From assembly GCA_049323035.1 (NCBI GenBank), contig JBMOLB010000005.1, forward strand, positions 110,402-174,401: a stretch of DNA of 64,000 nt, written 5' to 3'. A model generated the notes under the pieces. That model searched no databases, had not been told where the DNA came from, and saw only the letters and a list, made by a program, of their open reading frames with translations. Source of the DNA: Patescibacteria group bacterium. GTDB taxonomy: Bacteria > Patescibacteriota > Microgenomatia > UBA1406 > GWC2-37-13. The translations under genes and the position numbers were made by a program. Shown piece after piece: positions 1 to 64,000 of this stretch. Position 1 is the first letter of the stretch, and each line of letters opens with the position of its first letter.

Positions 1-1226
1 CCAACGACTCGGGAGCCGGAGGATTGACCGGACCCGGTGGCGTTGAATATTGCTGTATAGTGTATAAACAAGGTCTATACGCCTCCCAGTATGGTTGTGA
101 CGCATCCCAATATGTTGCAAAAGTTGTCGGATTCACCGGTAATAAGGACGGAACAGACGGGTATACCAGTTGTGCGACGACAGGGTATGAAAAATATTCA
201 ACCATACAAAAGGTGGGAAACTGTTCCGGAATGGCCGAAACACAGTCTTTGGCTTCTGCCGGATCGGGATCCATATGCGTTGGCAATCCGGACAAACCAC
301 CTGTCAGCAGCGGGACAGAACTGGAGGCTCCAACCACATGCAAGCCAGCCTTAAATAGCCCCGATTGCACAGAAATGGCGAAGCAATATGGAATCAGTAT
401 GATCTTTCGGACAGCTTCAAAGATGTGTTGTCCTGTTGGTGTAAATCCGCCGGCGGCAGAGGATCAAGCGGGAGAATGCTCGTCTCCTATTAGCTGTCCC
501 GCCAATACAACGGGCGGACCTTACTATTCGAAGATGGTAAAAAAATCCTATGATCCGGTGGCTTATCCGAATTACTACAAAACCAAGGACCAGTGCAAAA
601 ACAACCAGAATTCTTACATGAACGAACGTGAGATCATTGAAGAGGTCTGCAAGCCGAAAACGCAAACTCCCGAAACTCCGCAGAGCGGCGTTGCGTCAGG
701 AACGAGCTGTTTTACGTCGACTTCCAAGATCGGCTCGTATAATTTTACCGATAGGCCGGATGACGTTGTGAAAGGCACCGCCCGCTGTGGAGGAGTGGTC
801 ATATATAACTCTTCCTTAGGGACGATATTGAGGGAATGTCCGACCTCCGGGAACGAATGCAGGTATAGCTGTTATAATGCTCAAAATGTCCAAGTAAACT
901 GCACGGGCGTCAGCGATGTGCATGGCGGGGGAATTAGGAAAGTGACGGTGGTCAATAATACCGGCAACGAAATCGAAATAACGGGAAAGATTACGAAGAA
1001 TAACACAAGTTCCATATCAATCGGCCAGGTCGCAATAGGATCGGCAGCGGGCGCGAACTTTTACACCAAGGACTTCAGCAATGTCGATTCTCTGGACTGC
1101 GCTTTCCTGTCAACGATCCACTTTACGGTCATGTACAGGAAAAAGGGAGACACAGTGTGGAGCACACCATTTTCAACACAAGAAAGATGTGCGGGGACAG
1201 TTAATTTATTGGTTTCCATAAAATGA
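1..1226 (+). CDS. Cys-rich secreted/surface protein; 5' end runs off the window
   Basis: The frame is open from base 3 with no upstream stop, so the listed TTG at 24 is probably internal. Many Cys, Thr/Pro-rich linkers, no enzymatic motif. The stop overlaps the next start (ATGA). Confidence 0.55.
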   Translation, partial: NDSGAGGLTGPGGVEYCCIVYKQGLYASQYGCDASQYVAKVVGFTGNKDGTDGYTSCATTGYEKYSTIQKVGNCSGMAETQSLASAGSGSICVGNPDKPPVSSGTELEAPTTCKPALNSPDCTEMAKQYGISMIFRTASKMCCPVGVNPPAAEDQAGECSSPISCPANTTGGPYYSKMVKKSYDPVAYPNYYKTKDQCKNNQNSYMNEREIIEEVCKPKTQTPETPQSGVASGTSCFTSTSKIGSYNFTDRPDDVVKGTARCGGVVIYNSSLGTILRECPTSGNECRYSCYNAQNVQVNCTGVSDVHGGGIRKVTVVNNTGNEIEITGKITKNNTSSISIGQVAIGSAAGANFYTKDFSNVDSLDCAFLSTIHFTVMYRKKGDTVWSTPFSTQERCAGTVNLLVSIK

Positions 1227-1723
1227 ACAATATCAAGAGTTACGGTAAATTATTGGTGATCATGCTTGCGGCGTATATTATTGCCGATTTTGGCGTCAAT
1301 AACGTATTCCTTGCCAAAACGCCTAAAATCAACCCCTTTGCGATGCAAAACATGAAATATAAGGTCAACAACTTCATCGGCAATACTTCTGCATTTGTTG
1401 CTTCGTTAAATCCCCTGAAGCGGACCAACAACAGTCCTTCGGGGCCGGAAATAAACGACAGCGGAGCTTCGGTCGCCAATATTCCCCAACCTCAAAAGGT
1501 TCAAGATGAAATAACCAACGCCTTGTCGGCCCCGATGACCAAGCTGAGCCAGGGAGTTTACGCAAGCGAAGTCAACGACATAAAGGTTTACGAGGTAAGG
1601 ACAGACGAATTAGGTAACGAATATAAGGTTTACAAGTTCAATATTAACGGTAAAGAAATTCAGATAAAGGTTCCCGTCAACCAGACGCCGCCGACGAAGG
1701 AAGAACTTGAAGGAATATTTTGA
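1223..1723 (+). CDS. N-terminally membrane-anchored hypothetical protein
   Basis: One N-terminal hydrophobic helix (LLVIMLAAYIIADFGV). Translationally coupled to the upstream ORF. No recognisable domain. Confidence 0.55.
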   Translation: MNNIKSYGKLLVIMLAAYIIADFGVNNVFLAKTPKINPFAMQNMKYKVNNFIGNTSAFVASLNPLKRTNNSPSGPEINDSGASVANIPQPQKVQDEITNALSAPMTKLSQGVYASEVNDIKVYEVRTDELGNEYKVYKFNINGKEIQIKVPVNQTPPTKEELEGIF

Positions 1724-1732
1724 CCAAATTGA

Positions 1733-1761
1733 TTGACATTTATATTATTAGTTTCTAATAT
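1733..1761 (+). promoter_or_regulatory. sigma70-like promoter, probable leaderless start for the 1768 ORF
   Basis: TTGACA (1733-1738), exact 17-nt spacer, TAATAT (1756-1761). The ATG at 1768 lies 6 nt after the -10 box and has no SD. Confidence 0.4.
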
Positions 1762-1767
1762 TAATCT

Positions 1768-2064
1768 ATGTATATCGGGCCGTTTTATTTTGACACGAAG
1801 GAGCTTTTCCTCATACTGGCAGGCGTCCTTATAGGATTAGCCTGGGCATTGGGTTGGCCATTGTGGTGGTTTGACAAGCGGGCTCTTTTGACTCTCATTA
1901 TCCTGATGCTCTTTACCAAGGGTTTGTTGCCGTCGATCCACAACGAGGCCTTCTTTATCCTGGCGTTGGTCACGATATTCCTGAGCCTTTACCTCCCGGT
2001 TTTCCAGGTGGTTCTTTTTTACTTTGTCAGCTTTTTTATGTTTAGGCTTTTGAAGGTAATCTAA
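1768..2064 (+). CDS. small integral membrane protein (about 3 TM helices)
   Basis: 98 aa, almost entirely hydrophobic segments. Confidence 0.5.
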   Translation: MYIGPFYFDTKELFLILAGVLIGLAWALGWPLWWFDKRALLTLIILMLFTKGLLPSIHNEAFFILALVTIFLSLYLPVFQVVLFYFVSFFMFRLLKVI

Positions 2065-2068
2065 CACA

Positions 2069-3232
2069 ATGAAAAAAATTTTAGTTTTTGGAATAGTGTC
2101 GCTGATCTTTGTAATGATTATGTCTTCGGTACGTCCAATCGACACTTCCGCTCAAGACGTTGTCACTGGGTCCTGTGGGGGAATCTCCGGATCCGTCTGT
2201 CCTGCCGACCAATTCTGTGAGTATGACAACGGCGCAAGAGTGGCGCCTTATCCGGATGCTTCGGGGATATGTAAACCAAGCGCCTGGGATTGTAAGGCAT
2301 TGGCCAACGGCGCCCCATGCAAGATGTGTCAACCATGTCCGGCCGGAAAAGTATGCACAAAGGAATGCAAAATAATTTCGGCAACTTGCCAGAATCAGGT
2401 CTGTACCGTTATACCTACAGCAACACCCACTCCGATACCGCCCTTAAATATTGCTCCGGTCACTCCCGGAACGGAGGAACTATGCACTTCGACGACACTT
2501 TCGGATACGAATCTTGGGGCGGGAGAAAGCCTGACGGTTACGTCAAAGTCGACCAGTTCGGATATCGTCCAATTCGGTTGGTGGCTTTATAATATGGACA
2601 ATCTGGATACCAACAATGCCCCAAAACCGATAAAATTCGTTGCGGGAACCAACGTTGCCGGCGTTGTCCAGACCAGGCAGATATCGACCAACCAGGCAAC
2701 ACTCACCATTAACTTCTACGACATAAACAGGAACGACGTTAATTGGACTTATTACATGCCGAAACCAAAAAGAATCAAGGTGGACGCGTATTTCAAAAAA
2801 GCCGGATCGACCGCTTGGTCTAAATATAATGCCAACTGTTCAAAATTCTTTAATGCGGCCACAGTTGATCCGACTCCGACGCCCGTGACCTCCTGCACCT
2901 GCAGCACAGCCAACACCTGCGCGACGACCTGTTTTTTCGACAAATTCGGAACAGGCGTTACTTATTCGAATCCGGTAAACTGCAATCTCGGATCCGACCT
3001 TTTCTCAAGCGCCCCGACCGCCGCCAATAAAAATAAGTGGTGCCAGAGTTATTTGAGGACCAGAGGAGACTCGAACGGAGACGGCAAAACCAACATGCTT
3101 GACTATTTCTATTATGTTTCGGCGACCGTTTTCGGTGCCAAATTGCCCCCGACGGCCAATATAGATTTCAACGGTGACGGCATTGTAAGTTCGGCCGATA
3201 AAACAATATTAATCAAATCGCTGAAACCATGA
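2069..3232 (+). CDS. secreted Cys-rich protein with C-terminal dockerin-like repeat pair
   Basis: Signal-peptide-like N-terminus. The C-terminus carries two Ca-binding-loop-like segments, DSNGDGKTNMLDYFYY and DFNGDGIVSSADKTILIKSL, which is the type I dockerin pattern. Confidence 0.7.
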   Translation: MKKILVFGIVSLIFVMIMSSVRPIDTSAQDVVTGSCGGISGSVCPADQFCEYDNGARVAPYPDASGICKPSAWDCKALANGAPCKMCQPCPAGKVCTKECKIISATCQNQVCTVIPTATPTPIPPLNIAPVTPGTEELCTSTTLSDTNLGAGESLTVTSKSTSSDIVQFGWWLYNMDNLDTNNAPKPIKFVAGTNVAGVVQTRQISTNQATLTINFYDINRNDVNWTYYMPKPKRIKVDAYFKKAGSTAWSKYNANCSKFFNAATVDPTPTPVTSCTCSTANTCATTCFFDKFGTGVTYSNPVNCNLGSDLFSSAPTAANKNKWCQSYLRTRGDSNGDGKTNMLDYFYYVSATVFGAKLPPTANIDFNGDGIVSSADKTILIKSLKP

Positions 3233-5040
3233 TGAAAAAAGACGCCCTCAAATTACTGACAGTTTTCATTGTCACCGTGGCGGGTGTTTTTTGGGCGCTG
3301 AACTATTTGTTTTTGAGCGACAAGACGGCTCAGAAATCAAAGGCAGCCAATGACAGCATTGAAGTCTCTTATGATCCGGCGACCCCGACTGCCGCCGCCG
3401 GGCAGGATTTTACGGTAATGGTGAGAATGAAGCCGCCGACAAATGTCTCGCTTAGGGGATATACCCTGAAACTCAAGTTCGACAAGGCAATCCTGAAAGC
3501 AAAATACATAGACTATAAAATAGGAGTCCCCAGTCCGGACTTTGGTGACACTTCGGGTTCTCTGACCGCGATAAATGAGGCGGGAACTATCAACATCCAG
3601 GGGGAAATACAAAACCCCACAGGTCTTCTTATAAACGCAAACACGACCAATGACATTGTCAGAATAGTCTTTACGGCAACCCAGGCATCCGGAAATACGG
3701 TTGCCCTGAGCAACGTTAACTTTTACAAGGTCAAATCGGACGGAACCATCGAAGTTGATGAGATCGCTTCGCCTCCGGAACTCAAGGTTAACGGAGGGGC
3801 GGCGGCTGCCCAGTGCGAAAATTTCACCGATGGTTTTTCGGCTTCTTCGTTGAATTCCAGCCGATGGGGCATTAATACGAACAATTCCGGGACAGTCCGC
3901 ACTGACAACGATGAACTGACCATAACCACTCCTGAAAGCACCAATAACATGGGAAAAACGACATACATATACAGCAAAAACCTCGTCGGGGGTGATTTTG
4001 CAGTCGAAACTGTTTTCAAAGGATTATCGAGCACCCCTGCGAGCGCTTCCGGTTACGTGTCCGGGTTGGGTTTCTTCGCCCACGATTCGGGCTATGACGG
4101 CTTTGCAATAGAAAGACACGGTAATGGCCAGCTCAAAGTTCTTTATGATTGGAACAATAGCGACTGGGTCAGCCCTGTTCTTGTCAATACCTCTTTGGGT
4201 CAGAACAGCCCGGTCAAGGTCAAGATGGAAAGAACCGGCACAGAAGTTAAATTCTATTATGACATATTCGACGGAGGCGGTTACAGGCTGGCGAAGTCCT
4301 TTACGGGCGCATATGCCGGGAAAGCTAACATCGAGGTATTCGTGAATAACTACGGAACCAGTTATCCGAAAGCGGTCGGGAAATTCGACGATTTCAAGTT
4401 GGCCTGTTCAGGCGGCGGGAGCGTGACTCCAACCGTCCCCGCGGTTAACATAACGCCGACCGGGGCAATTGCAGTGACAGGCAACACGGTCTTGAATCTT
4501 AAACTCAAATTCCAGGGAATAACTGCCAAGCCTGCCGATCCAAGGAATTTCATGAACGTAAAATTCACCCTTTCGGGTGAAGGGATAACAACACCGCTTG
4601 TTAAGTCGGGTTCTTTCGTGAGCGATGCCTCGGGAGTGTGGAGCGGTAAGGTCGGATTTGATCTTACTTCCCCTGCGGGCAAGAAATACACGCTTTACGT
4701 CAAAGGGCCTCGCCACGTCCAAAAGAAGATTTGCGTCAATGCCCCAGCGGAAAACACCCCAGGAACATACAGTTGTAGCGCCCAGGCGATCACCCTTGCA
4801 TTGGGCGAAAACACCCTGGATCTCTCCAAGGTTTTGCAGCTTTCGGGCGACATATACGGCACCGATAAAGGCCAGGACGGGATCGTCAATTCCATAGACA
4901 TATCCTATGTCAAGAATAACCTCAAAAAAGCCGACGCGGCGGTTTTGGGAATTTGCGACATCAATTTGGATGGCAAGTGCGATACTCAGGATTACTCATT
5001 GATCATCTCGTCCCTGTCTATAAAGAGCGACGAACTCTAA
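3229..5040 (+). CDS. surface protein: cohesin-like N-domain, ConA/LamG-like lectin domain, C-terminal dockerin-like pair
   Basis: N-terminal TM anchor. Cohesin-like block (AAAGQDFTVMVRMKPP...IVRIVFTATQASGNTVAL). Central block FTDGFSASSLNSSRWG...VKFYYD resembles a ConA-like lectin/glucanase fold. C-terminus has DKGQDGIVNSIDISYVKNNL and DINLDGKCDTQDYSLIISSL. ATGA overlap with the upstream gene. Confidence 0.7.
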   Translation: MMKKDALKLLTVFIVTVAGVFWALNYLFLSDKTAQKSKAANDSIEVSYDPATPTAAAGQDFTVMVRMKPPTNVSLRGYTLKLKFDKAILKAKYIDYKIGVPSPDFGDTSGSLTAINEAGTINIQGEIQNPTGLLINANTTNDIVRIVFTATQASGNTVALSNVNFYKVKSDGTIEVDEIASPPELKVNGGAAAAQCENFTDGFSASSLNSSRWGINTNNSGTVRTDNDELTITTPESTNNMGKTTYIYSKNLVGGDFAVETVFKGLSSTPASASGYVSGLGFFAHDSGYDGFAIERHGNGQLKVLYDWNNSDWVSPVLVNTSLGQNSPVKVKMERTGTEVKFYYDIFDGGGYRLAKSFTGAYAGKANIEVFVNNYGTSYPKAVGKFDDFKLACSGGGSVTPTVPAVNITPTGAIAVTGNTVLNLKLKFQGITAKPADPRNFMNVKFTLSGEGITTPLVKSGSFVSDASGVWSGKVGFDLTSPAGKKYTLYVKGPRHVQKKICVNAPAENTPGTYSCSAQAITLALGENTLDLSKVLQLSGDIYGTDKGQDGIVNSIDISYVKNNLKKADAAVLGICDINLDGKCDTQDYSLIISSLSIKSDEL

Positions 5041-5041
5041 T

Positions 5042-5665
5042 ATGGAAAACAAGAATAAAATATACATTTACCTTTTGGTTATATTTTTTGCGGTCTTTGT
5101 GGGCACGGGTCTGTTTGTCGGCGCGGGCAACAAAAAAAACCAGGCTACAGGAAAAGAAATTAACTCGACAAAAAGCGATTTGGCGTCAAACACCCTAAAG
5201 CAGGAAAATTTGGTCATGCCGACAGTCGCACCCACCCAGGGATCGTTAACATTGACCTCCGATTTAGCCGGTTATTCCTTGTCGGACAACATAGTCCTTA
5301 ACCTGAAGGGACAGTCCGCGGGGAAAAACGTCGTCGGCTACGATGTAGTTCTCTATTATGATCCATCGGCGGCTGACTTTGTCGAAGTAAGATCGTCCTT
5401 GCCCGATTTCAAGATTTACTCGTATAATAGAGGTAACTATCTTTTATTGACAGCGGTAAAGGGGTTGGAGAGCACGGCACCGACGGTTTTGGGGTCGGCA
5501 GACAGCAGCCAGCCGATGGCGACGATTGTTTTTAAACCCAAAAAGTCAGGAAAGTCTAATTTTTCGTTAAGGCAATCAACGGGCAAGGATATAACCGATT
5601 TGGTAACCGACCAAACGGAAGTTCTTAACCCGTCATTGCAGGATTTGACGGTTGAAGTAAAATGA
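5042..5665 (+). CDS. membrane-anchored cohesin-like domain protein
   Basis: N-terminal TM helix, then a cohesin-like beta-sandwich pattern (VVGYDVVLYYDPSAADFVEV...MATIVFKPKKSGKSNFSL). Confidence 0.6.
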   Translation: MENKNKIYIYLLVIFFAVFVGTGLFVGAGNKKNQATGKEINSTKSDLASNTLKQENLVMPTVAPTQGSLTLTSDLAGYSLSDNIVLNLKGQSAGKNVVGYDVVLYYDPSAADFVEVRSSLPDFKIYSYNRGNYLLLTAVKGLESTAPTVLGSADSSQPMATIVFKPKKSGKSNFSLRQSTGKDITDLVTDQTEVLNPSLQDLTVEVK

Positions 5666-6330
5666 AGAATATAAAAAAAACCATTATCGTTCTGATGATT
5701 TTCCTTGGGTTGACTCCCTTGGTTTTTGCCGTCGAGGCGGCTTCCTTGAAATTCACCAACACGACTGCGACTGTTTCGAACGGCGGCACTTTTCAGATCG
5801 GGGTAACCGTTGATCCGGGTTCCGACAGTGTCAACTCGGCGGATGTTTACGTGACATACGACGGAACGCTTTTGAAAGCGACCGGCGTTTCGGCGGGGTC
5901 TCTTTTCCCGACGGTCACGAATGATGTCGCCACATCGGGTACGGTTTATATAGCGGGTATGGTTAATGACCCGGCCAATTCGATTTCTTCGGCAGGAACG
6001 ATCGCCACGATCACTTTCCAAGCCCTCAAGGAAGGATCCGGCACATTGTCTTTTGACTGCAATTCCTCGAAAGTTGTAAAGAACGACCTCAACGCCACCA
6101 ACGTGTTAACCTGTTCATCAAACGGAACCTCGGCTATTACGGTTGGTGCCGGAGGATCGAGTTCGAGCAATCCGACTGCCACCCCAACCACGTCAGCGTC
6201 AACGGGCGGTACGGATAGTGCGGCTCCGACGGAATTGCCGCAAACCGGAATATGGGACAACGTCGCAAGACTTGCAATTCCGGGAGCGATATTGTTAATA
6301 TTAGGTGGAGCATTAAGACTGGTATTATGA
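5662..6330 (+). CDS. cohesin-like domain protein with LPXTG cell-wall sorting signal
   Basis: Signal peptide. Cohesin-like block (GGTFQIGVTVDPG...ADVYVTYDGTLLKA...GTIATITFQALKEGSGTLSF). Thr/Ser/Pro linker, then LPQTG followed by a hydrophobic helix and a basic tail. Confidence 0.75.
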   Translation: MKNIKKTIIVLMIFLGLTPLVFAVEAASLKFTNTTATVSNGGTFQIGVTVDPGSDSVNSADVYVTYDGTLLKATGVSAGSLFPTVTNDVATSGTVYIAGMVNDPANSISSAGTIATITFQALKEGSGTLSFDCNSSKVVKNDLNATNVLTCSSNGTSAITVGAGGSSSSNPTATPTTSASTGGTDSAAPTELPQTGIWDNVARLAIPGAILLILGGALRLVL

Positions 6331-6941
6331 TAAACAATCCCAAGACCGCAAAAATTGCCGCCATCGTCATCGGGATTTTCATCTTCATAGGCTTACTGAT
6401 ATTGACTTTCCAGCTCATTGGCACCCGAGCCGCCGATTTTGAACCGAGGGATGTGGTCGTTTCCAATATCGACAAGAATTCCGTCAAGGTTACCTGGGCA
6501 ACCGGCGTTGATTCCCAGGGGGTTGTCGAGTACGGAACGACACCCACAGCTCTGAATTTCTTTGCCCCCGAGGCCGCAAAAGCAAAGACTCACAGCCTTG
6601 ATTTGACCCTTCTGTCGCCGAATACAACCTATTATTTTGATATACGGGTTGGAGACAAAAAATACGATAACGGAGGCGTTCCCTGGACGTTTACGACCAA
6701 GAATACCGAAGGATCGACCGTTCCCGCGCCAACTGCCGTTGCGCCGACATCGGCTGTTGCTACCCCGACAAAACCAGCCTCCGGCAACACAACCCAGCCG
6801 ACACCGGTCCAAAGACTTGAGATACCCGACGGAAGCACCTGCACCGAAACGGATTGTGCCAAAATAAAGGAGAAACTCGGCAAGGGATGCTCGACGCAAG
6901 ACTACTTCAAATGTGTGCGGGCACTGACGCCAACTCCTTAA
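6327..6941 (+). CDS. membrane-anchored FN3-like domain protein
   Basis: I use the ATG at 6327, which overlaps the upstream TGA (ATGA); the listed 6252 start would overlap the LPXTG tail. TM helix, then an FN3/purple-acid-phosphatase-N-like pattern (NSVKVTWATGVDSQGVVEYGTTP...YYFDI), a Pro/Thr linker and a Cys-rich tail. Confidence 0.6.
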   Translation: MINNPKTAKIAAIVIGIFIFIGLLILTFQLIGTRAADFEPRDVVVSNIDKNSVKVTWATGVDSQGVVEYGTTPTALNFFAPEAAKAKTHSLDLTLLSPNTTYYFDIRVGDKKYDNGGVPWTFTTKNTEGSTVPAPTAVAPTSAVATPTKPASGNTTQPTPVQRLEIPDGSTCTETDCAKIKEKLGKGCSTQDYFKCVRALTPTP

Positions 6942-7591
6942 ATAACTCCCGTAAGGCTCATGGGGATAAGGATGTTTACCATAAACGAAACCACTGGCGA
7001 AAGAACCCTTTCGAGCATTGACGTGCCGGCAATCGGGAATATCATCAGCAAAAGGAAAAACATTCCGTATCTCTGAAGCGAATACCATTCGCGGGCGCTT
7101 TCGTTTGAGAGGAACCCCCCGACAATCTTAAACCCGTCCAGCGGGTGGATAGGTAAAAGATTAAATACCCCCAAAATAATGTTCATCCTGATGACGGGCG
7201 TTAACAACAAAAATCCTATAGTTGTTAAAAAATTAAGATCAAAAAATATTAACAATCTCAATATTATAGAAAGTATTATTGCCATAATAAAATTGGATAT
7301 AGGGCCGGCAATCGATATTACCGCAGCGTCTTTTCTGGGATTTTTCAGGTTGTAGGGATCGAATTCAACCGGTTTTCCCCAACCGAACCCGAAAAGAAGC
7401 AAAAACACCATACCCAACCAGTCCAAATGGGCCATCGGATTTAACTTAAGCCTGCCCTGAAGCCTTGGAGTCGGATCGCCCAAATGGTCGGCCATATATG
7501 CGTGGGAGAACTCATGAATGGTAATGGCAACAAGCAGCGCAAACAGATACAAAAAGAAGATTAAAGGGTTGGAAAACAGGTAGTTGTACAT
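6938..7591 (-). CDS. site-2 protease family (peptidase M50) membrane metalloprotease
   Basis: HEFSHA zinc motif inside a TM helix, several further TM helices, and a downstream LLPIHPLDG motif. Confidence 0.85.
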   Translation of the reverse strand: MYNYLFSNPLIFFLYLFALLVAITIHEFSHAYMADHLGDPTPRLQGRLKLNPMAHLDWLGMVFLLLFGFGWGKPVEFDPYNLKNPRKDAAVISIAGPISNFIMAIILSIILRLLIFFDLNFLTTIGFLLLTPVIRMNIILGVFNLLPIHPLDGFKIVGGFLSNESAREWYSLQRYGMFFLLLMIFPIAGTSMLERVLSPVVSFMVNILIPMSLTGVI

Positions 7592-7614
7592 ACTATATTA
7601 TACCAATCCCCAAC

Positions 7615-7641
7615 AAGGTCTCACCTTCAACGGTGGGACCT
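7615..7641. repeat. palindromic element, imperfect copy (AAGGTCTCACCTTCAACGGTGGGACCT)
   Basis: Matches the perfect palindromes at 8218-8245 and 38648-38674. Lies in the divergent intergenic region between the M50 protease gene and rpmB. Confidence 0.6.
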
Positions 7642-7687
7642 CAATAGAATTTGTTTTTTATAGTTCTTTATGCTATTATTTACTCTT

Positions 7688-7948
7688 ATGGAAAACGTTT
7701 GTTATCACTGCGGAAAAGGCGTCCTTTACGGTCGCACCCACACTCATCACAGGGGAGTTGCCGGAGGCCGCTGGAAGAAAAGGGCTCCAAAAGTGCAAAA
7801 GATCTTCAGGGCCAACCTCGTAAGGCTTTCGATCGTCGAAAACGGCGAGACCAAGAGGGTAAAGCTTTGCACAAGCTGCCTCAAGAGAGTCAAAAAGGAC
7901 ATGAAGGACGGCGTGAAACCTTTCGTAAAACTTGCCGCAGCCGTCTGA
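7688..7948 (+). CDS. rpmB: 50S ribosomal protein L28
   Basis: Small basic protein. It shows the C-x2-GK...G...H...R...ANL pattern typical of L28, plus a second CxxC pair (CTSC). The start is set at the internal ATG (MENVCYHCGKG). Confidence 0.65.
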   Translation: MENVCYHCGKGVLYGRTHTHHRGVAGGRWKKRAPKVQKIFRANLVRLSIVENGETKRVKLCTSCLKRVKKDMKDGVKPFVKLAAAV

Positions 7949-8485
7949 TCAGATTTCGAAATTCTTCAATTTTCCATCAACCTCTTTGTAAAGCGGAGCA
8001 TTTTGTTCCATTGACCTTTGGGTAAAGACAACGCCATTCAAATGATCCATCTCGTGCTGGATAATGACCGCCTCAAAGCCCTTAAACCACCTTTTATGAG
8101 ATTGGGAATTGAGATCTTGATACTCGACTAGAACCTTGGAAGATCTTTTGACCGGTCCCCATATCCGGGGGATTGAAAGGCATCCTTCCAGTTTCTCGCC
8201 CTTTTTATCCTTCTTGGAAGGTCTCACCTTTAAAGGTGAGACCTTATCTAAAATCCTTGGGTTTATGAAGACCTGGGTGTCGGCTTGGGGACTTTTTTTA
8301 ATTATGAAAATAGATAAATCCCGGCCGACCTGATTGGCTGCCAGACCAACCCCCTGGGGATCCGATTGGGATGCCAAAGTTTCCTCCATTTCATAAACGA
8401 ACTTTCTTATTTCCTCGTCGATCTTGTCGACGGTTTTGGTCGGATTGGCCAGTACCGGATGGGGGACATTGACGATTCTCAACAT
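7949..8485 (-). CDS. def: peptide deformylase
   Basis: All three Def motifs are present: GVGLAANQVG, EGCLSIP and QHEMDHLNG. Confidence 0.9.
   Translation of the reverse strand: MLRIVNVPHPVLANPTKTVDKIDEEIRKFVYEMEETLASQSDPQGVGLAANQVGRDLSIFIIKKSPQADTQVFINPRILDKVSPLKVRPSKKDKKGEKLEGCLSIPRIWGPVKRSSKVLVEYQDLNSQSHKRWFKGFEAVIIQHEMDHLNGVVFTQRSMEQNAPLYKEVDGKLKNFEI
8218..8245. repeat. 28-bp perfect palindrome AAGGTCTCACCTTTAAAGGTGAGACCTT inside the def coding sequence
   Basis: Read directly. It encodes KVSPLKVRPS in the loop between the INP and EGCLS segments of Def. Confidence 0.8.
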
Positions 8486-8511
8486 GGAAATATTATATAA
8501 TATTAGTCATT

Positions 8512-9267
8512 ATGAAGCTATCTTTGTGCCTTGCGGTATTCAACGAGGAAAAGAACATCCATTATCCATTGGATTCCGCTTACGACTTTGCCGACGAAGT
8601 GATCATAGTTGATGGGGGATCAAGCGACAAGACGGTTGAGATTGCCAAATCATATGGCAAGAAGATCAGGATAATAACTTCCCCGAACCCGAAAATGTTC
8701 CACATCAACAAACAAAAGGCGATTTCAGCGGCAAAGGGTGACTGGATTGTCCAACTTGATGCCGACGAGGAACTAACGCCCGAACTAAAAAAGGAGATTC
8801 TTGAGGTGATTAATTCAAAAGAAGCGGCCGTTGCCTACAACATGCCGCGCAAGAACTGGTTCCTTACGCGTTTTTTGCTTAAGGGAGGCCAATACCCAGA
8901 CTACACGATCAGACTTTATAAAAACGGCGCCGCCAGATTCCCATGCAGGGATGTCCATGAAAACGTTGAGGTTAGGGGAGAAGTTGGTTTTTTGAAAAAC
9001 CCGCTCCTGCACTATGCTGATCCCGATTTCTCGAGGTATTTAATGAGATGGGACAGGTATACCACCCTTGAAGTGGAGAAGATGCCCAAGGGCACGGAAT
9101 TGGGCTTTTTCAGGCATTTCATTTGGCTTCCCAAGGTCACTTTTTTGATGATGTATTTCCGTCACAAGGGGTTTATGGATGGGTTTCCTGGTTTTGTTTT
9201 TGCTTTGTTTTCTGCCTTGAGGTTTATGGTTATCTACGTAAAGTGGTGGAAGAAGAATCGGAATTAA
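8512..9267 (+). CDS. family 2 glycosyltransferase
   Basis: N-terminal LCLAVFNEEKNI, then IIVDGGSSDKT, and a DxD-like LDADEE motif. Confidence 0.8.
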   Translation: MKLSLCLAVFNEEKNIHYPLDSAYDFADEVIIVDGGSSDKTVEIAKSYGKKIRIITSPNPKMFHINKQKAISAAKGDWIVQLDADEELTPELKKEILEVINSKEAAVAYNMPRKNWFLTRFLLKGGQYPDYTIRLYKNGAARFPCRDVHENVEVRGEVGFLKNPLLHYADPDFSRYLMRWDRYTTLEVEKMPKGTELGFFRHFIWLPKVTFLMMYFRHKGFMDGFPGFVFALFSALRFMVIYVKWWKKNRN

Positions 9268-10364
9268 GCGTTGACCTTGAATTCGACCACATCGCCGTCC
9301 TGTATGACATAGTCCCGTCCGGCCATCGTAACCAAGCCCTTCTCACGGGCGGCAACCCAGCCTGGAGCCTCGACGAATTTTCCGTAGGAGATGATATCCG
9401 CCTTTATGAAATGCTTTTCGAAGTCGGTATGGATCACCCCGGCGGCTTGGGGAGCGGTCATTCCGCGGGTGATCGTCCATGCCCTTGCCTCGAGAGTCCC
9501 TGCGGTCAGGAAAGATATCAGCCCCAGGGTTTCGTAAGCTTTTTTTATGAGCCTATTTAATCCTGTCTCCTCAAGCCCGAATTGGCCTAAATACTCCTTC
9601 TGTTCGTCGGGATTGAAGGCGACGATGTCCGCCTCCATCTTGGCGCAAAGAAAGATATATCCGGCATTCTCATTCTGAACTTGATTCAGTATCTCTTGGA
9701 TCTTTTTCCGAGTTGTTCCGCTATCTTGCAGTTGGTTTTCCGAAACGTTGAATACGTAGATCGCCGGCTTTGATGTCAAAAGATTCAGTTGTTTTATGGC
9801 CTCTTTTTCCTCGTCGACAAGCGCTTGGGATCTGACGGGTATGCCCTTATTCAGGTTTTCCCTTACCTTTGAGAATATCACCCAGGCTTCTTTGGCATCC
9901 TTTGAAGCTCCGTCGCCCTTGGGTTCCTTTTGCTTGTCCAAGGTTGCAAGGTCGGCGAGCATCAATTCCGCTTCGATTGTTGTTATATCAGAAACGGGAT
10001 CGATTTTGTCGGAAACATGGGTAACATTCGAGTCTTCGAAAAGCCGGCAAACATGGACGATGGCGGCCACCTCACGGATATGGGATAGGAATTTGTTTCC
10101 CAGGCCTTCGCCGGTTGAGGCACCACGGACTAGGCCGGCAATGTCATAGAATTCGACAACGGCGGGGACGATCTTCTGGGTATTGACGATTTTCGCAAGT
10201 ACGGGCAACCTTTCGTCCGGAACTTCAATTACGCCGACATTTGGCTCTATGGTGCAGAACGGGTAATTAGCCACATTGGCCACCTGTTTCTTCAAAAGGG
10301 CATTAAATAGGGTTGATTTGCCGACATTTGGAAGTCCGACGATTCCGATTGAGAGTTTTGCCAT
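9264..10364 (-). CDS. ychF: ribosome-binding ATPase YchF (Obg-family GTPase)
   Basis: P-loop [15 protein letters not shown], a coiled insertion, and a C-terminal TGS-like domain ending [10 protein letters not shown]. Confidence 0.95.
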
Positions 10365-10407
10365 AGGGACAATTATATCAGTTAATATTGACTATACCCC
10401 ATTGTTG

Positions 10408-10995
10408 TTAAACAAATTTATTTTCTGCAAATGTTTTTCTTCCATCATGAAGCGTGAAATAATAAGATGGTTTGATTATTCTCAAAATTGCCAATAGTTT
10501 TTGTTCTATAGGTCCCTCTCCAGCCCTCCTCAAATCTGCAATAAACAGTCTTTGGTTTGTAAATCTGTCCTGAACATAATTTAATGTAAATAACGGGTAG
10601 GCCGGATCAGGCCACTGTTCTGGTGCCGCTCCTTTTGCTGCAGCGACTATTTCGTAATGGCTTGCAGGTGATATATAGACATCATAATCTTCCCATGTCT
10701 TCGGTTCAGGTGTTTTTGGTATTAATACACCATCAAAACACGATCGATCTTCCATTTTCTTTTCATGTAAGTTATACCTTGGGATGTCGTGAAAAAATTT
10801 GTGGTAGTTAATACCAACTTCGTTATTTTCAACATTCTGGACTTGAATAGCTCTTCGTCTTCTAATAAAACTGGATTCCACGGGATCAAGCAGAACAGGA
10901 ACAGGTTTGTTTTTATATATAGGGTCTTTTCTATTATTCAGGGTATATCTGAAAACCTCATATTGTGAAACGACCTGCTCCCCTTGATCTAGCAT
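10408..10995 (-). CDS. hypothetical protein
   Basis: 195-aa ORF in locally AT-rich DNA. No signal peptide and no recognisable motif. Confidence 0.45.
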   Translation of the reverse strand: MLDQGEQVVSQYEVFRYTLNNRKDPIYKNKPVPVLLDPVESSFIRRRRAIQVQNVENNEVGINYHKFFHDIPRYNLHEKKMEDRSCFDGVLIPKTPEPKTWEDYDVYISPASHYEIVAAAKGAAPEQWPDPAYPLFTLNYVQDRFTNQRLFIADLRRAGEGPIEQKLLAILRIIKPSYYFTLHDGRKTFAENKFV

Positions 10996-11021
10996 TCTTT
11001 ATTTTACAGAAGAATCATCCT

Positions 11022-12974
11022 TTATAACTGCTGGCTGGTTTTTTGCCGAAGGAAAATGAATATTCCAATCGCGCCTGCGATCAGGACGACAAATACCACT
11101 GCCGTAAGGAGAAGTGGATCGAGACCGGTCTTCTTTGCAATTGCCGTCAACGCGGCGTTGTTTTTGAGGTTTTGGATTGGATTCTGGTTACTCAATTTTT
11201 GAGCGGTACTTTCCTTTTGGGCGGCTATCGCAGCCTCAGCCTCTTTTTTATTGTCTTCAGCTATAAGACTCTTGCCGTCCTTGGTGGCGGTTATGAGGTT
11301 TATTCTGTTGGTTTTCAGGTATTCGGAGTTGTTTTTTGCAAACTGGTATGTCCTTTGGGTTGACTTCTTTCCGGTTACCGGATTGGTGAACTCCAGCTGA
11401 TACTCCATTGTCGGGATGTTCGAGGGGGAGACAACGAAGTAGCCTTTTTCGTCTGCCTTGGTTTCATAATACACGCCCCCGGTTTTCCTCAGTCTAAGCT
11501 TTACGACGGCATTCGGTATAACCTGTTTTTGAGTGTCGTAAGCATAGCCTTCTATATATGAGGGCATCGGGTCGACGGTTATCTTACTCAAGATTGTAGC
11601 GGCATTGACATCAAAACCGAAAAATCTCTTGATCAGCCAGGCAAAGTCGCCGGTCAAATTCGCTTTTGTGAAAACGACCTCAAGCGGCGCCGCCTGGGAA
11701 ATAGAGGATACGGGTACGCTTACCGTATAATGGCCGGAATTGTTTGCCTTCTGACTGCCGAGTTGCTGGCCGTCCTGCATGACGCTGACCAAGGTCAACG
11801 GGTGGGAGACTTTCCCCTTAAAGGTATATACAAGGTTGTCCTTGTTGATGTCGTAAAAAATACTCACGACCTGATCGGCCACATATGGCGCACCAAGAGG
11901 CGTCAATGGCACGTTGCGGCATTCCGGATCGGGTGATTTTTTGATGACTTCCATGGGTGTATCGATGATTTCATTTATGGCCTCGCCCGGCTTATAAAGG
12001 GAACAAAAACTGCCGTTGGTATCCTGGAATACATAAACCCTTTCGGCATTACTGTTAAGGGGAGGACTGCTTTCAAACTTGTAGTTTGCGGGTGGAGTAA
12101 GAACCAGGGTGTATGTTCCGGCCTGTACGGCGTAGTTGAAAACACCGTCCGGTCCGGTTTTCTGATCGTTGACGAATCCGTCATACGATACCTTTTTCCC
12201 ATCCTTATCAAGGATCGTCACGGTAACACCGGACAACGGCTCAAGGCTTTTAGCATCGAAAACGATCCCGTACGGGTCGTGATGAGTCCAGCTTATGCTG
12301 GCGCAGTCCGTTCCTGACGTATCCGGGAATTCAAATTCAAAAGTCCCTTGCTGTTGTCCGCCCTCGTCGAAAACCCCAACATCGACGTTGTTTTTCTTGA
12401 CAATCTGTATGCCGTAAAAACTGTATCCGCCGGAATCCGCCGTAGTTCCATAGATGACGGCATCGTAATTGACGGTTCCAATGGAATCGGACGTCGCTTT
12501 CGATCCCTCAGTGCTGGTCCCCGGAACATAAAATTTGACATTTATAAGCTGCGTAAGGTCGGTATTGGCGGCAGTACCCTGGTTAATGACGACCGTTTGG
12601 CCGGTCGAGTTCTGGATTTCCAGGTCCGAAAAGAAAAGATAGTCGTCGTTTGTCTTGTTGCCTGTCGAGCAGGTTCTTCCGGCGTCAGTTCCCTTGCAGG
12701 CAATCGCGTAGACGTCCGTGACCGGGTGGAAGGTGCCGGTCAGGTATTTTTTTAGCGATTGGGGGCTAGGGGGATCGTGCCACGTCAGATTGAAGGAGTC
12801 GGGTATTTTTTGGCCGGTTGCCGGATCGACCCGGTTCTTCAAACAGCTGGTAATCCTGTCCTCGGTCGCATTTGATTGGGCATTGACGGAAAAAACCAGG
12901 AAGGAGAAGAAGTTGAAAAGGAGAGCAAAAATAGTCACAATCGAGGCTATTTTCATTCTTTTGTAAGAGCTCAT
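11022..12974 (-). CDS. large surface protein with carboxypeptidase-regulatory-like beta-sandwich repeats and a C-terminal TM anchor
   Basis: Signal peptide (FSVNAQ). Two CarboxypepD_reg-like blocks (VTVTILDKDGK...TGPDGVFNY...GTYTLVL; GYAYD...KADEKGYFVV). Charged coiled segment, then a C-terminal TM helix. Confidence 0.65.
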   Translation of the reverse strand: MSSYKRMKIASIVTIFALLFNFFSFLVFSVNAQSNATEDRITSCLKNRVDPATGQKIPDSFNLTWHDPPSPQSLKKYLTGTFHPVTDVYAIACKGTDAGRTCSTGNKTNDDYLFFSDLEIQNSTGQTVVINQGTAANTDLTQLINVKFYVPGTSTEGSKATSDSIGTVNYDAVIYGTTADSGGYSFYGIQIVKKNNVDVGVFDEGGQQQGTFEFEFPDTSGTDCASISWTHHDPYGIVFDAKSLEPLSGVTVTILDKDGKKVSYDGFVNDQKTGPDGVFNYAVQAGTYTLVLTPPANYKFESSPPLNSNAERVYVFQDTNGSFCSLYKPGEAINEIIDTPMEVIKKSPDPECRNVPLTPLGAPYVADQVVSIFYDINKDNLVYTFKGKVSHPLTLVSVMQDGQQLGSQKANNSGHYTVSVPVSSISQAAPLEVVFTKANLTGDFAWLIKRFFGFDVNAATILSKITVDPMPSYIEGYAYDTQKQVIPNAVVKLRLRKTGGVYYETKADEKGYFVVSPSNIPTMEYQLEFTNPVTGKKSTQRTYQFAKNNSEYLKTNRINLITATKDGKSLIAEDNKKEAEAAIAAQKESTAQKLSNQNPIQNLKNNAALTAIAKKTGLDPLLLTAVVFVVLIAGAIGIFIFLRQKTSQQL

Positions 12975-13004
12975 AATTCAATATACACTCTGGGAAAAAT
13001 CATT

Positions 13005-15173
13005 TCAAGTCGTTTTTCGCCCGTATTTTTCCTTGGAAAGGCGGATGATTTTATCCCGGTTTTCGTTTTTCATGGCCGGCGGCGGCAGGGTCTTGGCAGG
13101 GAACGGTGAGGATGTCATACCGTCGATGCACAACTTGAGGACGGCCTCGTATTTACCAAGCGATACCAAGTCGTTTTCGGTATAGATCTCTCCGTATTCT
13201 TTGGATAATACATATGCGTCCCGGGCACCGACGACAAACGACATCAGGGTTCCGACGTTTCCGAAAATCGCCCTTTGTATCTCCTCATCAAGCTGTTCGA
13301 TATACTGGTTGGCCAAGGTAAGGGACAACCGGTATTTCCTGGCTTCAGACAGTATCTTGATGAAGGAATGGGTGGCGAAGTTCTGGAACTCGTCTACATA
13401 CAGGAAAAAATCTTTCCTCTCATGTTCCTTTATGAAGCTCCGGTTCATGGCCGCCAATTGGAGTTGGGTGATAAGCATCGCGCCAAGCAAGGCGGTATTG
13501 TCCTCGCCGAGCTTTCCCTGGGATAGGTTAAGAATTAATATCTTGCCGTCGTTCATGATGTTTTCCAGATCGATTGAAGATTTGGTGCGCCCAATGATGT
13601 TCCTGATCATCTTCGAGGTGACGAACTGACCGACCTTGTTTTGGATGGGGGAAATGGCCTCTGCCTTCAAGCGGTCGGGCATTTTGGCGTATTCCTTTTC
13701 CCAGAAGTCCTTGAGAACCGGATCCTGGAGATCCCGTACAACTTTTTTCCGGTATTCGGCATTTGCCAAAAGAGCCAGGATGTCGACCAAAGTAGCCCCC
13801 GGGGCTTCAAGAAGGGTTAAAATCACGTTGCGCAAAATATATTCCAGTCTCGGCCCCCAGCTGTCCTTATAGAGTTTATAGAATATTGAGACAATTCCGG
13901 AAGCAACCAAATCCTTTTGCTGCCGGTTTTTTATCTCAAGGACGTTCAGGGAAAATGGCCGTTCGGTATCGAAAGGTTCGAGGTAAACAACGTCATTGAG
14001 GCGGCGCTTCGGGATATAGTCGAGGATTGCTTCGGACAAGTCGCCGTGCGGGTCAACGATGCCGACACCGCGGTCTTTCCTGATGTCGTCGATGGCCATA
14101 TTGGCAATCAAGGTCGATTTACCGACGCCGGTTTTACCGATTATATAAACATGCTTGCGTCGGTCTTCCGTCTTGATCCCAAAAATGGTCTCCTTGTTCT
14201 TGAATTCGGTCTTGGCAAAGAAATTGACATCCTTTTTCTGGTCCTCGTTTAGAGTATCGGCAACAGGCAGATTTTCGGGCGGTTCGCCCAACAAAGTTTT
14301 GCCCCAGGCAATGTTTTTGATGCCAGCCAAAAGGTAACCGGGCGGATGCCAGATGGTCGCCAGCTCCTGGGCGTTGAGAATCTGGAATTTCCTTTCGAAA
14401 TAGGAGATCTTCCGTTCCTTGATCCTTTTGAGAAAGCTTTCACCAAAAAATATTTTTTTCTTGAAAACGTACTGGTTGCCTTCGCCAAGGGAAAACGATC
14501 CGAATGTCCCGGCGAGTTGTGTCAGGTATGGCCTGGTGTCTACTGCCTGTTCGTTTGAACCGACCAATAGCCTGATCGCGGCCTTGCCTCCCTGGAACGA
14601 GGCCTTCTTCATAATGAGCTGCCTTTGGGGATTCTGGCCGTATTTGGCGGCAGCCTCATCGTAACTCATCTTGTGGGCGGCGCTCACGGCCTGGTCAGAC
14701 CAGGGGAAGTACGCCGGGGTAATGGCAACCTGGATGGCCATCTTTATGTTGGCCGGTTGTTTTGACATGTAGCCTATGAGGGACGACAGGGGATCGACGT
14801 CCTTGAAGTCGAAATAGGTCTTGGTCGGCAGGTATGTGTAGGAATTGAGTGCGACCTCTCCGTACGACAGGCTTTTGGATTTCATGATCATTTCCATCGG
14901 GTCGGAGGTTTTTTTGGCGGTCGAGGTCGGGAATGAGGAGGAAATAAGGCTGTTCACAAAGGTCTGGGTTTCGGCCGGAACGGTGACATAAAAATACAGA
15001 GTTTGACTCAAGAGATAAATCTCAAAGGCGTAAGTTTTCGGATGGATGAAAAAACGCCTCAATAACGGGATATAGGGATAGGGGAGGAGTGAGGCAAAAA
15101 TCTGTGTCGCCGACTCGATCGGCGTTTCGTCATCTTTAGGATTGCGGATTTGTAAGTGGGAAAGGTTTGACAT
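13005..15173 (-). CDS. VirD4/TraD/TraG-like (type IV secretion coupling protein family) P-loop ATPase
   Basis: Walker A IIGKTGVGKST. Walker B FFLYVDEFQNF. A large unannotated N-terminal domain of about 330 aa. C-terminal TLANQY...GNVGT pattern as in the TraD/FtsK-like DNA-binding ATPases. Confidence 0.7.
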   Translation of the reverse strand: MSNLSHLQIRNPKDDETPIESATQIFASLLPYPYIPLLRRFFIHPKTYAFEIYLLSQTLYFYVTVPAETQTFVNSLISSSFPTSTAKKTSDPMEMIMKSKSLSYGEVALNSYTYLPTKTYFDFKDVDPLSSLIGYMSKQPANIKMAIQVAITPAYFPWSDQAVSAAHKMSYDEAAAKYGQNPQRQLIMKKASFQGGKAAIRLLVGSNEQAVDTRPYLTQLAGTFGSFSLGEGNQYVFKKKIFFGESFLKRIKERKISYFERKFQILNAQELATIWHPPGYLLAGIKNIAWGKTLLGEPPENLPVADTLNEDQKKDVNFFAKTEFKNKETIFGIKTEDRRKHVYIIGKTGVGKSTLIANMAIDDIRKDRGVGIVDPHGDLSEAILDYIPKRRLNDVVYLEPFDTERPFSLNVLEIKNRQQKDLVASGIVSIFYKLYKDSWGPRLEYILRNVILTLLEAPGATLVDILALLANAEYRKKVVRDLQDPVLKDFWEKEYAKMPDRLKAEAISPIQNKVGQFVTSKMIRNIIGRTKSSIDLENIMNDGKILILNLSQGKLGEDNTALLGAMLITQLQLAAMNRSFIKEHERKDFFLYVDEFQNFATHSFIKILSEARKYRLSLTLANQYIEQLDEEIQRAIFGNVGTLMSFVVGARDAYVLSKEYGEIYTENDLVSLGKYEAVLKLCIDGMTSSPFPAKTLPPPAMKNENRDKIIRLSKEKYGRKTT

Positions 15174-15504
15174 CGTTTATGATTACAGTGTAACAGTTCC
15201 AGGCTTAAGTTATCAAGATAATGTATATCTTACTTATACAAATAATGTTTATTTGCATAAGTAAGAAGGTAAAAGATGGAGTAAGGATTTATGGTCGCCG
15301 AAAAGGGCGAAGGGCGCGTGTGCGACCAAGTCCATGGAACAATTCCATTTTTACCTTCAGTCAAGGCCCAGGCAGATGTTGCCAGCTTGAGCCCTGTCGG
15401 GTTTTTCAGGAATCCTCTAATGGGGATAAAGCATCTTGGGTATCGCAACCAAAGCCACGTATTGCTCTGCGCAATCATAGTGTTATCTGCCTACCGATTA
15501 ACGG

Positions 15505-16428
15505 TTAGGGGTAAATTCCATAAGGAGGAGCCGGGAGCATACCATGACCAAAGTTTTCCCAATCGGAAATCGTCAAAAACTTGAATGGCGGCTGGATTAC
15601 ATACAGATCGCATGTTGTGTAGACGACAGTCTCACTGACGTTCATCGTGCCGATGCAACCCCCGTATGGATCAATGGGAAGTTTATTCAAATCAGCCAAG
15701 TTGTCAATCTTGGTTTCCCAGATGATTGTGCCCGCAGGAATGAAACTGTAGGTAACGGTGGTAAAGTTGCCTCCATAGTACTCCCCCCATTTTTGATATG
15801 CTTCGTCGAGCAGCATGACCAGATTATTCTCCGGGGTGAGCGATGCCCATATACTCAGAAGGTCGGCAGACGTGAATGGTGCCGGTATGATATTGGGCGT
15901 GGAGGTCGGATCGACCGCGGCTGGTGTCTGGATGACTATCTGGGTCGGCAGAACTGGGGGCCAATTAGGCCAGCCTGGAAATAAAACGGAAGGATTTGCC
16001 GAAATCTGATTCAACTCTATCTGTTTTCCGCCGATTGCCATGGTGAGGCTCTTCGTTGTCAAGTATGTTGAAGCCAAACCGGTCTGCGCGCCAGCCACTT
16101 GATAGAAATCCTGTCCTTCGATTGCGGGTTGATTGCCATTGATTACAAATGGATTCGTTCCTTTGATGGGATCATTTACCAATATCAAGGCGTTGGCAGG
16201 TACGGTATAGCCCGCATCAAAAGAAGTTGCTTCGGCGAAGGAAGTGAGTTTTGTATGAAAACACAGATGGGTAAACACTCCGGTGTTATTGACACATTCT
16301 TCCCATACTTTGGTGACTTTGCTTTCGATGGTCATCGTGGTGACGGAGGGAGCGTTTGAGGGCATATTGCACGCCGCCAATATAAAGACCAGCATTAAAC
16401 TGATCGCTTGCCAAATTCTCTTGCTCAT
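15505..16428 (-). CDS. lipoprotein, function unknown
   Basis: Lipobox LAAC after a hydrophobic signal. AGGAGA SD upstream. GC is higher than in neighbouring DNA. Confidence 0.6.
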   Translation of the reverse strand: MSKRIWQAISLMLVFILAACNMPSNAPSVTTMTIESKVTKVWEECVNNTGVFTHLCFHTKLTSFAEATSFDAGYTVPANALILVNDPIKGTNPFVINGNQPAIEGQDFYQVAGAQTGLASTYLTTKSLTMAIGGKQIELNQISANPSVLFPGWPNWPPVLPTQIVIQTPAAVDPTSTPNIIPAPFTSADLLSIWASLTPENNLVMLLDEAYQKWGEYYGGNFTTVTYSFIPAGTIIWETKIDNLADLNKLPIDPYGGCIGTMNVSETVVYTTCDLYVIQPPFKFLTISDWENFGHGMLPAPPYGIYP

Positions 16429-16600
16429 TCGATTTCTCCTGTATCTTTGATTTATCGTGTTGATTCGGATTCGTTTCTCCGTAAGGGAGTTTTCGCATTG
16501 CGAAAGGCCATAAGATCTTTTTGATCAGCTGCCTTAATTTTTTCGTGAGGTTTATTCCTCTATTAAGTTGTATGGCATCACCTCCTTTCAAGACAGATTT

Positions 16601-16825
16601 TTAGAACGAGCCGTACTTTTCGACCAGAGAATAAATAATATCCGGACCGAAAATCACACCTAGCACGCAAAGCACCACGACGACAAGGACAACAATCGTC
16701 CATTTTCCGTCTCCGGGAGCCATGATATAGCTTCCGCATTTGGTGCAATGCATTCCACGCACTTGCCACGGCTGTCCGCAATGTGGACAATGAACCGTGC
16801 CTTCCGGTTGATTACTTTTCGACAT
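16601..16825 (-). CDS. small zinc-ribbon protein with C-terminal TM helix
   Basis: The start is moved to the internal ATG, which is preceded by GAGGAG. CPHCG...CTKCG zinc ribbon, then TIVVLVVVVLCVLGVIF. The listed 130-aa extension runs through the conserved RNA motif. Confidence 0.5.
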   Translation of the reverse strand: MSKSNQPEGTVHCPHCGQPWQVRGMHCTKCGSYIMAPGDGKWTIVVLVVVVLCVLGVIFGPDIIYSLVEKYGSF

Positions 16826-16947
16826 TTCATTTCTCCTCTTCACAGGTTTTTGACTTACTTGAACATTTTCTTTAGAACCAGTACGAATATGATCGTTATC
16901 AAAATCTTTACTACTAACATTTTCTTTTCTCTCCTTTCCAACAGAAT

Positions 16948-17071
16948 GACTTGCTCCCTGGAGCCAAATTATTAGCTTCAAAGTGCAAGCCATTCTTTCC
17001 CTAATGGGTTAAATCTTTTGGATCCTGAAACAGTCCAGGGTAACAAGATATAACCGTTCGGAAAGAAAGGA
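16948..17071 (-). ncRNA. conserved structured leader/RNA motif, copy 1
   Basis: About 124 nt, roughly four-fifths identical to 25159-25281. Two helices are kept by G-U/compensatory changes on the minus strand. It lies upstream of a small-TM-protein/lipoprotein cassette. Confidence 0.4.
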
Positions 17072-17368
17072 TAAAGGAAATTAACCTGAAAACCCGTTTT
17101 TTTAAAGTGCGACGGCTAAATATGGTCGCTCATGCTAAATAAGCGACTTATCCGCCACAATTCTTCTCCCGAATGGAATTCTTGCAACAGCTATTATTGC
17201 CGTCGTTCCGTTTCGGTTTCCCTTTTTGGGGGAATTGAGAACGTGGGGCTTTAACCCCAAGAAGCGAAGAACTAGATTTGCGCTGATTCTTCAGTTCCTG
17301 GAATTAATCCTATAAAAATAAAAAAACTCGGGCGGAAATAGTCAAAAATTGGCTTTTCTGTGCTCGAG

Positions 17369-17398
17369 TTGACAAATGCCTAGATCAGATCATATATG
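17369..17398 (+). promoter_or_regulatory. candidate sigma70-like promoter for the giant GT-C gene
   Basis: TTGACA (17369-17374), then an 18-nt spacer and TATATG. Confidence 0.3.
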
Positions 17399-17478
17399 TC
17401 TTATAGTATACAGTATACAGCCTCAAAATTCAATCGGAAAGGGCAATTTTCCACGCAGTTGTTATAATCAACTTAACG

Positions 17479-20400
17479 ATGGGCAAAATAGTTGACTATC
17501 TCAAAAAAAGACCTGGTTTAATCGTGATTTTAATGATTCTAGTAGTCATAACTGCCGTTAACATAAAACCAGACTTCTATCTTGCCGGATGGGATAATTA
17601 TTCTTCCTACTTCAACCTTAAAACCAATATTTTCAGGACATTTTTTGCCACCTGGAGGGAGTATCGAGGCCTAGGGGTTCCATCGGACTCAGAATCTACC
17701 GATATTTTTAGGCAGATATTTTTCCTGATCCTGTCTCCATTCGTAAAAACCCAACTGCTGGATCAGATTTATGCTGTTTTTGCATTGAATTTTGGAGTGT
17801 TGCTGGTATATTTTCTGCCGGGTAAGCTGCTCGGATATATTAAAAAAGATAGTGAGCATAAAGACATTGTTGGTTTCGCGGCAGGTTTTTTTTATCTCTT
17901 CAATCTCAATACTTTGGCGACATTCTATTTCCCGATGATCATGTTCATCAATCGCTATTATACGGTTCCTCTCTTGGTCACCTTGCTGTTGAGGTATTTT
18001 GAAAATAAGAAACTATCGTCTTGGGAATATTTTCTGTTTGGAGCTTCAATTGTGGCTACAGCAGGCAGTTACATGACAGCAACAGTATTCATAACCGTTT
18101 TAATGTTCTTATCAGTCTTTATATTTTTCCAAAGCCCCAATATTAAAAAATCCCTGATTTCGATGACGATGTTTCTGTTACTCAACGGTTTTTGGCTGTT
18201 TCCATTTATTAATTACACGATCCAAAGAAGCGGGGTAGTAAATTTGGCACCAACTTTCATTGAAGCGAACGAAATACAGCTAAACAAACCGAAGTCCTTT
18301 TATACCCTGGAAAAACTAGCGATTTTATATCCAAATTTTTTTGACACCGCAATCACAAGTATCGACAGACAAAACGAGACTGGATACCATCCGCTTGTGC
18401 CTATAATGTCAAAATTCCCATACCGTCATATTCTCTGGCTATTTCCCCTGTTATATATTGCCGGATCAATCTATATAACAGTCAGGATAAGGAGAAACTG
18501 GAGAATTATGTGGATTCCAGCTACTGTTTTCCTTTTCATGTTCTTGTCAATGAAAGAATTTTCCCCTTTGGGTTTTGTATACATTTTTCTTGAAAAGGCG
18601 ATCCCTTTTTTCGGGAACATATTCAGATTTGCTGACACAAAATTTCATTTTTATATAGCATTTTCCGGTAGCCTTGCAATTGGATTGTTTACAGGATTAC
18701 TGGCGGAAAAAATCAAAAGCAAGAGTTTGCGGATTTTTCCCTTAATCTTGATCATATTGTCGGCGTTCGTTTTCAAAGGCTATTTCACCGGGAATCTTTT
18801 TGGATTTTTTGACCGGAACAGAATTCCCGATGCTTATTTTAAATTGGCTGAAGTCGTCAACTCCGACCATGGGGATGGTCGCGTTCTTCATTTACCTTTT
18901 GATAAGAATATATATTGGCGGTCATACAACTGGGGATATTTAGGGTCATCGTTTTTACATTTTATGATCGACAAGCCATTAATTGAAAAAACATTTGAGC
19001 CAGGAAGTCAGGAAAATGCTTTGTTAAACGACGAAATCTTCCGGATTATTGCCAATACCCAGTCGGCGACGGCCAATCACAGCCAGGAGAGCAAGACTTT
19101 TGAGTTCTATAACCTCTTAAAAAAGACGGGCATAAAATATATAATTTTCGATGAAACTGTTTCATCCGAACAACCATCAAAGGGAATAACGCTTTGGGGT
19201 AGGTTCAATGTTTCCGATTCCAATAAGATGATAGGCAATCTCGAAAACGCCGGCTATTTGAATCTAAGAGCTTCATTTCCGGTTAACCTTACCGAATTTA
19301 TGACCGACGAAAAAGTCTTTCCTGAAGACCCGTTACAGATTAGCGAAGTAGAAAAAAGCCCCTTATATTCAATAAAGTTGTACGAAGTCAAGGAACCAGA
19401 CGCAAAGATAAGAACGGCAGGAAAGACCGTTGTTTCTGATTCCAACATGTCCAGCCTTAGTATACAAGAGGGCTTTGATTACATGCAGGACGACTCTGGC
19501 GTAAACGTAATGACATCGCCATTCAAAAGACGGAACACTTTGCCGAAAATCGAAAAGGGATTTGGTCGGTTAGTTCTTGACGGTTACAAAATTATTCCCG
19601 GACTTGGATATGATTTGACATTACAAAACAAAGCCGGACAACCATCCCAAACCCAAATAGGAGTATTTGTCAGAAAAGACGAAGATAACCTGACGATTTC
19701 ATTTTATCAAATGGATTTTCCTGACGTCGTCGTGGATGGCTCGATCATCAGCAATCGTAAAAAAATAAAGGAGATATCCATACCGTTAGGCACGGTATCA
19801 ACAGCCTTGGAGATTAACGATAGTACTGGCAGATATCTTGCTAACTGGCAAATATTGCCCTATGACAGAATAAATGGCTTAAGAATCAAGATGGGTAAAA
19901 CGACAATGCCTTTGCCCAGCTCCATTGGTGAAACGGAAGGCTATGTCGGATCCACGGTGGTTGATGAAGGAGTAATGCCGATAAAGATATTGGCTCAGGA
20001 CACAGAAACGAAAGATGTTGTTAATTCGTTTGGCCTGACCGAAAAACCTAATTGTTTTGATGACGGCCTGAAGGATTATGCGTCAAGCCTTTCGGCACAG
20101 GAAACCGGTTTTTCATTGGACAGCATGAACGGATCAACATGTCTTATTAGTTCGCTTGGCGAATATGTCGACGAGGATAATAACTATCTCGAAGTTGGTT
20201 TTGAGTATAACAGCAGTTCGGAAGACCTTGATGGCGATTACGATCTGAAGTATGCCAACCCGAGCAAGCCGATTTTGAGAAAGACGATTGTTACCGAGGA
20301 AAAACCCAATTATTTTTACGCCTGCATCAGAGATGTCAAGTTGGATGACTGCTTCAATGTTCATTCAACCGCAAATCTTGGAGATAGCGGATCGGTTATA

Positions 20401-21507
20401 ATTCCTGCGGAAAAGGAAATAAACGCCCTAAATCCCATAATCTTCCTGGCTTTGAAAAACATCGGTTACCAAAAGCAGAATCTAATTATCCATGGTTTAG
20501 AGATAAAGGAGTACAAAACGGTCGCCTCTGATGATTTGACAATTGTCCCCGCAAAGACAGAAAACATGAGTATTATTTCCAACACATCGCAGCCTTTGGA
20601 ATTAATTTTTGATTTGCCATTGAGCGGTTATTCTTTTTACCAGAATTCAATGGACGGTTTTAACGTATCCAACGGTCCATGTTCTAGAATCGATTCATAC
20701 CGGACATTCAGAAAAGATAAAAAAGAAAACCTGATAAGTTATTTCGAAAACTGCGATAATAGCCTGTTTCAAACCCTGGATTTCAACAGCAATAACTTTT
20801 ACCTTTGGTCGGTTGATTATAACTCCGCCTCCGGAAAGTATCCCAGAATGGTTCTGGGTGATGGGCTTTTTAACTATGTTGACCAGTATTTATCACTCTG
20901 GCATGGTTACCCAAATGTCAAAGGATTTAAGGAATTTCAATATCCAGAGTTTTTCCAATCAACGAACTCGGTGAAGGAAAAGCTTGACAATGTCGAGTTG
21001 GTGAATACTTCGATTACCATACCATCCAACCCGGAATTCTACGATTACAAAAAAAAGAATTTCACTATCAGTCACAATTCAGAAAACGAAGGGATGGCCT
21101 TAATCAACCGTTTCAATGTCATAGCGATTCCCAATACTTGGGAGGGCTTGACAATAAATTCGCCAGGAAACATAACGGTCAACGAGTTTGCGTCGGTAAC
21201 AGAATACAAACAGTTTCTTCCATCGCTATGGAAATTGATTCTAAACAATGATGATTTTGGAAATCAGGTGGTATATTTCAACGAGGCATACGACAGCCAA
21301 TGGGGGATCTATTCCAGCATTTTTGACCTAATGACAGGCAAGGAATCATCGATGTCACATTATAAATGCAACGGTTATGCCAACTGTTTTGAAGTGTCGC
21401 AACCAGGGACGTATTATGTTTTCTATCAGCCGGAAAGACTATATTTCTTTGGCTGGCTGGTCACCTTGGCGGCAATCTTTTTAGGGAAGATAATCGTTTC
21501 TATCTGA
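17479..21507 (+). CDS. giant polytopic membrane protein, GT-C-type glycosyltransferase, AftD-like architecture
   Basis: 1342 aa. About 450 aa of N-terminal multi-TM region, a very large soluble (extracytoplasmic) region, and one C-terminal TM helix (WLVTLAAIFLGKIIVSI). This matches arabinofuranosyltransferase AftD/DUF3367-type proteins. Low-GC DNA. Confidence 0.55.
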   Translation: MGKIVDYLKKRPGLIVILMILVVITAVNIKPDFYLAGWDNYSSYFNLKTNIFRTFFATWREYRGLGVPSDSESTDIFRQIFFLILSPFVKTQLLDQIYAVFALNFGVLLVYFLPGKLLGYIKKDSEHKDIVGFAAGFFYLFNLNTLATFYFPMIMFINRYYTVPLLVTLLLRYFENKKLSSWEYFLFGASIVATAGSYMTATVFITVLMFLSVFIFFQSPNIKKSLISMTMFLLLNGFWLFPFINYTIQRSGVVNLAPTFIEANEIQLNKPKSFYTLEKLAILYPNFFDTAITSIDRQNETGYHPLVPIMSKFPYRHILWLFPLLYIAGSIYITVRIRRNWRIMWIPATVFLFMFLSMKEFSPLGFVYIFLEKAIPFFGNIFRFADTKFHFYIAFSGSLAIGLFTGLLAEKIKSKSLRIFPLILIILSAFVFKGYFTGNLFGFFDRNRIPDAYFKLAEVVNSDHGDGRVLHLPFDKNIYWRSYNWGYLGSSFLHFMIDKPLIEKTFEPGSQENALLNDEIFRIIANTQSATANHSQESKTFEFYNLLKKTGIKYIIFDETVSSEQPSKGITLWGRFNVSDSNKMIGNLENAGYLNLRASFPVNLTEFMTDEKVFPEDPLQISEVEKSPLYSIKLYEVKEPDAKIRTAGKTVVSDSNMSSLSIQEGFDYMQDDSGVNVMTSPFKRRNTLPKIEKGFGRLVLDGYKIIPGLGYDLTLQNKAGQPSQTQIGVFVRKDEDNLTISFYQMDFPDVVVDGSIISNRKKIKEISIPLGTVSTALEINDSTGRYLANWQILPYDRINGLRIKMGKTTMPLPSSIGETEGYVGSTVVDEGVMPIKILAQDTETKDVVNSFGLTEKPNCFDDGLKDYASSLSAQETGFSLDSMNGSTCLISSLGEYVDEDNNYLEVGFEYNSSSEDLDGDYDLKYANPSKPILRKTIVTEEKPNYFYACIRDVKLDDCFNVHSTANLGDSGSVIIPAEKEINALNPIIFLALKNIGYQKQNLIIHGLEIKEYKTVASDDLTIVPAKTENMSIISNTSQPLELIFDLPLSGYSFYQNSMDGFNVSNGPCSRIDSYRTFRKDKKENLISYFENCDNSLFQTLDFNSNNFYLWSVDYNSASGKYPRMVLGDGLFNYVDQYLSLWHGYPNVKGFKEFQYPEFFQSTNSVKEKLDNVELVNTSITIPSNPEFYDYKKKNFTISHNSENEGMALINRFNVIAIPNTWEGLTINSPGNITVNEFASVTEYKQFLPSLWKLILNNDDFGNQVVYFNEAYDSQWGIYSSIFDLMTGKESSMSHYKCNGYANCFEVSQPGTYYVFYQPERLYFFGWLVTLAAIFLGKIIVSI

Positions 21508-22334
21508 CTCTTCCGGTAAACCATTTTTTTCATGATTCTGTAAAGGGCGAAATTAACTTTGGGCGGAAGGTGTATCGCCAAAAAATATTGTACCTTCCAG
21601 AATGTCTTAACAAAGATTCCAGGTTTTTGGATATTGGCGGCGGCCCATAGATGGACATTATTGGTGCTCTCAATCATCTTGCGGTGAAGCCTCATGGTCG
21701 CGGCAGAATCATGCACCCTGAATTTGGTGACGACGTGGTTGAGATTGGCAAGCTTGCCCAGCTGACCCATCCTGAACCACAGGTGATAGTCATCTGCAGG
21801 GTAGAACGCTTGATCATAGTTGCCGGCTTTCTTGAAGGTGCTTTTTCTATACATGACCGCCGGATCAGCAAACGCATTAAGGTATAGCCAGTTATTTCTG
21901 ATTTCCTGATCGGTTTGGGGATAAGAGAGTGTATCTATAGTTCTTCCTCTTCCGTCAATGAGTTTAAGGTTTCCTCCAACTAAAACATGACCTTGATTAT
22001 TTTCCAGGAAATAAACCTGGGACTTCAACCTGGTGGGGACCATGAGATCGTCCTGGTTCTGTCTGGCGATGTATTTTCCCTTGGCTTTGGTAACGGCAAA
22101 GTTCAAGACGTTACATAATCCTCGGTTTTTTTTGAATGAATAGAATTTAATATTCTTATGTTTCTTTTTGAGTTTTAAACATAATTCCTTACTCCTGTCT
22201 TTGGAACCATCGTTGACGAGGATGATTTCAAAATTGGCGTAAGTGCTCTTGTAAACAGACGAAATGGTTTCCCTAAGGTACGGGTAGCCGTTATATACCG
22301 GTATTATGACCGAAACTAAAGGTTGCTTTTTCAT
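21426..22334 (-). CDS. family 2 glycosyltransferase
   Basis: VSVIIPVYNGYPYL, NDGSKD and QDD motifs. The 3' end overlaps the convergent GT-C gene by 82 bp. Confidence 0.85.
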   Translation of the reverse strand: MKKQPLVSVIIPVYNGYPYLRETISSVYKSTYANFEIILVNDGSKDRSKELCLKLKKKHKNIKFYSFKKNRGLCNVLNFAVTKAKGKYIARQNQDDLMVPTRLKSQVYFLENNQGHVLVGGNLKLIDGRGRTIDTLSYPQTDQEIRNNWLYLNAFADPAVMYRKSTFKKAGNYDQAFYPADDYHLWFRMGQLGKLANLNHVVTKFRVHDSAATMRLHRKMIESTNNVHLWAAANIQKPGIFVKTFWKVQYFLAIHLPPKVNFALYRIMKKMVYRKSQIETIIFPKKIAAKVTSQPKKYSLSG

Positions 22335-23095
22335 ATAAAGGGTATGGGAAATTTTAGTTTAACCACTTCTATTCTAATAGAATTTAAAATCCGATGTCCA
22401 AGCAAAGCCAGGATATCAAAGATGGCCTCGATTATGCGTTTTTTTGATGGAAACCTGGATGGCCGGATCTCTTTTACGTTTACAGGTGTTTCGTTGACAA
22501 TCAGTTTGTTGATTTCGGCGGCGATGACAATTGACGTGTCGAACATATGTTTGGTCATGGGTAGGTCTTTTATTAGTTCCATGACAGAATCCCTTTTGTA
22601 AGCCTTTATGCCGTGGGTGTCAGTCCCGTAATATCCAAAAAGTATATTGATCACTTTTTTCAAGGCCTGACTCAAAAATTTTCTGTAGATTGAGCGGTCA
22701 TCCTTGCGCCCTAAAAATTTTGACCCAATAAGGATGTCGTATTGACCATATTCTTCCATGGCTTTTCTTATAAATCTTCCATCTATCAAGTCAAGATCCA
22801 ACTGGATAATCGGGTCATTTTTGGCAGAAAGGAGGCCTCTTTTAATGGCATGTCCATAATGGGGCAGGGAAGCCTTAATTACGGTTATCCGACTGTCTTT
22901 TTGGGTCAAACCGTACGCCAATCTGAAAGTCTGGTCTTTACTTCCGTTTTCTATCAGAACCACTTCATAATTTTTGACTCCCATATTTTTGAGAATCCGT
23001 CTCAATTTGTTGACCTGGGGCACGATAATAGACTCCTCATTGTGGAGGGGGATGATTATCGAGACGGGATTATTATGAAAATTAATTTTTTTCAT
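22331..23095 (-). CDS. family 2 glycosyltransferase (polyprenol-phosphate sugar transferase-like)
   Basis: VSIIIPLHNEE, IENGSKDQT and LDLDL motifs. ATGA-type coupling to the downstream GT2 gene. Confidence 0.8.
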   Translation of the reverse strand: MKKINFHNNPVSIIIPLHNEESIIVPQVNKLRRILKNMGVKNYEVVLIENGSKDQTFRLAYGLTQKDSRITVIKASLPHYGHAIKRGLLSAKNDPIIQLDLDLIDGRFIRKAMEEYGQYDILIGSKFLGRKDDRSIYRKFLSQALKKVINILFGYYGTDTHGIKAYKRDSVMELIKDLPMTKHMFDTSIVIAAEINKLIVNETPVNVKEIRPSRFPSKKRIIEAIFDILALLGHRILNSIRIEVVKLKFPIPFI

Positions 23096-23319
23096 ATTTT
23101 TTCAATTTTCTAAATTCCTTTTCCTCTAACCACATAATGGTTATGGGAAAAGGCATGAGAGGGAGTAATAGGATTTTGTTGATCGCGGGGGCGATAGAGC
23201 GCAAAAAATTGCGATCAACAATTACCGTTATCCACAGTCATGGCCTTTTTTTGGAGGACCCAATTAACTTTCCGTTTAAGGCGAAGTTAGTGTTCAAGGG
23301 GTCCTCCTTGGGTTACAGG

Positions 23320-24201
23320 TTAGTGCAAATACGAGGCGGGCAGAGCGGCTTCAAGATGAATCGCGCGTCCGGGCGTGGGGATTGTGCAAGTACTTCCACT
23401 TGGACAATAGTAGACACCGAAAATCCAGGTGGTGTCATAGTTCCACGTCTTGACGACGACAGCATTGGTGAGCGCTTGATGCCCGGGGTCCGTGAGGACG
23501 ATGCTCGGTCCATTGGTGGTCCAGCCGCCGACACTCGATTGAGTGTTCGTGATGCATTGATTTTCGGCTTGCTTTCCGAACAGAATGGTCAGCGTGTCAG
23601 CATATTGGTCTGCCGAGGTTGCATCAACGAGATTTGTTGCTTCCTGCACGGTCATAGCGCGGGTTGTCGGGCACGATAAGCCTGTGACGGTATTGGAACC
23701 GGCGGGCGTTGCGGCGACGGGCGCGGATGCGGTCGTGTGCAGGTATGAGGCGGGCAGGTCTGCGTCGAGGGCGAACGAGCGTCCAGGGGTGGGCACGTTG
23801 CAGGTCGAGCCGGTCGGGCAGAAATACACGCCGAAAATCCAGTCCTGGCGGTATTGATAGGTCTTGACCACGACGGCATTGCTGATTGCCTGATTCTGGG
23901 GGTCCACTGAAATGAGGGCGGGTCCGGTCACGTTCCAGTTGCCAACGCTCGAGGGGTTGTTGATGATGCCATTGTTATCGGCAAAATCACCCAGGGCGAC
24001 GGTCAGACTGTCTGCGTATTGGTCGGATGCCTTCGAGTCAATGATGCTCGTTGCTTCAGCGACGGTCATCGGGCGGGTGGTTTGGGCGGGCGACTGCGCG
24101 GGGGGAGCGGCATGGACATTCCATGGTCCCATCATCGTTCCGGCAAAAAAAGCCAGTACGAGTAACGCGCTTGTGATTGCGAGTGGATATGCTCTACGCA
24201 T
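23320..24201 (-). CDS. secreted protein made of two tandem ~115-aa repeats (GC-rich island)
   Basis: The start is set at MRRAYPL, which has a signal peptide and a GAAAGGAAAAG SD. The repeat RPMTVAEATS...PTPGRSFALDADLPASYLH recurs as RAMTVQEATN...PTPGRAIHLEAALPASYLH. Confidence 0.7.
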   Translation of the reverse strand: MRRAYPLAITSALLVLAFFAGTMMGPWNVHAAPPAQSPAQTTRPMTVAEATSIIDSKASDQYADSLTVALGDFADNNGIINNPSSVGNWNVTGPALISVDPQNQAISNAVVVKTYQYRQDWIFGVYFCPTGSTCNVPTPGRSFALDADLPASYLHTTASAPVAATPAGSNTVTGLSCPTTRAMTVQEATNLVDATSADQYADTLTILFGKQAENQCITNTQSSVGGWTTNGPSIVLTDPGHQALTNAVVVKTWNYDTTWIFGVYYCPSGSTCTIPTPGRAIHLEAALPASYLH

Positions 24202-24414
24202 GGTAACACTTTTCCTTTCTGAAAAGTCTTGCTCTGGCTCATTTCTGAGTTGGTTAATCGGATTCGGCTTGGTTATTCCGCACGGTGTTTCTGTGCTTTT
24301 CCGTTCAAAAGATTGGCATTCTCTTTTGGCTATTTTGACCAATTCTTATCTACTTGCGATATAAGCGTCAACCATAGCTGGTTATGCGGCATCACCTCCT
24401 TTCGTTAGATGATT

Positions 24415-24744
24415 CTAGTTGCCAATCAGGTCGTTGAGCGTTTCATCAGAGATGAATACGCCTTTGGTTGTTTCACAACTCCCGTAATTGCTAACCGAAA
24501 CCTCGCTTATGTCGAAGCGTATTGATCCTTGCGAACCCAATGAACTTTCCCAGTATGTATTCCTGGTTATGGTTACCTCTTGTGAAGGTAGTTCACAGGT
24601 TGTCAAACCAGACCGGTCGTACTTGACCTGGTATGCTTTGGTTTCGTCGGGGATTGTGATTCTCGTACCTTCCGCTGGTGGTGCGCATCCGGCCAATGCC
24701 AGAAAAAGAGCGCCCAAAAGCACTGCTACTAGAAGCCTTTTCAT
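24415..24744 (-). CDS. small lipoprotein
   Basis: Lipobox LAGC after MKRLLVAVLLGALFLA. Confidence 0.6.
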   Translation of the reverse strand: MKRLLVAVLLGALFLALAGCAPPAEGTRITIPDETKAYQVKYDRSGLTTCELPSQEVTITRNTYWESSLGSQGSIRFDISEVSVSNYGSCETTKGVFISDETLNDLIGN

Positions 24745-24838
24745 CGTACTATCCCTCGCTTTCGTCTACATATAGACACTTACTTTTTTCATTTTTCCTG
24801 ACTTTTTTGCCTGTTTACCTCCTTCCAAAGGTGAAAAA

Positions 24839-25045
24839 TTACTTATACATATCCTTCTTGCGTTTTCTTTCCCTCTCCAAACGGTCGGCTATTTTATCGC
24901 TTTTGCGACTCTCAATCAGCATCGGTATGCCGAAAACAATGAAGAGTCCTAATGCGATTGCCGCTAGGATGATGAGTGCATCTGTCTGTGTCAGACAGCC
25001 GTGCATTGGGATGTTTACGTCGATTACGCATGCAGTTGTTTCCAT
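24839..25045 (-). CDS. small single-pass membrane protein with basic C-tail
   Basis: 68 aa with the TM segment ALIILAAIALGLFIVFGIPML and a Lys/Arg/Glu-rich tail. First ORF after RNA motif copy 2. Confidence 0.45.
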   Translation of the reverse strand: METTACVIDVNIPMHGCLTQTDALIILAAIALGLFIVFGIPMLIESRKSDKIADRLERERKRKKDMYK

Positions 25046-25158
25046 TTTCGTTTCCTTTTCTTCGATGAATTTTTTTTGATTGCTTGTCTGAGTCGTTGTT
25101 CCCTTGCTGCTTTGTTATTTTTTCTTCTTTCCTTTGTTTTTCCCTTCTTTTGTTGATT

Positions 25159-25281
25159 GACTTGCTCTTTGAAGCTAATGGTCTAGCTCCAAGGTGCAAG
25201 CCAATCTTTCCCTAATAGGTTGAATCTATGATCCTGAAACGAGTTCAGGATGACAAGATAAAACCGTTCGGAAAGAAAGGA
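25159..25281 (-). ncRNA. conserved structured leader/RNA motif, copy 2
   Basis: Paralog of 16948-17071. The perfect hairpin ATCCTGAA-N5-TTCAGGAT corresponds to CCTGGA/TTCAGG (with one G-U pair) in copy 1. Confidence 0.4.
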
Positions 25282-25699
25282 GTTTAGAGGTATATGTCAG
25301 GTTAATTCGTGTTCAATTGAGCCATTATGTTTGCCCAAATTTGCCCATAAAAAATATATAACCTGTATCTGTCTTTCGACAGAAATACCCGTTGGTATAG
25401 TTCAGCTCCCAAGGAGCTAATCCTTGAGTCATTCGTATACTTTCGGGTAAACCCAATTGTTAAAGTGCGAGGAAGTGCCCGCACATTCAAGCTTTTGAAC
25501 GTGTAGCCTTCCACACTTCGTCTCCGCACATGTTCAGCGGGGACTAGACTGATATGTCCCGCCCTTCGGCGGGAAGCTAGTCCCCGCCTGGGACGAAACA
25601 GTGCTTGAGCCTAAGCCCAAGGAGTAGAGGACAAATGTGCCCTCTAACCTTTGAGTTCAGGCTAGCCTCAATCTCAAATTGTTAAAGATACTTTTCCAC

Positions 25700-25753
25700 A
25701 AAAAAACCCAAGAGCGAAAAAGCGGCGATTGATCCGCTCTTTCCCCCTTGGGT
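25700..25753 (-). terminator. rho-independent terminator after the 25969-26637 gene
   Basis: The minus strand reads AAGAGCG-loop-CGCTCTT. The loop contains a GCGG/CCGC hairpin. The stem is followed by GGGTTTTTTT. Confidence 0.5.
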
Positions 25754-25968
25754 ATTTAAGTCAGTACTCTCGTATTGGTATATGTTTCGTCCCTTAAACA
25801 TATGCCTATAGTATATCACAAATATAGCTAAAAATCAACTATAGTTGTGATTATAGTAATCTAATTGTAGTTATCAACAATCCATCAACATTATCCTCTT
25901 TTGTATATATATCGGTTATCAAAGAACCTTCAGTCTCGCCGAGGCAAAATAACGTACGCAGCCTCGAA

Positions 25969-26637
25969 TCAAGACTTTTTCTTAAGATATATGCCGGCTC
26001 CAAGTAAGGCCAGTTGACCGGTCAATAGGGCAAGGCCGAATTCAGGTCCGGCAGAAGGTACCTTTATGACGCCCCCCGTGACCTGCTTTTCGATACAAAG
26101 CTGGGCGGTGTCGTCGTCGTAAGCGTTGGATGAGTTGGCTTTCACAAAGTTGGTGACACAGAAAAGACCCTTGTCGGCCGGGATATTGGCCTGGGAATAT
26201 ACCCTCATCTTGAGGTAAAAAGTCTTTTCCTCGTCGACGTTGAAATCTCCGGCATTCCAGACGATTTCACGGGTGGCCGAATTCCAAGATCCGGGTCCGT
26301 CCAAAGGTTCAAGATAAGAGGGGACCGTGTCCCTGACCTCCATTCCGACCAATCTGGTGGTTGAGGTATTCTTGACTTTTATCTTAAAATAGACAACCTG
26401 TTCAGGTTTGAATCTGGCGTCAGATACACCCAAGTTATCTACATATGTGTATGAATTGGCATCCTGCGAAGTTCCCGGCTTTCCGACCATTTTATCAACA
26501 ACTATAGAATAGGAATTGCACGGCTGTCCGTATTGGCCATACTGACCGTATTGTCCGCCGCAGTCTGCGGAGACCTTGTTTGTTAGAGAAAGAAATCCCG
26601 CGAAAACAACCAATAAAGCAAATATTAGTTTTTTCAT
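25969..26637 (-). CDS. secreted DUF11-like surface protein with C-terminal sorting-signal-like tail
   Basis: The start is moved to MKKLIF (signal peptide). QYGQYGQYG low-complexity stretch. DUF11-like VRDTVPSYLEP pattern. The C-terminus has VPSAG, a hydrophobic helix, then KKKS. Confidence 0.6.
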   Translation of the reverse strand: MKKLIFALLVVFAGFLSLTNKVSADCGGQYGQYGQYGQPCNSYSIVVDKMVGKPGTSQDANSYTYVDNLGVSDARFKPEQVVYFKIKVKNTSTTRLVGMEVRDTVPSYLEPLDGPGSWNSATREIVWNAGDFNVDEEKTFYLKMRVYSQANIPADKGLFCVTNFVKANSSNAYDDDTAQLCIEKQVTGGVIKVPSAGPEFGLALLTGQLALLGAGIYLKKKS

Positions 26638-26767
26638 AGTGAGAATTATACTATAAGACTTTTGATTTGTCAACTATAGGTTAAATCGCATCTGAATGCG
26701 TAATTTGAATCACAAAAAAATTATATTTTAGTTCTTTAATCTCACTGCGTTCGATTATAATACAGCT

Positions 26768-27301
26768 ATGAAGCTTAACGCCCAACAACTCAGGGATTGC
26801 AACGAATCGGAAATAAAGGACAAGCTGAAAGGCATGAAACGCAGACCGATATATTTTATTCTGGAAAATATATACGATACCTATAACATAGGCGGCCTTT
26901 TCCGTTTGGCTGACGGCTTGGCGATAGAGAAGATGTATCTTTGCGGCGAAATGGAGATCCCGCCTAATTCACGGATCAAGAAAGCCTCGATCGGCACCTA
27001 CAAAGTGGTTCCCTGGGAATATAAAAAAACGGCAAGAGAGGCAATCGAGGAATTGAGGCAAAAAACAACCGGAATACGGATTTTGGCGGTCGAACAGGAT
27101 CAGAAGTCGGTTGCATATACCGAAGCCGACTACACGGTTCCAGTTGCCCTGATAGTCGGCAACGAAACCTCAGGCGTCACTCGGGAAACTTTGGATCTGG
27201 CCGACCAGATAGTCGAGATACCGATGTGGGGGATTAACAAGTCCTTGAACGTGATTGTTTCCGCCGCCATCGTGTCCTACTGGGCGGTCAATAAACTTTG
27301 A
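26768..27301 (+). CDS. TrmH/SpoU family RNA 2'-O-methyltransferase
   Basis: SPOUT motifs NIGGLFRLADG, LIVGNETSGV and IPMWGINKSLNV. Confidence 0.8.
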   Translation: MKLNAQQLRDCNESEIKDKLKGMKRRPIYFILENIYDTYNIGGLFRLADGLAIEKMYLCGEMEIPPNSRIKKASIGTYKVVPWEYKKTAREAIEELRQKTTGIRILAVEQDQKSVAYTEADYTVPVALIVGNETSGVTRETLDLADQIVEIPMWGINKSLNVIVSAAIVSYWAVNKL

Positions 27302-27564
27302 TCATTCTTCCTTGTTTAGTTTAATCAAGTGAAAGGGTGCTAGAAGATAGTCCAACCATCGCAGCAATATCCTTATATGAAAAGCAGGTGGCGTGTCGGC
27401 AAAACGGAGATCGCCCCGCAAACGGCCTGCAACTTTTTGGTGGAATAGGAACTCCTTCATGCGATTATGATATATAAATAAAATATAATATTCAACAATT
27501 TTTCTGCTATAGGTATAAATATTATGATAATTTGAGGCTAAAATTACCCTAATTAAAATACCCC

Positions 27565-27593
27565 TTGACAAACAAAATAATATCCTGTAGTTT
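27565..27593 (+). promoter_or_regulatory. consensus-like promoter with no ORF behind it
   Basis: TTGACA (27565-27570), 17-nt spacer, TAGTTT (27588-27593). Sits inside a ~620-bp non-coding spacer. Confidence 0.35.
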
Positions 27594-27919
27594 GATATTA
27601 TAAGGTTATAAGTTAACAACGAAACGTATGAAAGGATACGAACTAAAACGATTCGAAGAAGAGAACTATCCAGGAGGGCTGTGGAGTGGATAAATAAGCC
27701 CAACAAACTTTAGTTTAAGAATAGGGTTGAAATTCTTAAACGAAAACCTAAGCGCAGCCGAGTCCAAAGAAATTTTCTGAGGGCCCGGCGCGTTTTTTTG
27801 GGCCTCAAAAGGCGATAACTTTGTTAATTCCTAAAAATAGTACTTCACTCGCTAATACCTATAGTAAGAATATCCCTGACAATCAAAACAATTGATCGAA
27901 ACCAGGCGCATTGACCGTC

Positions 27920-28699
27920 TTAATGCGAGGAAGAATATTCAAGGATCTTTGCCTTTCTCTGCTCGAGGGTGAGCGTGCTTGAAATGCCCGGCCCCATGAT
28001 GCAACCGCCGTCGCAAAACAGTATGTCGAGCAATCGTATTTTGCTGTTTTGGGAAAACTCCAGGATGGCGGATTCGCAGTTTTTGTAACCGGATACGACC
28101 CTTATCTCGTCCTGTCTCAGAAGATTTCTGGCTCCTGACGAATCCGTCAGGCCGCCGTCCACGGGATATATCCTGGTTGAAGCCTCCTCAAGGTCAAAAT
28201 CCGAAGATGTGGACTCTGTCGGAGCCGGTGGCATCTTTTTTAGTACGTCTTCCAACTCGCGATATGTCAAAACAAGGATATCCAACTCCGGGTGGTCCTG
28301 GGCCGCCTCGAGTTTCTTGACGACGCAGGGGCCGATGAAGACTGGCTTGTGGTCAGGCCACATATGCTTGACGATTTTGGCCGTGGCCACCATCGGCGAA
28401 TCGACTTCAAAAGCCACGTAGTGGAGAAGGTCCGGGTGTTTGGTTCGCATGAAACGGACAAAACTGGCGCAGGGGGAAGTGATGAAACGGGTGTGCGGGT
28501 TGTTGGCGAGTATCGAGACCGCCTGTTCATTGGTTTTTTTGGCTCCGGCGGCCACCTCAACCACTTTGGAAAAACCAATATTTTTGAGCTTGGCGACTAT
28601 GTCAGCGGCCTTGTACATGATGGGAAACGATGGCGCCAGCATGGCCGCCAATTTTGTTTTTTTGTTAAGCAGTTCGATCAGCTTTTCCGAATCGCTCAT
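27920..28699 (-). CDS. [FeFe]-hydrogenase large-subunit C-terminal (H-cluster) domain-like protein, minimal form
   Basis: Three H-domain-like motifs: ITSPCASF (cf. TSCCPxW), GPCVVKKLE (cf. MPCxxKxxE) and FCDGGCIMGPG (cf. CxxGCxxGxG). Only 259 aa, with no ferredoxin-like F-cluster domain. Confidence 0.65.
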   Translation of the reverse strand: MSDSEKLIELLNKKTKLAAMLAPSFPIMYKAADIVAKLKNIGFSKVVEVAAGAKKTNEQAVSILANNPHTRFITSPCASFVRFMRTKHPDLLHYVAFEVDSPMVATAKIVKHMWPDHKPVFIGPCVVKKLEAAQDHPELDILVLTYRELEDVLKKMPPAPTESTSSDFDLEEASTRIYPVDGGLTDSSGARNLLRQDEIRVVSGYKNCESAILEFSQNSKIRLLDILFCDGGCIMGPGISSTLTLEQRKAKILEYSSSH

Positions 28700-29208
28700 T
28701 GTTTTTTGATCATGGGACGGATAGCATAAAAGGCGGCTCCGCCCAAAATCGCCGTCGCTAACTGGAATACGCCCATTGCGGTCAGGAATATCTTGGGTAC
28801 CAAGCCGATTCCGAAAAAAAGCAGGGCGGAAAGGAAAAGAAGGGAAGATTTAGCCAGGGAAGGGAGGAGTATTCTTGTGAACCAGGATTTTTTTTCCAGC
28901 GACCGGAACGATTCCATCAAAATCAGATTGCCGATCCAAATGAATGGCAAAAAATATGCCAGGTAGATTGTAAAACCACCAAAAACCATGCCGTGCAGCA
29001 GGGCACCGACACTGGGTGCGATTGCTATCAATATCTTGTTTTTGCCTGAAAAACGGGTTGCCGAAAGCAACAGGAACAAATTGACAAGGCTGCCCGTTAA
29101 TATTTGGGGGCCCGAAACTAGGAATGGTACGGCAAACGCCAACGCTGTCAGCAAGATCTCGTAAGAAATTAAAATTGCAGGCCTTAAGGCGATTTCCTTG
29201 GCTTTCAT
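28696..29208 (-). CDS. integral membrane protein (5-6 TM), coupled to the hydrogenase-like gene
   Basis: Hydrophobic throughout. The stop overlaps the start of 27920-28699. Confidence 0.5.
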   Translation of the reverse strand: MKAKEIALRPAILISYEILLTALAFAVPFLVSGPQILTGSLVNLFLLLSATRFSGKNKILIAIAPSVGALLHGMVFGGFTIYLAYFLPFIWIGNLILMESFRSLEKKSWFTRILLPSLAKSSLLFLSALLFFGIGLVPKIFLTAMGVFQLATAILGGAAFYAIRPMIKKQ

Positions 29209-29350
29209 CTAGTTTCATTATATGCCTTTTAAGCGTTTTAAGTAAGATATTTTTTGAGTTGCCAGAACTCTTGCTCATTTATCTCACCGATTACGTTAGA
29301 TCCGGCCGGGAGAATGAACTTCCGGATAATACCAAGCATGCATGAATATC

Positions 29351-29382
29351 AAAAACGAGAGGCTGCTGCCTCTCGTTTTTTT
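29351..29382. terminator. bidirectional rho-independent terminator hairpin in a divergent intergenic region
   Basis: AAAAA-CGAGAGGC-TGCT-GCCTCTCG-TTTTTTT (perfect 8-bp stem). Confidence 0.6.
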
Positions 29383-29503
29383 GGGCGAATTGTCTTAAAT
29401 TTATTATTTAGTTCTTGAGTTCAACCTCCTTTCTTGGCTAATAAAAAACAGTTTAGGAGTCGTTACTGAAGGAAAGCTTAAGGGCGAGATGTTAAAATGA
29501 GGT

Positions 29504-30058
29504 ATGACCATCTTTGTTACCGAAATGCCGCCAAAAATGATTGGGATAAAGAAATCATCAGAATATAACCCGAAAGATCCGTTGCAAAAGGCGAGGGTTA
29601 TTGCCCAAACGCTGGGTGCAAATTATCAGGACGATATAGCTCAAGCCGTCCACGGCGATCCAGACGATTTGGCTGCCGCTTACAAAAAAACACAGACGAT
29701 AACCGACGGCGATTTTGACATGGCATATAAACTGCTTTCCTGGTTATCATACAACGTCGGCAGAGGTGATCCCAATTGCGCCAATTACGCAAACTGGGCG
29801 GGCCTCATGGTCGAAGGAAATTTTGACCAGTTTAAAGCGGGTTGGCATTTAATAAAAACAAAATTGGCAGATTACAACCCGGCGAGAACCCCAGTCCATC
29901 AAGAGCTGCAGGAAATTATAGATAATAAACCTTTTTCAACCCACTTCACGGCAATGAGAATTCCTAGGGTAACCTTGCGCAAAAATAGCCTTATGTTCGA
30001 ATGGCCAGACCTGACCGGAAATTTGGTTGGAACCCCTACCAGGGAAATAAAACTGTAA
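29504..30058 (+). CDS. hypothetical protein
   Basis: 184-aa ORF with no recognisable motif, in locally lower-GC DNA. Confidence 0.45.
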   Translation: MTIFVTEMPPKMIGIKKSSEYNPKDPLQKARVIAQTLGANYQDDIAQAVHGDPDDLAAAYKKTQTITDGDFDMAYKLLSWLSYNVGRGDPNCANYANWAGLMVEGNFDQFKAGWHLIKTKLADYNPARTPVHQELQEIIDNKPFSTHFTAMRIPRVTLRKNSLMFEWPDLTGNLVGTPTREIKL

Positions 30059-30124
30059 ATAGGTTTAGTAACTGGATACCCTAATTAAGGTTAGAATTTA
30101 AAAGCACGTCGGTATCATCATAAT

Positions 30125-30700
30125 ATGATAGACTCTGGAACGGCATATATAAATAGATTGCCTGGGAAGCTGTTGAACCTTGAATCTAAACGAGCTGAAT
30201 TAGACCCAGGAATCATTCCCATTCTTCAAAGGTTTAATGGATTACCATTTCGATCCCGTCAGTCATGCACGGGCCATACTGATACAAATGGGAATTTGAC
30301 GGAAGATGCGCATATTCAATTTGACATGGATCCCACATTGGATGAAAATGAAATCAGAATACAAAATGATTTTATAAATCATCTGCCGAATCTTAACATT
30401 GTTTTGTCTAAACGTTTAGGTTTACGGAGCACAGTGCCAATTTTTAGGTTGGAGGACGATCCCGTTGAAACCCTGGACGGTCATGACGCAGTAATAACCG
30501 TAAAGGAAGCCCTTGATAACGATTTGCCAGTAACAATGTTCGTTAGAGTTAAGGATCTTCCTATAAAAGAAAATGACGGTAATAAAACCCTAACGATTGT
30601 TTGGGAAGAATTCTGGAAATATATGAATGATTTTGACGGAGCAGAGAAGCCTGTCCCAGATTTTGAGGGTGGGAAAGTGTTTGTCAAAAAAACCCCCTGA
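30125..30700 (+). CDS. hypothetical protein
   Basis: 191-aa ORF with no recognisable motif. Confidence 0.45.
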   Translation: MIDSGTAYINRLPGKLLNLESKRAELDPGIIPILQRFNGLPFRSRQSCTGHTDTNGNLTEDAHIQFDMDPTLDENEIRIQNDFINHLPNLNIVLSKRLGLRSTVPIFRLEDDPVETLDGHDAVITVKEALDNDLPVTMFVRVKDLPIKENDGNKTLTIVWEEFWKYMNDFDGAEKPVPDFEGGKVFVKKTP

Positions 30701-30745
30701 CAAGTTTTTTGTCTGAGTGAATTTACAGACCCATTTAGTACCCAA

Positions 30746-31336
30746 TTATTTGATTCCAAAAGCATCGATTATTTCGGCGTCACGGAAGAGAATCGTCTTA
30801 TTGGTCGTGTACATGAGGCCTTTATTGGGTTGGAATCCGAAACCAAGGTAGATTACTTCAACTCCGCGTCTTTTCATTTCTTCAACCGCAGGCTGAAGGT
30901 CGGAGTCGGAACTGCAGAGAATCGCCGTTTTTACTTTTTTGTCACAAGCCAGAGAAACCATATCTACGGCAATCTTTACATCAACACCCTTTTCCCTGAA
31001 GATTGTCTTTGCTTTGCCGTTGATCCTGACTTCCTGTGAGCGGACATTGCCCGCTATCAAAAACTCAAACCCCTGTTTCTGAAGATTCGTCTTTAGATAT
31101 CGCTGAAACAATATCAGCTCTTTGGATTTAGCTGCGGTTTTTGAATTGTGGTGAAGCTTCGCCGCGTAGAAAATCTTCCTGTCTATTTTGTATTTTTCGA
31201 GAGCCTTGCCAACTAAAAGATTTAAGTCAATTTTTGCTGTATTTCCTTTTTTTATCTTGACTTTTTCTTTTTTGAGTACATCTTCGACCTTATGAAGAAA
31301 GTTTTCTCCGTCTATAAACAATATCGTGCCGCTCAT
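30746..31336 (-). CDS. NYN/LabA-like domain protein (predicted RNase fold)
   Basis: The start is moved to MSGTILFIDGENF. NYN pattern: IDGENF...GVDVKIAVDM...LCSSDSDL. The listed longer ORF runs into tRNA-His. Confidence 0.65.
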   Translation of the reverse strand: MSGTILFIDGENFLHKVEDVLKKEKVKIKKGNTAKIDLNLLVGKALEKYKIDRKIFYAAKLHHNSKTAAKSKELILFQRYLKTNLQKQGFEFLIAGNVRSQEVRINGKAKTIFREKGVDVKIAVDMVSLACDKKVKTAILCSSDSDLQPAVEEMKRRGVEVIYLGFGFQPNKGLMYTTNKTILFRDAEIIDAFGIK

Positions 31337-31351
31337 GAAGAGATTATACCT

Positions 31352-31390
31352 AAAAAAAACCTCGCCGGGCCGGAAGGCATGGACGAGGCG
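31352..31390 (-). terminator. terminator-like hairpin plus T8 downstream of tRNA-His
   Basis: The minus strand reads CCTCG...CGAGG enclosing a GC-rich inner hairpin, followed by TTTTTTTT. Confidence 0.4.
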
Positions 31391-31470
31391 TTTATGCTCT
31401 AAATATACCAGGTCAACCGTCTTTGTCAAGTGGTTGGCACAAAAAGAATTGCTGTGAGGCTCTAAAGAAT

Positions 31471-31548
31471 TTGGGGTGACTGACGGGATTTGAACCCGCA
31501 ACAATCTGCTCCACAGGCAGATGCTCTACCGGGTTGAGCTACAGTCAC
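31471..31548 (-). tRNA. tRNA-His (GTG)
   Basis: Manual fold gives an encoded G-1 opposite C73, a 7-bp acceptor stem, the D-arm GCTC/GAGC, the anticodon loop CTGTGGA, the T-loop TTCAAAT, and an encoded CCA. Confidence 0.9.
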
Positions 31549-31584
31549 CAGTGGAGCTAATTATAATCGAACGGCAGTGAGATT

Positions 31585-31645
31585 AAAAGACTAAAGTATT
31601 ACCTTTAATATTCGGGCGAAAAATAACTCGCCCGAATGTCTTATA
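31585..31645 (+). repeat. conserved ~60-nt hairpin motif, copy 1
   Basis: AAAAGACT...ATATTCGGGC-N12-GCCCGAATGTCTTATA. A second copy lies at 53773-53833. This copy ends 19 nt before the ATG at 31665. Confidence 0.55.
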
Positions 31646-31664
31646 GCATGGTAAGATTGAATTT

Positions 31665-32057
31665 ATGGCCATAAAACCTATTGGAAAAACCAATCGAAGT
31701 GCGGTAGTTGCGAAAATAGGGATACTGGTTTTTTTGATCGGTTTGGGCTTTCTTATCACGAGAACGAAGGTCAACAGGGAAACGGTTGAAAGCAAGGCAG
31801 AAGTGTTGTCCAGCGAAACCGGACGAACGGTTGAGAAGAGCGTTGGCGAATTGGCTGACAACGTTGTCGAGCAATCAAAGGACGCCATCGGAGATGTCCT
31901 GGGGGATGCGACCGATATGGTCGGCAACCTGGCTTCCTATTCGGCCAATACCGTTTCCAGTTTCATAATCGACAAGGCAACAGCGCCTCTTATCGACCAG
32001 ATCAACAGACTCCCTCCAACCCAGCAGGAAGAAATAAAAAAGAATATTTGTAGGTAA
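31665..32057 (+). CDS. membrane-anchored hypothetical protein
   Basis: N-terminal TM helix (VVAKIGILVFLIGLGFLI), then an acidic soluble domain. Confidence 0.5.
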   Translation: MAIKPIGKTNRSAVVAKIGILVFLIGLGFLITRTKVNRETVESKAEVLSSETGRTVEKSVGELADNVVEQSKDAIGDVLGDATDMVGNLASYSANTVSSFIIDKATAPLIDQINRLPPTQQEEIKKNICR

Positions 32058-32453
32058 TTAAACGAAAGTTTTTCCTAGAAGATAAAATAGGGCACCCGCC
32101 AACCCCCACAAAGGTATCGAAAGAACACTGGTATATCCGTTTAAACTCAGTCGGTGGTATGTCCAAAGCCTTTGTCCCACAACCATGTGGTAAGAAAACC
32201 CGATAAGCCATTCAAGAAAAGTACCTAATAATGCAAATGATATAAAAACTTTAGATAGCGTATTTCCGTTTTGGCCCAAGGTAACAAAGGTCGCAACTAA
32301 AGGGAAAAGTAACAGGAAAAGATATCTCGAGTATGAGAAATGATAATGCTTAATATGCCTCTTGGTTAAGAAATAGTGCAGTTGGGAAACAGCGATTTCG
32401 GTTAAGACTCCGAATATTATGACCATCAGAAAAGTAGTGAAACTTCTGAGCAT
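32058..32453 (-). CDS. small integral membrane protein (4 TM)
   Basis: 131 aa, hydrophobic. Confidence 0.5.
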   Translation of the reverse strand: MLRSFTTFLMVIIFGVLTEIAVSQLHYFLTKRHIKHYHFSYSRYLFLLLFPLVATFVTLGQNGNTLSKVFISFALLGTFLEWLIGFSYHMVVGQRLWTYHRLSLNGYTSVLSIPLWGLAGALFYLLGKTFV

Positions 32454-32499
32454 AAATCCAGTATAACATTGATACCGCTTTTTGTATAATAATGGGCAT

Positions 32500-32571
32500 G
32501 CCCTGATAGTTTAGTGGTAAAACAAACCCTTGGTAAGGGTTAGACTGTGAGTTCGATTCTCACTCAGGGCT
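32500..32571 (+). tRNA. tRNA-Thr (GGT)
   Basis: Manual fold gives the acceptor GCCCTGA/TCAGGGC, the D-arm GTTT/AAAC, the anticodon stem AACCC/GGGTT with loop TTGGTAA, and the T-arm GTGAG-TTCGATT-CTCAC. CCA is not encoded. Confidence 0.9.
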
Positions 32572-32574
32572 CAG

Positions 32575-33168
32575 ATGCTTCATCCAAACTTCGTCATTGT
32601 GGGGGCAATAATTTTCCTAATCGGAAGCGCTGGTTATGTAATTGATACGGTCAAAGGCCTGGTCAAGCCAAATAGGGTCACTTGGTTTATTTGGTCTTTG
32701 GCGCCTCTTATCGCCTTTGCCGCCCAAGTAAAACAGGGTATAGGAATGGAATCTTTGATGACACTAGTAATCGGATTGGTACCAGTTATGGTTTTTGCCG
32801 CATCATTTATCAACAGGAAGTCTTATTGGAAGATCGAAAAGCTCGACGTTATTTGCGGTTTATTGTCTATTGTCGGCCTCGTATTATGGCAGTTAACCAA
32901 GGTTGGAAACGTCGCCATTTTTTTCAGCCTGCTGGCAGATTTTTTGGCTTTCCTGCCGACAATGATAAAATCATACAGACATCCCGAAACCGAAAACTAT
33001 TTACTTTATCTGGCTAACAGCATTTTCGCGCTTTTAACCCTTCTAACAATCAAAGACTGGAATTTTGCCAATTATTCGTTTCCTCTTTACATCTTTTTGG
33101 CAACACTCTTGCTGGCGGTCTCAATAAAGTTCAAAATCGTGAAATTAGTCAAGGTTTTTGGCGATTGA
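32575..33168 (+). CDS. integral membrane protein (about 6 TM)
   Basis: 197-aa hydrophobic ORF starting 4 nt after the tRNA. Confidence 0.5.
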   Translation: MLHPNFVIVGAIIFLIGSAGYVIDTVKGLVKPNRVTWFIWSLAPLIAFAAQVKQGIGMESLMTLVIGLVPVMVFAASFINRKSYWKIEKLDVICGLLSIVGLVLWQLTKVGNVAIFFSLLADFLAFLPTMIKSYRHPETENYLLYLANSIFALLTLLTIKDWNFANYSFPLYIFLATLLLAVSIKFKIVKLVKVFGD

Positions 33169-33204
33169 ATTTTTCCCTTAGGTTTGCTATTCTTTTAAAC
33201 ACTT

Positions 33205-33864
33205 ATGGAAATAAAATACCTAGGTCACTCATCTTTCCTCATAAAGACTAAAACTGCCAAGCTGGTTACCGACCCTTTTGATTCGAAGATGGTTGGATTG
33301 AAATTCCCCAAAACCGAGGCAGACATCGTCACGGTTTCTCACGGTCACCTTGATCACAACCAATCCCAGCTCGTTGTGGGCATGGACGGAAAAAAACCGC
33401 TGGTGGTCGATATGCCGGGCGAGTTCGAAAGCCGCGGCGTGAGGATTTTTGGCTTCAGGAGCTTTCATGACAACAAAAAAGGGGAAGAGAGAGGGGAATC
33501 GATACTCTATAAGATAGAAGCCGAGGGCATTTCCGTTCTCCATTGCGGCGACTTGGGTTTCGTTCCCGACGATTCGTTCGTGGATTCGATCGGGGATGTC
33601 GATATCCTCATGGTACCGACAGGAGGATTTTTCACGATAGATCCTGAAGAAGCATCACAAGTGGTCAAAAAAGTTGAACCATCGATAATCATCCCGATGC
33701 ATTATAATCAACCGGGCTTGGACCAGAAGAACTTCGGTCAGCTCCAGGGATTGACGGAATTCACCAAGAAATTCGGTGCCGAAAGCGTTCCGCCAATTCC
33801 CAAATTAATTGTCAAGAAGGAAGAGATGCTGGAGGAGATGAAAATAGTAGTTCTGAGCGTTTAA
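33205..33864 (+). CDS. MBL-fold metallo-hydrolase (UPF0173-like)
   Basis: YLGHSSFLI...VTVSHGHLDH motif, plus a later HCGD. Confidence 0.75.
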   Translation: MEIKYLGHSSFLIKTKTAKLVTDPFDSKMVGLKFPKTEADIVTVSHGHLDHNQSQLVVGMDGKKPLVVDMPGEFESRGVRIFGFRSFHDNKKGEERGESILYKIEAEGISVLHCGDLGFVPDDSFVDSIGDVDILMVPTGGFFTIDPEEASQVVKKVEPSIIIPMHYNQPGLDQKNFGQLQGLTEFTKKFGAESVPPIPKLIVKKEEMLEEMKIVVLSV

Positions 33865-33867
33865 TTT

Positions 33868-35202
33868 ATGGCCTCAACTTCCGATCCGCTTAAGGTACCG
33901 CCTCAAGACCTCGAGGCAGAAAGATCAGTAATAGGAGCCGTCCTCATAGATTCGGCGGCGATAAACCTCGTGGCCGAATTCCTGAAACCCGAGTATTTCT
34001 ATGACCCGGCCAACAAGACGATTTACTCTGCCATGTTATCGCTTTTCGAAAAACAGCAACCGATAGACGTCGTCACCCTGCAGGATGCGTTGAACAAGCA
34101 GGACGCCTTAAAAAGAGTAGGCGGCAAGGCTTACTTGTCTGACTTGATCAACACCGTCCCATCGTCCGCCTACGTAGAGCATTACGCGCAGATCGTCAAA
34201 AACCATTATGTAAAAAGAAAACTCATCGAGCTCTCGTCCCGCATGGTCGAAAAAGCTTTTGACGCCAAGGGAGACGTCAAGAAGCTTTTGGATGAGGCCG
34301 AAGTCGAGATATTCGGTCTTTCGCAACAGCACCTTCACCGGGACTTTGTCCAACTGAAAGAGATATTGACCGAAAGCTTTGACCGGTTGAACGAATTCAT
34401 GAAAAAGGGGAACCACCTGAGAGGAGTGCCGACAGGATTCCCGGATCTTGACAACAAGTTGGCCGGACTCCAGGACTCGAACCTAATTATCCTGGCCGCC
34501 CGCCCCGGCGTCGGTAAAACCACCTTGGCGTTGAACATGGCATTGAATACCGCCGTCAAGAACAAGGTACCCGTCGGATTCTTTTCGCTTGAAATGAGCA
34601 AGGAGGAGCTCGTTGACCGTTTACTTGTTGGCCAGGCCGATATCGACGCATGGAGACTCAAAACAGGCAGGTTGTCCGACGACGATTACAAGCGGCTAAC
34701 CGAAGCGATGGGCGAACTGTCCGACGCCCCGATATTCATAGACGACACGCCTGGTCTGTCGATTCTCGAAATGAGGACCAAGGCAAGGAAACTTAAACTG
34801 GAAAAAGACATAAAGCTGATCATAGTCGACTATCTGCAATTGGCGGACCCGGGGAAAAAATTCGACTCAAGGAATAACGAGGTCTCATTCGTATCACAGG
34901 GATTAAAAAACCTTGCACGCGAACTCAAGGTACCGGTTCTGGCGATCTCCCAGTTGTCGCGCGCGGTCGAGCAAAGGGGTACAGGCAAGCCCCAATTGTC
35001 TGACCTAAGGGAATCCGGCGCGATCGAACAGGACGCCGATGTTGTCATGTTTATCTACCAGGAGGAGGAGTCCGAGGATCTGTTGGATCAGAGCAAAAGA
35101 CTGGTCAAACTCTACATCGCCAAGCACCGAAACGGCGCGACCGGCGACATTGACCTCATGTTTAGGGGAGACAGAGTCAAGTTCTACACCGTCGAAAAGT
35201 GA
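33868..35202 (+). CDS. dnaB: replicative DNA helicase DnaB
   Basis: N-terminal PPQDLEAERSVIGAVL. Walker A ARPGVGKTT. IIVDYLQL. SQLSRAVEQR. Confidence 0.95.
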   Translation: MASTSDPLKVPPQDLEAERSVIGAVLIDSAAINLVAEFLKPEYFYDPANKTIYSAMLSLFEKQQPIDVVTLQDALNKQDALKRVGGKAYLSDLINTVPSSAYVEHYAQIVKNHYVKRKLIELSSRMVEKAFDAKGDVKKLLDEAEVEIFGLSQQHLHRDFVQLKEILTESFDRLNEFMKKGNHLRGVPTGFPDLDNKLAGLQDSNLIILAARPGVGKTTLALNMALNTAVKNKVPVGFFSLEMSKEELVDRLLVGQADIDAWRLKTGRLSDDDYKRLTEAMGELSDAPIFIDDTPGLSILEMRTKARKLKLEKDIKLIIVDYLQLADPGKKFDSRNNEVSFVSQGLKNLARELKVPVLAISQLSRAVEQRGTGKPQLSDLRESGAIEQDADVVMFIYQEEESEDLLDQSKRLVKLYIAKHRNGATGDIDLMFRGDRVKFYTVEK

Positions 35203-35203
35203 A

Positions 35204-35728
35204 TTAAAATCTCCTGAACACTTGCACTGGTTTTGAGGCTGCTCCTGGAGAGAACCCTCTAGGTATGGAAGCGTACCTTCCTGTGCCTTTGATGCCAATA
35301 GGTGTTTCTGAAGGAGTAGGATTTGGTGTTGGAGTGATAGGTGGAGCAGGGCAGTTTTTTTCTATTTGTACGTCTCCATCTTTGCCAAGAGATTTTACGA
35401 CGTAGTGCTGTTTGGTTTTATCTCCGATGATATAATCAACGGCATTTGGATCAGTGATTTTGTCAGACACTCCGGGAACTACAACATCACCATTTTCGTC
35501 TATACTGAAGTCGTATTTTCCGCTTCCTGCATCAGTTAGGTCAACCCGATCGCCAGGCTTTAAATCTAAAATTCTCGTATCACCACAAGTAGAAGTTTCG
35601 TATTTGACGTTGGGTTGTGCACCACAGGCAGTGATAAAACCGAAGATGAGTATTGGAAGCGTTCTTCCGACACCTTTCCAATTAATATCTTTTACAGATA
35701 ATCTGTTGATTAAACGGGACTTATCCAT
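35204..35728 (-). CDS. lipoprotein, function unknown
   Basis: Lipobox ITAC after a hydrophobic segment; Pro/Thr-rich C-terminus. Confidence 0.5.
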   Translation of the reverse strand: MDKSRLINRLSVKDINWKGVGRTLPILIFGFITACGAQPNVKYETSTCGDTRILDLKPGDRVDLTDAGSGKYDFSIDENGDVVVPGVSDKITDPNAVDYIIGDKTKQHYVVKSLGKDGDVQIEKNCPAPPITPTPNPTPSETPIGIKGTGRYASIPRGFSPGAASKPVQVFRRF

Positions 35729-35795
35729 AATTCAGGGCATATTGTATACCTGTTTTTGAAATTTGTCAATCTTCGTCCGACCTCTATTTGATCAC

Positions 35796-35836
35796 TTGAC
35801 AGTTGTATTTTTTTTGTGTATCCTGGGGGGGAGGAT
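35796..35836 (+). promoter_or_regulatory. promoter with overlapping CsoR-type operator
   Basis: TTGACA (35796-35801), 17-nt spacer, TATCCT (35819-35824). The inverted repeat ATCCT-G7-AGGAT (35820-36) resembles the GC-tract pseudo-palindromes bound by CsoR. Confidence 0.5.
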
Positions 35837-35857
35837 TAAAATTTGGCTCATTTGTAT

Positions 35858-36121
35858 ATGGACAACCCAAGAAAAACCAACCTTTTGCACAGGATGAAAA
35901 TTGCCCGGGGCCATCTAGACAAGGTCATCGAGATGGTCGAAAAAGGGGAGTATTGCCTGGATATCATCCAGCAATCCCAGGCGGTTCAAAGCGCCCTATC
36001 AAAAACAGATGAACTCATATTGGAGAACCATCTCAAAACCTGCGTCAAGAAAGCTATGTTAACGGAGAGCGAGATAGATGAAAAGGTTTCCGAAGTTATC
36101 GAAGTTTTCAAAAGAAAGTAA
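35858..36121 (+). CDS. csoR: CsoR/RcnR-family metal-sensing transcriptional repressor
   Basis: Pattern LHRMKIARGHLDKVIEMVE...YCLDIIQQSQAVQSAL, with the conserved Cys and His positions. Confidence 0.8.
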   Translation: MDNPRKTNLLHRMKIARGHLDKVIEMVEKGEYCLDIIQQSQAVQSALSKTDELILENHLKTCVKKAMLTESEIDEKVSEVIEVFKRK

Positions 36122-36484
36122 ATGCCGACAGACAAAATCCTGGTGGCACTGTTTGGGTTCATGGCAACAGTTTTTGTATATTGGTTTTTCTTCATGAAAA
36201 AAACACAAGCGGCAGAAACAAACGGCGACACAGTTGAAATTCTAGTTGAGGGGGGTTATAAACCGGACAGGATATCTATTCCTTTTGCCAAAACCACAAG
36301 GCTCATCTTCGATAGGCGTGATTCTTCCAGTTGTCTTGAGGAGGTGGTTTTGGGCGACTTCAAGATTAGGAAATTCCTACCCTTGAATGAAAAGACCGAG
36401 ATTGAAATTACGCCCCAAAAAAAAGGGGAATTCGATTTTTCATGCGGAATGAATATGTTCCACGGGAAATTGATAGTTAGATAA
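36122..36484 (+). CDS. membrane-anchored cupredoxin-like domain protein
   Basis: N-terminal TM helix. C-terminal [14 protein letters not shown] motif (Cys/Met/His ligand-like). Paralogous to the C-terminus of 38685-40007. Confidence 0.65.
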
Positions 36485-36485
36485 T

Positions 36486-38663
36486 ATGAACAAACAAACC
36501 TTTGCGATTAAGGGAATGCATTGCGCATCCTGCGTGTATACCAATGAAAAAGCTCTTAAGGCAATCCCCGGGGTGCAGTCCGCCGTCGTAAACCTGGCGA
36601 CAGGCAAGGGAACGATCACATCTGACATCGTGGTCAGCGATCAGTCTATAAAGGACGCCATAAAAAGCGTAGGCTACGAAGCTTTAACCGAAAGTCAGGA
36701 ATCACTTGACGACAGGATCAAGAAAGAAAAGGCAGAAGAGCTAAAGAAATTGAAAACCAAGACCATCGTCAGCCTGTTGCTCGGGGCCCTTATCGTGTGG
36801 GGGAGTTTCCCGGGAATAATGAGAATCGCCCCGGCCTTTCTGAAAAATTTTTATGTTCAGATGATCCTGGCCGGGCTTGTCCAATTCTGGGCGGGAATGG
36901 ATTTCTATAAAGCTGCGGTCAATTCCCTGAAGCACCGGTTGGCAAACATGGATACTTTGGTCGCGCTTGGAACGACGGTTGCTTTTGTCTATTCGGTATT
37001 CGTAACATTTTATCCCGATTTTTTCATGAACCTCAAAATCGAAGCGATGCCTTACTTTGACGTTTCAACCGTAATAATCGGATTGATACTTCTCGGAAGG
37101 CTGTTCGAAGCCCAGGCAAAGGCCGGAACCGGCGAGGCAATAAAAAAACTCATCGGCCTTCAGGCCAAAACCGCCCGGGTCATAAGAGACGGCAAGGAAA
37201 TCGACATACCGATTTCCGACGTCATTGTTGGCGACAGGATCCGTGTTAGGCCGGGTGAAAAAATTCCTGTCGATGGGGTCATTATTGAAGGCGATTCGGC
37301 GATTGATGAATCGATGGTTACCGGGGAAAGCATCCCGGTTGATAAACACAAAGGGGATACGGTAATTGGGGCGACCATGAATAAATCAGGATCATTTGTC
37401 TATAAGGCAACCAAAGTCGGTAAGGATACCATGCTTTCGCAGATAATAAAACTGGTTGAGGAGGCCCAGGGCAGCAAGGCTCCGATTCAACGTCTGGCCG
37501 ACATCATTTCTTCGTATTTTGTGCCGATTGTCATAATGCTGGCGATTGCCACATTTACGGCTTGGTATGTTTTTGGTCCGACACCTGCGGCCACTCTGGC
37601 GATGCTTAACGCGATTGCCGTTTTGATAATTGCCTGCCCATGCGCCATGGGATTGGCAACCCCGACCGCAATAATGGTCGGAACCGGTATCGGCGCCCAG
37701 CACGGCATACTTGTAAGAGATGCAGAGAGCCTGGAAACGGCTCATAAAGTGAAAACCGTTATTTTTGACAAGACCGGAACCTTGACCCACGGAAAGCCGG
37801 AGGTAACCAACCTTATAGCCTTGAATAAGGACATCAACGCCATTGAAATGCTGAGGCTGGCGGCCTCCATAGAGAAAAATTCCGAACACCCCCTGGGGGC
37901 AGCCGTTGTTAAGAAGGCTGAAGAAGAAAACCTGAATCTCAAAAAATCCTCAAAATTCAAATCCATAACCGGCAGGGGTGTTGAAGGTACTGTAGGAAAC
38001 AAAAAAGTTTATGTAGGGAAAATATTGAGCGGCAGCAAAGGGGAGAAGGCCGGTAAACTCGAAAGCGAGGGAAAAACCGTAATTTACGTTTACCTTGACG
38101 ACAAACTATCGGGAATCATTGCCATTGCCGATACCGTCAAGGAAACGGCGGAAGCAGCTGTCTCCGAACTCAACAAGATGGGAATAGAGACCGTCATGAT
38201 AACCGGCGACAACAAAGCAACCGCAACGGCAATAGGTAGGAGGCTTGGAATAAAAAGAGTTCTCGCCGAAGTTCTTCCCCAAGATAAAGAAAAGGAAGTC
38301 AAAAAGTTCCAGTCCGAGGGTAAAGTGGTTGCCATGGTCGGGGACGGAATCAATGACGCCCCCGCATTGGCGGCGGCGGATATAGGTATTGCCATGGGCA
38401 CCGGTACCGATGTCGCCATGGAGGCAGCCGGAATCACATTGGTAAATAAGAATCTCATGTCGGTTGTCTCGGCATTTGAATTGTCAGCAAGGACGATGAA
38501 AACCATTAAGTTAAATCTGTTTTGGGCTTTCGCCTACAACGTCGTACTGATTCCGGTGGCGATGATGGGTCTAATTAGCCCGATACTAGCGTCTGGTGCG
38601 ATGGCATTTTCCAGCGTATCTGTGGTTACAAATTCATTGTTACTAAAAAGGTCTCACCTTTAA
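36486..38663 (+). CDS. copA: copper-translocating P1B-type ATPase
   Basis: HMA motif GMHCASC, TM CPC motif, DKTGTLT, and GDGINDAP. Confidence 0.95.
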
Positions 38664-38674
38664 GGTGAGACCTT
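38648..38674. repeat. 27-bp perfect palindrome AAGGTCTCACCTTTAAGGTGAGACCTT spanning the copA stop codon
   Basis: Read directly. The central TAA (38661-38663) is the copA stop codon. Confidence 0.8.
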
Positions 38675-38684
38675 ATAAATAAAT

Positions 38685-40007
38685 ATGGCAAAAGTAAAAA
38701 AAACCACGCTTTATGTCGAAGGAATGCATTGTCCGTCCTGCGAAGTTCTCATCAACGATAAGTTTTCCGAAGAAAACAATGTCCGGGAAGTCAGCCCTGA
38801 TTTCAAAAACCAGAAAGTCGAAGTCCTTTATACCGGCAGCCTAGACAGGGAAGCGCTCGACAGGAAGATCAATCCTTTCGGATACAGAATCGCCGAAAAG
38901 GATGGAATCGCAAAACAGGAACCATTGTCCAAGAGGATATTCGAAGCCGTTGCCATCGGAAGCATTGTGGCGATCCTATACCTTATAGCCAAGGAAATAG
39001 GTGCCGTGCCTGATTTGAAATTGAGCGGTTCATTAAGTTTTTTCAGCATATTGTTGATCGGGCTTGTGGCTTCGACCTCGACGTGCATGGCCACATCGGG
39101 AGCCCTCTTCCTGTCGACCGTCGGAAAGGGCAGGGACAATTTTTCCCAGGCTATATTTTTCAACGCCGGCAGGATCGCCTCATACGGAATTTTCGGGCTC
39201 CTGGCAGGTGTAGTGGGACAGGCACTGATCACCAACTTGAAGTTCGGTCCGTATCTTACATTGTTGGCGGCGATATTTATGCTTCTTCTCGGATTGGATA
39301 TGGCCAAGATCCTTTCGATCGGCCGAATAATCCCTTCGGGACTGAACAAACGGATTTTTGAGGGCCTGGAACAAAAGCTGATGAGATATCCGCGGCGCGC
39401 ACCATTTTTTCTTGGCGCAATAACCTATCTTTTGCCGTGCGGATTTACCCAGGCAGTCCAGGTTTACGCTTTGGGTTTGGCGTCTCCTTTGCAAAGCGCC
39501 TTGACGATGATGATTTTTGCCCTTGGTACCGCCCCGGCTTTGATGCTCGTCGGCGGCCTGAGTTCGCTGACGAAAACCACTTTCTATAGTTATTTCATGA
39601 AGACCATGGGTGTTGTTGTATTCATCATCGGCTTCTTTTATTTTTCCAATTTTCTGGCTTTGTACGGCATCAAAGTCAACCCCCTGGACAGTCAGGGGAG
39701 CGATGTCGGGGTAAGGGCATCGGTTGAGGGCGGTGTCCAGAGCATCGATATGAGGGTGATCGGATCCGGGTATTCGCCGAGTTCCTTTACCGTAAAAAAG
39801 GGAGTCCCCGTCAGGTGGAATATCGAAGGCGTGAACACTTTCGGATGCCAGGCCTATTTTGTCGTGCCATCGCTTGGAATCCAGAAAACGATCGAGCCGG
39901 GAAATACCGCCAACAATAGAGTGGAATTCACTCCGGACAAAACCGGAACGATAAACTTTTCCTGCGGAATGGGGATGTATACCGGAAAGATCGTGGTTGT
40001 CGATTAA
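38685..40007 (+). CDS. fusion protein: HMA domain, TauE/SafE-like (DsbD-like) polytopic membrane domain, C-terminal cupredoxin-like domain
   Basis: N-terminal GMHCPSCE. About 6 TM helices. C-terminal FSCGMGMYTGKIVV. Confidence 0.7.
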   Translation: MAKVKKTTLYVEGMHCPSCEVLINDKFSEENNVREVSPDFKNQKVEVLYTGSLDREALDRKINPFGYRIAEKDGIAKQEPLSKRIFEAVAIGSIVAILYLIAKEIGAVPDLKLSGSLSFFSILLIGLVASTSTCMATSGALFLSTVGKGRDNFSQAIFFNAGRIASYGIFGLLAGVVGQALITNLKFGPYLTLLAAIFMLLLGLDMAKILSIGRIIPSGLNKRIFEGLEQKLMRYPRRAPFFLGAITYLLPCGFTQAVQVYALGLASPLQSALTMMIFALGTAPALMLVGGLSSLTKTTFYSYFMKTMGVVVFIIGFFYFSNFLALYGIKVNPLDSQGSDVGVRASVEGGVQSIDMRVIGSGYSPSSFTVKKGVPVRWNIEGVNTFGCQAYFVVPSLGIQKTIEPGNTANNRVEFTPDKTGTINFSCGMGMYTGKIVVVD

Positions 40008-42790
40008 ACGGCCAAAGGCAAAGCGGCGACGTTTTCCACGGGACGATACTGAATGTTTATGGCCTCAAAGAATCCATAAAGCATCTTCTTTTCATGATCA
40101 AGTTTCTGTTGCGCAATTGTATCCGCGGCGTCCTTACGCAAAACCAAATTGAGTTGCCGTTGGAGTCCCAAGCCATCCTTGATGCCGACAAGCTCAAGAT
40201 TGTCAAGGCCGCAATACGAATCTTTCCTCAGCTTTTCGTATGACTGTTCAAGTTCGGCCACGTATCTTTTTAAAGTTATCTGCCCGATTGTCAGTTTTTC
40301 CCAATTTCTGACAAGTTTCGTCATAAGGTCAGTCGTTTTTTTTATCCTTTTTTCCCTGTTTGAGCCGTGTATCAGGTCATTTGCAATGAAGTCCCTGAAA
40401 GCAGCTTGGGCCTGGGATGGGGTTTTCCTGACGGCATAGAAAATTTGGTCCTTTCCCTTTGGGGTGGTTTTTTCTACGGTTGTTTGGTTGTAACCGATGG
40501 TACCGACGCTCTTTTTTGGCTTTGACAAATCGATTTCCAAATCGTAGGTGTCGCCTGAGGCTGTGTAAAAAGCCGTGTTATCAAATTCATTTCTCAAGTC
40601 AAGGTCCGGAAGGGGGGAGAACATCCCCGAAGACCTTTTGAGTAACCTGGTGCCCTTATGGATGAGCTCCGATGTTTTGGAAATTACTTCCTCAAAACGG
40701 CCGGTTGGGGCTGCCAATACGGCCGCGGTGGAAAGCCCCTTCTTGGCATAATTTTCGGCTTCGTTGTATTTTTTTATCCAATCCACTACCTGTTCCACCT
40801 GACTTGGAGTAAATTCCATATCCGTGTTCCTTTTGTATTCTTCGTACACTTTCCGTATCGGGTGGAGCGACAGAATCACCGGCTGGACGTTGTCGTAAGG
40901 ACCTGAAGTTTGGGGATTGGCTTTTGCGGCAACCAAAACATGCATATCGTTTACCCCATTGGCCAAAGCGATGGTAGCCGCCCTCATGACATTGGGGGAC
41001 AGGGATAAATCAGGTTTCTGCAGCTTCATTTTTGCGTAGGAATCCCGGTATTCGGCCGAGGCGTTTCCCTCAAAAAGCGGCAATGACGGGAAAATTTCCT
41101 TTTCCGGCGCGATAGGCGGTATGTCGTCTACAAAACCGAGTTGCGGGATTGTCGCTTCACCCGGCGCATTGTGCTTGGTCACAAGGCCATTGTAAATGTG
41201 CCTGAAGAATGGCCGGGCGCTTTTACCGTCGGAATACCTGTGGGATAATTTTACCGAAAATTCGAACCTGTTCGGGCTGTTGAGATCGACGTCTATTAAT
41301 GCCTTGTGGGAGTTGACCGCGAAAAGAGAGAAGGGCGAATTTTTGTTGCCGGTCATGTGCCTGGATTGGGTGGTCAGTCTGACGATGTAATCACCGTCAA
41401 CCTGATGGGTCCAGGGCAGCTCGTGGGATTTGCCAAGCAATCTCACTTTGGGATGTTCTTCCTGTTTGTAGAATTCCCGGTATTCCTTGGATTTTTTGGT
41501 TGGCTTGTACGACTGGCTCTTGATTTCGTATTTTTGCAACGCGTTCATGGGCTGACGGTCGACATCGGCGTTTTTTAAGGCCTGGACAATGTCGTTGTTA
41601 GTTGCGCCGGGTTTTAGCGCCACTTTCAAAAAAGTGTTATCGTTGATGATGATCATCAATCTGACCGGTTGGTCCGACTTCGAGAAGTATGAATGGTGCG
41701 CCTCCAACGTGCTTTTGATGGTTTCAATCAGGGCGATCTTTGGTTGCAGGGTATATCGGGGCAAGTCTTTACTTGAAGTTTCGAACCAATATCCGGCTGA
41801 TTCGGACCTCAATCTTTTGTCGTAAATCCTGTTCAGGTATTTCCTAACCATCTCCGGACTGAGCCCGAGCTTTTCCAATCCATGGATTTCACGCCCCAGC
41901 CTGATTGGCCAAAAAAGTTCCGCCAATTTGCGCGAGGGGGTAAACATTTTTGTAAACTCCAGCGTATCTCTCGTTCGGGCGATCTGTCTCAAAGTGGATT
42001 CGGCAAGCGAGGTGAGCCTGCTCAATTCCTCCTCCGGGTAGCAATAGCGGAGATAGGCGAGCGCCGATTCAAAGGCTTCGTAATACTCCTTTGACTTTTC
42101 CTCCTTTGTGGCGGCTACTTCCGATGCCCCTGCGGTCTTCAGGTACCTTGTTTTTGCCTTGAGGTCTTTTCTTATTCTATCAAGCAAAAACCTGTCTTCC
42201 TTGGAATAGCTCAAATCATTTTCGGCTTCGTGCTGTATGGCGTTGAGGTCGTCGACTACCGCCGCCTCCTCGATCTTTTTATGGAAGGTCGGATATTTTT
42301 CGTAGAAATTGTCGACGGTTTGGAAGCCGTGCCTGTTGACCTCATCGATAATGATGTCGAGTTGTTTTTGCCTGTCGTACGCGTTAAATTTCTGGTCGTC
42401 TGAAATTGAGATTCCGGAATCCTTTTGTTCCCAAAAAGTTATAAACCGGCCGCCGATGACGTTTCCGACGATTTCCCTTATCTTAGCCTCATTCATTCCC
42501 TCGTATTTGGCGTACGATACCACGGTAGTCAGATCCGAACTGAGGATGCGGTCGACATTGACCACCTCAAAATTACGGGCCGGTATTTTAGGAAGAACCT
42601 TGTAGGTAGCCTCGGCGATAGGTTTTATGCGATCTATCAAAACATGATGTCTTCTTGGAAAGAAGAATTCGTTGGCAACCCGAAGCCTGTCGTATGACTT
42701 GTAATAGAGTTCCGCTTGACTGGAAGTCATCGGAGCGGCTGAGGTTTTTGCTTTTTCAGCAAACTTTTCCGGACTATTTAAGATCCCCAT
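40004..42790 (-). CDS. 928-aa soluble hypothetical protein
   Basis: Long uninterrupted ORF with no TM helix or signal peptide. The only family-like pattern seen is SVKLSHRYSDGKSARPFFRHI, which resembles the xDHRxxDG catalytic motif of CAT/E2-type acyltransferases. Confidence 0.6.
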   Translation of the reverse strand: MGILNSPEKFAEKAKTSAAPMTSSQAELYYKSYDRLRVANEFFFPRRHHVLIDRIKPIAEATYKVLPKIPARNFEVVNVDRILSSDLTTVVSYAKYEGMNEAKIREIVGNVIGGRFITFWEQKDSGISISDDQKFNAYDRQKQLDIIIDEVNRHGFQTVDNFYEKYPTFHKKIEEAAVVDDLNAIQHEAENDLSYSKEDRFLLDRIRKDLKAKTRYLKTAGASEVAATKEEKSKEYYEAFESALAYLRYCYPEEELSRLTSLAESTLRQIARTRDTLEFTKMFTPSRKLAELFWPIRLGREIHGLEKLGLSPEMVRKYLNRIYDKRLRSESAGYWFETSSKDLPRYTLQPKIALIETIKSTLEAHHSYFSKSDQPVRLMIIINDNTFLKVALKPGATNNDIVQALKNADVDRQPMNALQKYEIKSQSYKPTKKSKEYREFYKQEEHPKVRLLGKSHELPWTHQVDGDYIVRLTTQSRHMTGNKNSPFSLFAVNSHKALIDVDLNSPNRFEFSVKLSHRYSDGKSARPFFRHIYNGLVTKHNAPGEATIPQLGFVDDIPPIAPEKEIFPSLPLFEGNASAEYRDSYAKMKLQKPDLSLSPNVMRAATIALANGVNDMHVLVAAKANPQTSGPYDNVQPVILSLHPIRKVYEEYKRNTDMEFTPSQVEQVVDWIKKYNEAENYAKKGLSTAAVLAAPTGRFEEVISKTSELIHKGTRLLKRSSGMFSPLPDLDLRNEFDNTAFYTASGDTYDLEIDLSKPKKSVGTIGYNQTTVEKTTPKGKDQIFYAVRKTPSQAQAAFRDFIANDLIHGSNREKRIKKTTDLMTKLVRNWEKLTIGQITLKRYVAELEQSYEKLRKDSYCGLDNLELVGIKDGLGLQRQLNLVLRKDAADTIAQQKLDHEKKMLYGFFEAINIQYRPVENVAALPLAV

Positions 42791-43340
42791 ATCGTCGATC
42801 TAGATTAATTAATATTGCCGATATCAGCGTTCCGACAACGGCCCCGCCTACGACATCCAAAAGGAAATGGCATCCCAGATATATCCTGGAATAGCTTATG
42901 AGGATGGCAATTAGATAATATAACAGGCGGCGTTTCCTGTCAAAATAGGTCAGGACGGATGCGGCTGCGAAAGCCGTTGCTGCGTGAGCCGAGGGGAAGG
43001 AAAAGTCCGCCGGACAGGTACGGGAAACGTTGCTCAGATTAAATTCCACGTAAGGGCGCGGTCGGTGGAAAACGTTTTTGAGCAGAAACATGGTGAAAAT
43101 GGAAGTCAGCAAAAAACCGGCGAAAAAATAAAAAGTGAACCTTTTATCCCTCGAACTTATCCCCGGATGCCGCCTCTCCTCAAGGTAAACCGTCAAACCG
43201 GCAATCATAAGCCAGATCAGGATGGAATTTCCCCTCAGTGAAAAAAAGGAAAACAACGTATTGAAAAACTGGTTTGCCGGAAAAATGTTCTTCAAAAGGA
43301 GCGTGAATATATTATCCCATTCCAAAAGGAGTTCAAACAT
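42774..43340 (-). CDS. PAP2-family phosphatase (undecaprenyl-diphosphatase-like)
   Basis: PAP2 motifs RPRP, PSAHA and SRIYLGCHFLLDVVGG, in a polytopic membrane protein. Confidence 0.8.
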   Translation of the reverse strand: MFELLLEWDNIFTLLLKNIFPANQFFNTLFSFFSLRGNSILIWLMIAGLTVYLEERRHPGISSRDKRFTFYFFAGFLLTSIFTMFLLKNVFHRPRPYVEFNLSNVSRTCPADFSFPSAHAATAFAAASVLTYFDRKRRLLYYLIAILISYSRIYLGCHFLLDVVGGAVVGTLISAILINLDRRYGDLK

Positions 43341-43341
43341 A

Positions 43342-43884
43342 TCATCTATTATAAACGAAAACCGGATGAACGCCCCTGGTTTCCCTTTCTTTGGCCATGG
43401 ATTTGACCGGGTACATGTACGAAACCACCGAGAACCGCCCGAATTGCCTCTTTATATTATCCAGGGTTTTTTCCATATGCCAGGGCGATATGTATAGGTA
43501 AAAAATTTTCGAATTTCGATCGTCAGCCAACCCCCCGAAATCCATTTTGAAAATATCGCCCATGACAATTTTTATCCTGCGCCTGTTCGGGTGCACGAGT
43601 CGCCTGAGCTGAAGGACGGCAATCAAAACAGGATTGATCTCGACGGCAACAAAATTGGTGTCCAACCCCCTTTTATGAGCGTCGTAAGCCGCATCGAAAA
43701 CGACGATTCCGTCTCCCGCCCCCAGGTCAATTATCGTTTGGCGGTTGGCCAGCCCAAACGACTTGATTATCAGACCCATGTCTTTTTTGTTGGATGGGAA
43801 ATAGGGGATCGGGGAGAGTTTGGGCGAGGAGAAAAGAAATATAATAAACATCAACGCCGCAATAAATAGCCCGTAAAATACCAT
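43342..43884 (-). CDS. membrane-anchored class I SAM-dependent methyltransferase
   Basis: N-terminal TM helix, then SAM motif I IIDLGAGDGIVV. Confidence 0.65.
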   Translation of the reverse strand: MVFYGLFIAALMFIIFLFSSPKLSPIPYFPSNKKDMGLIIKSFGLANRQTIIDLGAGDGIVVFDAAYDAHKRGLDTNFVAVEINPVLIAVLQLRRLVHPNRRRIKIVMGDIFKMDFGGLADDRNSKIFYLYISPWHMEKTLDNIKRQFGRFSVVSYMYPVKSMAKERETRGVHPVFVYNR

Positions 43885-43925
43885 TGACTAATTGTATCAA
43901 GTCTGTTTAAATATTAACCGTTCAC

Positions 43926-45305
43926 ATGAAGCATGCTCCCCCGTATGGTTTCAATATCGGAGAAGCAATTACCCCTTTAGATGGGAGAAACCGGTATAAA
44001 CTTTTAGGCCTATCCGAAAAATTTTCCGACTTTGTCCTAAACAGGAATCGCGTCCGCATCGAACTCCTGTATCTGCAAAAACTTTCCGCCTATGGAGCCG
44101 TAAGGCGACTGAACGCCAATGAGAAAAAGCAGATAGGCAAGTTGATCGAATCCTTCGATTTCAAGGAGTACATCGGCATCAGGAAAATTGAGAAGACCAT
44201 AAACCATGAAGCCAAGGCGGTCGAGGAATATCTGAAGGCCAAGCTTAAGGATACCAGTCTGAAGGATGTTTGCGAGATGGTCCACTTTGGCCTCACGTCA
44301 GACGACGTAAACAACCTGGCCTACGCAATCATGCTTAATTCATGTCTAAAAGACGTCATTTTTCCCGAGTTGGATAAAATTCTCGCTTCGATAAAAAGGA
44401 ATGCTGAAGCGTATAAAAATACCGCAATGCTTTCCAGAACACATGGTCAACCGGCCGCCCCGACGACTCTCGGCAAGGAGTTTTCCGTGTATTACAAAAG
44501 ACTTCATGATGAAATAGTTATTCTTAAGAAGAGCCGGATCAGGGGGAAACTGACGGGCAATACCGGCAACCTTAATCCGCACAAACTGATTTTCCCCGGA
44601 ATCAACTGGCCAAAATTCAGTACGGAATTTGTTTCCGAATTAAGCCTCGAACCCGATATTGCGACGACCCAGATAGAACCTTATGACAGCATTATCAGGC
44701 TTTTCCAGGGCATCTTCAGGATAAACAATATCCTCATAGGCCTTTCGGTTGATTTTTGGCTATATATAACCCTTGGGTACTTCAGGCAAAAACTCATCAA
44801 AAAGGAAGTGGGTTCGACGGCTTTACCTCACAAGATAAACCCGATCTATTTTGAGGGAGCCGAGGGCGGTTTCGGCGTTGCCAATGCGTTGATCGAATTC
44901 TATTCGAGAAAACTTTCATATTCCAGGTTGCAAAGAGATCTTTCCGATTCTACCGTCAGGCGCTCTTTCGGGATTGCCCTTGGCTATTCGCTCTTGTCCT
45001 ACCAAAGCATCGGAGAGGCGATTGTAAGGATAGAAGCCAACGGGGAAGCCATAAGGAAGGACTTGGACAGCCATTATGAAGTTTTGTCGGAAGCTTTCCA
45101 AAATTATCTCAGGGTCAAAGGGTACGAGAATGCCTATGACCGGACTAAGGATTTCTTCCGCGGCAGGACTCTCACCAGGGAAGAGATCGACAAATTTATT
45201 GACGGACTTGAAATAAGCGCATCGGACAAAAACGTCTTGAAAGGAATATCACCGGAAAACTATACGGGATATGCCGGAGAATTAACAGTTAAAGCCATAA
45301 AATGA
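43926..45305 (+). CDS. purB: adenylosuccinate lyase
   Basis: SRTHGQPAAPTTLGKE and the lyase signature GSTALPHKINP. Confidence 0.9.
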   Translation: MKHAPPYGFNIGEAITPLDGRNRYKLLGLSEKFSDFVLNRNRVRIELLYLQKLSAYGAVRRLNANEKKQIGKLIESFDFKEYIGIRKIEKTINHEAKAVEEYLKAKLKDTSLKDVCEMVHFGLTSDDVNNLAYAIMLNSCLKDVIFPELDKILASIKRNAEAYKNTAMLSRTHGQPAAPTTLGKEFSVYYKRLHDEIVILKKSRIRGKLTGNTGNLNPHKLIFPGINWPKFSTEFVSELSLEPDIATTQIEPYDSIIRLFQGIFRINNILIGLSVDFWLYITLGYFRQKLIKKEVGSTALPHKINPIYFEGAEGGFGVANALIEFYSRKLSYSRLQRDLSDSTVRRSFGIALGYSLLSYQSIGEAIVRIEANGEAIRKDLDSHYEVLSEAFQNYLRVKGYENAYDRTKDFFRGRTLTREEIDKFIDGLEISASDKNVLKGISPENYTGYAGELTVKAIK

Positions 45306-46570
45306 AAATAAAATATCCCTTGGTTGTAGTCGGAGCCCAATGGGGGGATGAGGGCAAGGGTAAGATCGTCGATCTCCTGTCGAGGGAGGCCGACCACGTT
45401 GTCAGGTACAACGGAGGCAATAACGCCGGCCATTCCGTGGTCCTCAAGGGCGAGAAATTCAAGCTTTCGCTTTTGCCTTCGGGCGTCCTCCATAAAAAAA
45501 AGTTATACCTCTCGCAAGGGGTGGTCATCGACCCTAAAGTCCTCATTGACGAAATTGGTTTTTTCGAAAAACGCGGCATAAAAATAAATCTGGAGATCGA
45601 TCCGCGCGTTAACATCGTCATGCCTTATCACAAGGCCCTGGACGCCGCAACCGAAAAATGGAAGGGTAAAAAGGCGACCGGAAGCCTTCATTTGGGGATA
45701 GGATATTGTTACGAAGACAAAAACAACCGGTTTGGGATAAGGTTCGAGGACCTGATAAATCCGGCGTCCCTGAAAACAAGAATCGACATGATATACCCGC
45801 TGAAAAAACTCCAGATAGAAAAAGTTTACGGACAGCCATTCGACCTACGGAGCGAAGAGATTTATAGACAGTACGTTTCTTACGGCCGGAGGCTGAAAAA
45901 ATATTTGGGCGACGTGTCGGCAAATATTACGGACAGGATAAACAAGAAGGTTCTTTTTGAAGGCGCTCACGGCACTTTTCTTGACGGCATTTTCGGTACA
46001 TACCCCTTTACGACCGCCGTCTACACGATTTCGGGCGGAGTATTCCCGTACGTCGGCATACCTCCACAGAAGATCTACTCGATGGGAATAGTCAAAGCCT
46101 ACACGACGCGTGTAGGAAACGGGCCTTTCCCGACGGAACTTTTCGATGAAGTTGGGGAAAAAATCAGGACGGTCGGCGCAGAATTCGGAACCGTTTCGAA
46201 AAGGCCAAGGCGTTGCGGGTGGATCGATCTGCCGATGTTGAAAACCGCCATAAAGCTTTCGGGTTTTGACTATCTGGCAATAACCAAACTGGATGTTCTT
46301 TCGGGAGTTGAGAAAATCAAAGTTTGCGTCGGATACAGGATCGGAAACAAAAAAATTGACACCATACCGGCTCTTATGTCGGAGTTCGACAAATGTAAGC
46401 CTGTTTACCGCGAATTCAAGGGTTGGAAACAGGATATTTCGAAAGTCAGGAAAATGAGCGATCTGCCTAAAGAGGCCAGGAACTATCTGGATTTCATCCA
46501 AAAAAAACTGAAAACTCCGATTAAAATAATTTCGGTGGGAGCCGAAAGGAGTTCCAATATTATTAATTGA
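45302..46570 (+). CDS. purA: adenylosuccinate synthetase
   Basis: GAQWGDEGKGKIVD P-loop, GGNNAGH, and TTRVGNGPFPTE. Confidence 0.95.
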   Translation: MKIKYPLVVVGAQWGDEGKGKIVDLLSREADHVVRYNGGNNAGHSVVLKGEKFKLSLLPSGVLHKKKLYLSQGVVIDPKVLIDEIGFFEKRGIKINLEIDPRVNIVMPYHKALDAATEKWKGKKATGSLHLGIGYCYEDKNNRFGIRFEDLINPASLKTRIDMIYPLKKLQIEKVYGQPFDLRSEEIYRQYVSYGRRLKKYLGDVSANITDRINKKVLFEGAHGTFLDGIFGTYPFTTAVYTISGGVFPYVGIPPQKIYSMGIVKAYTTRVGNGPFPTELFDEVGEKIRTVGAEFGTVSKRPRRCGWIDLPMLKTAIKLSGFDYLAITKLDVLSGVEKIKVCVGYRIGNKKIDTIPALMSEFDKCKPVYREFKGWKQDISKVRKMSDLPKEARNYLDFIQKKLKTPIKIISVGAERSSNIIN

Positions 46571-46581
46571 CATATATTAGC

Positions 46582-48015
46582 ATGAAGATTTCCGAAGGTT
46601 TGACTTATGATGACGTTTTACTGATTCCGCAAAGATCGTATATCGATCACCGTTCTGACGTTTCCACGAAAACCAAACTGACTCGCAATATTTCGCTTAA
46701 CATACCTTTCATATCGGCCAACATGGACACTGTGACCGAAGCGGATATGGCGATTGCATTGGCTCATGAGGGCGGAATCGGAATAATCCATAGGTTCATG
46801 ACGGTCGAGGAAGAAGTCGAACAGGTCAACCGGGTCAAGCGTGAGGTTGGCTTTATTCTCGGTAATCCATATACGGTTACACCCGATACCCCGATCAAAA
46901 AAGTCATCGACCGGGCCAAAAAGCTCGACGTGAACGGGTTCGTGGTTGTTGACGACAAGGGTAAGCTGGTCGGATTGTTGAGCCGGAGGGATTATTCCTT
47001 TCAAAACGAAAACAATAAACTGGCCAGGGACCTTATGACACCACTGAAAAAACTCATTACCGGGAAAGTCGGAATAAAGATAAGCGATGCGGAGAAAATT
47101 TTCAGCCGGCATAAGATCGAAAAACTGCCCTTGGTGGGCAAAAGCGGGGAATTGAAGGGCTTGATCACGGCGCGGTCTATCAGGAGTTTTGAACGGGCGT
47201 CCCTCTCATCAAGAGACAGGAACGGAAGGTACCTGGTCGGGGCAGCCGTCGGGGTTGTTAAAGACTACATGGAGCGAGCCGAAGCGCTTGTTGCCGCCGG
47301 GTGCGATGTCCTTGTTGTCGACGTTGCCCACGGGCATAACGACGTTGCCATGCGGGCAATCTTGTCGTTGAGGAAAAAATTCAAAAATATCGATCTTATC
47401 GGGGGCAATGTCGCAACCGCCCAGGGAGTACGTGACCTGATCGAGATGGGAGTCGACGCCGTTAAGGTTGGTATCGGTCCCGGGGGACTGTGCACGACAA
47501 GAATTGTCGCCGGCGTGGGAGTGCCCCAATTCACGGCCGTTTCCGAGTGTTCCGCCGTGGCAAGAAAGAAGGGCGTTCCTGTAATTGCCGATGGAGGGAC
47601 CAACTATCCGGGAGACATGACCAAAGCATTGGCTGCCGGGGCATCGACCTGCATGCTGGCCGGATGGTTTGCGGGGACTGATGAGTCACCGGGCGGAATC
47701 ATCATGAGAAAGGGGATGAAGTTCAAGGTCCATAGGGGAAGCGCCTCTTTCCTGGCAACCGCCGACCGGAAAATAGAACTGGAGAACCACAACGAAAAGC
47801 AACTGAACACCATCGTGGCAGAAGGCGTCGAGGCAATGATCCCTTATAAGGGGAAAGTCTCGGATGTCGTTTACCAGCTGGTGGGGGCCTTAAGGTCAGG
47901 TATGAGTTATTGCAACGCAAAAACGATTTCCGAGCTCTGGAAAAACGCCAGGTTTACCAAGATAACGGAAGCCGGATTCAGGGAAAGCAAATCCCATAAC
48001 GTTGCCGAACTTTGA
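46582..48015 (+). CDS. guaB: IMP dehydrogenase
   Basis: [11 protein letters not shown], an inserted CBS pair, and the catalytic loop [11 protein letters not shown]. The ATG at 46582 is preferred over the listed TTG at 46567. Confidence 0.9.
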
Positions 48016-48019
48016 TTTT

Positions 48020-48235
48020 CTATTGCTGTTTGAGAACATAGGGGGTTTTGCAGCGTTTGCATGTTTTCTTGACGACTGCCTTGGCCTCTTCCCGTATGTG
48101 CCCTTTGGCCTTGACCCAGGAAATGGCCCCCGTGTTTATGCAAAGATTTCCTACGTCGGGGTGAATCATCTCAAACTGGAATTCTTGTCTTAAGAATGAA
48201 GCGTCTTCAAATTTTACGCGGGCTTTTTCAGGCAT
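48020..48235 (-). CDS. small hypothetical protein with C-terminal CxxC
   Basis: The start is moved to MPEKARV because the listed start overlaps tRNA-Leu. Ends KKTCKRCKTPYV. Confidence 0.45.
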   Translation of the reverse strand: MPEKARVKFEDASFLRQEFQFEMIHPDVGNLCINTGAISWVKAKGHIREEAKAVVKKTCKRCKTPYVLKQQ

Positions 48236-48241
48236 TCTAAG

Positions 48242-48323
48242 TGGGTGAGGAGGGAGTCGAACCCTCACGGCTTGTGGCCATTAGTTTTTGAGACTAACCT
48301 GTATGCCATTCCAGCACTCACCC
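48242..48323 (-). tRNA. tRNA-Leu (CAA)
   Basis: Manual fold gives the acceptor GGGTGAG/CTCACCC, the anticodon stem TTAGT/ACTAA with loop CTCAAAA, a long variable arm, and the T-arm GAGGG-TTCGACT-CCCTC. Confidence 0.9.
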
Positions 48324-48365
48324 AGATTAGAGTAAATTATATCATCCCGGCTAATTTTTTTGTCC

Positions 48366-48396
48366 TTGACAAAATTTTTTTATGATTTAATATATT
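48366..48396 (+). promoter_or_regulatory. candidate promoter of the pyr operon
   Basis: TTGACA (48366-48371) followed by an AT-rich region with -10 candidates AATATA/TATATT at 17-19 nt. Confidence 0.4.
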
Positions 48397-48417
48397 ACAG
48401 TTAGATATATAAAAAAT

Positions 48418-48453
48418 ATGAAGATTATTCTCAATCCCGAAAAGAATTTTTAA
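48418..48453 (+). CDS. candidate 11-aa pyr leader peptide (MKIILNPEKNF)
   Basis: An ATG...TAA mini-ORF that ends 4 nt before the attenuator stem. Confidence 0.3.
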   Translation: MKIILNPEKNF

Positions 48454-48457
48454 TCAT

Positions 48458-48482
48458 CCGCCCGTCAGGGGCGGTTTTTTTT
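48458..48482 (+). terminator. intrinsic terminator/attenuator upstream of pyrB
   Basis: CCGCCC-GTCA-GGGGCGG followed by T8, 20 nt before the pyrB ATG. Confidence 0.6.
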
Positions 48483-48502
48483 AACAGTTAACCGAGAAAA
48501 GA

Positions 48503-49459
48503 ATGCTTAAGCCAATAAGAAGCAACTTCAAAGGAAAAGACATTATTTCACTGGATCAATTTGATAAAAAATCCGTAGAAATTCTTTTCAGGCAGGTAAA
48601 GAAACTTAAGAAAACTTCAGCTTTAAATCTCATGAAGACGGTCAGGGGCAAATTAGCCGGTTTGATTTTCTTCGAACCTTCAACAAGAACTTTTTCATCC
48701 AATGCCGCCGCATTCAAACGATTGGGCGGACAGACAATCGATCATCAAAACCCGTTGGCGACTTCATCGGCCGTTAAAGGTGAGAGTATAGAGGACATGG
48801 TAAAAATGCTTGAGCAGTATTGTGATGTGATCGTTATCAGGCATCCGGTTAAAGGAACTTTGGAAAAAGCGGCGGATGCGGCTTCGGTCCCGGTCATAAA
48901 CGCCGGCGACGGCATTGGCGAGCATCCGACCCAGGCACTTCTCGACATGTTCACAATCTATGAAAAGTTCGGGAAACTGACCGGACTCAAGGGGCTCATG
49001 GCCGGAGACATGCTCAACGGCCGGACAGTGCATTCGCTGATCCGGGGGCTTTCGATTTTCCCGGGAAACACTGTCTATCTTTTATCGCCCAAACAACTGA
49101 AACTTTCGAGGGAAGAATTTGATCTTTATGCCAAAAGGGGAATCAAGCTTGTGGAAATAACTTCAACGAAAGAAATACCCCCCGATTGTCATTTTTGGTA
49201 TTGGACCCGGGTTCAGAAGGAAAGGTTCAAGGATAAAAAGGAATACGAAAAACTGAAACTGAGTTTTATTTTAACCAAAAAATTAGTCAGTGATAAAGCT
49301 GGCAAAGATACTTTGCTGATGCACCCGCTGCCACGCGTCGGGGAAATCGAAACGGATGTCGATTCCGACAGAAGAGCAGTCTACCTTAATGTAGAACCAA
49401 AAAACGGGATGTATCTGCGCATGGGGTTGTTTAGTTTGATACTTAAACAAAATGAATAA
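48503..49459 (+). CDS. pyrB: aspartate carbamoyltransferase catalytic subunit
   Basis: EPSTRT, HPTQALLD and HPLPR motifs. Confidence 0.95.
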   Translation: MLKPIRSNFKGKDIISLDQFDKKSVEILFRQVKKLKKTSALNLMKTVRGKLAGLIFFEPSTRTFSSNAAAFKRLGGQTIDHQNPLATSSAVKGESIEDMVKMLEQYCDVIVIRHPVKGTLEKAADAASVPVINAGDGIGEHPTQALLDMFTIYEKFGKLTGLKGLMAGDMLNGRTVHSLIRGLSIFPGNTVYLLSPKQLKLSREEFDLYAKRGIKLVEITSTKEIPPDCHFWYWTRVQKERFKDKKEYEKLKLSFILTKKLVSDKAGKDTLLMHPLPRVGEIETDVDSDRRAVYLNVEPKNGMYLRMGLFSLILKQNE

Positions 49460-49555
49460 AAGCTCGATACCGTATTTTCTTGTCCGCTTCACCCGACGGG
49501 TCACCCAAGCGATTGACTTCGAAAATAGGTATCTTCGCTTTTCCTAATTATTTAT

Positions 49556-50587
49556 ATGAAAGCAAAACTTGTCTTAAAAGACGGGAAAATGTTTGAGGGC
49601 AATAGTTTCGGATATGAAGGGGCGTCGGCCGGCGAGTTGGTTTTTTCGACAGGCATGATGGGATATCCGGAATCGCTGACGGATCCATCGTACGAGGGGC
49701 AAATATTGGTTACGACATATCCGATCATCGGCAATTACGGAGTACCTGAAAAAAAGTACTGGGAATCAAACCGCATTCACATCAGGGGGCTGGTGGTGAC
49801 CCAATACGTGGACACCCCATCCCATTACCAATCAAAAATAACCCTCGCCCAATGGTTGAAGGACGAAAAAATCCCCGGCATTGAAGTCAGCGACACAAGA
49901 TACCTGGCGCAACATTTGCGCGACCGCGGATCCCAGCTGGCAAAAATAACTTTTGGTACGGATATCCCGTTTGAGGATCCGAACGCGAAAAATCTCGCGG
50001 CGGCCGTTTCCATAAAAAAACCCTTTGTAGAGGGCAAGGGAAAAAAGACGGTGGTGTTGATCGACTGTGGAATCAAGGAAAATATCAGAAGGAGCTTGCT
50101 TTTTCGGGGAACCAAATTAATCACGGTTCCGTGGGATTTTGACATATTTTCACTGAAAGAGAAAATTGATGGCGTTGTCATTTCCAACGGACCCGGTGAT
50201 CCTAAGATGGCCGATAAAACGATAGTGACCGCCAAGAAAATCCTTGACAAAAAAATTCCCGTTTTGGGAATTTGCCTGGGGAACCAGATATTGGCATTGG
50301 CCGCCGGAGGCGATACCTACAAGTTGAAGTTCGGACATAGAGGACAAAACCAGCCGTGCATCGAACAAAAAAGCGGCCGATGTTATATCACGACCCAAAA
50401 CCATGGATTTGCCGTCGGCAAGATGCCTGCGGGATTTGAACCATGGTTCATAAACGCCAACGACAAAACAAACGAAGGGATAATCCATGAAAGATTGCCA
50501 TTCATGTCGGTCCAATTTCACCCCGAAGCGACGCCGGGACCGACCGACACCCAGTGGATTTTTGATTATTTTTTAAAAAAAATTTAA
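49556..50587 (+). CDS. carA: carbamoyl-phosphate synthase small (glutaminase) subunit
   Basis: GICLGNQIL (catalytic Cys) and QFHPEA. Confidence 0.95.
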   Translation: MKAKLVLKDGKMFEGNSFGYEGASAGELVFSTGMMGYPESLTDPSYEGQILVTTYPIIGNYGVPEKKYWESNRIHIRGLVVTQYVDTPSHYQSKITLAQWLKDEKIPGIEVSDTRYLAQHLRDRGSQLAKITFGTDIPFEDPNAKNLAAAVSIKKPFVEGKGKKTVVLIDCGIKENIRRSLLFRGTKLITVPWDFDIFSLKEKIDGVVISNGPGDPKMADKTIVTAKKILDKKIPVLGICLGNQILALAAGGDTYKLKFGHRGQNQPCIEQKSGRCYITTQNHGFAVGKMPAGFEPWFINANDKTNEGIIHERLPFMSVQFHPEATPGPTDTQWIFDYFLKKI

Positions 50588-50588
50588 A

Positions 50589-53500
50589 GTGAGAAAATAC
50601 AAAAAAATTTTATTGCTCGGATCGGGAGCACTGAAAATCGGGCAGGCGGGGGAATTTGACTACTCCGGTTCCCAGGCCATCAAGGCTTTCAAGGAGGAAG
50701 GGATAAAAACGATCCTTATCAATCCGAATATCGCCACTATCCAGACATCCGAAAATTTTGCGGAAAAGGTTTATTTTCTTCCGGTGACGGTGGAATTCGT
50801 CGAAAGGGTTATCATCAAGGAACGCCCCGACGCTATTGCCTTGTCGTTCGGAGGCCAAACCGCCCTGAACTGCGGCATGGAGCTAGAACGCAAGGGGACA
50901 TTGAAAAAGTACGGCGTTGAGGTTCTCGGGACCCCGGTAAAGATAATCGACATCAGTGAAGACCGGAAAAAATTTGCCGACCATCTGAAAAAAATCGGCG
51001 TAAAAACCCCCGAATCAAGGGCGACCAATTCATTGAAGGATGGATTGAAGATTGCAAGGGAACTGGGTTACCCGGTAATGATAAGGGCTGGTTTCGCCTT
51101 GGGCGGACAAAAATCAGGGATTGCCGGGAATAAGGAGGAATTCAACGAAATCGCCAGCGCCGCCCTGTCTTTTTCACCCCAGATACTGGTCGAAAAATAC
51201 CTCCACCATTTCAAGGAAATCGAGTATGAGGTAGTCAGAGATGCTTATGATAACTGCGTTACCGTATGCAACATGGAAAATTTCGATCCGTTGGGAATCC
51301 ACACGGGCGAATCGATCGTCGTTGCCCCGAGCCAGACACTCAATAATTACCAGTATCACATGTTAAGGGAAATCTCCATAAAAATCGTAAGGACACTTGG
51401 CGTTGTGGGGGAGTGCAATGTCCAGTTTGCCCTTGACCCGAAATCCAACGATTATTACGTCATTGAAATGAACGCCAGGCTTTCGCGGTCTTCGGCTCTG
51501 GCTTCGAAGGCGACGGGTTACCCCCTGGCATATATTGCCGCAAAACTGATTCTTGGATATCGGGTGACCGAAATCATCAATCAGGTAACCCGAGTTACCC
51601 AGTCTGGATTCGAGCCGGCACTAGATTACATAGTCGTCAAAATTCCGAGATGGGACATCGAAAAGTTCCGCGGCGCCCAGGTACAGATCGGCAGTTCCAT
51701 GAAATCGGTGGGTGAAGTCATGGGTATCGGAAGGACATTCGAAGAGGCAATCCAGAAAGCCGTGAGGATGCTCGACATAGGCGCGCAAGGCGTTACCGAT
51801 AACGGAACGGACGACTTGAGTCCGACCCCCAAGAGGTTGTTTGCGGTTGCTAACGTACTCAGGAAAGGCACCTCGATTGAAAAAATATACAGGGAGACCG
51901 GAATCGACCCGTGGTTTTTGCATAGGATCAAAAACATCGTCGACGCGGAAATGGGATTATTAAAATCAAAAAAGATCGACAGGGAAATCCTGGCGAATCT
52001 CAAGAGGCTTGGTTTTTCCGACTCGAAAATAGGACAAATTATCGGAAAAACGGAAATGGAAATCAGAAAAAGGAGAATCGATTGGAGAATCGCGCCGTCG
52101 GTTTTTGCGATCGATACCCTGGCTGGGGAGTTTCCGGCAAAGACGAATTATCTTTACATGACGTACTGGGGAAATCACGACGATGTCAGTCCATTGGGAA
52201 ACAAAGCGGTGATGGTTCTGGGATCGGGGGCATACCGGATCGGCAGTTCGGTCGAGTTCGACTGGTGTTCGGTGATGACGGCTCGGGGGCTCCAAAAATA
52301 CGGGAAAAAATCCATTATCGTGAACTGCAATCCGGAAACGGTTTCGACCGATTATGATATGTGTGACAGATTGTACTTTGAGGAATTGACGTTTGAACGG
52401 GTTGCCGACATTTTTGAATTCGAAAGATCCCAAAACGTCGTCGTTTCCGTCGGCGGACAGACCCCGAACAACATTGCCAGGAAAATTGACGATTACGGAA
52501 TCAAAATAATCGGCACATCGGCACATGACATCGACCGGGCGGAGGACCGGAAAAAGTTTTCCGAACTTTTGGACTCATTGGGAGTCAAACAACCCGCCTG
52601 GAATAATTTTTCAAACGTTTCCTCCTTGCTGAAATTTGTGGCGACGGTTGGATATCCGGTATTGATCAGGCCATCCTACGTTCTTTCCGGGGCGGCGATG
52701 AACATTTGCTACACGGAGAAGGAGCTTATGTACTACATAAAAAAAGCGTCCGATATAGGTCGCGTTCATCCGGTAACGGTGTCTAAATTTATTGAAAATG
52801 CCCGTGAGATTGAGTATGACGGGGTTGCCCAAGATGGCAAAGTCGTGGTTAGCGCCATATCAAATCACATCGAGCACGCGGGTGTCCATTCGGGCGACGC
52901 AACCATAGTTTATCCGGCAGAAAGAGTCAGGTATTTCTCCGGTGCGAGAATAATAGAGATAGCGGAAAAGCTGGCAAACGCCTTGCATATAACCGGACCC
53001 TTCAACATCCAGTTCATGGTTAAGGAAAATGAGGTTCACGTCATTGAAATGAATTTAAGGGCAAGCCGGACTATGCCTTTCATTTCCAAGGTTACCGGTG
53101 TAAATTTTGCCGACGTCGTCGTCGATGCCTTTATGGGACGAGCCAAGAATCACAAGATAAACTATCCCGGATACGTTGCCGTCAAGGCGCCGCAATTCTC
53201 GTTTGCGAGACTTGAGGGGGCGGATCCGATACTTCGGGTAGAAATGGCGTCAACCGGGGAGGTTGCCTGTTTCGGCGAGACCGCCGAGGAGGCGTACCTG
53301 AAATCGATGATTGCGACCGGTACATCATGGAAAAAGAAGTCGGCGCTCGTTTCCATCGGAGGTGACGAATACAAAATGAGGTTCGCGGAATCTGTCTGGA
53401 GATTGAAGAATCTGGGGTTCAAAATATATGCCACAAAAAAAACCCACAGCTTCCTTAAATCCAAGGGGGTAAAAACCACCCTGGTCAACAAAATCTACGA

Positions 53501-53753
53501 AGATAAAGACAACAACATGATAGACGTAATAAAAGACAAAAAGGTTTCCCTTGTTTTTCATCTTAATCCGAACGTATCCGTAAACGATGAGTACTCAAGG
53601 GGAGTTAAAGACGGTTATCTGATAAGAAGAGCAGCGATCGACAGTAACATCTCGCTATTTACCGACATCAACTCCGCAAGACTATTCGTACACGCACTGG
53701 ATAAATACAAAGAAGAGGAATTAAAAATTAAAAGTTGGGACGAGTATTTGTGA
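50589..53753 (+). CDS. carB: carbamoyl-phosphate synthase large subunit
   Basis: GTG start. GSGALKIGQAGEFDYSGSQA. Duplicated ATP-grasp halves. C-terminal MGS-like domain. Confidence 0.95.
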   Translation: MRKYKKILLLGSGALKIGQAGEFDYSGSQAIKAFKEEGIKTILINPNIATIQTSENFAEKVYFLPVTVEFVERVIIKERPDAIALSFGGQTALNCGMELERKGTLKKYGVEVLGTPVKIIDISEDRKKFADHLKKIGVKTPESRATNSLKDGLKIARELGYPVMIRAGFALGGQKSGIAGNKEEFNEIASAALSFSPQILVEKYLHHFKEIEYEVVRDAYDNCVTVCNMENFDPLGIHTGESIVVAPSQTLNNYQYHMLREISIKIVRTLGVVGECNVQFALDPKSNDYYVIEMNARLSRSSALASKATGYPLAYIAAKLILGYRVTEIINQVTRVTQSGFEPALDYIVVKIPRWDIEKFRGAQVQIGSSMKSVGEVMGIGRTFEEAIQKAVRMLDIGAQGVTDNGTDDLSPTPKRLFAVANVLRKGTSIEKIYRETGIDPWFLHRIKNIVDAEMGLLKSKKIDREILANLKRLGFSDSKIGQIIGKTEMEIRKRRIDWRIAPSVFAIDTLAGEFPAKTNYLYMTYWGNHDDVSPLGNKAVMVLGSGAYRIGSSVEFDWCSVMTARGLQKYGKKSIIVNCNPETVSTDYDMCDRLYFEELTFERVADIFEFERSQNVVVSVGGQTPNNIARKIDDYGIKIIGTSAHDIDRAEDRKKFSELLDSLGVKQPAWNNFSNVSSLLKFVATVGYPVLIRPSYVLSGAAMNICYTEKELMYYIKKASDIGRVHPVTVSKFIENAREIEYDGVAQDGKVVVSAISNHIEHAGVHSGDATIVYPAERVRYFSGARIIEIAEKLANALHITGPFNIQFMVKENEVHVIEMNLRASRTMPFISKVTGVNFADVVVDAFMGRAKNHKINYPGYVAVKAPQFSFARLEGADPILRVEMASTGEVACFGETAEEAYLKSMIATGTSWKKKSALVSIGGDEYKMRFAESVWRLKNLGFKIYATKKTHSFLKSKGVKTTLVNKIYEDKDNNMIDVIKDKKVSLVFHLNPNVSVNDEYSRGVKDGYLIRRAAIDSNISLFTDINSARLFVHALDKYKEEELKIKSWDEYL

Positions 53754-53772
53754 TATCATTGTCGTTAAGACA

Positions 53773-53833
53773 AAAAGACTATTATAATACCTTAAATATT
53801 CGGGCAAAGCATAGCTTGCCCGAATGTCTTATA
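53773..53833 (+). repeat. conserved ~60-nt hairpin motif, copy 2
   Basis: AAAAGACT...ATATTCGGGC-N12-GCCCGAATGTCTTATA. Lies between the carB stop and the flavoprotein gene, ending 16 nt before the ATG at 53850. Confidence 0.55.
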
Positions 53834-53849
53834 TTAAGCAACTTAATAC

Positions 53850-55508
53850 ATGAAATATAAGATAGTAAAAACCGACATACTTGTCATCGGTGCGGGTGGC
53901 GCAGGACTTAAAGCTGCAATTGAAGCGAAAAAAAGGAAATCCAACGTATATCTTTTGGGAAAAGAGGTTTTGGGCTGCGCTCATACGGGAATGGCGATGG
54001 GTGGAATGAATGCCGCCATGGTAAAACCGGCAACCCCTGAATTTCATTCCCAAATCACCGACGAAGGCGGGTACATGATCACCAACAGAAAATTGACGCG
54101 AATATTCGGAAAGGAAATGCCTGACAGAATTTACGAACTGGAGAAATACGGTGTAATCTTTGATCGTTTGGAAAACGGACAATTCTATACCTGGGCTGGG
54201 CCAAAACAAAAACACCCATTGAATGTTTGCGTTGGAGACTATACGGGCCGCGAAATGATGCAGGGATTGGTAGATGAAGCGCGGAAATTGGGAATAAAGT
54301 ATACCGACGAATTCTTTATTAGCAAACTCTTAACGCACAAAGATAGGGTCGTTGGGGCAATTGGCGTCAACTTGCGGTCTTTGGACGCGGTTGTTTTTAA
54401 ATCGAAGGCGGTAATAATAGCCACCGGTGGGGCAGGGAGGATGTACGAAGTGACTACCAATGCGGCATCCAACACAGGTGACGGATACGCGATGGCGCTT
54501 GATGTCGGCGCCCGACTCATTGATATGGAAATGGTTCAGTTCCACCCGACTGGAATGGCGGCGACGCCATCAAGTAGAGGTGTACTTGTAACGGAAAAAA
54601 CCCGTGCCCACGGAGGAATATTAAGGAACAGGAAAGGGGAAAGATTCATGTCGAAGTATTATCCGAAAGAAATGGAGATGGCCAAGAGAGACGAGGTGAG
54701 TCGATCTATTTTCCAGGAAGTTGCCGCCGGACTGGGCACAAAAAACGGATCTGTTTATCTTCATGTTGATCACTGGCCAAAAGAAAAAATTCTTGAAATC
54801 ATACCCGACGTATACGAACAATACAAAAACATTGGCGTTGACATTTCCCGTGAACCGATGGAAATATATCCATCGATGCATCATATGATGGGAGGAATAA
54901 AGATAGATGAGTGGGGGAGAACCAACATCGAGGGACTTTTCGCTGCTGGCGAAGTGGCTGGTGGAGTTCACGGCGCAAACCGTTTGGGCGGCAATTCGAT
55001 TGCTGAGGGACAAGTATTTGGGCGAAGAGCGGCTATTGGGGCAATTAAATACTCGAAAAGCATCAGCAATATAGCAATAGGTAAAAAACAGATATCCAGA
55101 GAGTTGAGAAGAATTATGAGTTTCATAAAAAAAGATAAAGGTATAGCGCCGCATAAAATAGAAGATGCCCTAAAAAAAACCATGTGGAATAACGTTGGTA
55201 TTTTCCGTGACGAAAAAAGGCTGAATAAAGCCAAGAAAGATATAGTCTCCTTGATTAAAAAGTCAATAAATATGAGAGTCAGGTCGGATATCAGACAAAG
55301 AAACCGCGATCTTCAGGATTGTTTAGAAATTACCAATATGTTAAAAACCGCCCAGGCAGTTGTTGAGGCGGCCTTGCTCAGAAAAGAAAGCAGAGGAGCG
55401 CATTCCCGGTTGGATTATTCTCAAACCCTTCCCGATTGGGAAAAAAATATATTTGTTGAAAAAAGAAAAGACAAATTGATTACGGGAGTATTGAAAATGG
55501 AGATGTAA
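53850..55508 (+). CDS. succinate dehydrogenase/fumarate reductase/L-aspartate oxidase-family flavoprotein, soluble, divergent
   Basis: FAD motif VIGAGGAGLKAA. AHTGMAMGG, FHPTG and HHMMGGI. GLFAAGEVAGGVHGANRLGGNS. The capping-domain loop reads TEKTRAHGGIL, whereas I recall EGxRGEGG as the usual form. Confidence 0.8.
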   Translation: MKYKIVKTDILVIGAGGAGLKAAIEAKKRKSNVYLLGKEVLGCAHTGMAMGGMNAAMVKPATPEFHSQITDEGGYMITNRKLTRIFGKEMPDRIYELEKYGVIFDRLENGQFYTWAGPKQKHPLNVCVGDYTGREMMQGLVDEARKLGIKYTDEFFISKLLTHKDRVVGAIGVNLRSLDAVVFKSKAVIIATGGAGRMYEVTTNAASNTGDGYAMALDVGARLIDMEMVQFHPTGMAATPSSRGVLVTEKTRAHGGILRNRKGERFMSKYYPKEMEMAKRDEVSRSIFQEVAAGLGTKNGSVYLHVDHWPKEKILEIIPDVYEQYKNIGVDISREPMEIYPSMHHMMGGIKIDEWGRTNIEGLFAAGEVAGGVHGANRLGGNSIAEGQVFGRRAAIGAIKYSKSISNIAIGKKQISRELRRIMSFIKKDKGIAPHKIEDALKKTMWNNVGIFRDEKRLNKAKKDIVSLIKKSINMRVRSDIRQRNRDLQDCLEITNMLKTAQAVVEAALLRKESRGAHSRLDYSQTLPDWEKNIFVEKRKDKLITGVLKMEM

Positions 55509-55531
55509 AATTATAAGGCATTTGTGAGAAT

Positions 55532-56194
55532 ATGAAAATTGAATTCCGGATTTATAGATACAATTCGTCAAAAAAAGGCAAGGAAAAATATCAGGTATAT
55601 AAGATACCATACAGCAAAGGAATGACAGTATTAGATGTTGTTTCTTACGTGTATAAAAATATTGATCCGACTTTAGCATATCGGTATGAATGCCGGCAAG
55701 GAATATGCGGTACTTGCGGTGTAACGTTGAATGGTCGTCCCGTCCTGTCTTGTTCAACGCAAATTAATCCTAAAGCAAAAAAACAATCGATAGAACCCTT
55801 GGCAAATTTTCCGGTGGAAAAGGACTTGATCGTAAACCTGGAATCCACCCTTAAAAGATACCTGGAAATAAAACCTTATTTAGACAAGATTAGAAAAGCG
55901 GTTGTCACCAAATCCAAGGCAAACGAATCGAAACCGTTTAGAAAATGTATCGAGTGCGGTATATGCATCGCCGGCGCACCCGAGGAGGTGATGTTAACAA
56001 AGAAAGGCTGCATAGATCCGATGTCGCTCGTAAAAATAGCCCGATATGTAACCGATCCGAGGGACGGCATCAAAAGAAAAACTCTGGCTTTGAAGAACGG
56101 AATAAAAAATTATTCCGAGGAATTGGGAAAAGAACTGTCTGAGATTTGTCCAAGAGGAATCCCGATAGACAAAGCCATAGAGATTTTAAAATAA
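55532..56194 (+). CDS. SdhB/FrdB-like iron-sulfur subunit with degenerate cluster motifs
   Basis: The 2Fe-2S motif CRQGICGTCGVTLNGRPVLSC is intact. The next motif is CIECGICIAGAP, lacking the last Cys-Pro. Only one CP (ICPRGIP) is present in the third region. Confidence 0.7.
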   Translation: MKIEFRIYRYNSSKKGKEKYQVYKIPYSKGMTVLDVVSYVYKNIDPTLAYRYECRQGICGTCGVTLNGRPVLSCSTQINPKAKKQSIEPLANFPVEKDLIVNLESTLKRYLEIKPYLDKIRKAVVTKSKANESKPFRKCIECGICIAGAPEEVMLTKKGCIDPMSLVKIARYVTDPRDGIKRKTLALKNGIKNYSEELGKELSEICPRGIPIDKAIEILK

Positions 56195-56195
56195 G

Positions 56196-57557
56196 ATGAA
56201 AACACTAATCAAAAATGGAAGAATCGTAACTTCGAAAGATGTCTTTGCCGGTAATATAATAATTGATGAAAAAGGCAAGGTTGGAAAAATAACTATCGGG
56301 AAATTCGATGAATTTGATGGGGAAATTTTTGATGCAAAAGGAAAATACATACTGCCTGGGCTTACGGAAGTCCATGGGCATTTACGGGAACCGGGGCTTG
56401 AAAATAAAGAGGATATCCCGCACGGGACGAGAGCCGCCGCCGCCGGAGGATTCACGGTTGTCATCGACATGCCTAATACCAGGCCACCGACCGTGACTGT
56501 AAAATTGCTTCAAGATAAAATCAAAAAAATATATCCAAAAAGATCATACGTCGATTATTCCTTCTTTATGGGAGCTTCATCTGACAAGCTGGATGAGTTG
56601 GAAAAAGTTGACCCGGGGGATATTGCCGGAATAAAGATATTCATGGCCGGGCACGAGACAACGCCAACAACCATGCCGGATGACACAACTCTCAACAAGG
56701 TTATGAAAATCCTGTCAAAAAGAAAGATCATGTTGGCGGTTCATGCCGAGGATCAGTATTTGATAAATCACTACAATTCCGAATTAAAAAAGACCGGAAG
56801 AACTGACGCCGCATTATGGAGTGACATTAGGCCTACGACGGTTGTAGCATCGGCAGCTGCGCGGGCAATTGCCCTGGCTTCCCAATACAAAAATTTTCGT
56901 TTATACCTACTGCATCTCTCGACACCGGAAGAATTTGCCTTGGTTCAGGCAGCGAAAAAAAGGGGGCAAACCGTGTATGGTGAGCTCGTCGGATACCAGC
57001 TAGCTTTCAATATTGACGATTACAAAAAATACGGAAACAAAATCAAAGTTGGGCCGGCATTAAGATCTTCTTATGATCAGACAAAAAATTGGGAACTCTT
57101 TAGAGAGGGAAAGATTGACGTTCTTTGCAGTGAGCATACGCCTCATGAATGGGCAACAAAAAATCAACCGGACATGTGGAAGGCCCAAGCGGGAACTCCC
57201 GGGATACAAGAAACATTACCAGCGATAGTAACCGGTTGGATAAAAAGATACGGCCGCAAAACACTCGACGACTGCATGAAAAGAATTGTCCAGTACGCAA
57301 GTGAAAATCCCGCTAGAATATTCGGATTTAGTGGAAAAGGCGGAATCAAAATAGGTAATGATGCCGATATTGTTGTCATTGATGTGGACAAAACTTGGAA
57401 AGTCCAAAAAAAAGATCTCTTTTCAAAATGCGGTTGGTCTGCTTATGAGGGAATGGAATTGAAAGGTCGACCGATTGCAACATTTTTGAGAGGTGTGAAG
57501 GTTTATGAAAACGGCAAGATTATAAGTAAACCAAAAGGCCGCTTTATTAATCATTGA
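56196..57557 (+). CDS. pyrC: dihydroorotase
   Basis: Amidohydrolase motif EVHGHLREPG, then AVHAED and CSEHTPH. Confidence 0.85.
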   Translation: MKTLIKNGRIVTSKDVFAGNIIIDEKGKVGKITIGKFDEFDGEIFDAKGKYILPGLTEVHGHLREPGLENKEDIPHGTRAAAAGGFTVVIDMPNTRPPTVTVKLLQDKIKKIYPKRSYVDYSFFMGASSDKLDELEKVDPGDIAGIKIFMAGHETTPTTMPDDTTLNKVMKILSKRKIMLAVHAEDQYLINHYNSELKKTGRTDAALWSDIRPTTVVASAAARAIALASQYKNFRLYLLHLSTPEEFALVQAAKKRGQTVYGELVGYQLAFNIDDYKKYGNKIKVGPALRSSYDQTKNWELFREGKIDVLCSEHTPHEWATKNQPDMWKAQAGTPGIQETLPAIVTGWIKRYGRKTLDDCMKRIVQYASENPARIFGFSGKGGIKIGNDADIVVIDVDKTWKVQKKDLFSKCGWSAYEGMELKGRPIATFLRGVKVYENGKIISKPKGRFINH

Positions 57558-57569
57558 CATAAGATATTT

Positions 57570-58859
57570 ATGAAAAAAACTATTTTATACGGCAAGCAGA
57601 CTTCTTCGGCATTAGAAAATTTCCCTTTCGACTACCACAAGGTTCAAAAGGAATTCGTTTATGCGATTGTCATGGTCAAGAAGGCGGCGGCGATTGCCAA
57701 CCATAAAGCCGGAAACCTGGACAAAAAAATTGCCGACAGGATTACTTTTGCCTGCGACGACATCCTCAAAGGAAAATACGACAACCAATTCATTGTTTCC
57801 GCCCACCACGGGGGGGCGGGGACTTCGGTGAACATGAACGTCAATGAAGTTATCGGATCTCTGGCTGGAGCCCATCCAAACGATCACGTCAATGCCAGTC
57901 AATCGACTAACGACGTCAACCCTTCGGCCCTGAAAATAGCGTCGATAAAGCTCACGGAAAAACTTTTGAGGACAATTGACCACTTGGTTTTGGTGATGGA
58001 CGGAAAGTCCAGGGAATGGAGAAACATCCGAAAACTTGGGCGGACCCATCTTCAAGATGCGGTCCCGACAACCCTGGGCGCGGAATTCGGATCATATAGG
58101 GATATCATAAAAAGGGACAGGAAAAGGATAAGCGATGCCATTGGTTATTTTGACGAATTGAATTTAGGCGGAACGGCGATCGGAAACTCTATAAACTCTT
58201 CAAAGAAATATATAGAAAATATTTACCCGGAGCTTCGCAAGGCAACCGGAATAAAAACCCTCAAGCCACTGGAAAACCTGATGACGGGAACATCCTCGGA
58301 CGCCGACTTTTGCCATCTATCCGCTGCCGTGACCATTCTTTGCAACGACCTGTCGAAAATATCCAGTGACCTGAGATTCATGACGAGCGGCCCCCTGGGT
58401 GGGATCGGGGAGATTTACTTCAAGGAGTTACAGCCGGGTTCATCGATAATGCCGGGCAAGGTCAATCCCGTTGTCGCCGAGACGATGAACCAAACCCATT
58501 ACCTTGTTTCCGGAAAAAACCTGAGCATCCATCAAGCGGCCGAGGCGTCATGCCTGGAACTCGGGGTAATGCTTCCCATTATCGCCGACTCATTGATCAC
58601 GTCGCTCAAACTAACGGAAACCGCGGTACGGATATTCGCCGACAAGGGCATAGAAAACATTGTCGTCAACGGGAAAAGGTGTCTTGAACATCTGGAAAAA
58701 TCAACCGCCTATTCGACACTTTTGACACCAAAACTGGGATACGATGCCGTATCGAAGATGGTCAAAGAAGCTGTCTCAACGGGAAAAACATTGAGGGAGA
58801 TAGTTTTGGCTAAAAAGATTATGACCAATGAGGAGTTTGACAAAATTACCAGTTTTTGA
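57570..58859 (+). CDS. aspartate ammonia-lyase / class II fumarase family lyase (compact, aspartase-like)
   Basis: Signature GSSIMPGKVNP. HPNDHVNASQSTNDV and TSVNMNVNEVI look closer to aspartase than to FumC. ALENFPF at the N-terminus. Confidence 0.75.
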   Translation: MKKTILYGKQTSSALENFPFDYHKVQKEFVYAIVMVKKAAAIANHKAGNLDKKIADRITFACDDILKGKYDNQFIVSAHHGGAGTSVNMNVNEVIGSLAGAHPNDHVNASQSTNDVNPSALKIASIKLTEKLLRTIDHLVLVMDGKSREWRNIRKLGRTHLQDAVPTTLGAEFGSYRDIIKRDRKRISDAIGYFDELNLGGTAIGNSINSSKKYIENIYPELRKATGIKTLKPLENLMTGTSSDADFCHLSAAVTILCNDLSKISSDLRFMTSGPLGGIGEIYFKELQPGSSIMPGKVNPVVAETMNQTHYLVSGKNLSIHQAAEASCLELGVMLPIIADSLITSLKLTETAVRIFADKGIENIVVNGKRCLEHLEKSTAYSTLLTPKLGYDAVSKMVKEAVSTGKTLREIVLAKKIMTNEEFDKITSF

Positions 58860-58865
58860 ACAAAT

Positions 58866-59522
58866 ATGAAAGACAATAGAGTGATCAATCTTTTGAAAAA
58901 AGTCGGCGCGATCTTAACCGACGACCATTTCGTTTATACGTCGGGTAAGCACGGTTCGGTGTACATCAATAAAGATTTCCTTTATCCGCACGTCAAGGAA
59001 ACTGCCCTAATAGGCAAGATGTTTGCGAACAAATTCAAGAACAAAGCCATAGATGTTGTAGCTGCCCCGGCGGTTGGAGGAACGATACTTTGCACCTGGA
59101 CCGCTTATTATCTCTCTAAACTTAAAGGCAAGGAAGTTCTCTCAGTTTATACCGAGAAGGACAAAGGGACAACCGCATCGGCAGCTGAAAGCGAACAAAT
59201 TTTCAGACGAGGATACGACAGATTCATCAAGGGCAAGAAAGTCCTTGTACTGGAGGATTTGACAACGACGGGTATATCGGTGGCAAAGACCGTCGCCGCA
59301 GTCAAGGCGGCCGGGGGAAATCCGGTTGCCGTTTGCGTCATGGTAAACCGCGACGAGAAAAACGTCAACGCCAAGGTCGTTGGCGCCCCATTCCATTCAT
59401 TGGGAGTTTTCCCGGCTCAAGCCTTTCCAGCCGAAAGCTGTCCGCTTTGCAAGCGGGGAGTCCCGGTCAACACAAAAATAGGGCACGGTAAAAAGTTTTT
59501 GGATCACATAAAACAAAAATGA
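58866..59522 (+). CDS. pyrE: orotate phosphoribosyltransferase
   Basis: PRPP-binding motif VLVLEDLTTTGIS. Confidence 0.85.
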   Translation: MKDNRVINLLKKVGAILTDDHFVYTSGKHGSVYINKDFLYPHVKETALIGKMFANKFKNKAIDVVAAPAVGGTILCTWTAYYLSKLKGKEVLSVYTEKDKGTTASAAESEQIFRRGYDRFIKGKKVLVLEDLTTTGISVAKTVAAVKAAGGNPVAVCVMVNRDEKNVNAKVVGAPFHSLGVFPAQAFPAESCPLCKRGVPVNTKIGHGKKFLDHIKQK

Positions 59523-60307
59523 AATTTATTGACAAACTGGAAAAATCCATCAAAAAAAATAATTCCCTGGTCTGCGTCGGACTGGATAGCGACGTCGACA
59601 GGCTCCCGAAAGGAAAGAGCCAGTTTTTGTTCAATAAACACATAATCGAAGCCACTCATGACAAGGTATGTTCATATAAGTTGAACATTGCCTTCTATGA
59701 GGCTATGGGTCTAAAGGGTCTGAAAGATCTAAAATCTACCACAGAGTTTCTAAAGGAAAAATATCCCGAAACTCCGATAATTATTGACGCAAAAAGGGGC
59801 GACATAGGGAACACAAACAAGGGATACGTTCAATTTATTTTTACGGACCTCATGGCCGATGCCGTGACCGTCAACCCCTATATGGGCAGTGAGGCTATAG
59901 GTCCATTTATTAGCATGGCTGATAAGGGGATCATCGTGCTTTGCCGGACTTCTAACCCGGGGTCCGGGGAATTCCAGGATTTAGAGGTAAAGGGTACGCC
60001 TTTGTATAAAATTGTCGCCAAAAACGTTGCCAAAAATTGGAACACCAACAAAAACTGCCTTCTGGTTGTCGGCGCCACTTATCCCAGGGAACTGGCTGAG
60101 GTAAGGAGGATAGCAGGACAGGACATCTTTTTTTTGGTTCCCGGGATTGGAGCGCAGGGAGGCGATCTGAGGGCAACCCTCAAGGCCGGACTGAATAGAC
60201 GGAGAACCGGCCTGATAATCAATTCCTCCCGCGGAATAATCTTTGCAAAAAATCCAAGGGAAGAGGCGGAGAAACTTAGATCGCAGATCAACCTTTACAG
60301 GAAATAA
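59519..60307 (+). CDS. pyrF: orotidine-5'-phosphate decarboxylase (long type)
   Basis: LVCVGLD and IIDAKRGDIGNT motifs. ATGA overlap with pyrE. Confidence 0.85.
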   Translation: MKFIDKLEKSIKKNNSLVCVGLDSDVDRLPKGKSQFLFNKHIIEATHDKVCSYKLNIAFYEAMGLKGLKDLKSTTEFLKEKYPETPIIIDAKRGDIGNTNKGYVQFIFTDLMADAVTVNPYMGSEAIGPFISMADKGIIVLCRTSNPGSGEFQDLEVKGTPLYKIVAKNVAKNWNTNKNCLLVVGATYPRELAEVRRIAGQDIFFLVPGIGAQGGDLRATLKAGLNRRRTGLIINSSRGIIFAKNPREEAEKLRSQINLYRK

Positions 60308-60336
60308 TTGACAGGAAGCCTAAAATCGGATAGAAT
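60308..60336 (+). promoter_or_regulatory. consensus-like promoter immediately after the pyrF stop
   Basis: TTGACA (60308-60313), 17-nt spacer, TAGAAT (60331-60336). The ATG at 60350 has no SD. Confidence 0.45.
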
Positions 60337-60349
60337 AGCAAAAATATTT

Positions 60350-61534
60350 ATGGCTGTAAAAACCGAAGAAATGCGCGCCCGAGGCGAAGCCCTCATAACC
60401 ACCCTTAAGGAAACCCCTCTCCATGTAAACAATCTCAAATTAAACGGCAGCCTGAGGTCACGCCAGATGCTGACCGTCCATTTTTCCGACAAGGGCCAGG
60501 AGGCTGAGGAAAGAGGTCAATTATTTGTCGAACTACCTGGACACCTGCCCGAAATGTTAAGAGACAGTTACGTGTCTCCCGATTCGTTTCTTGACGAATT
60601 TGCAAGAAAGGGCGATACAGAGGCCAAAAGAAGGTTGCTTAATGGCGATAAGGGAAATAGCGGCAACCTCGCATTCTATTCGGACAGCGAAAGCCTGTCC
60701 ATAAAAGTATTCCATGGTTCGACAAACAATAACGCATTGCGATTGTCTCAATTGGCCAAGGAGGGAACGGTCGACAAACCGGACAACAGGTTTAGATATC
60801 AAATGAACCTGGCGGAGGTAATCGAGCCGGTTGTCAGAGCTCCAAGCGATGCCCCGATAAGAATCGTCGAAGATTGTCTGGCCTCGGGCGATACCGTTGT
60901 CGGCGTTATCAAGGCGATCGCCGAACAGATGAAAATGAACGGTGACGCAACCAAAGTCACCTTGGATGTAGCGGTTGCCACGGCTCAGGGGATTTTGCTT
61001 TTGAAAAAATTCGCCGAGGATAATGACATAAAATTGGACCTCAACATCGGTTATATGGCTTTTGGGCTCTCAAGCGGTCAAAAGGCCGCTATCGGCTTTG
61101 AGCACGCCAACTACATAGTTTACCCTGAAGATCTCATACGGGAAATGGAAGAAATCAATCCCGGTATTGCAGGCAAACTGAAACCGGAAGATCAGGTGGT
61201 CGGGGATATGGGCGATTTTTCCGTACTCCTGCCCGAAAGGTCGGCAAACGACCGCGCCATAATTGTCGCCCCTTGGAACAGATATAGGCATGACAGTTAC
61301 GGAGGCAAAAACAAAGAACCCTTCAGGGAACCGAAATTCATGGCAGACGCCAATCAGCATTTGGTATACCTTACAAACGGCGGCTATCTGATGAGGGCGT
61401 TTTTTAATTACTTTAACGACCCCGAGGGAAAAGAGCAGTATTCAGAGGTTGCCTTCGGAGCAAAGAGAAGATGGACGAAAGAGTATGGATACGGGGTACT
61501 CTTGAAAGAAATTGCCGAAGAAATCTGGAACTGA
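60350..61534 (+). CDS. uracil-phosphoribosyltransferase-like (PRT fold) protein with long N- and C-terminal extensions
   Basis: PRPP-loop-like IRIVEDCLASGDTVVG and UPRT-like VVGDMGDF (cf. PGLGDAGDR). About 395 aa, against roughly 210 aa for a typical Upp. Confidence 0.5.
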   Translation: MAVKTEEMRARGEALITTLKETPLHVNNLKLNGSLRSRQMLTVHFSDKGQEAEERGQLFVELPGHLPEMLRDSYVSPDSFLDEFARKGDTEAKRRLLNGDKGNSGNLAFYSDSESLSIKVFHGSTNNNALRLSQLAKEGTVDKPDNRFRYQMNLAEVIEPVVRAPSDAPIRIVEDCLASGDTVVGVIKAIAEQMKMNGDATKVTLDVAVATAQGILLLKKFAEDNDIKLDLNIGYMAFGLSSGQKAAIGFEHANYIVYPEDLIREMEEINPGIAGKLKPEDQVVGDMGDFSVLLPERSANDRAIIVAPWNRYRHDSYGGKNKEPFREPKFMADANQHLVYLTNGGYLMRAFFNYFNDPEGKEQYSEVAFGAKRRWTKEYGYGVLLKEIAEEIWN

Positions 61535-61554
61535 CTTCTGTATAATGCTTTTTT

Positions 61555-62754
61555 ATGTATACTCCGCCTTTTGAGGTACTAGAAAACTATGCCAGGGTAA
61601 TGGTCGATTTTGCTCTCGGGAAGGGTAAAGGCGTCAAGCCGAAGGAAATTGTGTATCTCCAGTACGATGCGGAGGCAAAACCGTTGGCTGAGGCGGTATT
61701 CAAACGAGTTCTCGAAGCGGGAGCCCACCCGATGCTCAAAATGAACGACGAATCCTTTGAAAAAATAATGTTTGAAAAAGCCAACCCCGATCAACTCAAA
61801 TTCTTCCCAAAAAAGCATACCAAAACATTGATAGACACGATTGACCATAGGGTTTATCTGATAGCCCCGACGGACCCGTTTCTTTTGAAAAGCATAGATC
61901 CCAAGAAAATCATCATGGCCAACAGCCAAAGACAAGCTTTGAGGAAATGGTTATTCGAAAAGGAGGATAAAGGGAAGTTGACTTGGTCTCTTTGTCTTTA
62001 CGGCACGCAAGGCATGGCCAACGAATCAGGATTAACGCTTAAGGAATTTTGGAATCAAATCATCAAAGCATGCTATCTTGACGAGGCTGACCCGATCGCC
62101 ACCTGGAAAAGAACTTTTGCCGAGATCGAGAAACTCAAAAACAAGCTTAATGCATTGCCCGTAGCAAAATATCATGTTGTATCGGAAAAGACTGACCTAT
62201 ATATAACTCTTGGCGAGAAAAGGAAGTGGGAAGGGGGCAGGGGAGCCAATATTCCGTCGTTTGAGATCTTTACATCGCCGGACTGGAGGGGGGTAACCGG
62301 CACGGTGTTTTTTAACTTCCCTCTGTATCGGTACGGAAATTTGATTAAAAACGTCCGGCTTCAATTCAAGAACGGCAAAGTCGTCAAGGCGTCAGCCGAC
62401 AAGAACGAAAAACTTCTACGCGAGATGATCGCCCAAAAAAATGCGGACAAGATCGGCGAGTTTTCCCTTACCGACAAAAGGTTTTCCAAAATCACAAAGT
62501 TCATGGCCAATACCCTATACGACGAAAATTTCGGAGGCGAGTACGGCAATAGCCATTTGGCCGTCGGCACATCTTACCACGATTGTTACGACGGCGACGT
62601 TAAATTGATGTCAGCCGCCGATTGGGAAAAACTTGGATTCAACGAATCCATCGAACATTGCGACATCATCAACACCAATCCCAAAACGGTGACGGCAATC
62701 CTTAGGGACGGCTCCGAAAAACTAATCTACAAGGACGGACTTTTCCTCTTATGA
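61555..62754 (+). CDS. aminopeptidase, M29 (AmpS/PepS) family
   Basis: About 400 aa, with the NTLYDENFGGEYGNSHLAVG pattern typical of thermophilic-metalloprotease-family aminopeptidases. Confidence 0.7.
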   Translation: MYTPPFEVLENYARVMVDFALGKGKGVKPKEIVYLQYDAEAKPLAEAVFKRVLEAGAHPMLKMNDESFEKIMFEKANPDQLKFFPKKHTKTLIDTIDHRVYLIAPTDPFLLKSIDPKKIIMANSQRQALRKWLFEKEDKGKLTWSLCLYGTQGMANESGLTLKEFWNQIIKACYLDEADPIATWKRTFAEIEKLKNKLNALPVAKYHVVSEKTDLYITLGEKRKWEGGRGANIPSFEIFTSPDWRGVTGTVFFNFPLYRYGNLIKNVRLQFKNGKVVKASADKNEKLLREMIAQKNADKIGEFSLTDKRFSKITKFMANTLYDENFGGEYGNSHLAVGTSYHDCYDGDVKLMSAADWEKLGFNESIEHCDIINTNPKTVTAILRDGSEKLIYKDGLFLL

Positions 62755-62823
62755 TTCTCTGACTTTTTTCTTATTGCAATTATTTTTAACGAGTAGTATG
62801 ATCAGATTTGTTCTTACATACCT

Positions 62824-63687
62824 ATGGTTGATTTACCCTCGATCATAAAAAAGGAAAACATTATCAAGGTTGACCCCGAAATGACTTTGTCTCATGCCTT
62901 GGCCCATTTATCCACTTCGCACGACGCCGCATTTGTTTTTAGCGATGAGGATAAGTTTATGGGAGTCATCAACCCCTATTATTGCCTCATCAGGAGTTCC
63001 CATCCGGGCAACGCCAAGGTGGAGCATTGTCTGCATCATCCTCCCAAAGTCTATGTTGATTATTCGCTCCCCAAAGTCGCCTCGCTTCTGATAGAATCCA
63101 AGATCCATTATCTGCCGGTTTTTGACAACAAGGAAAGATTCATGGGGATAATTTCGGCTAGGCGCATCCTATCGAACTTAAGGAACCTTCCATCGTTCAG
63201 GAAAACCATCGGCGATGCCCTGAGGTTCAGAAAAAAACCTTTGACGGTGATTTACGAGGACGAAACCGTTGCCCAGGCCTTGGCGCTATTCAAGTCGACC
63301 AAGCTTTCAAAATTGGTTGTCATCAACCGCGACATGAAGCTTAAGGGAATACTGAGTTATTACGACCTCATATCTTTTTTGACCCAACCCAAAAACCACG
63401 AAGGAAAAATGGAAAGGATAGGCAATAAGATCCATCTCTTCAACCAGCACGTCAAAAATTACATGAAAACCTACGTTTTGAGTCTCAAGAACAACAATTC
63501 GCTTTCCGACGCATTTAATCTCGTGGTCAGCAAGAAAATCGGCAGCGTTGTCATCGTCGACGAAGAGAGGCATCCGGTCGGGATAATCACCACAAGGGAC
63601 CTTCTGAGGTTCTACATGGAAGGCGAACTTATGCGCGGCGTGAGCGATACTTTTTCAAAAATGAAAAAACTTCTTTTAAATCGTTGA
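62824..63687 (+). CDS. CBS-domain protein (two CBS pairs)
   Basis: Repeated CBS-like blocks (HYLPVFDNKERFMGIIS; IGSVVIVDEERHPVGIITTRDLL). Confidence 0.7.
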   Translation: MVDLPSIIKKENIIKVDPEMTLSHALAHLSTSHDAAFVFSDEDKFMGVINPYYCLIRSSHPGNAKVEHCLHHPPKVYVDYSLPKVASLLIESKIHYLPVFDNKERFMGIISARRILSNLRNLPSFRKTIGDALRFRKKPLTVIYEDETVAQALALFKSTKLSKLVVINRDMKLKGILSYYDLISFLTQPKNHEGKMERIGNKIHLFNQHVKNYMKTYVLSLKNNNSLSDAFNLVVSKKIGSVVIVDEERHPVGIITTRDLLRFYMEGELMRGVSDTFSKMKKLLLNR

Positions 63688-64000
63688 ACTTGTTCTCGTA
63701 AGGTATCCGGCGGTCGACGAAGTTGGTAATCCACAGGATGTTTGACCCCGTATGGTGGTTGAGTTTTTCTATGATATCCCAATTATCCTCAACGTAAAAA
63801 TCCAACTTCAGGCGCTTGATCATTTTTTCCTTGAATGCGTTTGGCTGGGCATTATCACGATTCAGGTAACAAGCCTTGAAGGTGTGTTCGGCGTTGATTT
63901 TTTTCAGCCAGTTTTTGTAATCCGTTTCAAGGAATCCGTAACGTCCGGTAATCAAAAAAAACTCGTAGCCCTTGCCTTTAGCAAGTTTTCTTAGTTCGTC
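63629..64000 (-). CDS. HAD-like hydrolase, 5' end beyond the window
   Basis: The frame stays open to base 64000 (…GYEFFLITGRYGF…YVEDNWDI). Motif II-like LITGR and motif IV-like EDN. The 3' end overlaps the CBS gene by 59 bp. Confidence 0.4.
   Translation of the reverse strand, partial: DELRKLAKGKGYEFFLITGRYGFLETDYKNWLKKINAEHTFKACYLNRDNAQPNAFKEKMIKRLKLDFYVEDNWDIIEKLNHHTGSNILWITNFVDRRIPYENKFNDLKEVFSFLKKYRSRRA

Follow-up and report, generated by a model that had tools for sequence, protein, structure and literature searches.

What might be built by five tightly packed genes of a CPR bacterium that encode cohesin-like and dockerin-like proteins, and where would such a structure be anchored? The window, the whole 64-kb stretch of DNA that was analysed, comes from a tiny groundwater Patescibacterium that is Roizmanbacteria-like, in agreement with the CPR origin put forward in the original prediction. 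The five genes (G1 to G5, 2069-6941) lie on the + strand. G1 and G2 share an ATGA, with a second ATG at 3232; G3 begins 1 nt past the G2 stop; G4 overlaps G3, and G5 overlaps G4, again by ATGA. These junctions bear out the translational coupling claimed for the five genes. A longer G5 reading frame from 6252, given by the ORF lister, was rejected, as 16 of 16 orthologues begin at the M-x-NNPK position. The features of the five genes are as follows.

2069..3232, + strand: G1, secreted cargo protein with a signal peptide (Pfam and AF2 model)
aa about 33-113 of G1, + strand: Cys-rich N-terminal part
2483-2857 (aa 139-263), + strand: G1 Ig-like beta-sandwich (AF2 pLDDT >90)
2894-3043 (aa 276-325), + strand: G1 Cys box
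3065-3223 (aa 333-385), + strand: G1 dockerin (Pfam Dockerin_1, 27.0 bits)
3229..5040, + strand: G2, adaptor protein with an N-terminal hydrophobic segment and a conserved S-K-A site
3361-3789 (aa 45-187), + strand: G2 cohesin (Pfam Cohesin, 26.2 bits)
3814-4407 (aa 196-393), + strand: G2 ConA-like lectin-fold domain (AF2 model and Foldseek)
4480-4824 (aa about 418-532), + strand: G2 "X" beta-sandwich (AF2 model)
4846-5016 (aa 540-596), + strand: G2 dockerin (Pfam Dockerin_1, 27.3 bits)
5042..5665, + strand: G3, membrane-tethered cohesin-like protein (profile searches)
aa about 8-30 of G3, + strand: N-terminal transmembrane segment, followed by a linker of ~35 aa
5219-5662 (aa about 60-207), + strand: G3 cohesin-like domain (Pfam Cohesin, 20.0 bits, E=8e-4, below the cut-off)
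5662..6330, + strand: G4, wall-anchor candidate with a signal peptide
5743-6141 (aa 28-160), + strand: single G4 cohesin (Pfam Cohesin, 40.1 bits)
6235-6249, + strand: predicted G4 LPQTG sorting signal, 3' of a Ser/Thr/Pro linker
6327..6941, + strand: G5, N-terminal hydrophobic segment and FN3-type protein (Pfam)
6432-6710 (aa 36-128), + strand: highly conserved G5 FN3-type domain (Pur_ac_phosph_N, 39.4 bits; fn3, 21 bits)
6840-6914 (C172, C177, C188, C196), + strand: four-Cys C-terminal motif of G5, 3' of a Pro/Thr linker

Profile searches for cohesins and dockerins, named beforehand as the refutation test, gave Pfam support for Dockerin_1 in G1 and G2 and for Cohesin in G2 and G4 (cut-offs 22.9 bits for Dockerin_1, 24.1 bits for Cohesin and 30 bits for Pur_ac_phosph_N). 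With profile and structure searches added, the predicted cohesin, dockerin, LPXTG, FN3 and ConA-like assignments all hold. The domains are already named by the NCBI annotation. The G1 dockerin holds two canonical 12-residue Ca-binding loops, DSNGDGKTNMLD and DFNGDGIVSSAD. G1 had been described as dockerin-only, which proved wrong: it also carries the confident Ig-like beta-sandwich and two Cys-rich segments (AF2 model pLDDT 78.3), the beta-sandwich finding only generic Ig/FN3/CBM-like matches in Foldseek (E about 4e-5). For G2 (pLDDT 73.7), the cohesin, ConA-like and dockerin modules were correctly foreseen, but the beta-sandwich preceding the dockerin had been missed as a fourth module. Its middle domain is modelled as a ConA/legume-lectin fold, with Foldseek matches to ERGIC-53, legume lectins and GH16 (E 3e-8 to 1e-6, TM to target 0.5-0.66). 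The G2 dockerin profile matches PDB dockerins (3ul4_B, E=2.5e-5); its first Ca loop has a 5-aa insertion in this clade, leaving the second as the only canonical loop. AF2 confidence is low over both the G1 and the G2 dockerin (pLDDT 40-70).

The membrane-anchored cohesin-like nature proposed for G3 (MFZ6034641.1, named "cohesin domain-containing protein" by NCBI) is sub-threshold in Pfam and was rescued by profile-profile and PDB searches: its profile aligns to that of G4 (hhalign, probability 87%, E=4e-6), and its best PDB matches are the Clostridium perfringens NagJ cohesins 2ozn, 2o4e and 2jh2 (E about 1e-3). G4 was likewise confirmed as a cohesin with LPQTG and then a hydrophobic tail, whose final residues are R-L-V-L, and its profile matches cellulosomal cohesins (3l8q, E=2e-6). 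The L, P and G of the LPx[TS]G motif are invariant in 16 orthologues, and [LIV]Px[TSA]G occurs within the last 45 residues in 114 of the 150 best representatives of the G4 family. Against the reading as a sorting signal counts the tail itself, with a single Arg and no basic cluster; the NCBIfam LPXTG models are not reached (best EF0750_LPXTG, 19.8 bits against a cut-off of 47). A sortase was also looked for, and there is none within the window and none beside the operon in Roizmanbacteria loci; the family is described as "near ubiquitous in Microgenomates" (PMC6744442). G5 proved FN3-like as predicted, but the membrane anchoring ascribed to it is open to doubt: a conserved T-R-A|A-D site follows the hydrophobic segment in the alignment, so that G5 may be secreted rather than membrane-anchored. 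Its four Cys are invariant in the 16-way alignment.

The locus thus encodes three single-cohesin proteins with three attachments (the N-terminal membrane anchor of G3, the signal peptide and LPxTG-type signal of G4, and the adaptor N-terminus of G2) and two dockerin proteins, the secreted cargo G1 and G2. According to custom HMMs run over the whole 64-kb window, dockerins occur solely in G1 and G2, and cohesins solely in G2, G3 and G4. As these modules are confined to the operon and about 16 species-level genomes share its gene order, their grouping is not a matter of chance. The five-gene unit stands, but its extent had been underestimated, a sixth gene, G0c, having been missed 4 nt 5' of G1. 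The region from G0c to G5 (about 1733-6941) is likely to be one transcription unit encoding an envelope-bound docking platform of non-cellulosomal cohesins and dockerins. The features upstream of G1 are the following.

24..1226, + strand: G0a, C-terminal 400 aa of a Cys-rich protein, truncated by the window start (ORF)
1223..1723, + strand: G0b, 166 aa, N-terminal transmembrane segment (ORF)
1733..1761, + strand: putative promoter-like site TTGACA-17 nt-TAATAT (consensus scan, 10 of 12 matches)
1768..2064, + strand: G0c, 98-aa hydrophobic membrane protein, first gene of the unit

The promoter-like site sits in the sole intergenic gap 5' of the operon, and identical hexamers in the same register are found in L002, L003, L007 and L012. 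With 6 nt between its end and the G0c ATG, it may drive the G0c unit from a leaderless or near-leaderless transcript start. G0c, probably polytopic, is invariably found directly 5' of dockerin/cohesin genes. Its family comprises 471 clusters; nearly all of the 120 listed are 98 aa long (one has 99) and 77-93% identical, and among the matches listed there is no informative name, only "hypothetical protein" where one is given. No Pfam or NCBIfam model matches G0c, nor does any such family match G0a or G0b. These two genes, on the other side of the gap, are coupled to each other as predicted, by an ATGA overlap at 1223-1226. Orthologues in their positions (420-802 aa and 127-163 aa) exist in L002, L003, L005, L027 and L029, with low conservation (27-75% over parts), and G0a and G0b are best described as upstream syntenic neighbours and no more than possible members of the system.

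Examination of related genomes, proposed as a check, found the operon at a constant site in the chromosome of about 16 related species, with M50, L28, Pdf, GT2 and YchF genes as neighbours. The anchor genes G0c, G4 and G5 are kept while the dockerin-bearing cargo varies. G0c tops the cluster genes in conservation (82-97% identity among loci), and the mean pairwise distances of G0c (0.14), G4 (0.34) and G5 (0.19) compare with 0.26-0.37 for GT2, M50 and Pdf. G5 lies 3' of G4 at all loci, including L020, which has only G0c, G4 and G5, in direct succession, and no in-locus dockerin; G4 may therefore act independently of G1-G3. We infer that G4 has conserved companions in G0c and G5.

Such conservation, at or above the level of the neighbouring housekeeping genes, speaks for a self-directed envelope architecture, in which cohesin-dockerin contacts would join the cell's own membrane (G3), its peptidoglycan (G4) and a wall-polymer or S-layer-like layer as a housekeeping function. 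The position beside L28, Pdf and YchF, fixed in all genomes seen, the reduced L020 locus, and the G1 orthologues that combine SLH with a dockerin in L019 (71 bits) and L006 (39 bits), own wall polymers being the usual SLH ligands, point the same way. This architecture is nevertheless rather unlikely, since the fast-evolving cargo slots exchange their contents for secreted peptidases or for beta-helix, lectin, CBM and TSP1 modules, as is typical of outward-facing functions, and the cohesins of G2 and G3 are the most divergent parts of the operon (mean distance about 0.6).

Support for the docking platform comes from its cargo. In relatives, the ~110-aa G1-type tail of Cys box plus dockerin occurs in fusions with Hint, LamG_3, TSP1, NosD/beta-helix, M4, S8 or CBM4_9 modules, and the G2-type X-dockerin tail is carried by an M4 peptidase and by a beta-helix protein of 1457 aa. 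The ConA domain of G2 is itself an optional insert, variants of 388-409 aa carrying just cohesin, X and dockerin. At the level of sequence comparison, the data fit well with what would be a modular plug-and-socket scaffold of conserved anchors and swappable dockerin cargo. A true cellulosome- or amylosome-like complex, degrading plant or storage polysaccharides by means of glycoside hydrolases whose genes lie in other parts of the genome, would share the cohesin, dockerin and adaptor architecture, and could draw on the CBM4_9 of one G1-type cargo (P0207), on GH39 and GH57 genes close to related loci, and on the report that Microgenomates are richer in glycoside hydrolases than other CPR (PMC7143001). 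It is very improbable, as the operon and the whole 64-kb window lack any glycoside hydrolase, CBM3 or multi-cohesin scaffoldin, none of the 65 G1-type-tail and 27 G2-type-tail proteins is a glycoside hydrolase (the enzymes are M4 and S8 peptidases and beta-helix proteins), and the neighbouring GH39 and GH57 proteins have no dockerin. Pfam also bears out the predicted lack of glycoside hydrolases and CBMs in the operon. The cargo of the window's own operon contains no enzyme.

Within the docking platform, gene adjacency and co-variation suggest which dockerin may meet which cohesin. Each G2-type-tail gene in L024, L026 and L029 is flanked by a G3-type cohesin gene, and a G1-type tail gene invariably has a gene with a G2-type cohesin 3' of it. 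In a partial Mantel test over 13 loci, with housekeeping distance removed, the G2 dockerin follows the G3 cohesin (r=0.66, p<1e-4) and not the G2 cohesin (r=-0.04), while the G1 dockerin follows the cohesins of both G4 (r=0.60, p=1e-4) and G2 (r=0.56, p=0.0015); mirror-tree correlations of this kind are confounded by common evolutionary rate and whole-cassette movement. A correlation with the G4 cohesin is seen for X2 as well (r=0.66), which leaves the pairings ambiguous. In the predicted pairs, the dockerin of G2 would meet the cohesin of G3, and that of G1 the cohesin of G4 and/or G2. This departs from the hierarchy first envisaged, running from wall anchor through cohesin and dockerin adaptor to lectin: adjacency and co-variation would tie the G2 dockerin to G3, a membrane cohesin, and link the dockerin of G1 to G4 and/or the G2 cohesin. 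That the modules are fold relatives only (EF-hand pairs and beta-sandwiches) that have lost mutual binding, in independent surface proteins co-transcribed by happenstance, would suit the modest scores (20-40 bits), the degenerate first loop of the G2 dockerin and noncellulosomal cohesins and dockerins being frequently without a known partner, but is highly doubtful given that cohesin and dockerin genes co-occur, adjoin and are duplicated jointly as pairs (L024, L026, L029), that the G2 dockerin tracks the G3 but not the G2 cohesin once phylogeny is removed, and that 30 of 33 homologues retain the canonical residues in the Ca loops of the G1-type dockerin.

In the docking platform so proposed, G4 would be exported by Sec and covalently linked to peptidoglycan by a sortase encoded elsewhere, G3 would remain in the membrane, and G2 would probably be freed from it by signal peptidase at the S-K-A site. 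The X-module and dockerin of G2 would dock onto the G3 cohesin, and G1-type proteins, in a Ca-dependent manner, onto the G4 and/or G2 cohesin. The outcome would be a layered assembly presenting the ConA-like domain of G2 and the Ig-like and Cys-rich cargo of G1 at the surface. In related species, the same sockets would carry M4 and S8 peptidases and beta-helix, SLH, TSP1, CBM4_9 and LamG modules, so that the platform would serve generally to display cargo of adhesive and degradative kinds. Judging from the modules, its likely uses would be to bind glycans or proteins that a partner cell or particles present, and to scavenge from either; a role in host attachment would be speculation.

The literature search found no paper describing this cohesin-dockerin operon system, and the closest comparisons are with systems known from elsewhere. 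Sortase-linked anchoring scaffoldins are known in Ruminococcus (PMC11557425). Like G4, ScaE of the Ruminococcus flavefaciens sca cluster consists of one cohesin, a linker and an LPxTG signal, and its partners CttA and ScaB bear an X-module and dockerin, as does the G2 tail; the genes are clustered in both cases. CttA is a non-enzymatic substrate-binding protein docked to a wall anchor, a logic that the operon resembles. Unlike the sca cluster, which belongs to a Firmicute, the operon of this CPR bacterium lacks both glycoside hydrolases and a primary scaffoldin with multiple cohesins, adds the membrane-tethered cohesin G3, the FN3 protein and the 98-aa membrane protein, and has a lectin fold, peptidases or beta-helix proteins as cargo. 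In sequence, the solved cohesins closest to G4 are not ScaE but those of the Acetivibrio cellulolyticus ScaB and C. cellulolyticum types.

Among Patescibacteria, the saccharibacterium Southlakia epibionticum has an essential dockerin-domain envelope protein, SEML1_0315, for which host-glycan targeting was speculated by the authors, and its sortase SEML1_0327 is essential in Tn-seq (Wang et al. 2023, PMC10633639). Both systems include an envelope protein with a dockerin domain, but SEML1_0315 is not orthologous to the operon: its gene, for 927 aa, stands alone, flanked by a hydrolase gene and a tRNA gene, and no cohesin is annotated in the genome tables of S. epibionticum. In the NagJ/NagH toxin complex of C. 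perfringens, cohesin-dockerin modules join secreted non-cellulases, as proposed for the operon, and the NagJ cohesins are the best solved, if weakly similar, relatives of G3. There, however, the modules are parts of large glycoside hydrolase toxins that are secreted, and not of envelope anchors, with neither the LPXTG cohesin nor the dedicated-anchor operon found here. Noncellulosomal cohesin-like and dockerin-like modules, often on proteases or surface proteins, reportedly occur across the three domains of life, the survey of Peer et al. 2009 being said to have listed them as scattered modules. The CPR lineage of the operon was not yet available then; unlike those scattered modules, its genes form a conserved operon in which the anchors are defined, cohesin and dockerin genes come in matched pairs and the cargo in its slot can be exchanged.

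Positions 1768-6941 of the forward strand hold six genes with near-zero spacers, preceded on the same strand by two further genes that overlap each other.

Genes of the cohesin-dockerin locus and its upstream neighbors
24-1226, +: G0a, truncated by the window start
1223-1723, +: G0b, ATGA overlap with G0a
1768-2064, +: G0c, 98-aa membrane protein, first gene of the unit
2069-3232, +: G1, secreted Cys-rich dockerin protein, 4 nt downstream of G0c
3229-5040, +: G2, adaptor with cohesin, ConA-like domain, X beta-sandwich and dockerin, ATGA overlap with G1
5042-5665, +: G3, membrane-tethered cohesin-like protein, 1-nt gap from G2
5662-6330, +: G4, cohesin with LPQTG signal, ATGA overlap with G3
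6327-6941, +: G5, FN3-type protein, ATGA overlap with G4

The original prediction described G1-G5 as a coupled cohesin/dockerin/LPXTG operon, and this is confirmed by the ATGA or 1-nt junctions, by Pfam matches to cohesin and dockerin, and by the LPQTG motif. The start of G5 was placed at 6252 by the ORF lister, but 16 of 16 orthologues start at the M-x-NNPK position. The sole real intergenic gap (1724-1767) contains a promoter-like TTGACA-17-TAATAT at 1733-1761, whose register is preserved in several relatives, and on the basis of this lone gap and its conserved site G0c-G5 can be read as one transcription unit. Since the site ends 6 nt upstream of the G0c ATG, with the -10-like hexamer conserved, the first gene is possibly transcribed as a leaderless mRNA. 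At the other end, the stop codons of G5 and of a convergent M50-family peptidase gene (6938-7591, -) overlap by 4 nt (6938-6941), so that there is no space between the genes for a terminator. This convergent overlap is kept in several related loci and replaced in others by a gap of at most about 140 nt; one locus, L017, is interrupted.

Both dockerin tails exceed the Pfam Dockerin_1 (PF00404) gathering score of 22.9 bits, with 27.0 bits for G1 and 27.3 bits for G2, and the G2 profile matches solved dockerins (3ul4_B, E=2.5e-5). A complete dockerin was defined as two repeats, each with a 12-residue EF-hand-like Ca loop of the form D-x-[DN]-x-[DN]-G-x5-D followed by a helix. G1 has both loops in canonical form, as do 30 of its 33 homologues. 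G2 has half of this arrangement: only its second loop is canonical, and the first is lengthened by 5 inserted residues in this clade, with a canonical form in 4 of 21 homologues. In BLASTP the similarity between G1 and G2 is confined to the dockerins and is not significant (E=0.24), so the two tails are considered different classes.

Regarding the cohesins, the gathering score of Pfam PF00963 (24.1 bits) is exceeded by G4 (40.1 bits) and G2 (26.2 bits) and missed by G3 (20.0 bits, E=8e-4). The profile search thus supported the expected families in G1, G2 and G4 and left G3 below the cut-off. The assignment of G3 is rescued by its profile-profile match to G4 (hhalign, 15 versus 16 orthologues; 87%, E=4e-6), by a PDB profile search led by the non-cellulosomal NagJ cohesins of Clostridium perfringens (2ozn, 2o4e and 2jh2; E about 1e-3), and by its NCBI product name, "cohesin domain-containing protein". 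The G4 profile matches cellulosomal cohesins (3l8q, E=2e-6). In the AF2 model of G2, residues 45-187 form an all-beta domain (pLDDT 80-90); Foldseek with this model returns mostly ConA-like matches, and the scaffoldin chain 4fl4_L does not appear before rank 49. HMMs built for these families found no cohesin or dockerin in the 64-kb window beyond the modules of G1-G4.

The whole G2 model (pLDDT 73.7) consists of an N-terminal helix, three beta-sandwiches (45-187, 199-393 and 420-532) and a helical C-terminus. Foldseek relates the middle domain to ERGIC-53, legume lectins and GH16 enzymes (E 3e-8 to 1e-6, probability 1.00, TM to target 0.5-0.66). As modeled, this domain is a ConA-like jelly-roll, and the ConA/LamG guess made for G2 holds at the level of the fold. 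The domain has no Pfam match in the window protein; one orthologue carries PF07081 (DUF1349), which we take to be a ConA-like family. The ExDxxE motif of GH16 was not seen in G2 on inspection by eye. The G1 model (pLDDT 78.3) shows a confident Ig-like beta-sandwich at residues 139-263 with Cys-rich segments on either side, for which Foldseek gives only generic Ig/FN3/CBM-like beta-sandwich matches and no specific function. G5 matches the FN3-type Pur_ac_phosph_N domain (39.4 bits, cut-off 30).

The C-terminus of G4 consists of LPQTG and a stretch of 26 mostly hydrophobic residues and is conserved, the L, P and G of the motif being invariant across 16 orthologues; the tail has one Arg near its end and no basic cluster. 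No LPXTG model of NCBIfam reaches its cut-off for G4, an LPXTG-family match remaining sub-threshold, and the same library gives no match for G0a-G3 or G5. Against 1.84 billion representatives, phmmer with G4 finds 266 relatives at E<1e-10, and 114 of the best 150 hold [LIV]Px[TSA]G within their last 45 residues, which indicates that a single cohesin with a sorting signal constitutes a large family. One G4 relative, the 2276-aa JGI metagenome protein P0219, combines nine cohesins with Big_7, fn3 and a C-terminal dockerin, and is a true multi-cohesin scaffoldin, from metagenomes and not from the window locus. A pilus role for G4 was rejected, given its cohesin fold, its being a lone LPxTG protein, the lack of a pilin motif by eye, and the lack of an adjacent sortase.

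A TLxTC scan that covered the Roizmanbacteria loci and every window ORF of 80 aa or more did not detect the sortase that anchoring of G4 would call for; among the related loci a sortase was found only in L022, from a distant Saccharibacteria MAG. A sortase family is reported to be near ubiquitous in Microgenomates (PMC6744442). A second, variant sortase-type signal is present in the window in a DUF11 surface protein (25969-26673, -), which ends in VPSAG, a hydrophobic stretch and KKKS, and so has the proper basic tail that is absent from G4.

G0c and G1-G5 are identical to NCBI proteins MFZ6034638-MFZ6034643, from a "Patescibacteria group bacterium" MAG on a contig of 971,456 bp, and their NCBI annotation already includes the domain names. 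Among relatives that bear a name, Candidatus Roizmanbacteria and Microgenomates are the closest, and most of these come from groundwater. A scan of genome collections together with contig look-ups recovered the order G0c-G1-G2-G3-G4-G5 in about 16 species-level loci, so that the cluster is conserved in related genomes, as had been proposed for checking. All of these loci share the neighbors M50(-), L28, Pdf(-), GT2 and YchF(-), and usually a VirD4/TrwB-like ATPase. An origin from a mobile element or prophage was rejected, as L28, Pdf and YchF genes surround the operon at one and the same place in all relatives and the GC content is even. Identity to the window protein across loci is 82-97% for G0c, 46-83% for G5, 44-84% for G4, 29-70% for G3 and 36-66% for G2. 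The conservation of G0c exceeds that of the neighboring ribosomal protein L28. Its family comprises 471 clusters at 90% identity; the best 120 of these share 77-93% identity and are nearly all 98 aa long (one has 99), and their names, where given, say no more than "hypothetical protein".

Between the YchF and ATPase genes lies the gene of another large envelope protein (11022-12974, -; 650 aa), which has CarboxypepD_reg and SpaA prealbumin-like domains between a signal peptide and a C-terminal TM segment. The ATPase itself (13005-15173, -; 722 aa) combines TrwB_AAD_bind, DUF87/HerA and TraG-D_C and resembles VirD4 coupling proteins. Its identity among the Roizmanbacteria loci, where it is syntenic with the operon region, ranges from 72 to 92%; no further T4SS genes were recognized near it. 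A 1342-aa ORF (17479-21507, +) has no Pfam match at E<=0.01, and large unannotated ORFs of 980-1307 aa occupy the corresponding position in relatives.

Across the relatives the anchors are constant and the cargo is variable. Short forms of G2 that lack the ConA domain and retain cohesin, X and dockerin occur in related loci (367-468 aa) and in the homologues P0016, P0018 and P0025 (388-409 aa). In G1 orthologues, the N-terminal part of the window protein is replaced by SLH domains (L019, L006) or by Hint (L003, L004). The latter two, at 8570-9997 of L003 and 1485-3047 of L004 in one Microgenomates MAG, consist of an N-terminal Hint domain (intein/hedgehog-type), a beta-sandwich, a Cys box and a dockerin; P0165 resembles them, and such proteins may be autoprocessing cargo. 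Among 65 G1 homologues, the C-terminal "Cys box plus dockerin" of about 110 aa is joined to varied cargo, including S8 subtilase, M4 peptidase, NosD/beta-helix, LamG_3, TSP1 and CBM4_9. In L029/L030 (8313-16297) the two slots past G0c are taken by a 1457-aa protein composed of cohesin, Beta_helix and X-dockerin, and by an M4 peptidase, each with a G2-type X-dockerin tail. A separate G3-type cohesin gene comes after each of these two genes, which suggests that dockerin and cohesin are duplicated together as a cassette. A G3-type cohesin also adjoins an M4-X-dockerin gene at another chromosomal place in L024. In the more distant L026 (3099-12394), L28 is interleaved with three genes each for X-dockerin and cohesin proteins and with one FN3 gene; a DsbB gene and the gene of an M4 peptidase that lacks a dockerin are nearby. 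L020 holds G0c, G4 and G5 only. The Saccharibacteria locus L022 (6887-14281) encodes a dockerin protein, a TM-cohesin, a cohesin-dockerin protein and a cohesin with a C-terminal anchor, together with Cys-rich, PKD-like and small FN3 proteins and an adjoining sortase (TLMTC); outside the Microgenomates, it appears to represent a related system in simpler form.

The partners within the operon can be proposed from gene adjacency and co-variation. A gene with a G2-type cohesin always follows a gene with a G1-type tail, and genes with G2-type tails are accompanied by G3-type cohesin genes. In a partial Mantel test over 13 loci, with the M50 + Pdf + GT2 distance regressed out, the G2 dockerin correlates with the cohesin of G3 (r=0.66, p<1e-4), with that of G4 (r=0.30, p=0.047) and not significantly with that of G2 itself (r=-0.04), and the G1 dockerin with the cohesins of G4 (r=0.60, p=1e-4), G2 (r=0.56, p=0.0015) and G3 (r=0.23, p=0.046), a signal that shared evolutionary rate or movement of whole cassettes can also yield. 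Together, both lines of evidence are suggestive of a wiring in which the membrane cohesin G3 would receive G2, and the wall cohesin G4 and/or G2 would receive G1-type cargo. The arrangement envisaged originally, a line from wall anchor through cohesin and dockerin adaptor to lectin, is a different one: the observation of the operon stands, and its interpretation as a self-assembling scaffold is supported in part only.

Under the proposed wiring, every protein would be exported by Sec, as their hydrophobic N-termini suggest. G3 would remain membrane-bound, and a sortase with its gene elsewhere would transfer G4 to the peptidoglycan. Past the hydrophobic segment of G2 lies an invariant S-K-A site, at which G2 would probably be cleaved and then held by its X-dockerin alone, and the dockerin of G1-type cargo would retain that cargo. 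The cell surface would thus bear the ConA-like lectin fold of G2 and the Ig-like/Cys-rich module of G1, and in relatives these positions would be taken by peptidases and beta-helix proteins. Such a display could serve adhesion to and digestion of a partner surface, particle scavenging, or the building of the cell's own envelope. A more far-reaching and rather unlikely proposal is that Roizmanbacteria, and in simpler form other CPR such as the Saccharibacteria of L022, possess a "dockerome" that is independent of cellulosomes. Its conserved anchors would be G0c, the membrane cohesin, the sortase-signal cohesin and the FN3 protein, with G0c as a novel assembly or anchoring factor. Cognate two-gene cassettes of X-dockerin cargo and its own G3-type cohesin would plug into them and display lectins, proteases and beta-helix enzymes for both binding and digesting the surface of a host cell. 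If true, the dockerome would be a main molecular interface of episymbiosis for a large lineage without cultivated members.

The locus is a real, conserved CPR cohesin-dockerin operon for putative surface display, and the literature on cohesins and dockerins in CPR, Patescibacteria and Roizmanbacteria yielded no description of such an operon or system. CPR/Patescibacteria represent a large share of uncultivated bacteria, their surface proteins are mostly unannotated, and how they attach to other cells and feed from them is largely obscure. Here the locus offers testable parts: three cohesin sockets with defined attachment, two dockerin classes, and a species-variable cargo that ranges over the lectin fold, M4 and S8 peptidases, beta-helix and SLH. 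Specific cohesin-dockerin pairs are predicted, and orthogonal pairs are useful as protein-assembly tools.

In Southlakia, a Saccharibacterium, a dockerin-domain envelope protein is essential (PMC10633639). The gene, SEML1_0315, stands alone with no cohesin annotated nearby, and a link to it was rejected. Nor is the locus a cellulosome, in agreement with the original prediction, as it lacks a multi-cohesin scaffoldin (G2, G3 and G4 have one cohesin each), dockerin-bearing glycoside hydrolases (none in the 64-kb window) and CBM3 (no CBM of any kind was detected). The cargo classes of the relatives are peptidases, beta-helix proteins, lectins, SLH and TSP1. Cohesin-dockerin pairs are also known outside cellulosomes, for example in the toxins of C. 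perfringens. The sortase-anchored ScaE cohesin of Ruminococcus flavefaciens has X-dockerin partners. By analogy, ScaE with these partners is the closest system: in both cases a single cohesin is combined with an LPXTG signal, in G4 a candidate anchor, and is accompanied by an X-dockerin partner. Sortase-linked anchoring of cohesin scaffoldins is described in Ruminococcus (PMC11557425), and with the window locus this ruminococcal cellulosome principle, a cohesin anchored by sortase, would extend to an ultra-small bacterium that is not cellulolytic.

What the first reader, a model, noticed from the sequence alone, without database searches (positions are those of the whole stretch)
16948..17071. 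A ~124-nt structured RNA-like motif occurs twice, each time leading a cassette of small membrane, lipoprotein and secreted genes
Segments 16948-17071 and 25159-25281 align along their full length at about four-fifths identity. The proteins downstream of them are unrelated, and the ORF-track reading frames across the two copies differ. The conservation is therefore at the nucleotide/RNA level.

On the minus strand (the sense strand of the downstream genes) three helices can be drawn.
- A P1-like pairing: CCUUUCUUUCC with GGGAAAGA.
- A central hairpin. It is perfect in copy 2 (AUCCUGAA/UUCAGGAU). In copy 1 (CCUGGA/UUCAGG) it is kept by a G-U pair.
- A long 3' hairpin (GGCUUGCAC.../...GAGCAAGUC) in which several differences between copies preserve pairing.

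A further short block (AAACCC..TTAAAGTGCGA plus a GTGCG/CGCAC-type hairpin) is shared further upstream (17087-17160 against 25450-25490). About 165 nt of extra sequence separates it from the motif in copy 2.

I cannot match the motif to any riboswitch or sRNA family I know.
Basis: seen in the sequence. Interest (0 to 1): 0.7.

Follow-up and report, generated by a model that had tools for sequence, protein, structure and literature searches.

The report
Shine-Dalgarno-locking leader RNA of Roizmanbacteria
The twice-occurring ~124-nt motif is a real, previously uncatalogued structured RNA. It ends a long conserved 5' leader in Candidatus Roizmanbacteria and is predicted to lock the first ribosome-binding site of a cell-envelope operon inside a three-way junction.

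Summary
**Observation confirmed.** Window 16948-17071 and 25159-25281 (minus strand) are 83% identical, with sharp edges, and are the only two copies in the window.

**Not a local duplication only.** Covariance models find the same element in about 20 further loci of Candidatus Roizmanbacteria (CPR). It always lies between a DUF11/CLIPPER gene and a variable cassette of small membrane peptides and lipoproteins.

**Structure.**
- The helices covary: 95% of cells paired, 18 pairs with double changes, 0 of 500 shuffles as good.
- Conserved G·U pairs fix the RNA on the gene-sense strand.
- No ORF is conserved across the element, and no Rfam family matches.

- The invariant 5' tract (C)CUCCUUUCUUUCC copies the 16S rRNA 3' tail.
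- In 16 of 16 close homologues and 3 divergent variants it is predicted to pair with an AGAAAGGAGG tract 3-26 nt after the 3' hairpin.
- This closes a three-way junction over the Shine-Dalgarno sequence.
- The internal GGGAAAGA is a rival partner for the same tract.
- The motif is the last domain of a 360-560-nt conserved leader with its own promoter.

**Best reading.** It is a cis-acting translational or stability lock whose trigger is unknown. This is a new family of a known kind.

The parts
25810..25838 (-). Promoter of copy 2 (TTGATT-17-TATACT with TG). It is part of the conserved aCTATAGTTGAc-N17-TATACTATAGG promoter. A second promoter-like site lies at 25850-25877.
   Evidence: The promoter scan finds it. 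The same promoter sequence occurs in L007, L012, L033, L038 and L039.
25282..25806 (-). Long conserved non-coding leader upstream of copy 2. Its features are:
- a 5' hairpin whose loop is GGGACGAAAC (25784-25793);
- a terminator-like CCCAAG...CUCUUGGGUUUUUUU (25700-25752);
- GUUUCGUCCC (25590-25599);
- a nested GC-rich stem (25537-25587);
- the CGCACUUUAA block (25460-25469);
- CAGGUUA (25359-25365) with UAACCUG (25298-25304), enclosing AUGGGCA-type repeats.
   Evidence: nhmmer finds the whole leader in 20 loci. Alignment A5 covers it. No Rfam hit.
25270..25281 (-). Copy 2, 5' pyrimidine tract UCCUUUCUUUCC (CUCCUUUCUUUCC with the preceding C). It mimics the 16S 3' tail and so acts as an anti-SD. 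It is the 5' strand of both P0 and P1.
   Evidence: The tract is invariant in 18 of 21 lineages.
25159..25281 (-). Copy 2 core motif: P1 (25270-25276 with 25205-25211), P2 hairpin, pseudo-SD GGGAAAGA (25205-25212) and P3 hairpin (25159-25202).
25118..25150 (-). Copy 2 purine-rich SD-like tract AAAGAAGGGAAAAACAAAGGAAAGAAGAAAAAA. It is the predicted 3' strand of the closing helix P0. No start codon follows at SD distance.
24839..25045 (-). First ORF after copy 2: a 68-aa membrane protein. It is followed by a 109-aa lipoprotein (24415-24744, family F5), a 340-aa secreted repeat protein (23320-24342) and two GT2 genes (22331-23095, 21426-22334).
17405..17433 (-). Promoter of copy 1 (TTGAAT-17-TATACT, followed by ATAAGACATATATG). 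It is homologous to the copy 2 promoter.
17072..17398 (-). Condensed leader of copy 1. It keeps CCCGAGUUUUUUU (17320-17332), a CUUGGGG hairpin (17255-17261), the CGCACUUUAA block (17102-17111) and CAGGUUA (17082-17088).
17060..17071 (-). Copy 1, 5' pyrimidine tract UCCUUUCUUUCC (anti-SD mimic).
16948..17071 (-). Copy 1 core motif, the finding itself: P1 (17060-17066 with 16994-17000), P2 with its apical hairpin, pseudo-SD GGGAAAGA (16994-17001) and P3 hairpin (16948-16991).
16929..16939 (-). Copy 1 SD tract GGAAAGGAGAG. It is the predicted 3' strand of P0 and lies 8 nt before the ATG at 16920 (12 nt from the GGAG core).
   Evidence: One search gives the pairing. One search gives an SD unpaired probability of 0.14, against a median of 0.49 for 30 window genes. 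One search gives an interaction energy of -9.7 kcal/mol.
16855..16920 (-). 21-aa hydrophobic peptide ORF MLVVKILITIIFVLVLKKMFK (family F7, homologous to the first ORF of L007).
16601..16825 (-). 74-aa zinc-ribbon membrane protein (family F4, also present in L012 and L023).
15505..16428 (-). 307-aa lipoprotein, the last gene of cassette 1.
13005..15173 (-). VirD4/TrwB-like coupling ATPase. It lies downstream on the same strand as cassette 1. It is a core gene of Roizmanbacteria and was used as the synteny anchor.

Best explanation
**What it is (shown).** The motif is the 3'-terminal domain of a long 5' leader RNA. The leader is transcribed from a conserved sigma-70-type promoter ahead of an envelope-related operon of Candidatus Roizmanbacteria. 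That operon encodes small membrane peptides and lipoproteins, then glycosyltransferases, a very large membrane protein and a VirD4-like ATPase. Conserved stems P1, P2 and P3 are shown, and so is the RNA strand.

**The fold (predicted, with modest comparative support).** The RNA forms a three-way junction.
- Its invariant 5' tract (C)CUCCUUUCUUUCC is a copy of the 16S rRNA 3' tail.
- That tract pairs with the extended Shine-Dalgarno (SD) tract AGAAAGGAGG, which lies a few nucleotides after the 3' hairpin. This closing helix, P0, hides the ribosome-binding site of the first cistron.

**The alternative state (predicted).** The internal GGGAAAGA, a pseudo-SD transcribed before the real SD, can pair with the same tract.

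**How it would act (inferred).** The element is a cis-acting lock on translation initiation, and hence probably on mRNA stability. The equilibrium or kinetics between the closed and open states would be set by an unidentified input. Candidates are:
- a protein or ligand recognising the invariant junction and the base of P3;
- endonucleolytic cleavage of the long P3 stem, which would cut the anti-SD tract away from the SD;
- co-transcriptional folding order.

**Copy 1 (inferred).** Copy 1 in the window is a lineage-specific duplicate with a shortened leader. It now sits in front of the VirD4-like gene.
For: **It is a conserved family.**
- R1 and R2 find it in L007/8/9, L010, L012, L014-L027, L030, L033, L036, L038 and L039.
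- It is always at the same syntenic site.

**The structure covaries.**
- 95-96% of cells are paired, against 27-55% when the partner is slid.
- 18-20 pairs change on both sides, and 0 of 500 shuffles do as well.
- A structure-blind MAFFT plus RNAalifold run recovers the same helices, with 13 compensatory pairs.

**The strand is fixed.**
- Four pairs are G·U in most sequences.
- 80 of 624 cells are G·U, so the antisense strand would lose them.

**P0.**
- In 16 of 16 homologues the minimum-free-energy fold pairs the 5' tract with the downstream SD tract.
- The divergent L036, L033 and L039 fold to the same junction with different sequences, for example CUCCUUUUU/AAAAAGGAG and CACUUCCU/AGGAGGUG. 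Their z-scores are -6.2 to -8.8.
- Cognate pairs of 5' flank and SD flank are more stable than swapped pairs (-13.7 against -12.1 kcal/mol, permutation p = 5.5e-4).
- The tract-SD interaction is worth 7-15 kcal/mol, mean 11.
- With the SD forced free, the RNA refolds into P1 with the pseudo-SD.
- The copy 1 SD is less accessible than 27 of 30 other SDs in the window.

**Link to translation.** A start codon follows the tract at 5-12 nt in 11 of 21 lineages.

**Loops tolerate insertions.** Insertions of 30, 115 and 476 nt sit exactly in the hairpin loops.
Against: - There are no expression data. Transcript ends, the P0 helix and any switching are predictions.
- P1 and the core of P0 are invariant, so they carry almost no covariation. 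Part of that invariance comes from the exact-pattern search that found L014-L027.
- In 7 of 21 lineages, including copy 2, no start codon follows the SD-like tract. There the tract cannot act simply as a ribosome-binding site.
- A terminator-like hairpin early in the leader means the motif may be reached only by read-through.
- The downstream genes give no clue to a signal.
Confidence: 0.55

Rival explanations
1. It is a small-molecule riboswitch. The three-way junction would be an aptamer. Ligand binding would stabilise P1 with the pseudo-SD and free the real SD, or the reverse.
For: - The stems covary around invariant junction nucleotides (GAAA, AAGUA, UU and the base of P3).
- There are two mutually exclusive partners for one strand, with the SD as the output.
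- The size of about 105-125 nt is typical of an aptamer.
Against: - The downstream genes are hypervariable small membrane peptides and lipoproteins with no metabolic or transport theme.
- The distribution is confined to one CPR lineage and one locus per genome.
- Much of the invariant sequence is explained by SD/anti-SD mimicry alone.
- L033 lacks P1 and the pseudo-SD altogether.
Confidence: 0.12
2. It is an mRNA stabiliser and processing module rather than a switch. A stable 5' structure plus a STAB-SD-like GAAAGGAGG would protect the long operon mRNA from 5' exonucleases. P3 would be an RNase III-type processing stem that separates the leader from the mRNA.
For: - The SD-like tract is exactly GAAAGGAGG in L007, L010, L012, L015, L023, L038 and L039.
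- The tract is kept even where no start codon follows, in 7 of 21 lineages.
- P3 is a 17-20-bp stem with a conserved base. It tolerates loop insertions, including a 476-nt one that carries a PF05635 '23S rRNA intervening sequence protein' gene.
- Comparable 5' UTR logic is described for B. subtilis hbs (PMC5737220).
Against: - STAB-SD elements must be accessible to 30S subunits. Here the tract is predicted to be base-paired by about 11 kcal/mol.
- No cleavage data exist.
- This reading can coexist with the lock model rather than replace it.
Confidence: 0.18
3. It is the translational lock of a type-I-toxin-like small hydrophobic peptide. It would work like the fold-back inhibition of hok, tisB or aapA1 mRNAs, with an undiscovered antisense RNA.
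For: - The first ORF is an 18-52-aa hydrophobic peptide in about half of the lineages, for example MLVVKILITIIFVLVLKKMFK and MLIVKIVLTIAFVLAMREMFGPEEKKETNDK.
- Its SD is sequestered by an upstream anti-SD.
Against: - The motif persists where a lipoprotein or a larger protein comes first (copy 2, L014, L019, L038).
- It sits at one fixed core chromosomal site, inside an operon with lipoprotein and glycosyltransferase genes.
- No antisense promoter or RNA was seen.
Confidence: 0.05
4. It has no RNA function. It would be a recently duplicated untranslated segment, or a DNA-level element such as a recombination or cassette-exchange site or a mobile repeat.
For: - The window holds two copies with sharp borders in front of unrelated cassettes.
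- The cassettes differ between strains.
Against: - The element is conserved across lineages whose VirD4 protein is only 75-92% identical, with compensatory changes and conserved G·U pairs.
- There is one copy per locus in all relatives.
- No integrase or transposase lies nearby, and the context is core chromosomal.
- There are no matches in phage or plasmid collections.
Confidence: 0.03
5. It is a domain of a stand-alone large non-coding RNA that acts in trans, and it lies next to the cassette only by position.
For: - The whole 360-560-nt region upstream is conserved and non-coding.
- Long-range complementarities occur in it: GGGACGAAAC/GUUUCGUCCC and AUACCCA/UGGGUAU.
Against: - The motif is always within 3-26 nt of an SD-like tract, and usually of a start codon on the same strand.
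- No terminator follows P3.
Confidence: 0.05

Closest known systems
Translational riboswitch expression platforms and other SD-sequestering 5' leaders
   Same: A cis-encoded pyrimidine strand pairs with the SD. An alternative partner for that strand gives two exclusive folds. The stems covary around invariant junctions.
   Different: There is no homology to any Rfam family. No ligand is known and the genes show no common theme. The anti-SD strand is a near-exact copy of the 16S 3' tail, and the rival partner is itself SD-like.
STAB-SD of B. thuringiensis cryIIIA, and the structured 5' UTR of B. subtilis hbs (PMC5737220; STAB-SD from my own knowledge of Agaisse and Lereclus 1996)
   Same: The same GAAAGGAGG sequence lies in a 5' UTR, sometimes with no start codon behind it. 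It sits next to a stable stem and ahead of long mRNAs.
   Different: STAB-SD works by being bound by 30S subunits. Here the tract is predicted to be paired with an internal 16S mimic.
S. aureus icaR 3' UTR anti-SD (UCCCC) to 5' UTR SD pairing (PMC3868564)
   Same: An anti-SD-like motif within the same mRNA pairs with the SD, blocks ribosome access and creates a double-stranded RNase target.
   Different: In icaR the interaction runs from the 3' UTR to the 5' UTR. Here both partners lie in the 5' leader and are organised by a three-way junction.
Fold-back inhibition in type I toxin mRNAs (hok, tisB, aapA1; from my own knowledge)
   Same: A long structured 5' region hides the SD of a very small hydrophobic peptide. 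The order of folding during transcription may matter.
   Different: The element is at a fixed core locus in an operon with other genes. No antitoxin RNA is seen, and the peptide is absent in many lineages.
RNA thermometers (ROSE, fourU)
   Same: The SD is paired inside a 5' UTR structure.
   Different: There is no ROSE or fourU match. The pairing is strong (7-15 kcal/mol) and embedded in a fold of about -50 kcal/mol, unlike the weak, mismatch-rich thermometer helices.
23S rRNA intervening sequences (from my own knowledge)
   Same: In L038 a gene of the PF05635 '23S rRNA IVS protein' family sits in the apical loop of a long conserved helix (P3). The same arrangement is seen in IVS-bearing rRNA helices, which RNase III excises.
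   Different: The host helix is in an mRNA leader, not in rRNA, and only one lineage shows it.

Membership tests
Any Rfam 15 family (4227 models) | A covariance-model score at or above the family's gathering threshold. | tested here: not met
   Only tRNAs pass in the window and in six related loci. Permissive scans of both copies and of the L012 leader give only sub-threshold chance hits, the best being mir-665 at 24.8 bits against a threshold of 52.
Riboswitch (class) | A conserved, covarying aptamer fold with invariant junction or loop nucleotides. | tested here: met
   The junction sequences GAAA, AAGUA and UU and the base of P3 are invariant.
Riboswitch (class) | An expression platform with mutually exclusive folds that control an SD or a terminator. 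| tested here: inconclusive
   Two partners for the 5' tract are predicted. Switching itself is not shown, and L033 lacks the pseudo-SD.
Riboswitch (class) | Association with genes of one metabolic or transport theme that points to a ligand. | tested here: not met
   The downstream genes are variable small membrane peptides, lipoproteins and secreted proteins, then GT2 genes.
Riboswitch (class) | Direct, specific ligand binding. | not testable with these tools
   This needs in-line probing or ITC.
STAB-SD type mRNA stabiliser | An SD-like GAAAGGAGG in the 5' UTR that is not used for initiation. | tested here: inconclusive
   The sequence is present in all lineages. A start codon follows at SD distance in 11 of 21, none follows in 7, and 3 are unclear.
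STAB-SD type mRNA stabiliser | A tract accessible to the 30S subunit. | tested here: not met
   The tract is predicted to be paired with the 5' tract in all homologues. This is a prediction only.
RNA thermometer (ROSE / fourU) | The family consensus, and a weak, meltable SD helix. | tested here: not met
   No Rfam match. The P0 interaction is worth 7-15 kcal/mol.
Type I toxin-antitoxin mRNA | A small hydrophobic toxin ORF directly behind the sequestered SD in every member, plus an antisense RNA. | tested here: not met
   The peptide is first in about half of the lineages only. An antisense RNA was not specifically searched for, and none was seen.
Integron attC / cassette recombination site | A site at cassette borders with an adjacent integrase, and conservation of DNA-hairpin structure rather than sequence. 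| tested here: not met
   - No recombinase gene is found in the neighbourhood (and the gene tables).
- The sequence is strongly conserved.
- The conserved G·U pairs point to RNA.
- The element occurs at the 5' side of the cassette only.
Intrinsic terminator (for the P3 hairpin) | A GC-rich stem followed by a run of U. | tested here: not met
   P3 is followed by AUUCU/AAUCA, and the terminator scan does not report it.

The most novel reading that the evidence does not exclude
The motif may be the output domain of a new class of large (about 500-700 nt) multi-domain cis-regulatory RNA specific to Roizmanbacteria. That RNA would combine several parts:
- a promoter-proximal attenuator;
- long-range helices;
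- an array of A(U/C)GGG(C/U)A repeats that may bind a protein;
- a terminal three-way junction that uses a 16S-tail mimic and a decoy SD to gate translation.

Together these would control an envelope and VirD4-like operon in these ultra-small bacteria. If so, it is a genuine sensing device (ligand, protein or processing-dependent) rather than a static structure.
Probability: 0.3. Interest if true: 0.75.

Novelty: new member of a known kind. Interest (0 to 1): 0.6.

Why it matters
- CPR/Patescibacteria have tiny genomes, few recognisable regulators and almost no characterised regulatory RNAs.
- This element is a well-supported RNA structure conserved across a lineage, at the head of a conserved surface, glycosylation and VirD4-like locus. 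That gives a concrete, testable handle on gene control in organisms that cannot yet be cultured alone.
- A 16S-tail mimic with both a real and a decoy SD partner is a compact and unusually explicit design for hiding a ribosome-binding site.
- The leader is 360-560 nt long. If it folds as one unit, it would add to the short list of large structured bacterial non-coding RNAs.
- The element also marks the 5' border of a strain-variable cassette, which is useful for annotation and for comparing strains.

Tried and rejected
**Searches that led nowhere.**
- The first genome-collection scan required CCGAACGG. It gave 5 hits (L002-L006) that lack the 3' hairpin and are not found by R1, so they are chance. 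Relatives have CCGAAAG, so the pattern was too strict.
- The first metagenome scan, with the same flaw, gave 0 hits.
- A viral-contig scan for GGGAAAGANTGGCTTGCAC gave 0 hits.
- blastn of the leader plus motif against the phage and plasmid collections gave no match.
- Literature searches found no description of the element.
- The look-up of the 100%-identical VirD4 protein P0001 returned nothing.

**Readings considered and rejected.**
- *Coding or leader peptide.* The gene caller's 130-aa ORF that starts inside P3 (16601-16993) is not conserved. AUG is replaced by UUG in most relatives, ORF lengths run from 10 codons upward, and stops occur in nearly all frames.
- *Internal promoter.* A promoter-like match inside P2 of copy 2 (25228-25256) is absent in copy 1 and in relatives.
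- *P3 as a terminator.* No run of U follows it.
- *Strand choice by folding energy.* Both strands fold about equally well, so the strand was decided from the conserved G·U pairs and the model scores.

**Analyses that were uninformative.**
- RNAalifold on the full-leader MAFFT alignment gave only 21 pairs, because the alignment is poor across indels. I therefore make no full-leader structure claim.
- R2 hits on the opposite strand are partial matches to the near-palindromic P3.
- L030 5774-5872 (E = 0.015) lies inside a gene and is taken as chance.

Full report
**1.

On the minus strand, window 16948-17071 and 25159-25281 align end to end. 103 of 124/123 positions are identical, which is 83%. 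When the flanks are added, similarity stops abruptly at both ends of the block.

The pair is the longest direct repeat in the window. The 11-mer CCTTTCTTTCC occurs nowhere else in 64 kb. Covariance models find exactly two sense copies in the window.

- P1 (UCUUUCC/GGAAAGA);
- a nested P2 with an apical CCUGRA/UUCAGG hairpin;
- a long 3' hairpin P3.

Between the two copies alone there are only one-sided pair-preserving changes.

An independent Logan assembly of SRR32167788 is identical over window 13685-26428 and carries both copies.

**2. Organism and locus**

The 722-aa protein at 13005-15173 is a VirD4/TrwB-like ATPase. Its many 75-92% identical relatives are annotated as Candidatus Roizmanbacteria, Microgenomates or Patescibacteria.

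I fetched the loci of nine such relatives. They show a conserved gene order:
- SpoU methylase;
- DUF11/CLIPPER surface protein;
- a 0.6-1.4 kb gene-free gap;
- small ORFs and a membrane or lipoprotein of about 200 aa;
- GT2 glycosyltransferase(s);
- a 925-1340-aa membrane protein;
- the VirD4-like ATPase.

The window has the same neighbours, namely SpoU, YchF, peptide deformylase and GT2, and no recombinase. Copy 2 lies in the canonical gap.

Copy 1 and its cassette lie between the big membrane-protein gene and VirD4. In the relatives where the membrane-protein gene is also inverted (L007, L010, L036) those two genes lie only 10-46 nt apart with no element between them. Copy 1 is therefore an extra, lineage-specific copy with a shortened leader.

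**3. It is a conserved family**

My first collection scans required CCGAACGG. They found only chance hits or nothing.

Model R1, built from the two copies, then found the element in the syntenic gap of L007/8/9, L012 and L010. That showed relatives carry CCGAAAG instead.

A corrected metagenome scan returned 14 loci, and R1 confirmed every one. Model R2, built from 18 sequences, also detects the divergent L039, L036, L038 and L033.

Each locus has one copy. There are no matches in Rfam, among phages or plasmids, in viral contigs or in the literature searched.

**4. It is RNA, on the gene-sense strand, and non-coding**

On the model-guided alignments:
- 95-96% of cells form standard pairs, against 27-55% when the 3' partner is slid by 1-3 columns;
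- 18-20 pairs change on both sides;
- 0 of 500 shuffles reach any of the observed measures.

These alignments are fitted to the structure, so I repeated the test with a structure-blind MAFFT alignment and de novo RNAalifold. It returns the same P1, P2 and P3, with 13 compensatory pairs.

Four pairs are G·U in most sequences, and 80 of 624 cells are G·U. On the other strand these would be A·C mismatches.

Stop codons occur in nearly all frames on both strands. The two variable segments differ in length by numbers that are not multiples of three.

Insertions fall exactly in hairpin loops:
- a 30-nt mini-hairpin in both the P2 and P3 loops of L012;
- 115 nt in the P3 loop of L010;
- 476 nt carrying a PF05635 gene in the P3 loop of L038.

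**5.

Every homologue has a purine tract 3-26 nt after P3, typically (A)AGAAAGGAG(G). The invariant 5' tract, (C)CUCCUUUCUUUCC, is complementary to it. From general knowledge of bacterial 16S rRNA, that tract is essentially the rRNA's 3' tail (…CCUCCUUUCU).

The evidence for the closing helix P0:
- With 45 nt of downstream sequence added, the minimum-free-energy fold of all 16 close homologues is a three-way junction. The 5' tract pairs with the SD tract (P0), its last four bases pair with GGGA (a short P1), and P2 and P3 branch off.
- The divergent L036, L033 and L039 give the same architecture with different sequences: CACUUCCU/AGGAGGUG, CUCCUUUUU/AAAAAGGAG plus UGAUU/AAUCA, and UACUUCCUUUCUUU/AAAGAAAGGAGGUG. 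Their z-scores are -6.2 to -8.8.
- The P0 core cannot covary, because both strands are tied to the ribosome's sequence. I therefore tested the flanks. Cognate pairs of 5' flank and 3' flank give more stable duplexes than swapped pairs (-13.7 against -12.1 kcal/mol, permutation p = 5.5e-4).
- The interaction is worth 7-15 kcal/mol, mean 11.
The RNA therefore has two predicted states that share one strand.
- The SD of copy 1 has a predicted unpaired probability of 0.14, against a median of 0.49 for 30 other window genes.

**6. What follows the motif**

A start codon lies 5-12 nt after the tract in 11 of 21 lineages. It usually opens an 18-52-aa hydrophobic peptide or a zinc-ribbon membrane protein. 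In 7 lineages, including copy 2, none follows, and 3 are unclear.

The cassettes are mosaics of a few families:
- small membrane peptides (F3, F7);
- a zinc-ribbon membrane protein (F4);
- a further small membrane protein (F6);
- a protein of about 110 aa with a lipoprotein signal (F5);
- a membrane or lipoprotein family of about 130-235 aa (mostly 180-235), found in 12 loci (F2).

GT2 genes follow. In many relatives every gene down to VirD4 is on the same strand. The leader may therefore head a long operon.

**7. The motif is the end of a much longer conserved leader**

nhmmer with the 620 nt upstream of copy 2 matches the corresponding region in 20 loci.

A strong, conserved promoter (aCTATAGTTGAc-N17-TATACTATAGG) lies 360-560 nt upstream of the motif. 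Copy 1 has a homologous promoter about 330 nt upstream.

The leader contains:
- a terminator-like hairpin followed by a run of U near +60 to +110;
- a GC-rich nested stem;
- a hairpin followed by CAGGUUA;
- two to five A(U/C)GGG(C/U)A repeats;
- (U)AACCUGA.

I could not derive a reliable structure for the whole leader.

**8. Mechanism**

*Shown:*
- the element is a conserved structured RNA on the sense strand;
- it lies directly in front of the first ribosome-binding site of the cassette;
- its 5' strand is invariant and complementary both to an internal decoy and to the SD tract.

*Predicted, with modest comparative support:*
- the SD tract is locked in the closing helix of a three-way junction.

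*Inferred:*
- The element gates translation initiation, and thereby mRNA stability, of the first cistron and possibly of the whole operon.
- The decoy is transcribed first, so it may hold the anti-SD tract during transcription and give a short open period.
- Alternatively, a factor that binds the invariant junction or the base of P3 may hold the open form.
- Alternatively, cleavage of P3 may cut the tract away from the SD.

I cannot tell these inputs apart. The STAB-SD-like reading accounts for the lineages that lack a start codon. It may coexist with the lock model.

**9. Verdict**

The element is a new family of a known kind (an SD-sequestering cis-regulatory leader). It is confined, as far as sampled, to Roizmanbacteria. 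It belongs to a long leader that deserves its own study.

Noticed in passing
window 25282-25806 (-); L007 2238-2688; L012 4061-4464; L033 3737-4142; L038 2644-3084; L039 3549-3909: The whole 360-560-nt stretch between the promoter and the motif is conserved non-coding sequence in 20 loci, with no Rfam match. It may be a large multi-domain leader RNA in its own right.
   Followed up: partly
window 25784-25793 and 25590-25599 (-): The loop of the 5' hairpin (GGGACGAAAC) is exactly complementary to GUUUCGUCCC about 190 nt downstream. Across 14 leaders the two segments are both present (8) or both absent (6), never one alone. This suggests a long-range helix.
   Followed up: partly
window 25700-25752 (-); similar in L007, L018, L030, L036, L039; weaker at window 17320-17332 (-): A terminator-like hairpin, ACCCAAG...CUUGGGUUUUUUU, lies about 60-110 nt after the predicted transcription start. 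It could be an attenuator or the end of a short RNA. AUACCCA in its 5' arm is also complementary to the UGGGUAU of the conserved CGCACUUUAACAAAAUGGGUAU block.
   Followed up: partly
window 25332-25392 (-); relatives: Two to five copies of A(U/C)GGG(C/U)A, spaced about 8-11 nt apart, sit inside a helix formed by CAGGUUA and (U)AACCUG. They could be protein-binding sites. In L033, L017 and L014 the 3' arm of that helix can instead pair downstream of the SD and extend P0.
   Followed up: partly
window 25807-25845 (-) and 17402-17433 (-); L007 2190-2240: The promoter is conserved nearly base for base across lineages. It carries CTATAG next to the -35 box and again across the -10 box, which may be an operator.
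   Followed up: no
L038 3190-3670: A 476-nt insertion lies in the apical loop of P3. It carries a 120-aa gene of Pfam PF05635 (23S rRNA intervening-sequence protein / Avd-like). The arrangement resembles intervening sequences in rRNA helices.
   Followed up: partly
L012 4495-4525 and 4573-4603: The same 30-nt mini-hairpin, GTCATTGCGAGCGTAAGCGAAGCAATCTCA, is inserted in both the P2 loop and the P3 loop of one motif. It looks like a small mobile repeat that targets loops.
   Followed up: no
window 15174-17478 against L007 9990-10001: - In relatives the big membrane-protein gene is either colinear with VirD4 or abuts it.
- In the window lineage that gene is inverted.
- A second promoter, leader, motif and cassette now precede VirD4. 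The duplication may thus have put VirD4 back under leader control.
   Followed up: partly
window 23320-24342 (-): The 340-aa secreted repeat protein of cassette 2 is markedly more GC-rich than its surroundings (0.59 for 23500-23999, against about 0.40-0.45). This suggests recent acquisition.
   Followed up: no
window 31580-31645 and 53768-53833 (+): A second repeat family of 66 nt (82% identity) holds a hairpin, ATTCGGGCG...CGCCCGAAT, followed by GTCTTATA. One copy lies next to tRNA-His.
   Followed up: no
window 25738-25745 (-): A third GGGAAAGA lies in the 5' arm of the early terminator-like hairpin of the copy 2 leader. Several relatives have AAGGAG at the same place. It is a possible further partner for the anti-SD tract.
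   Followed up: no
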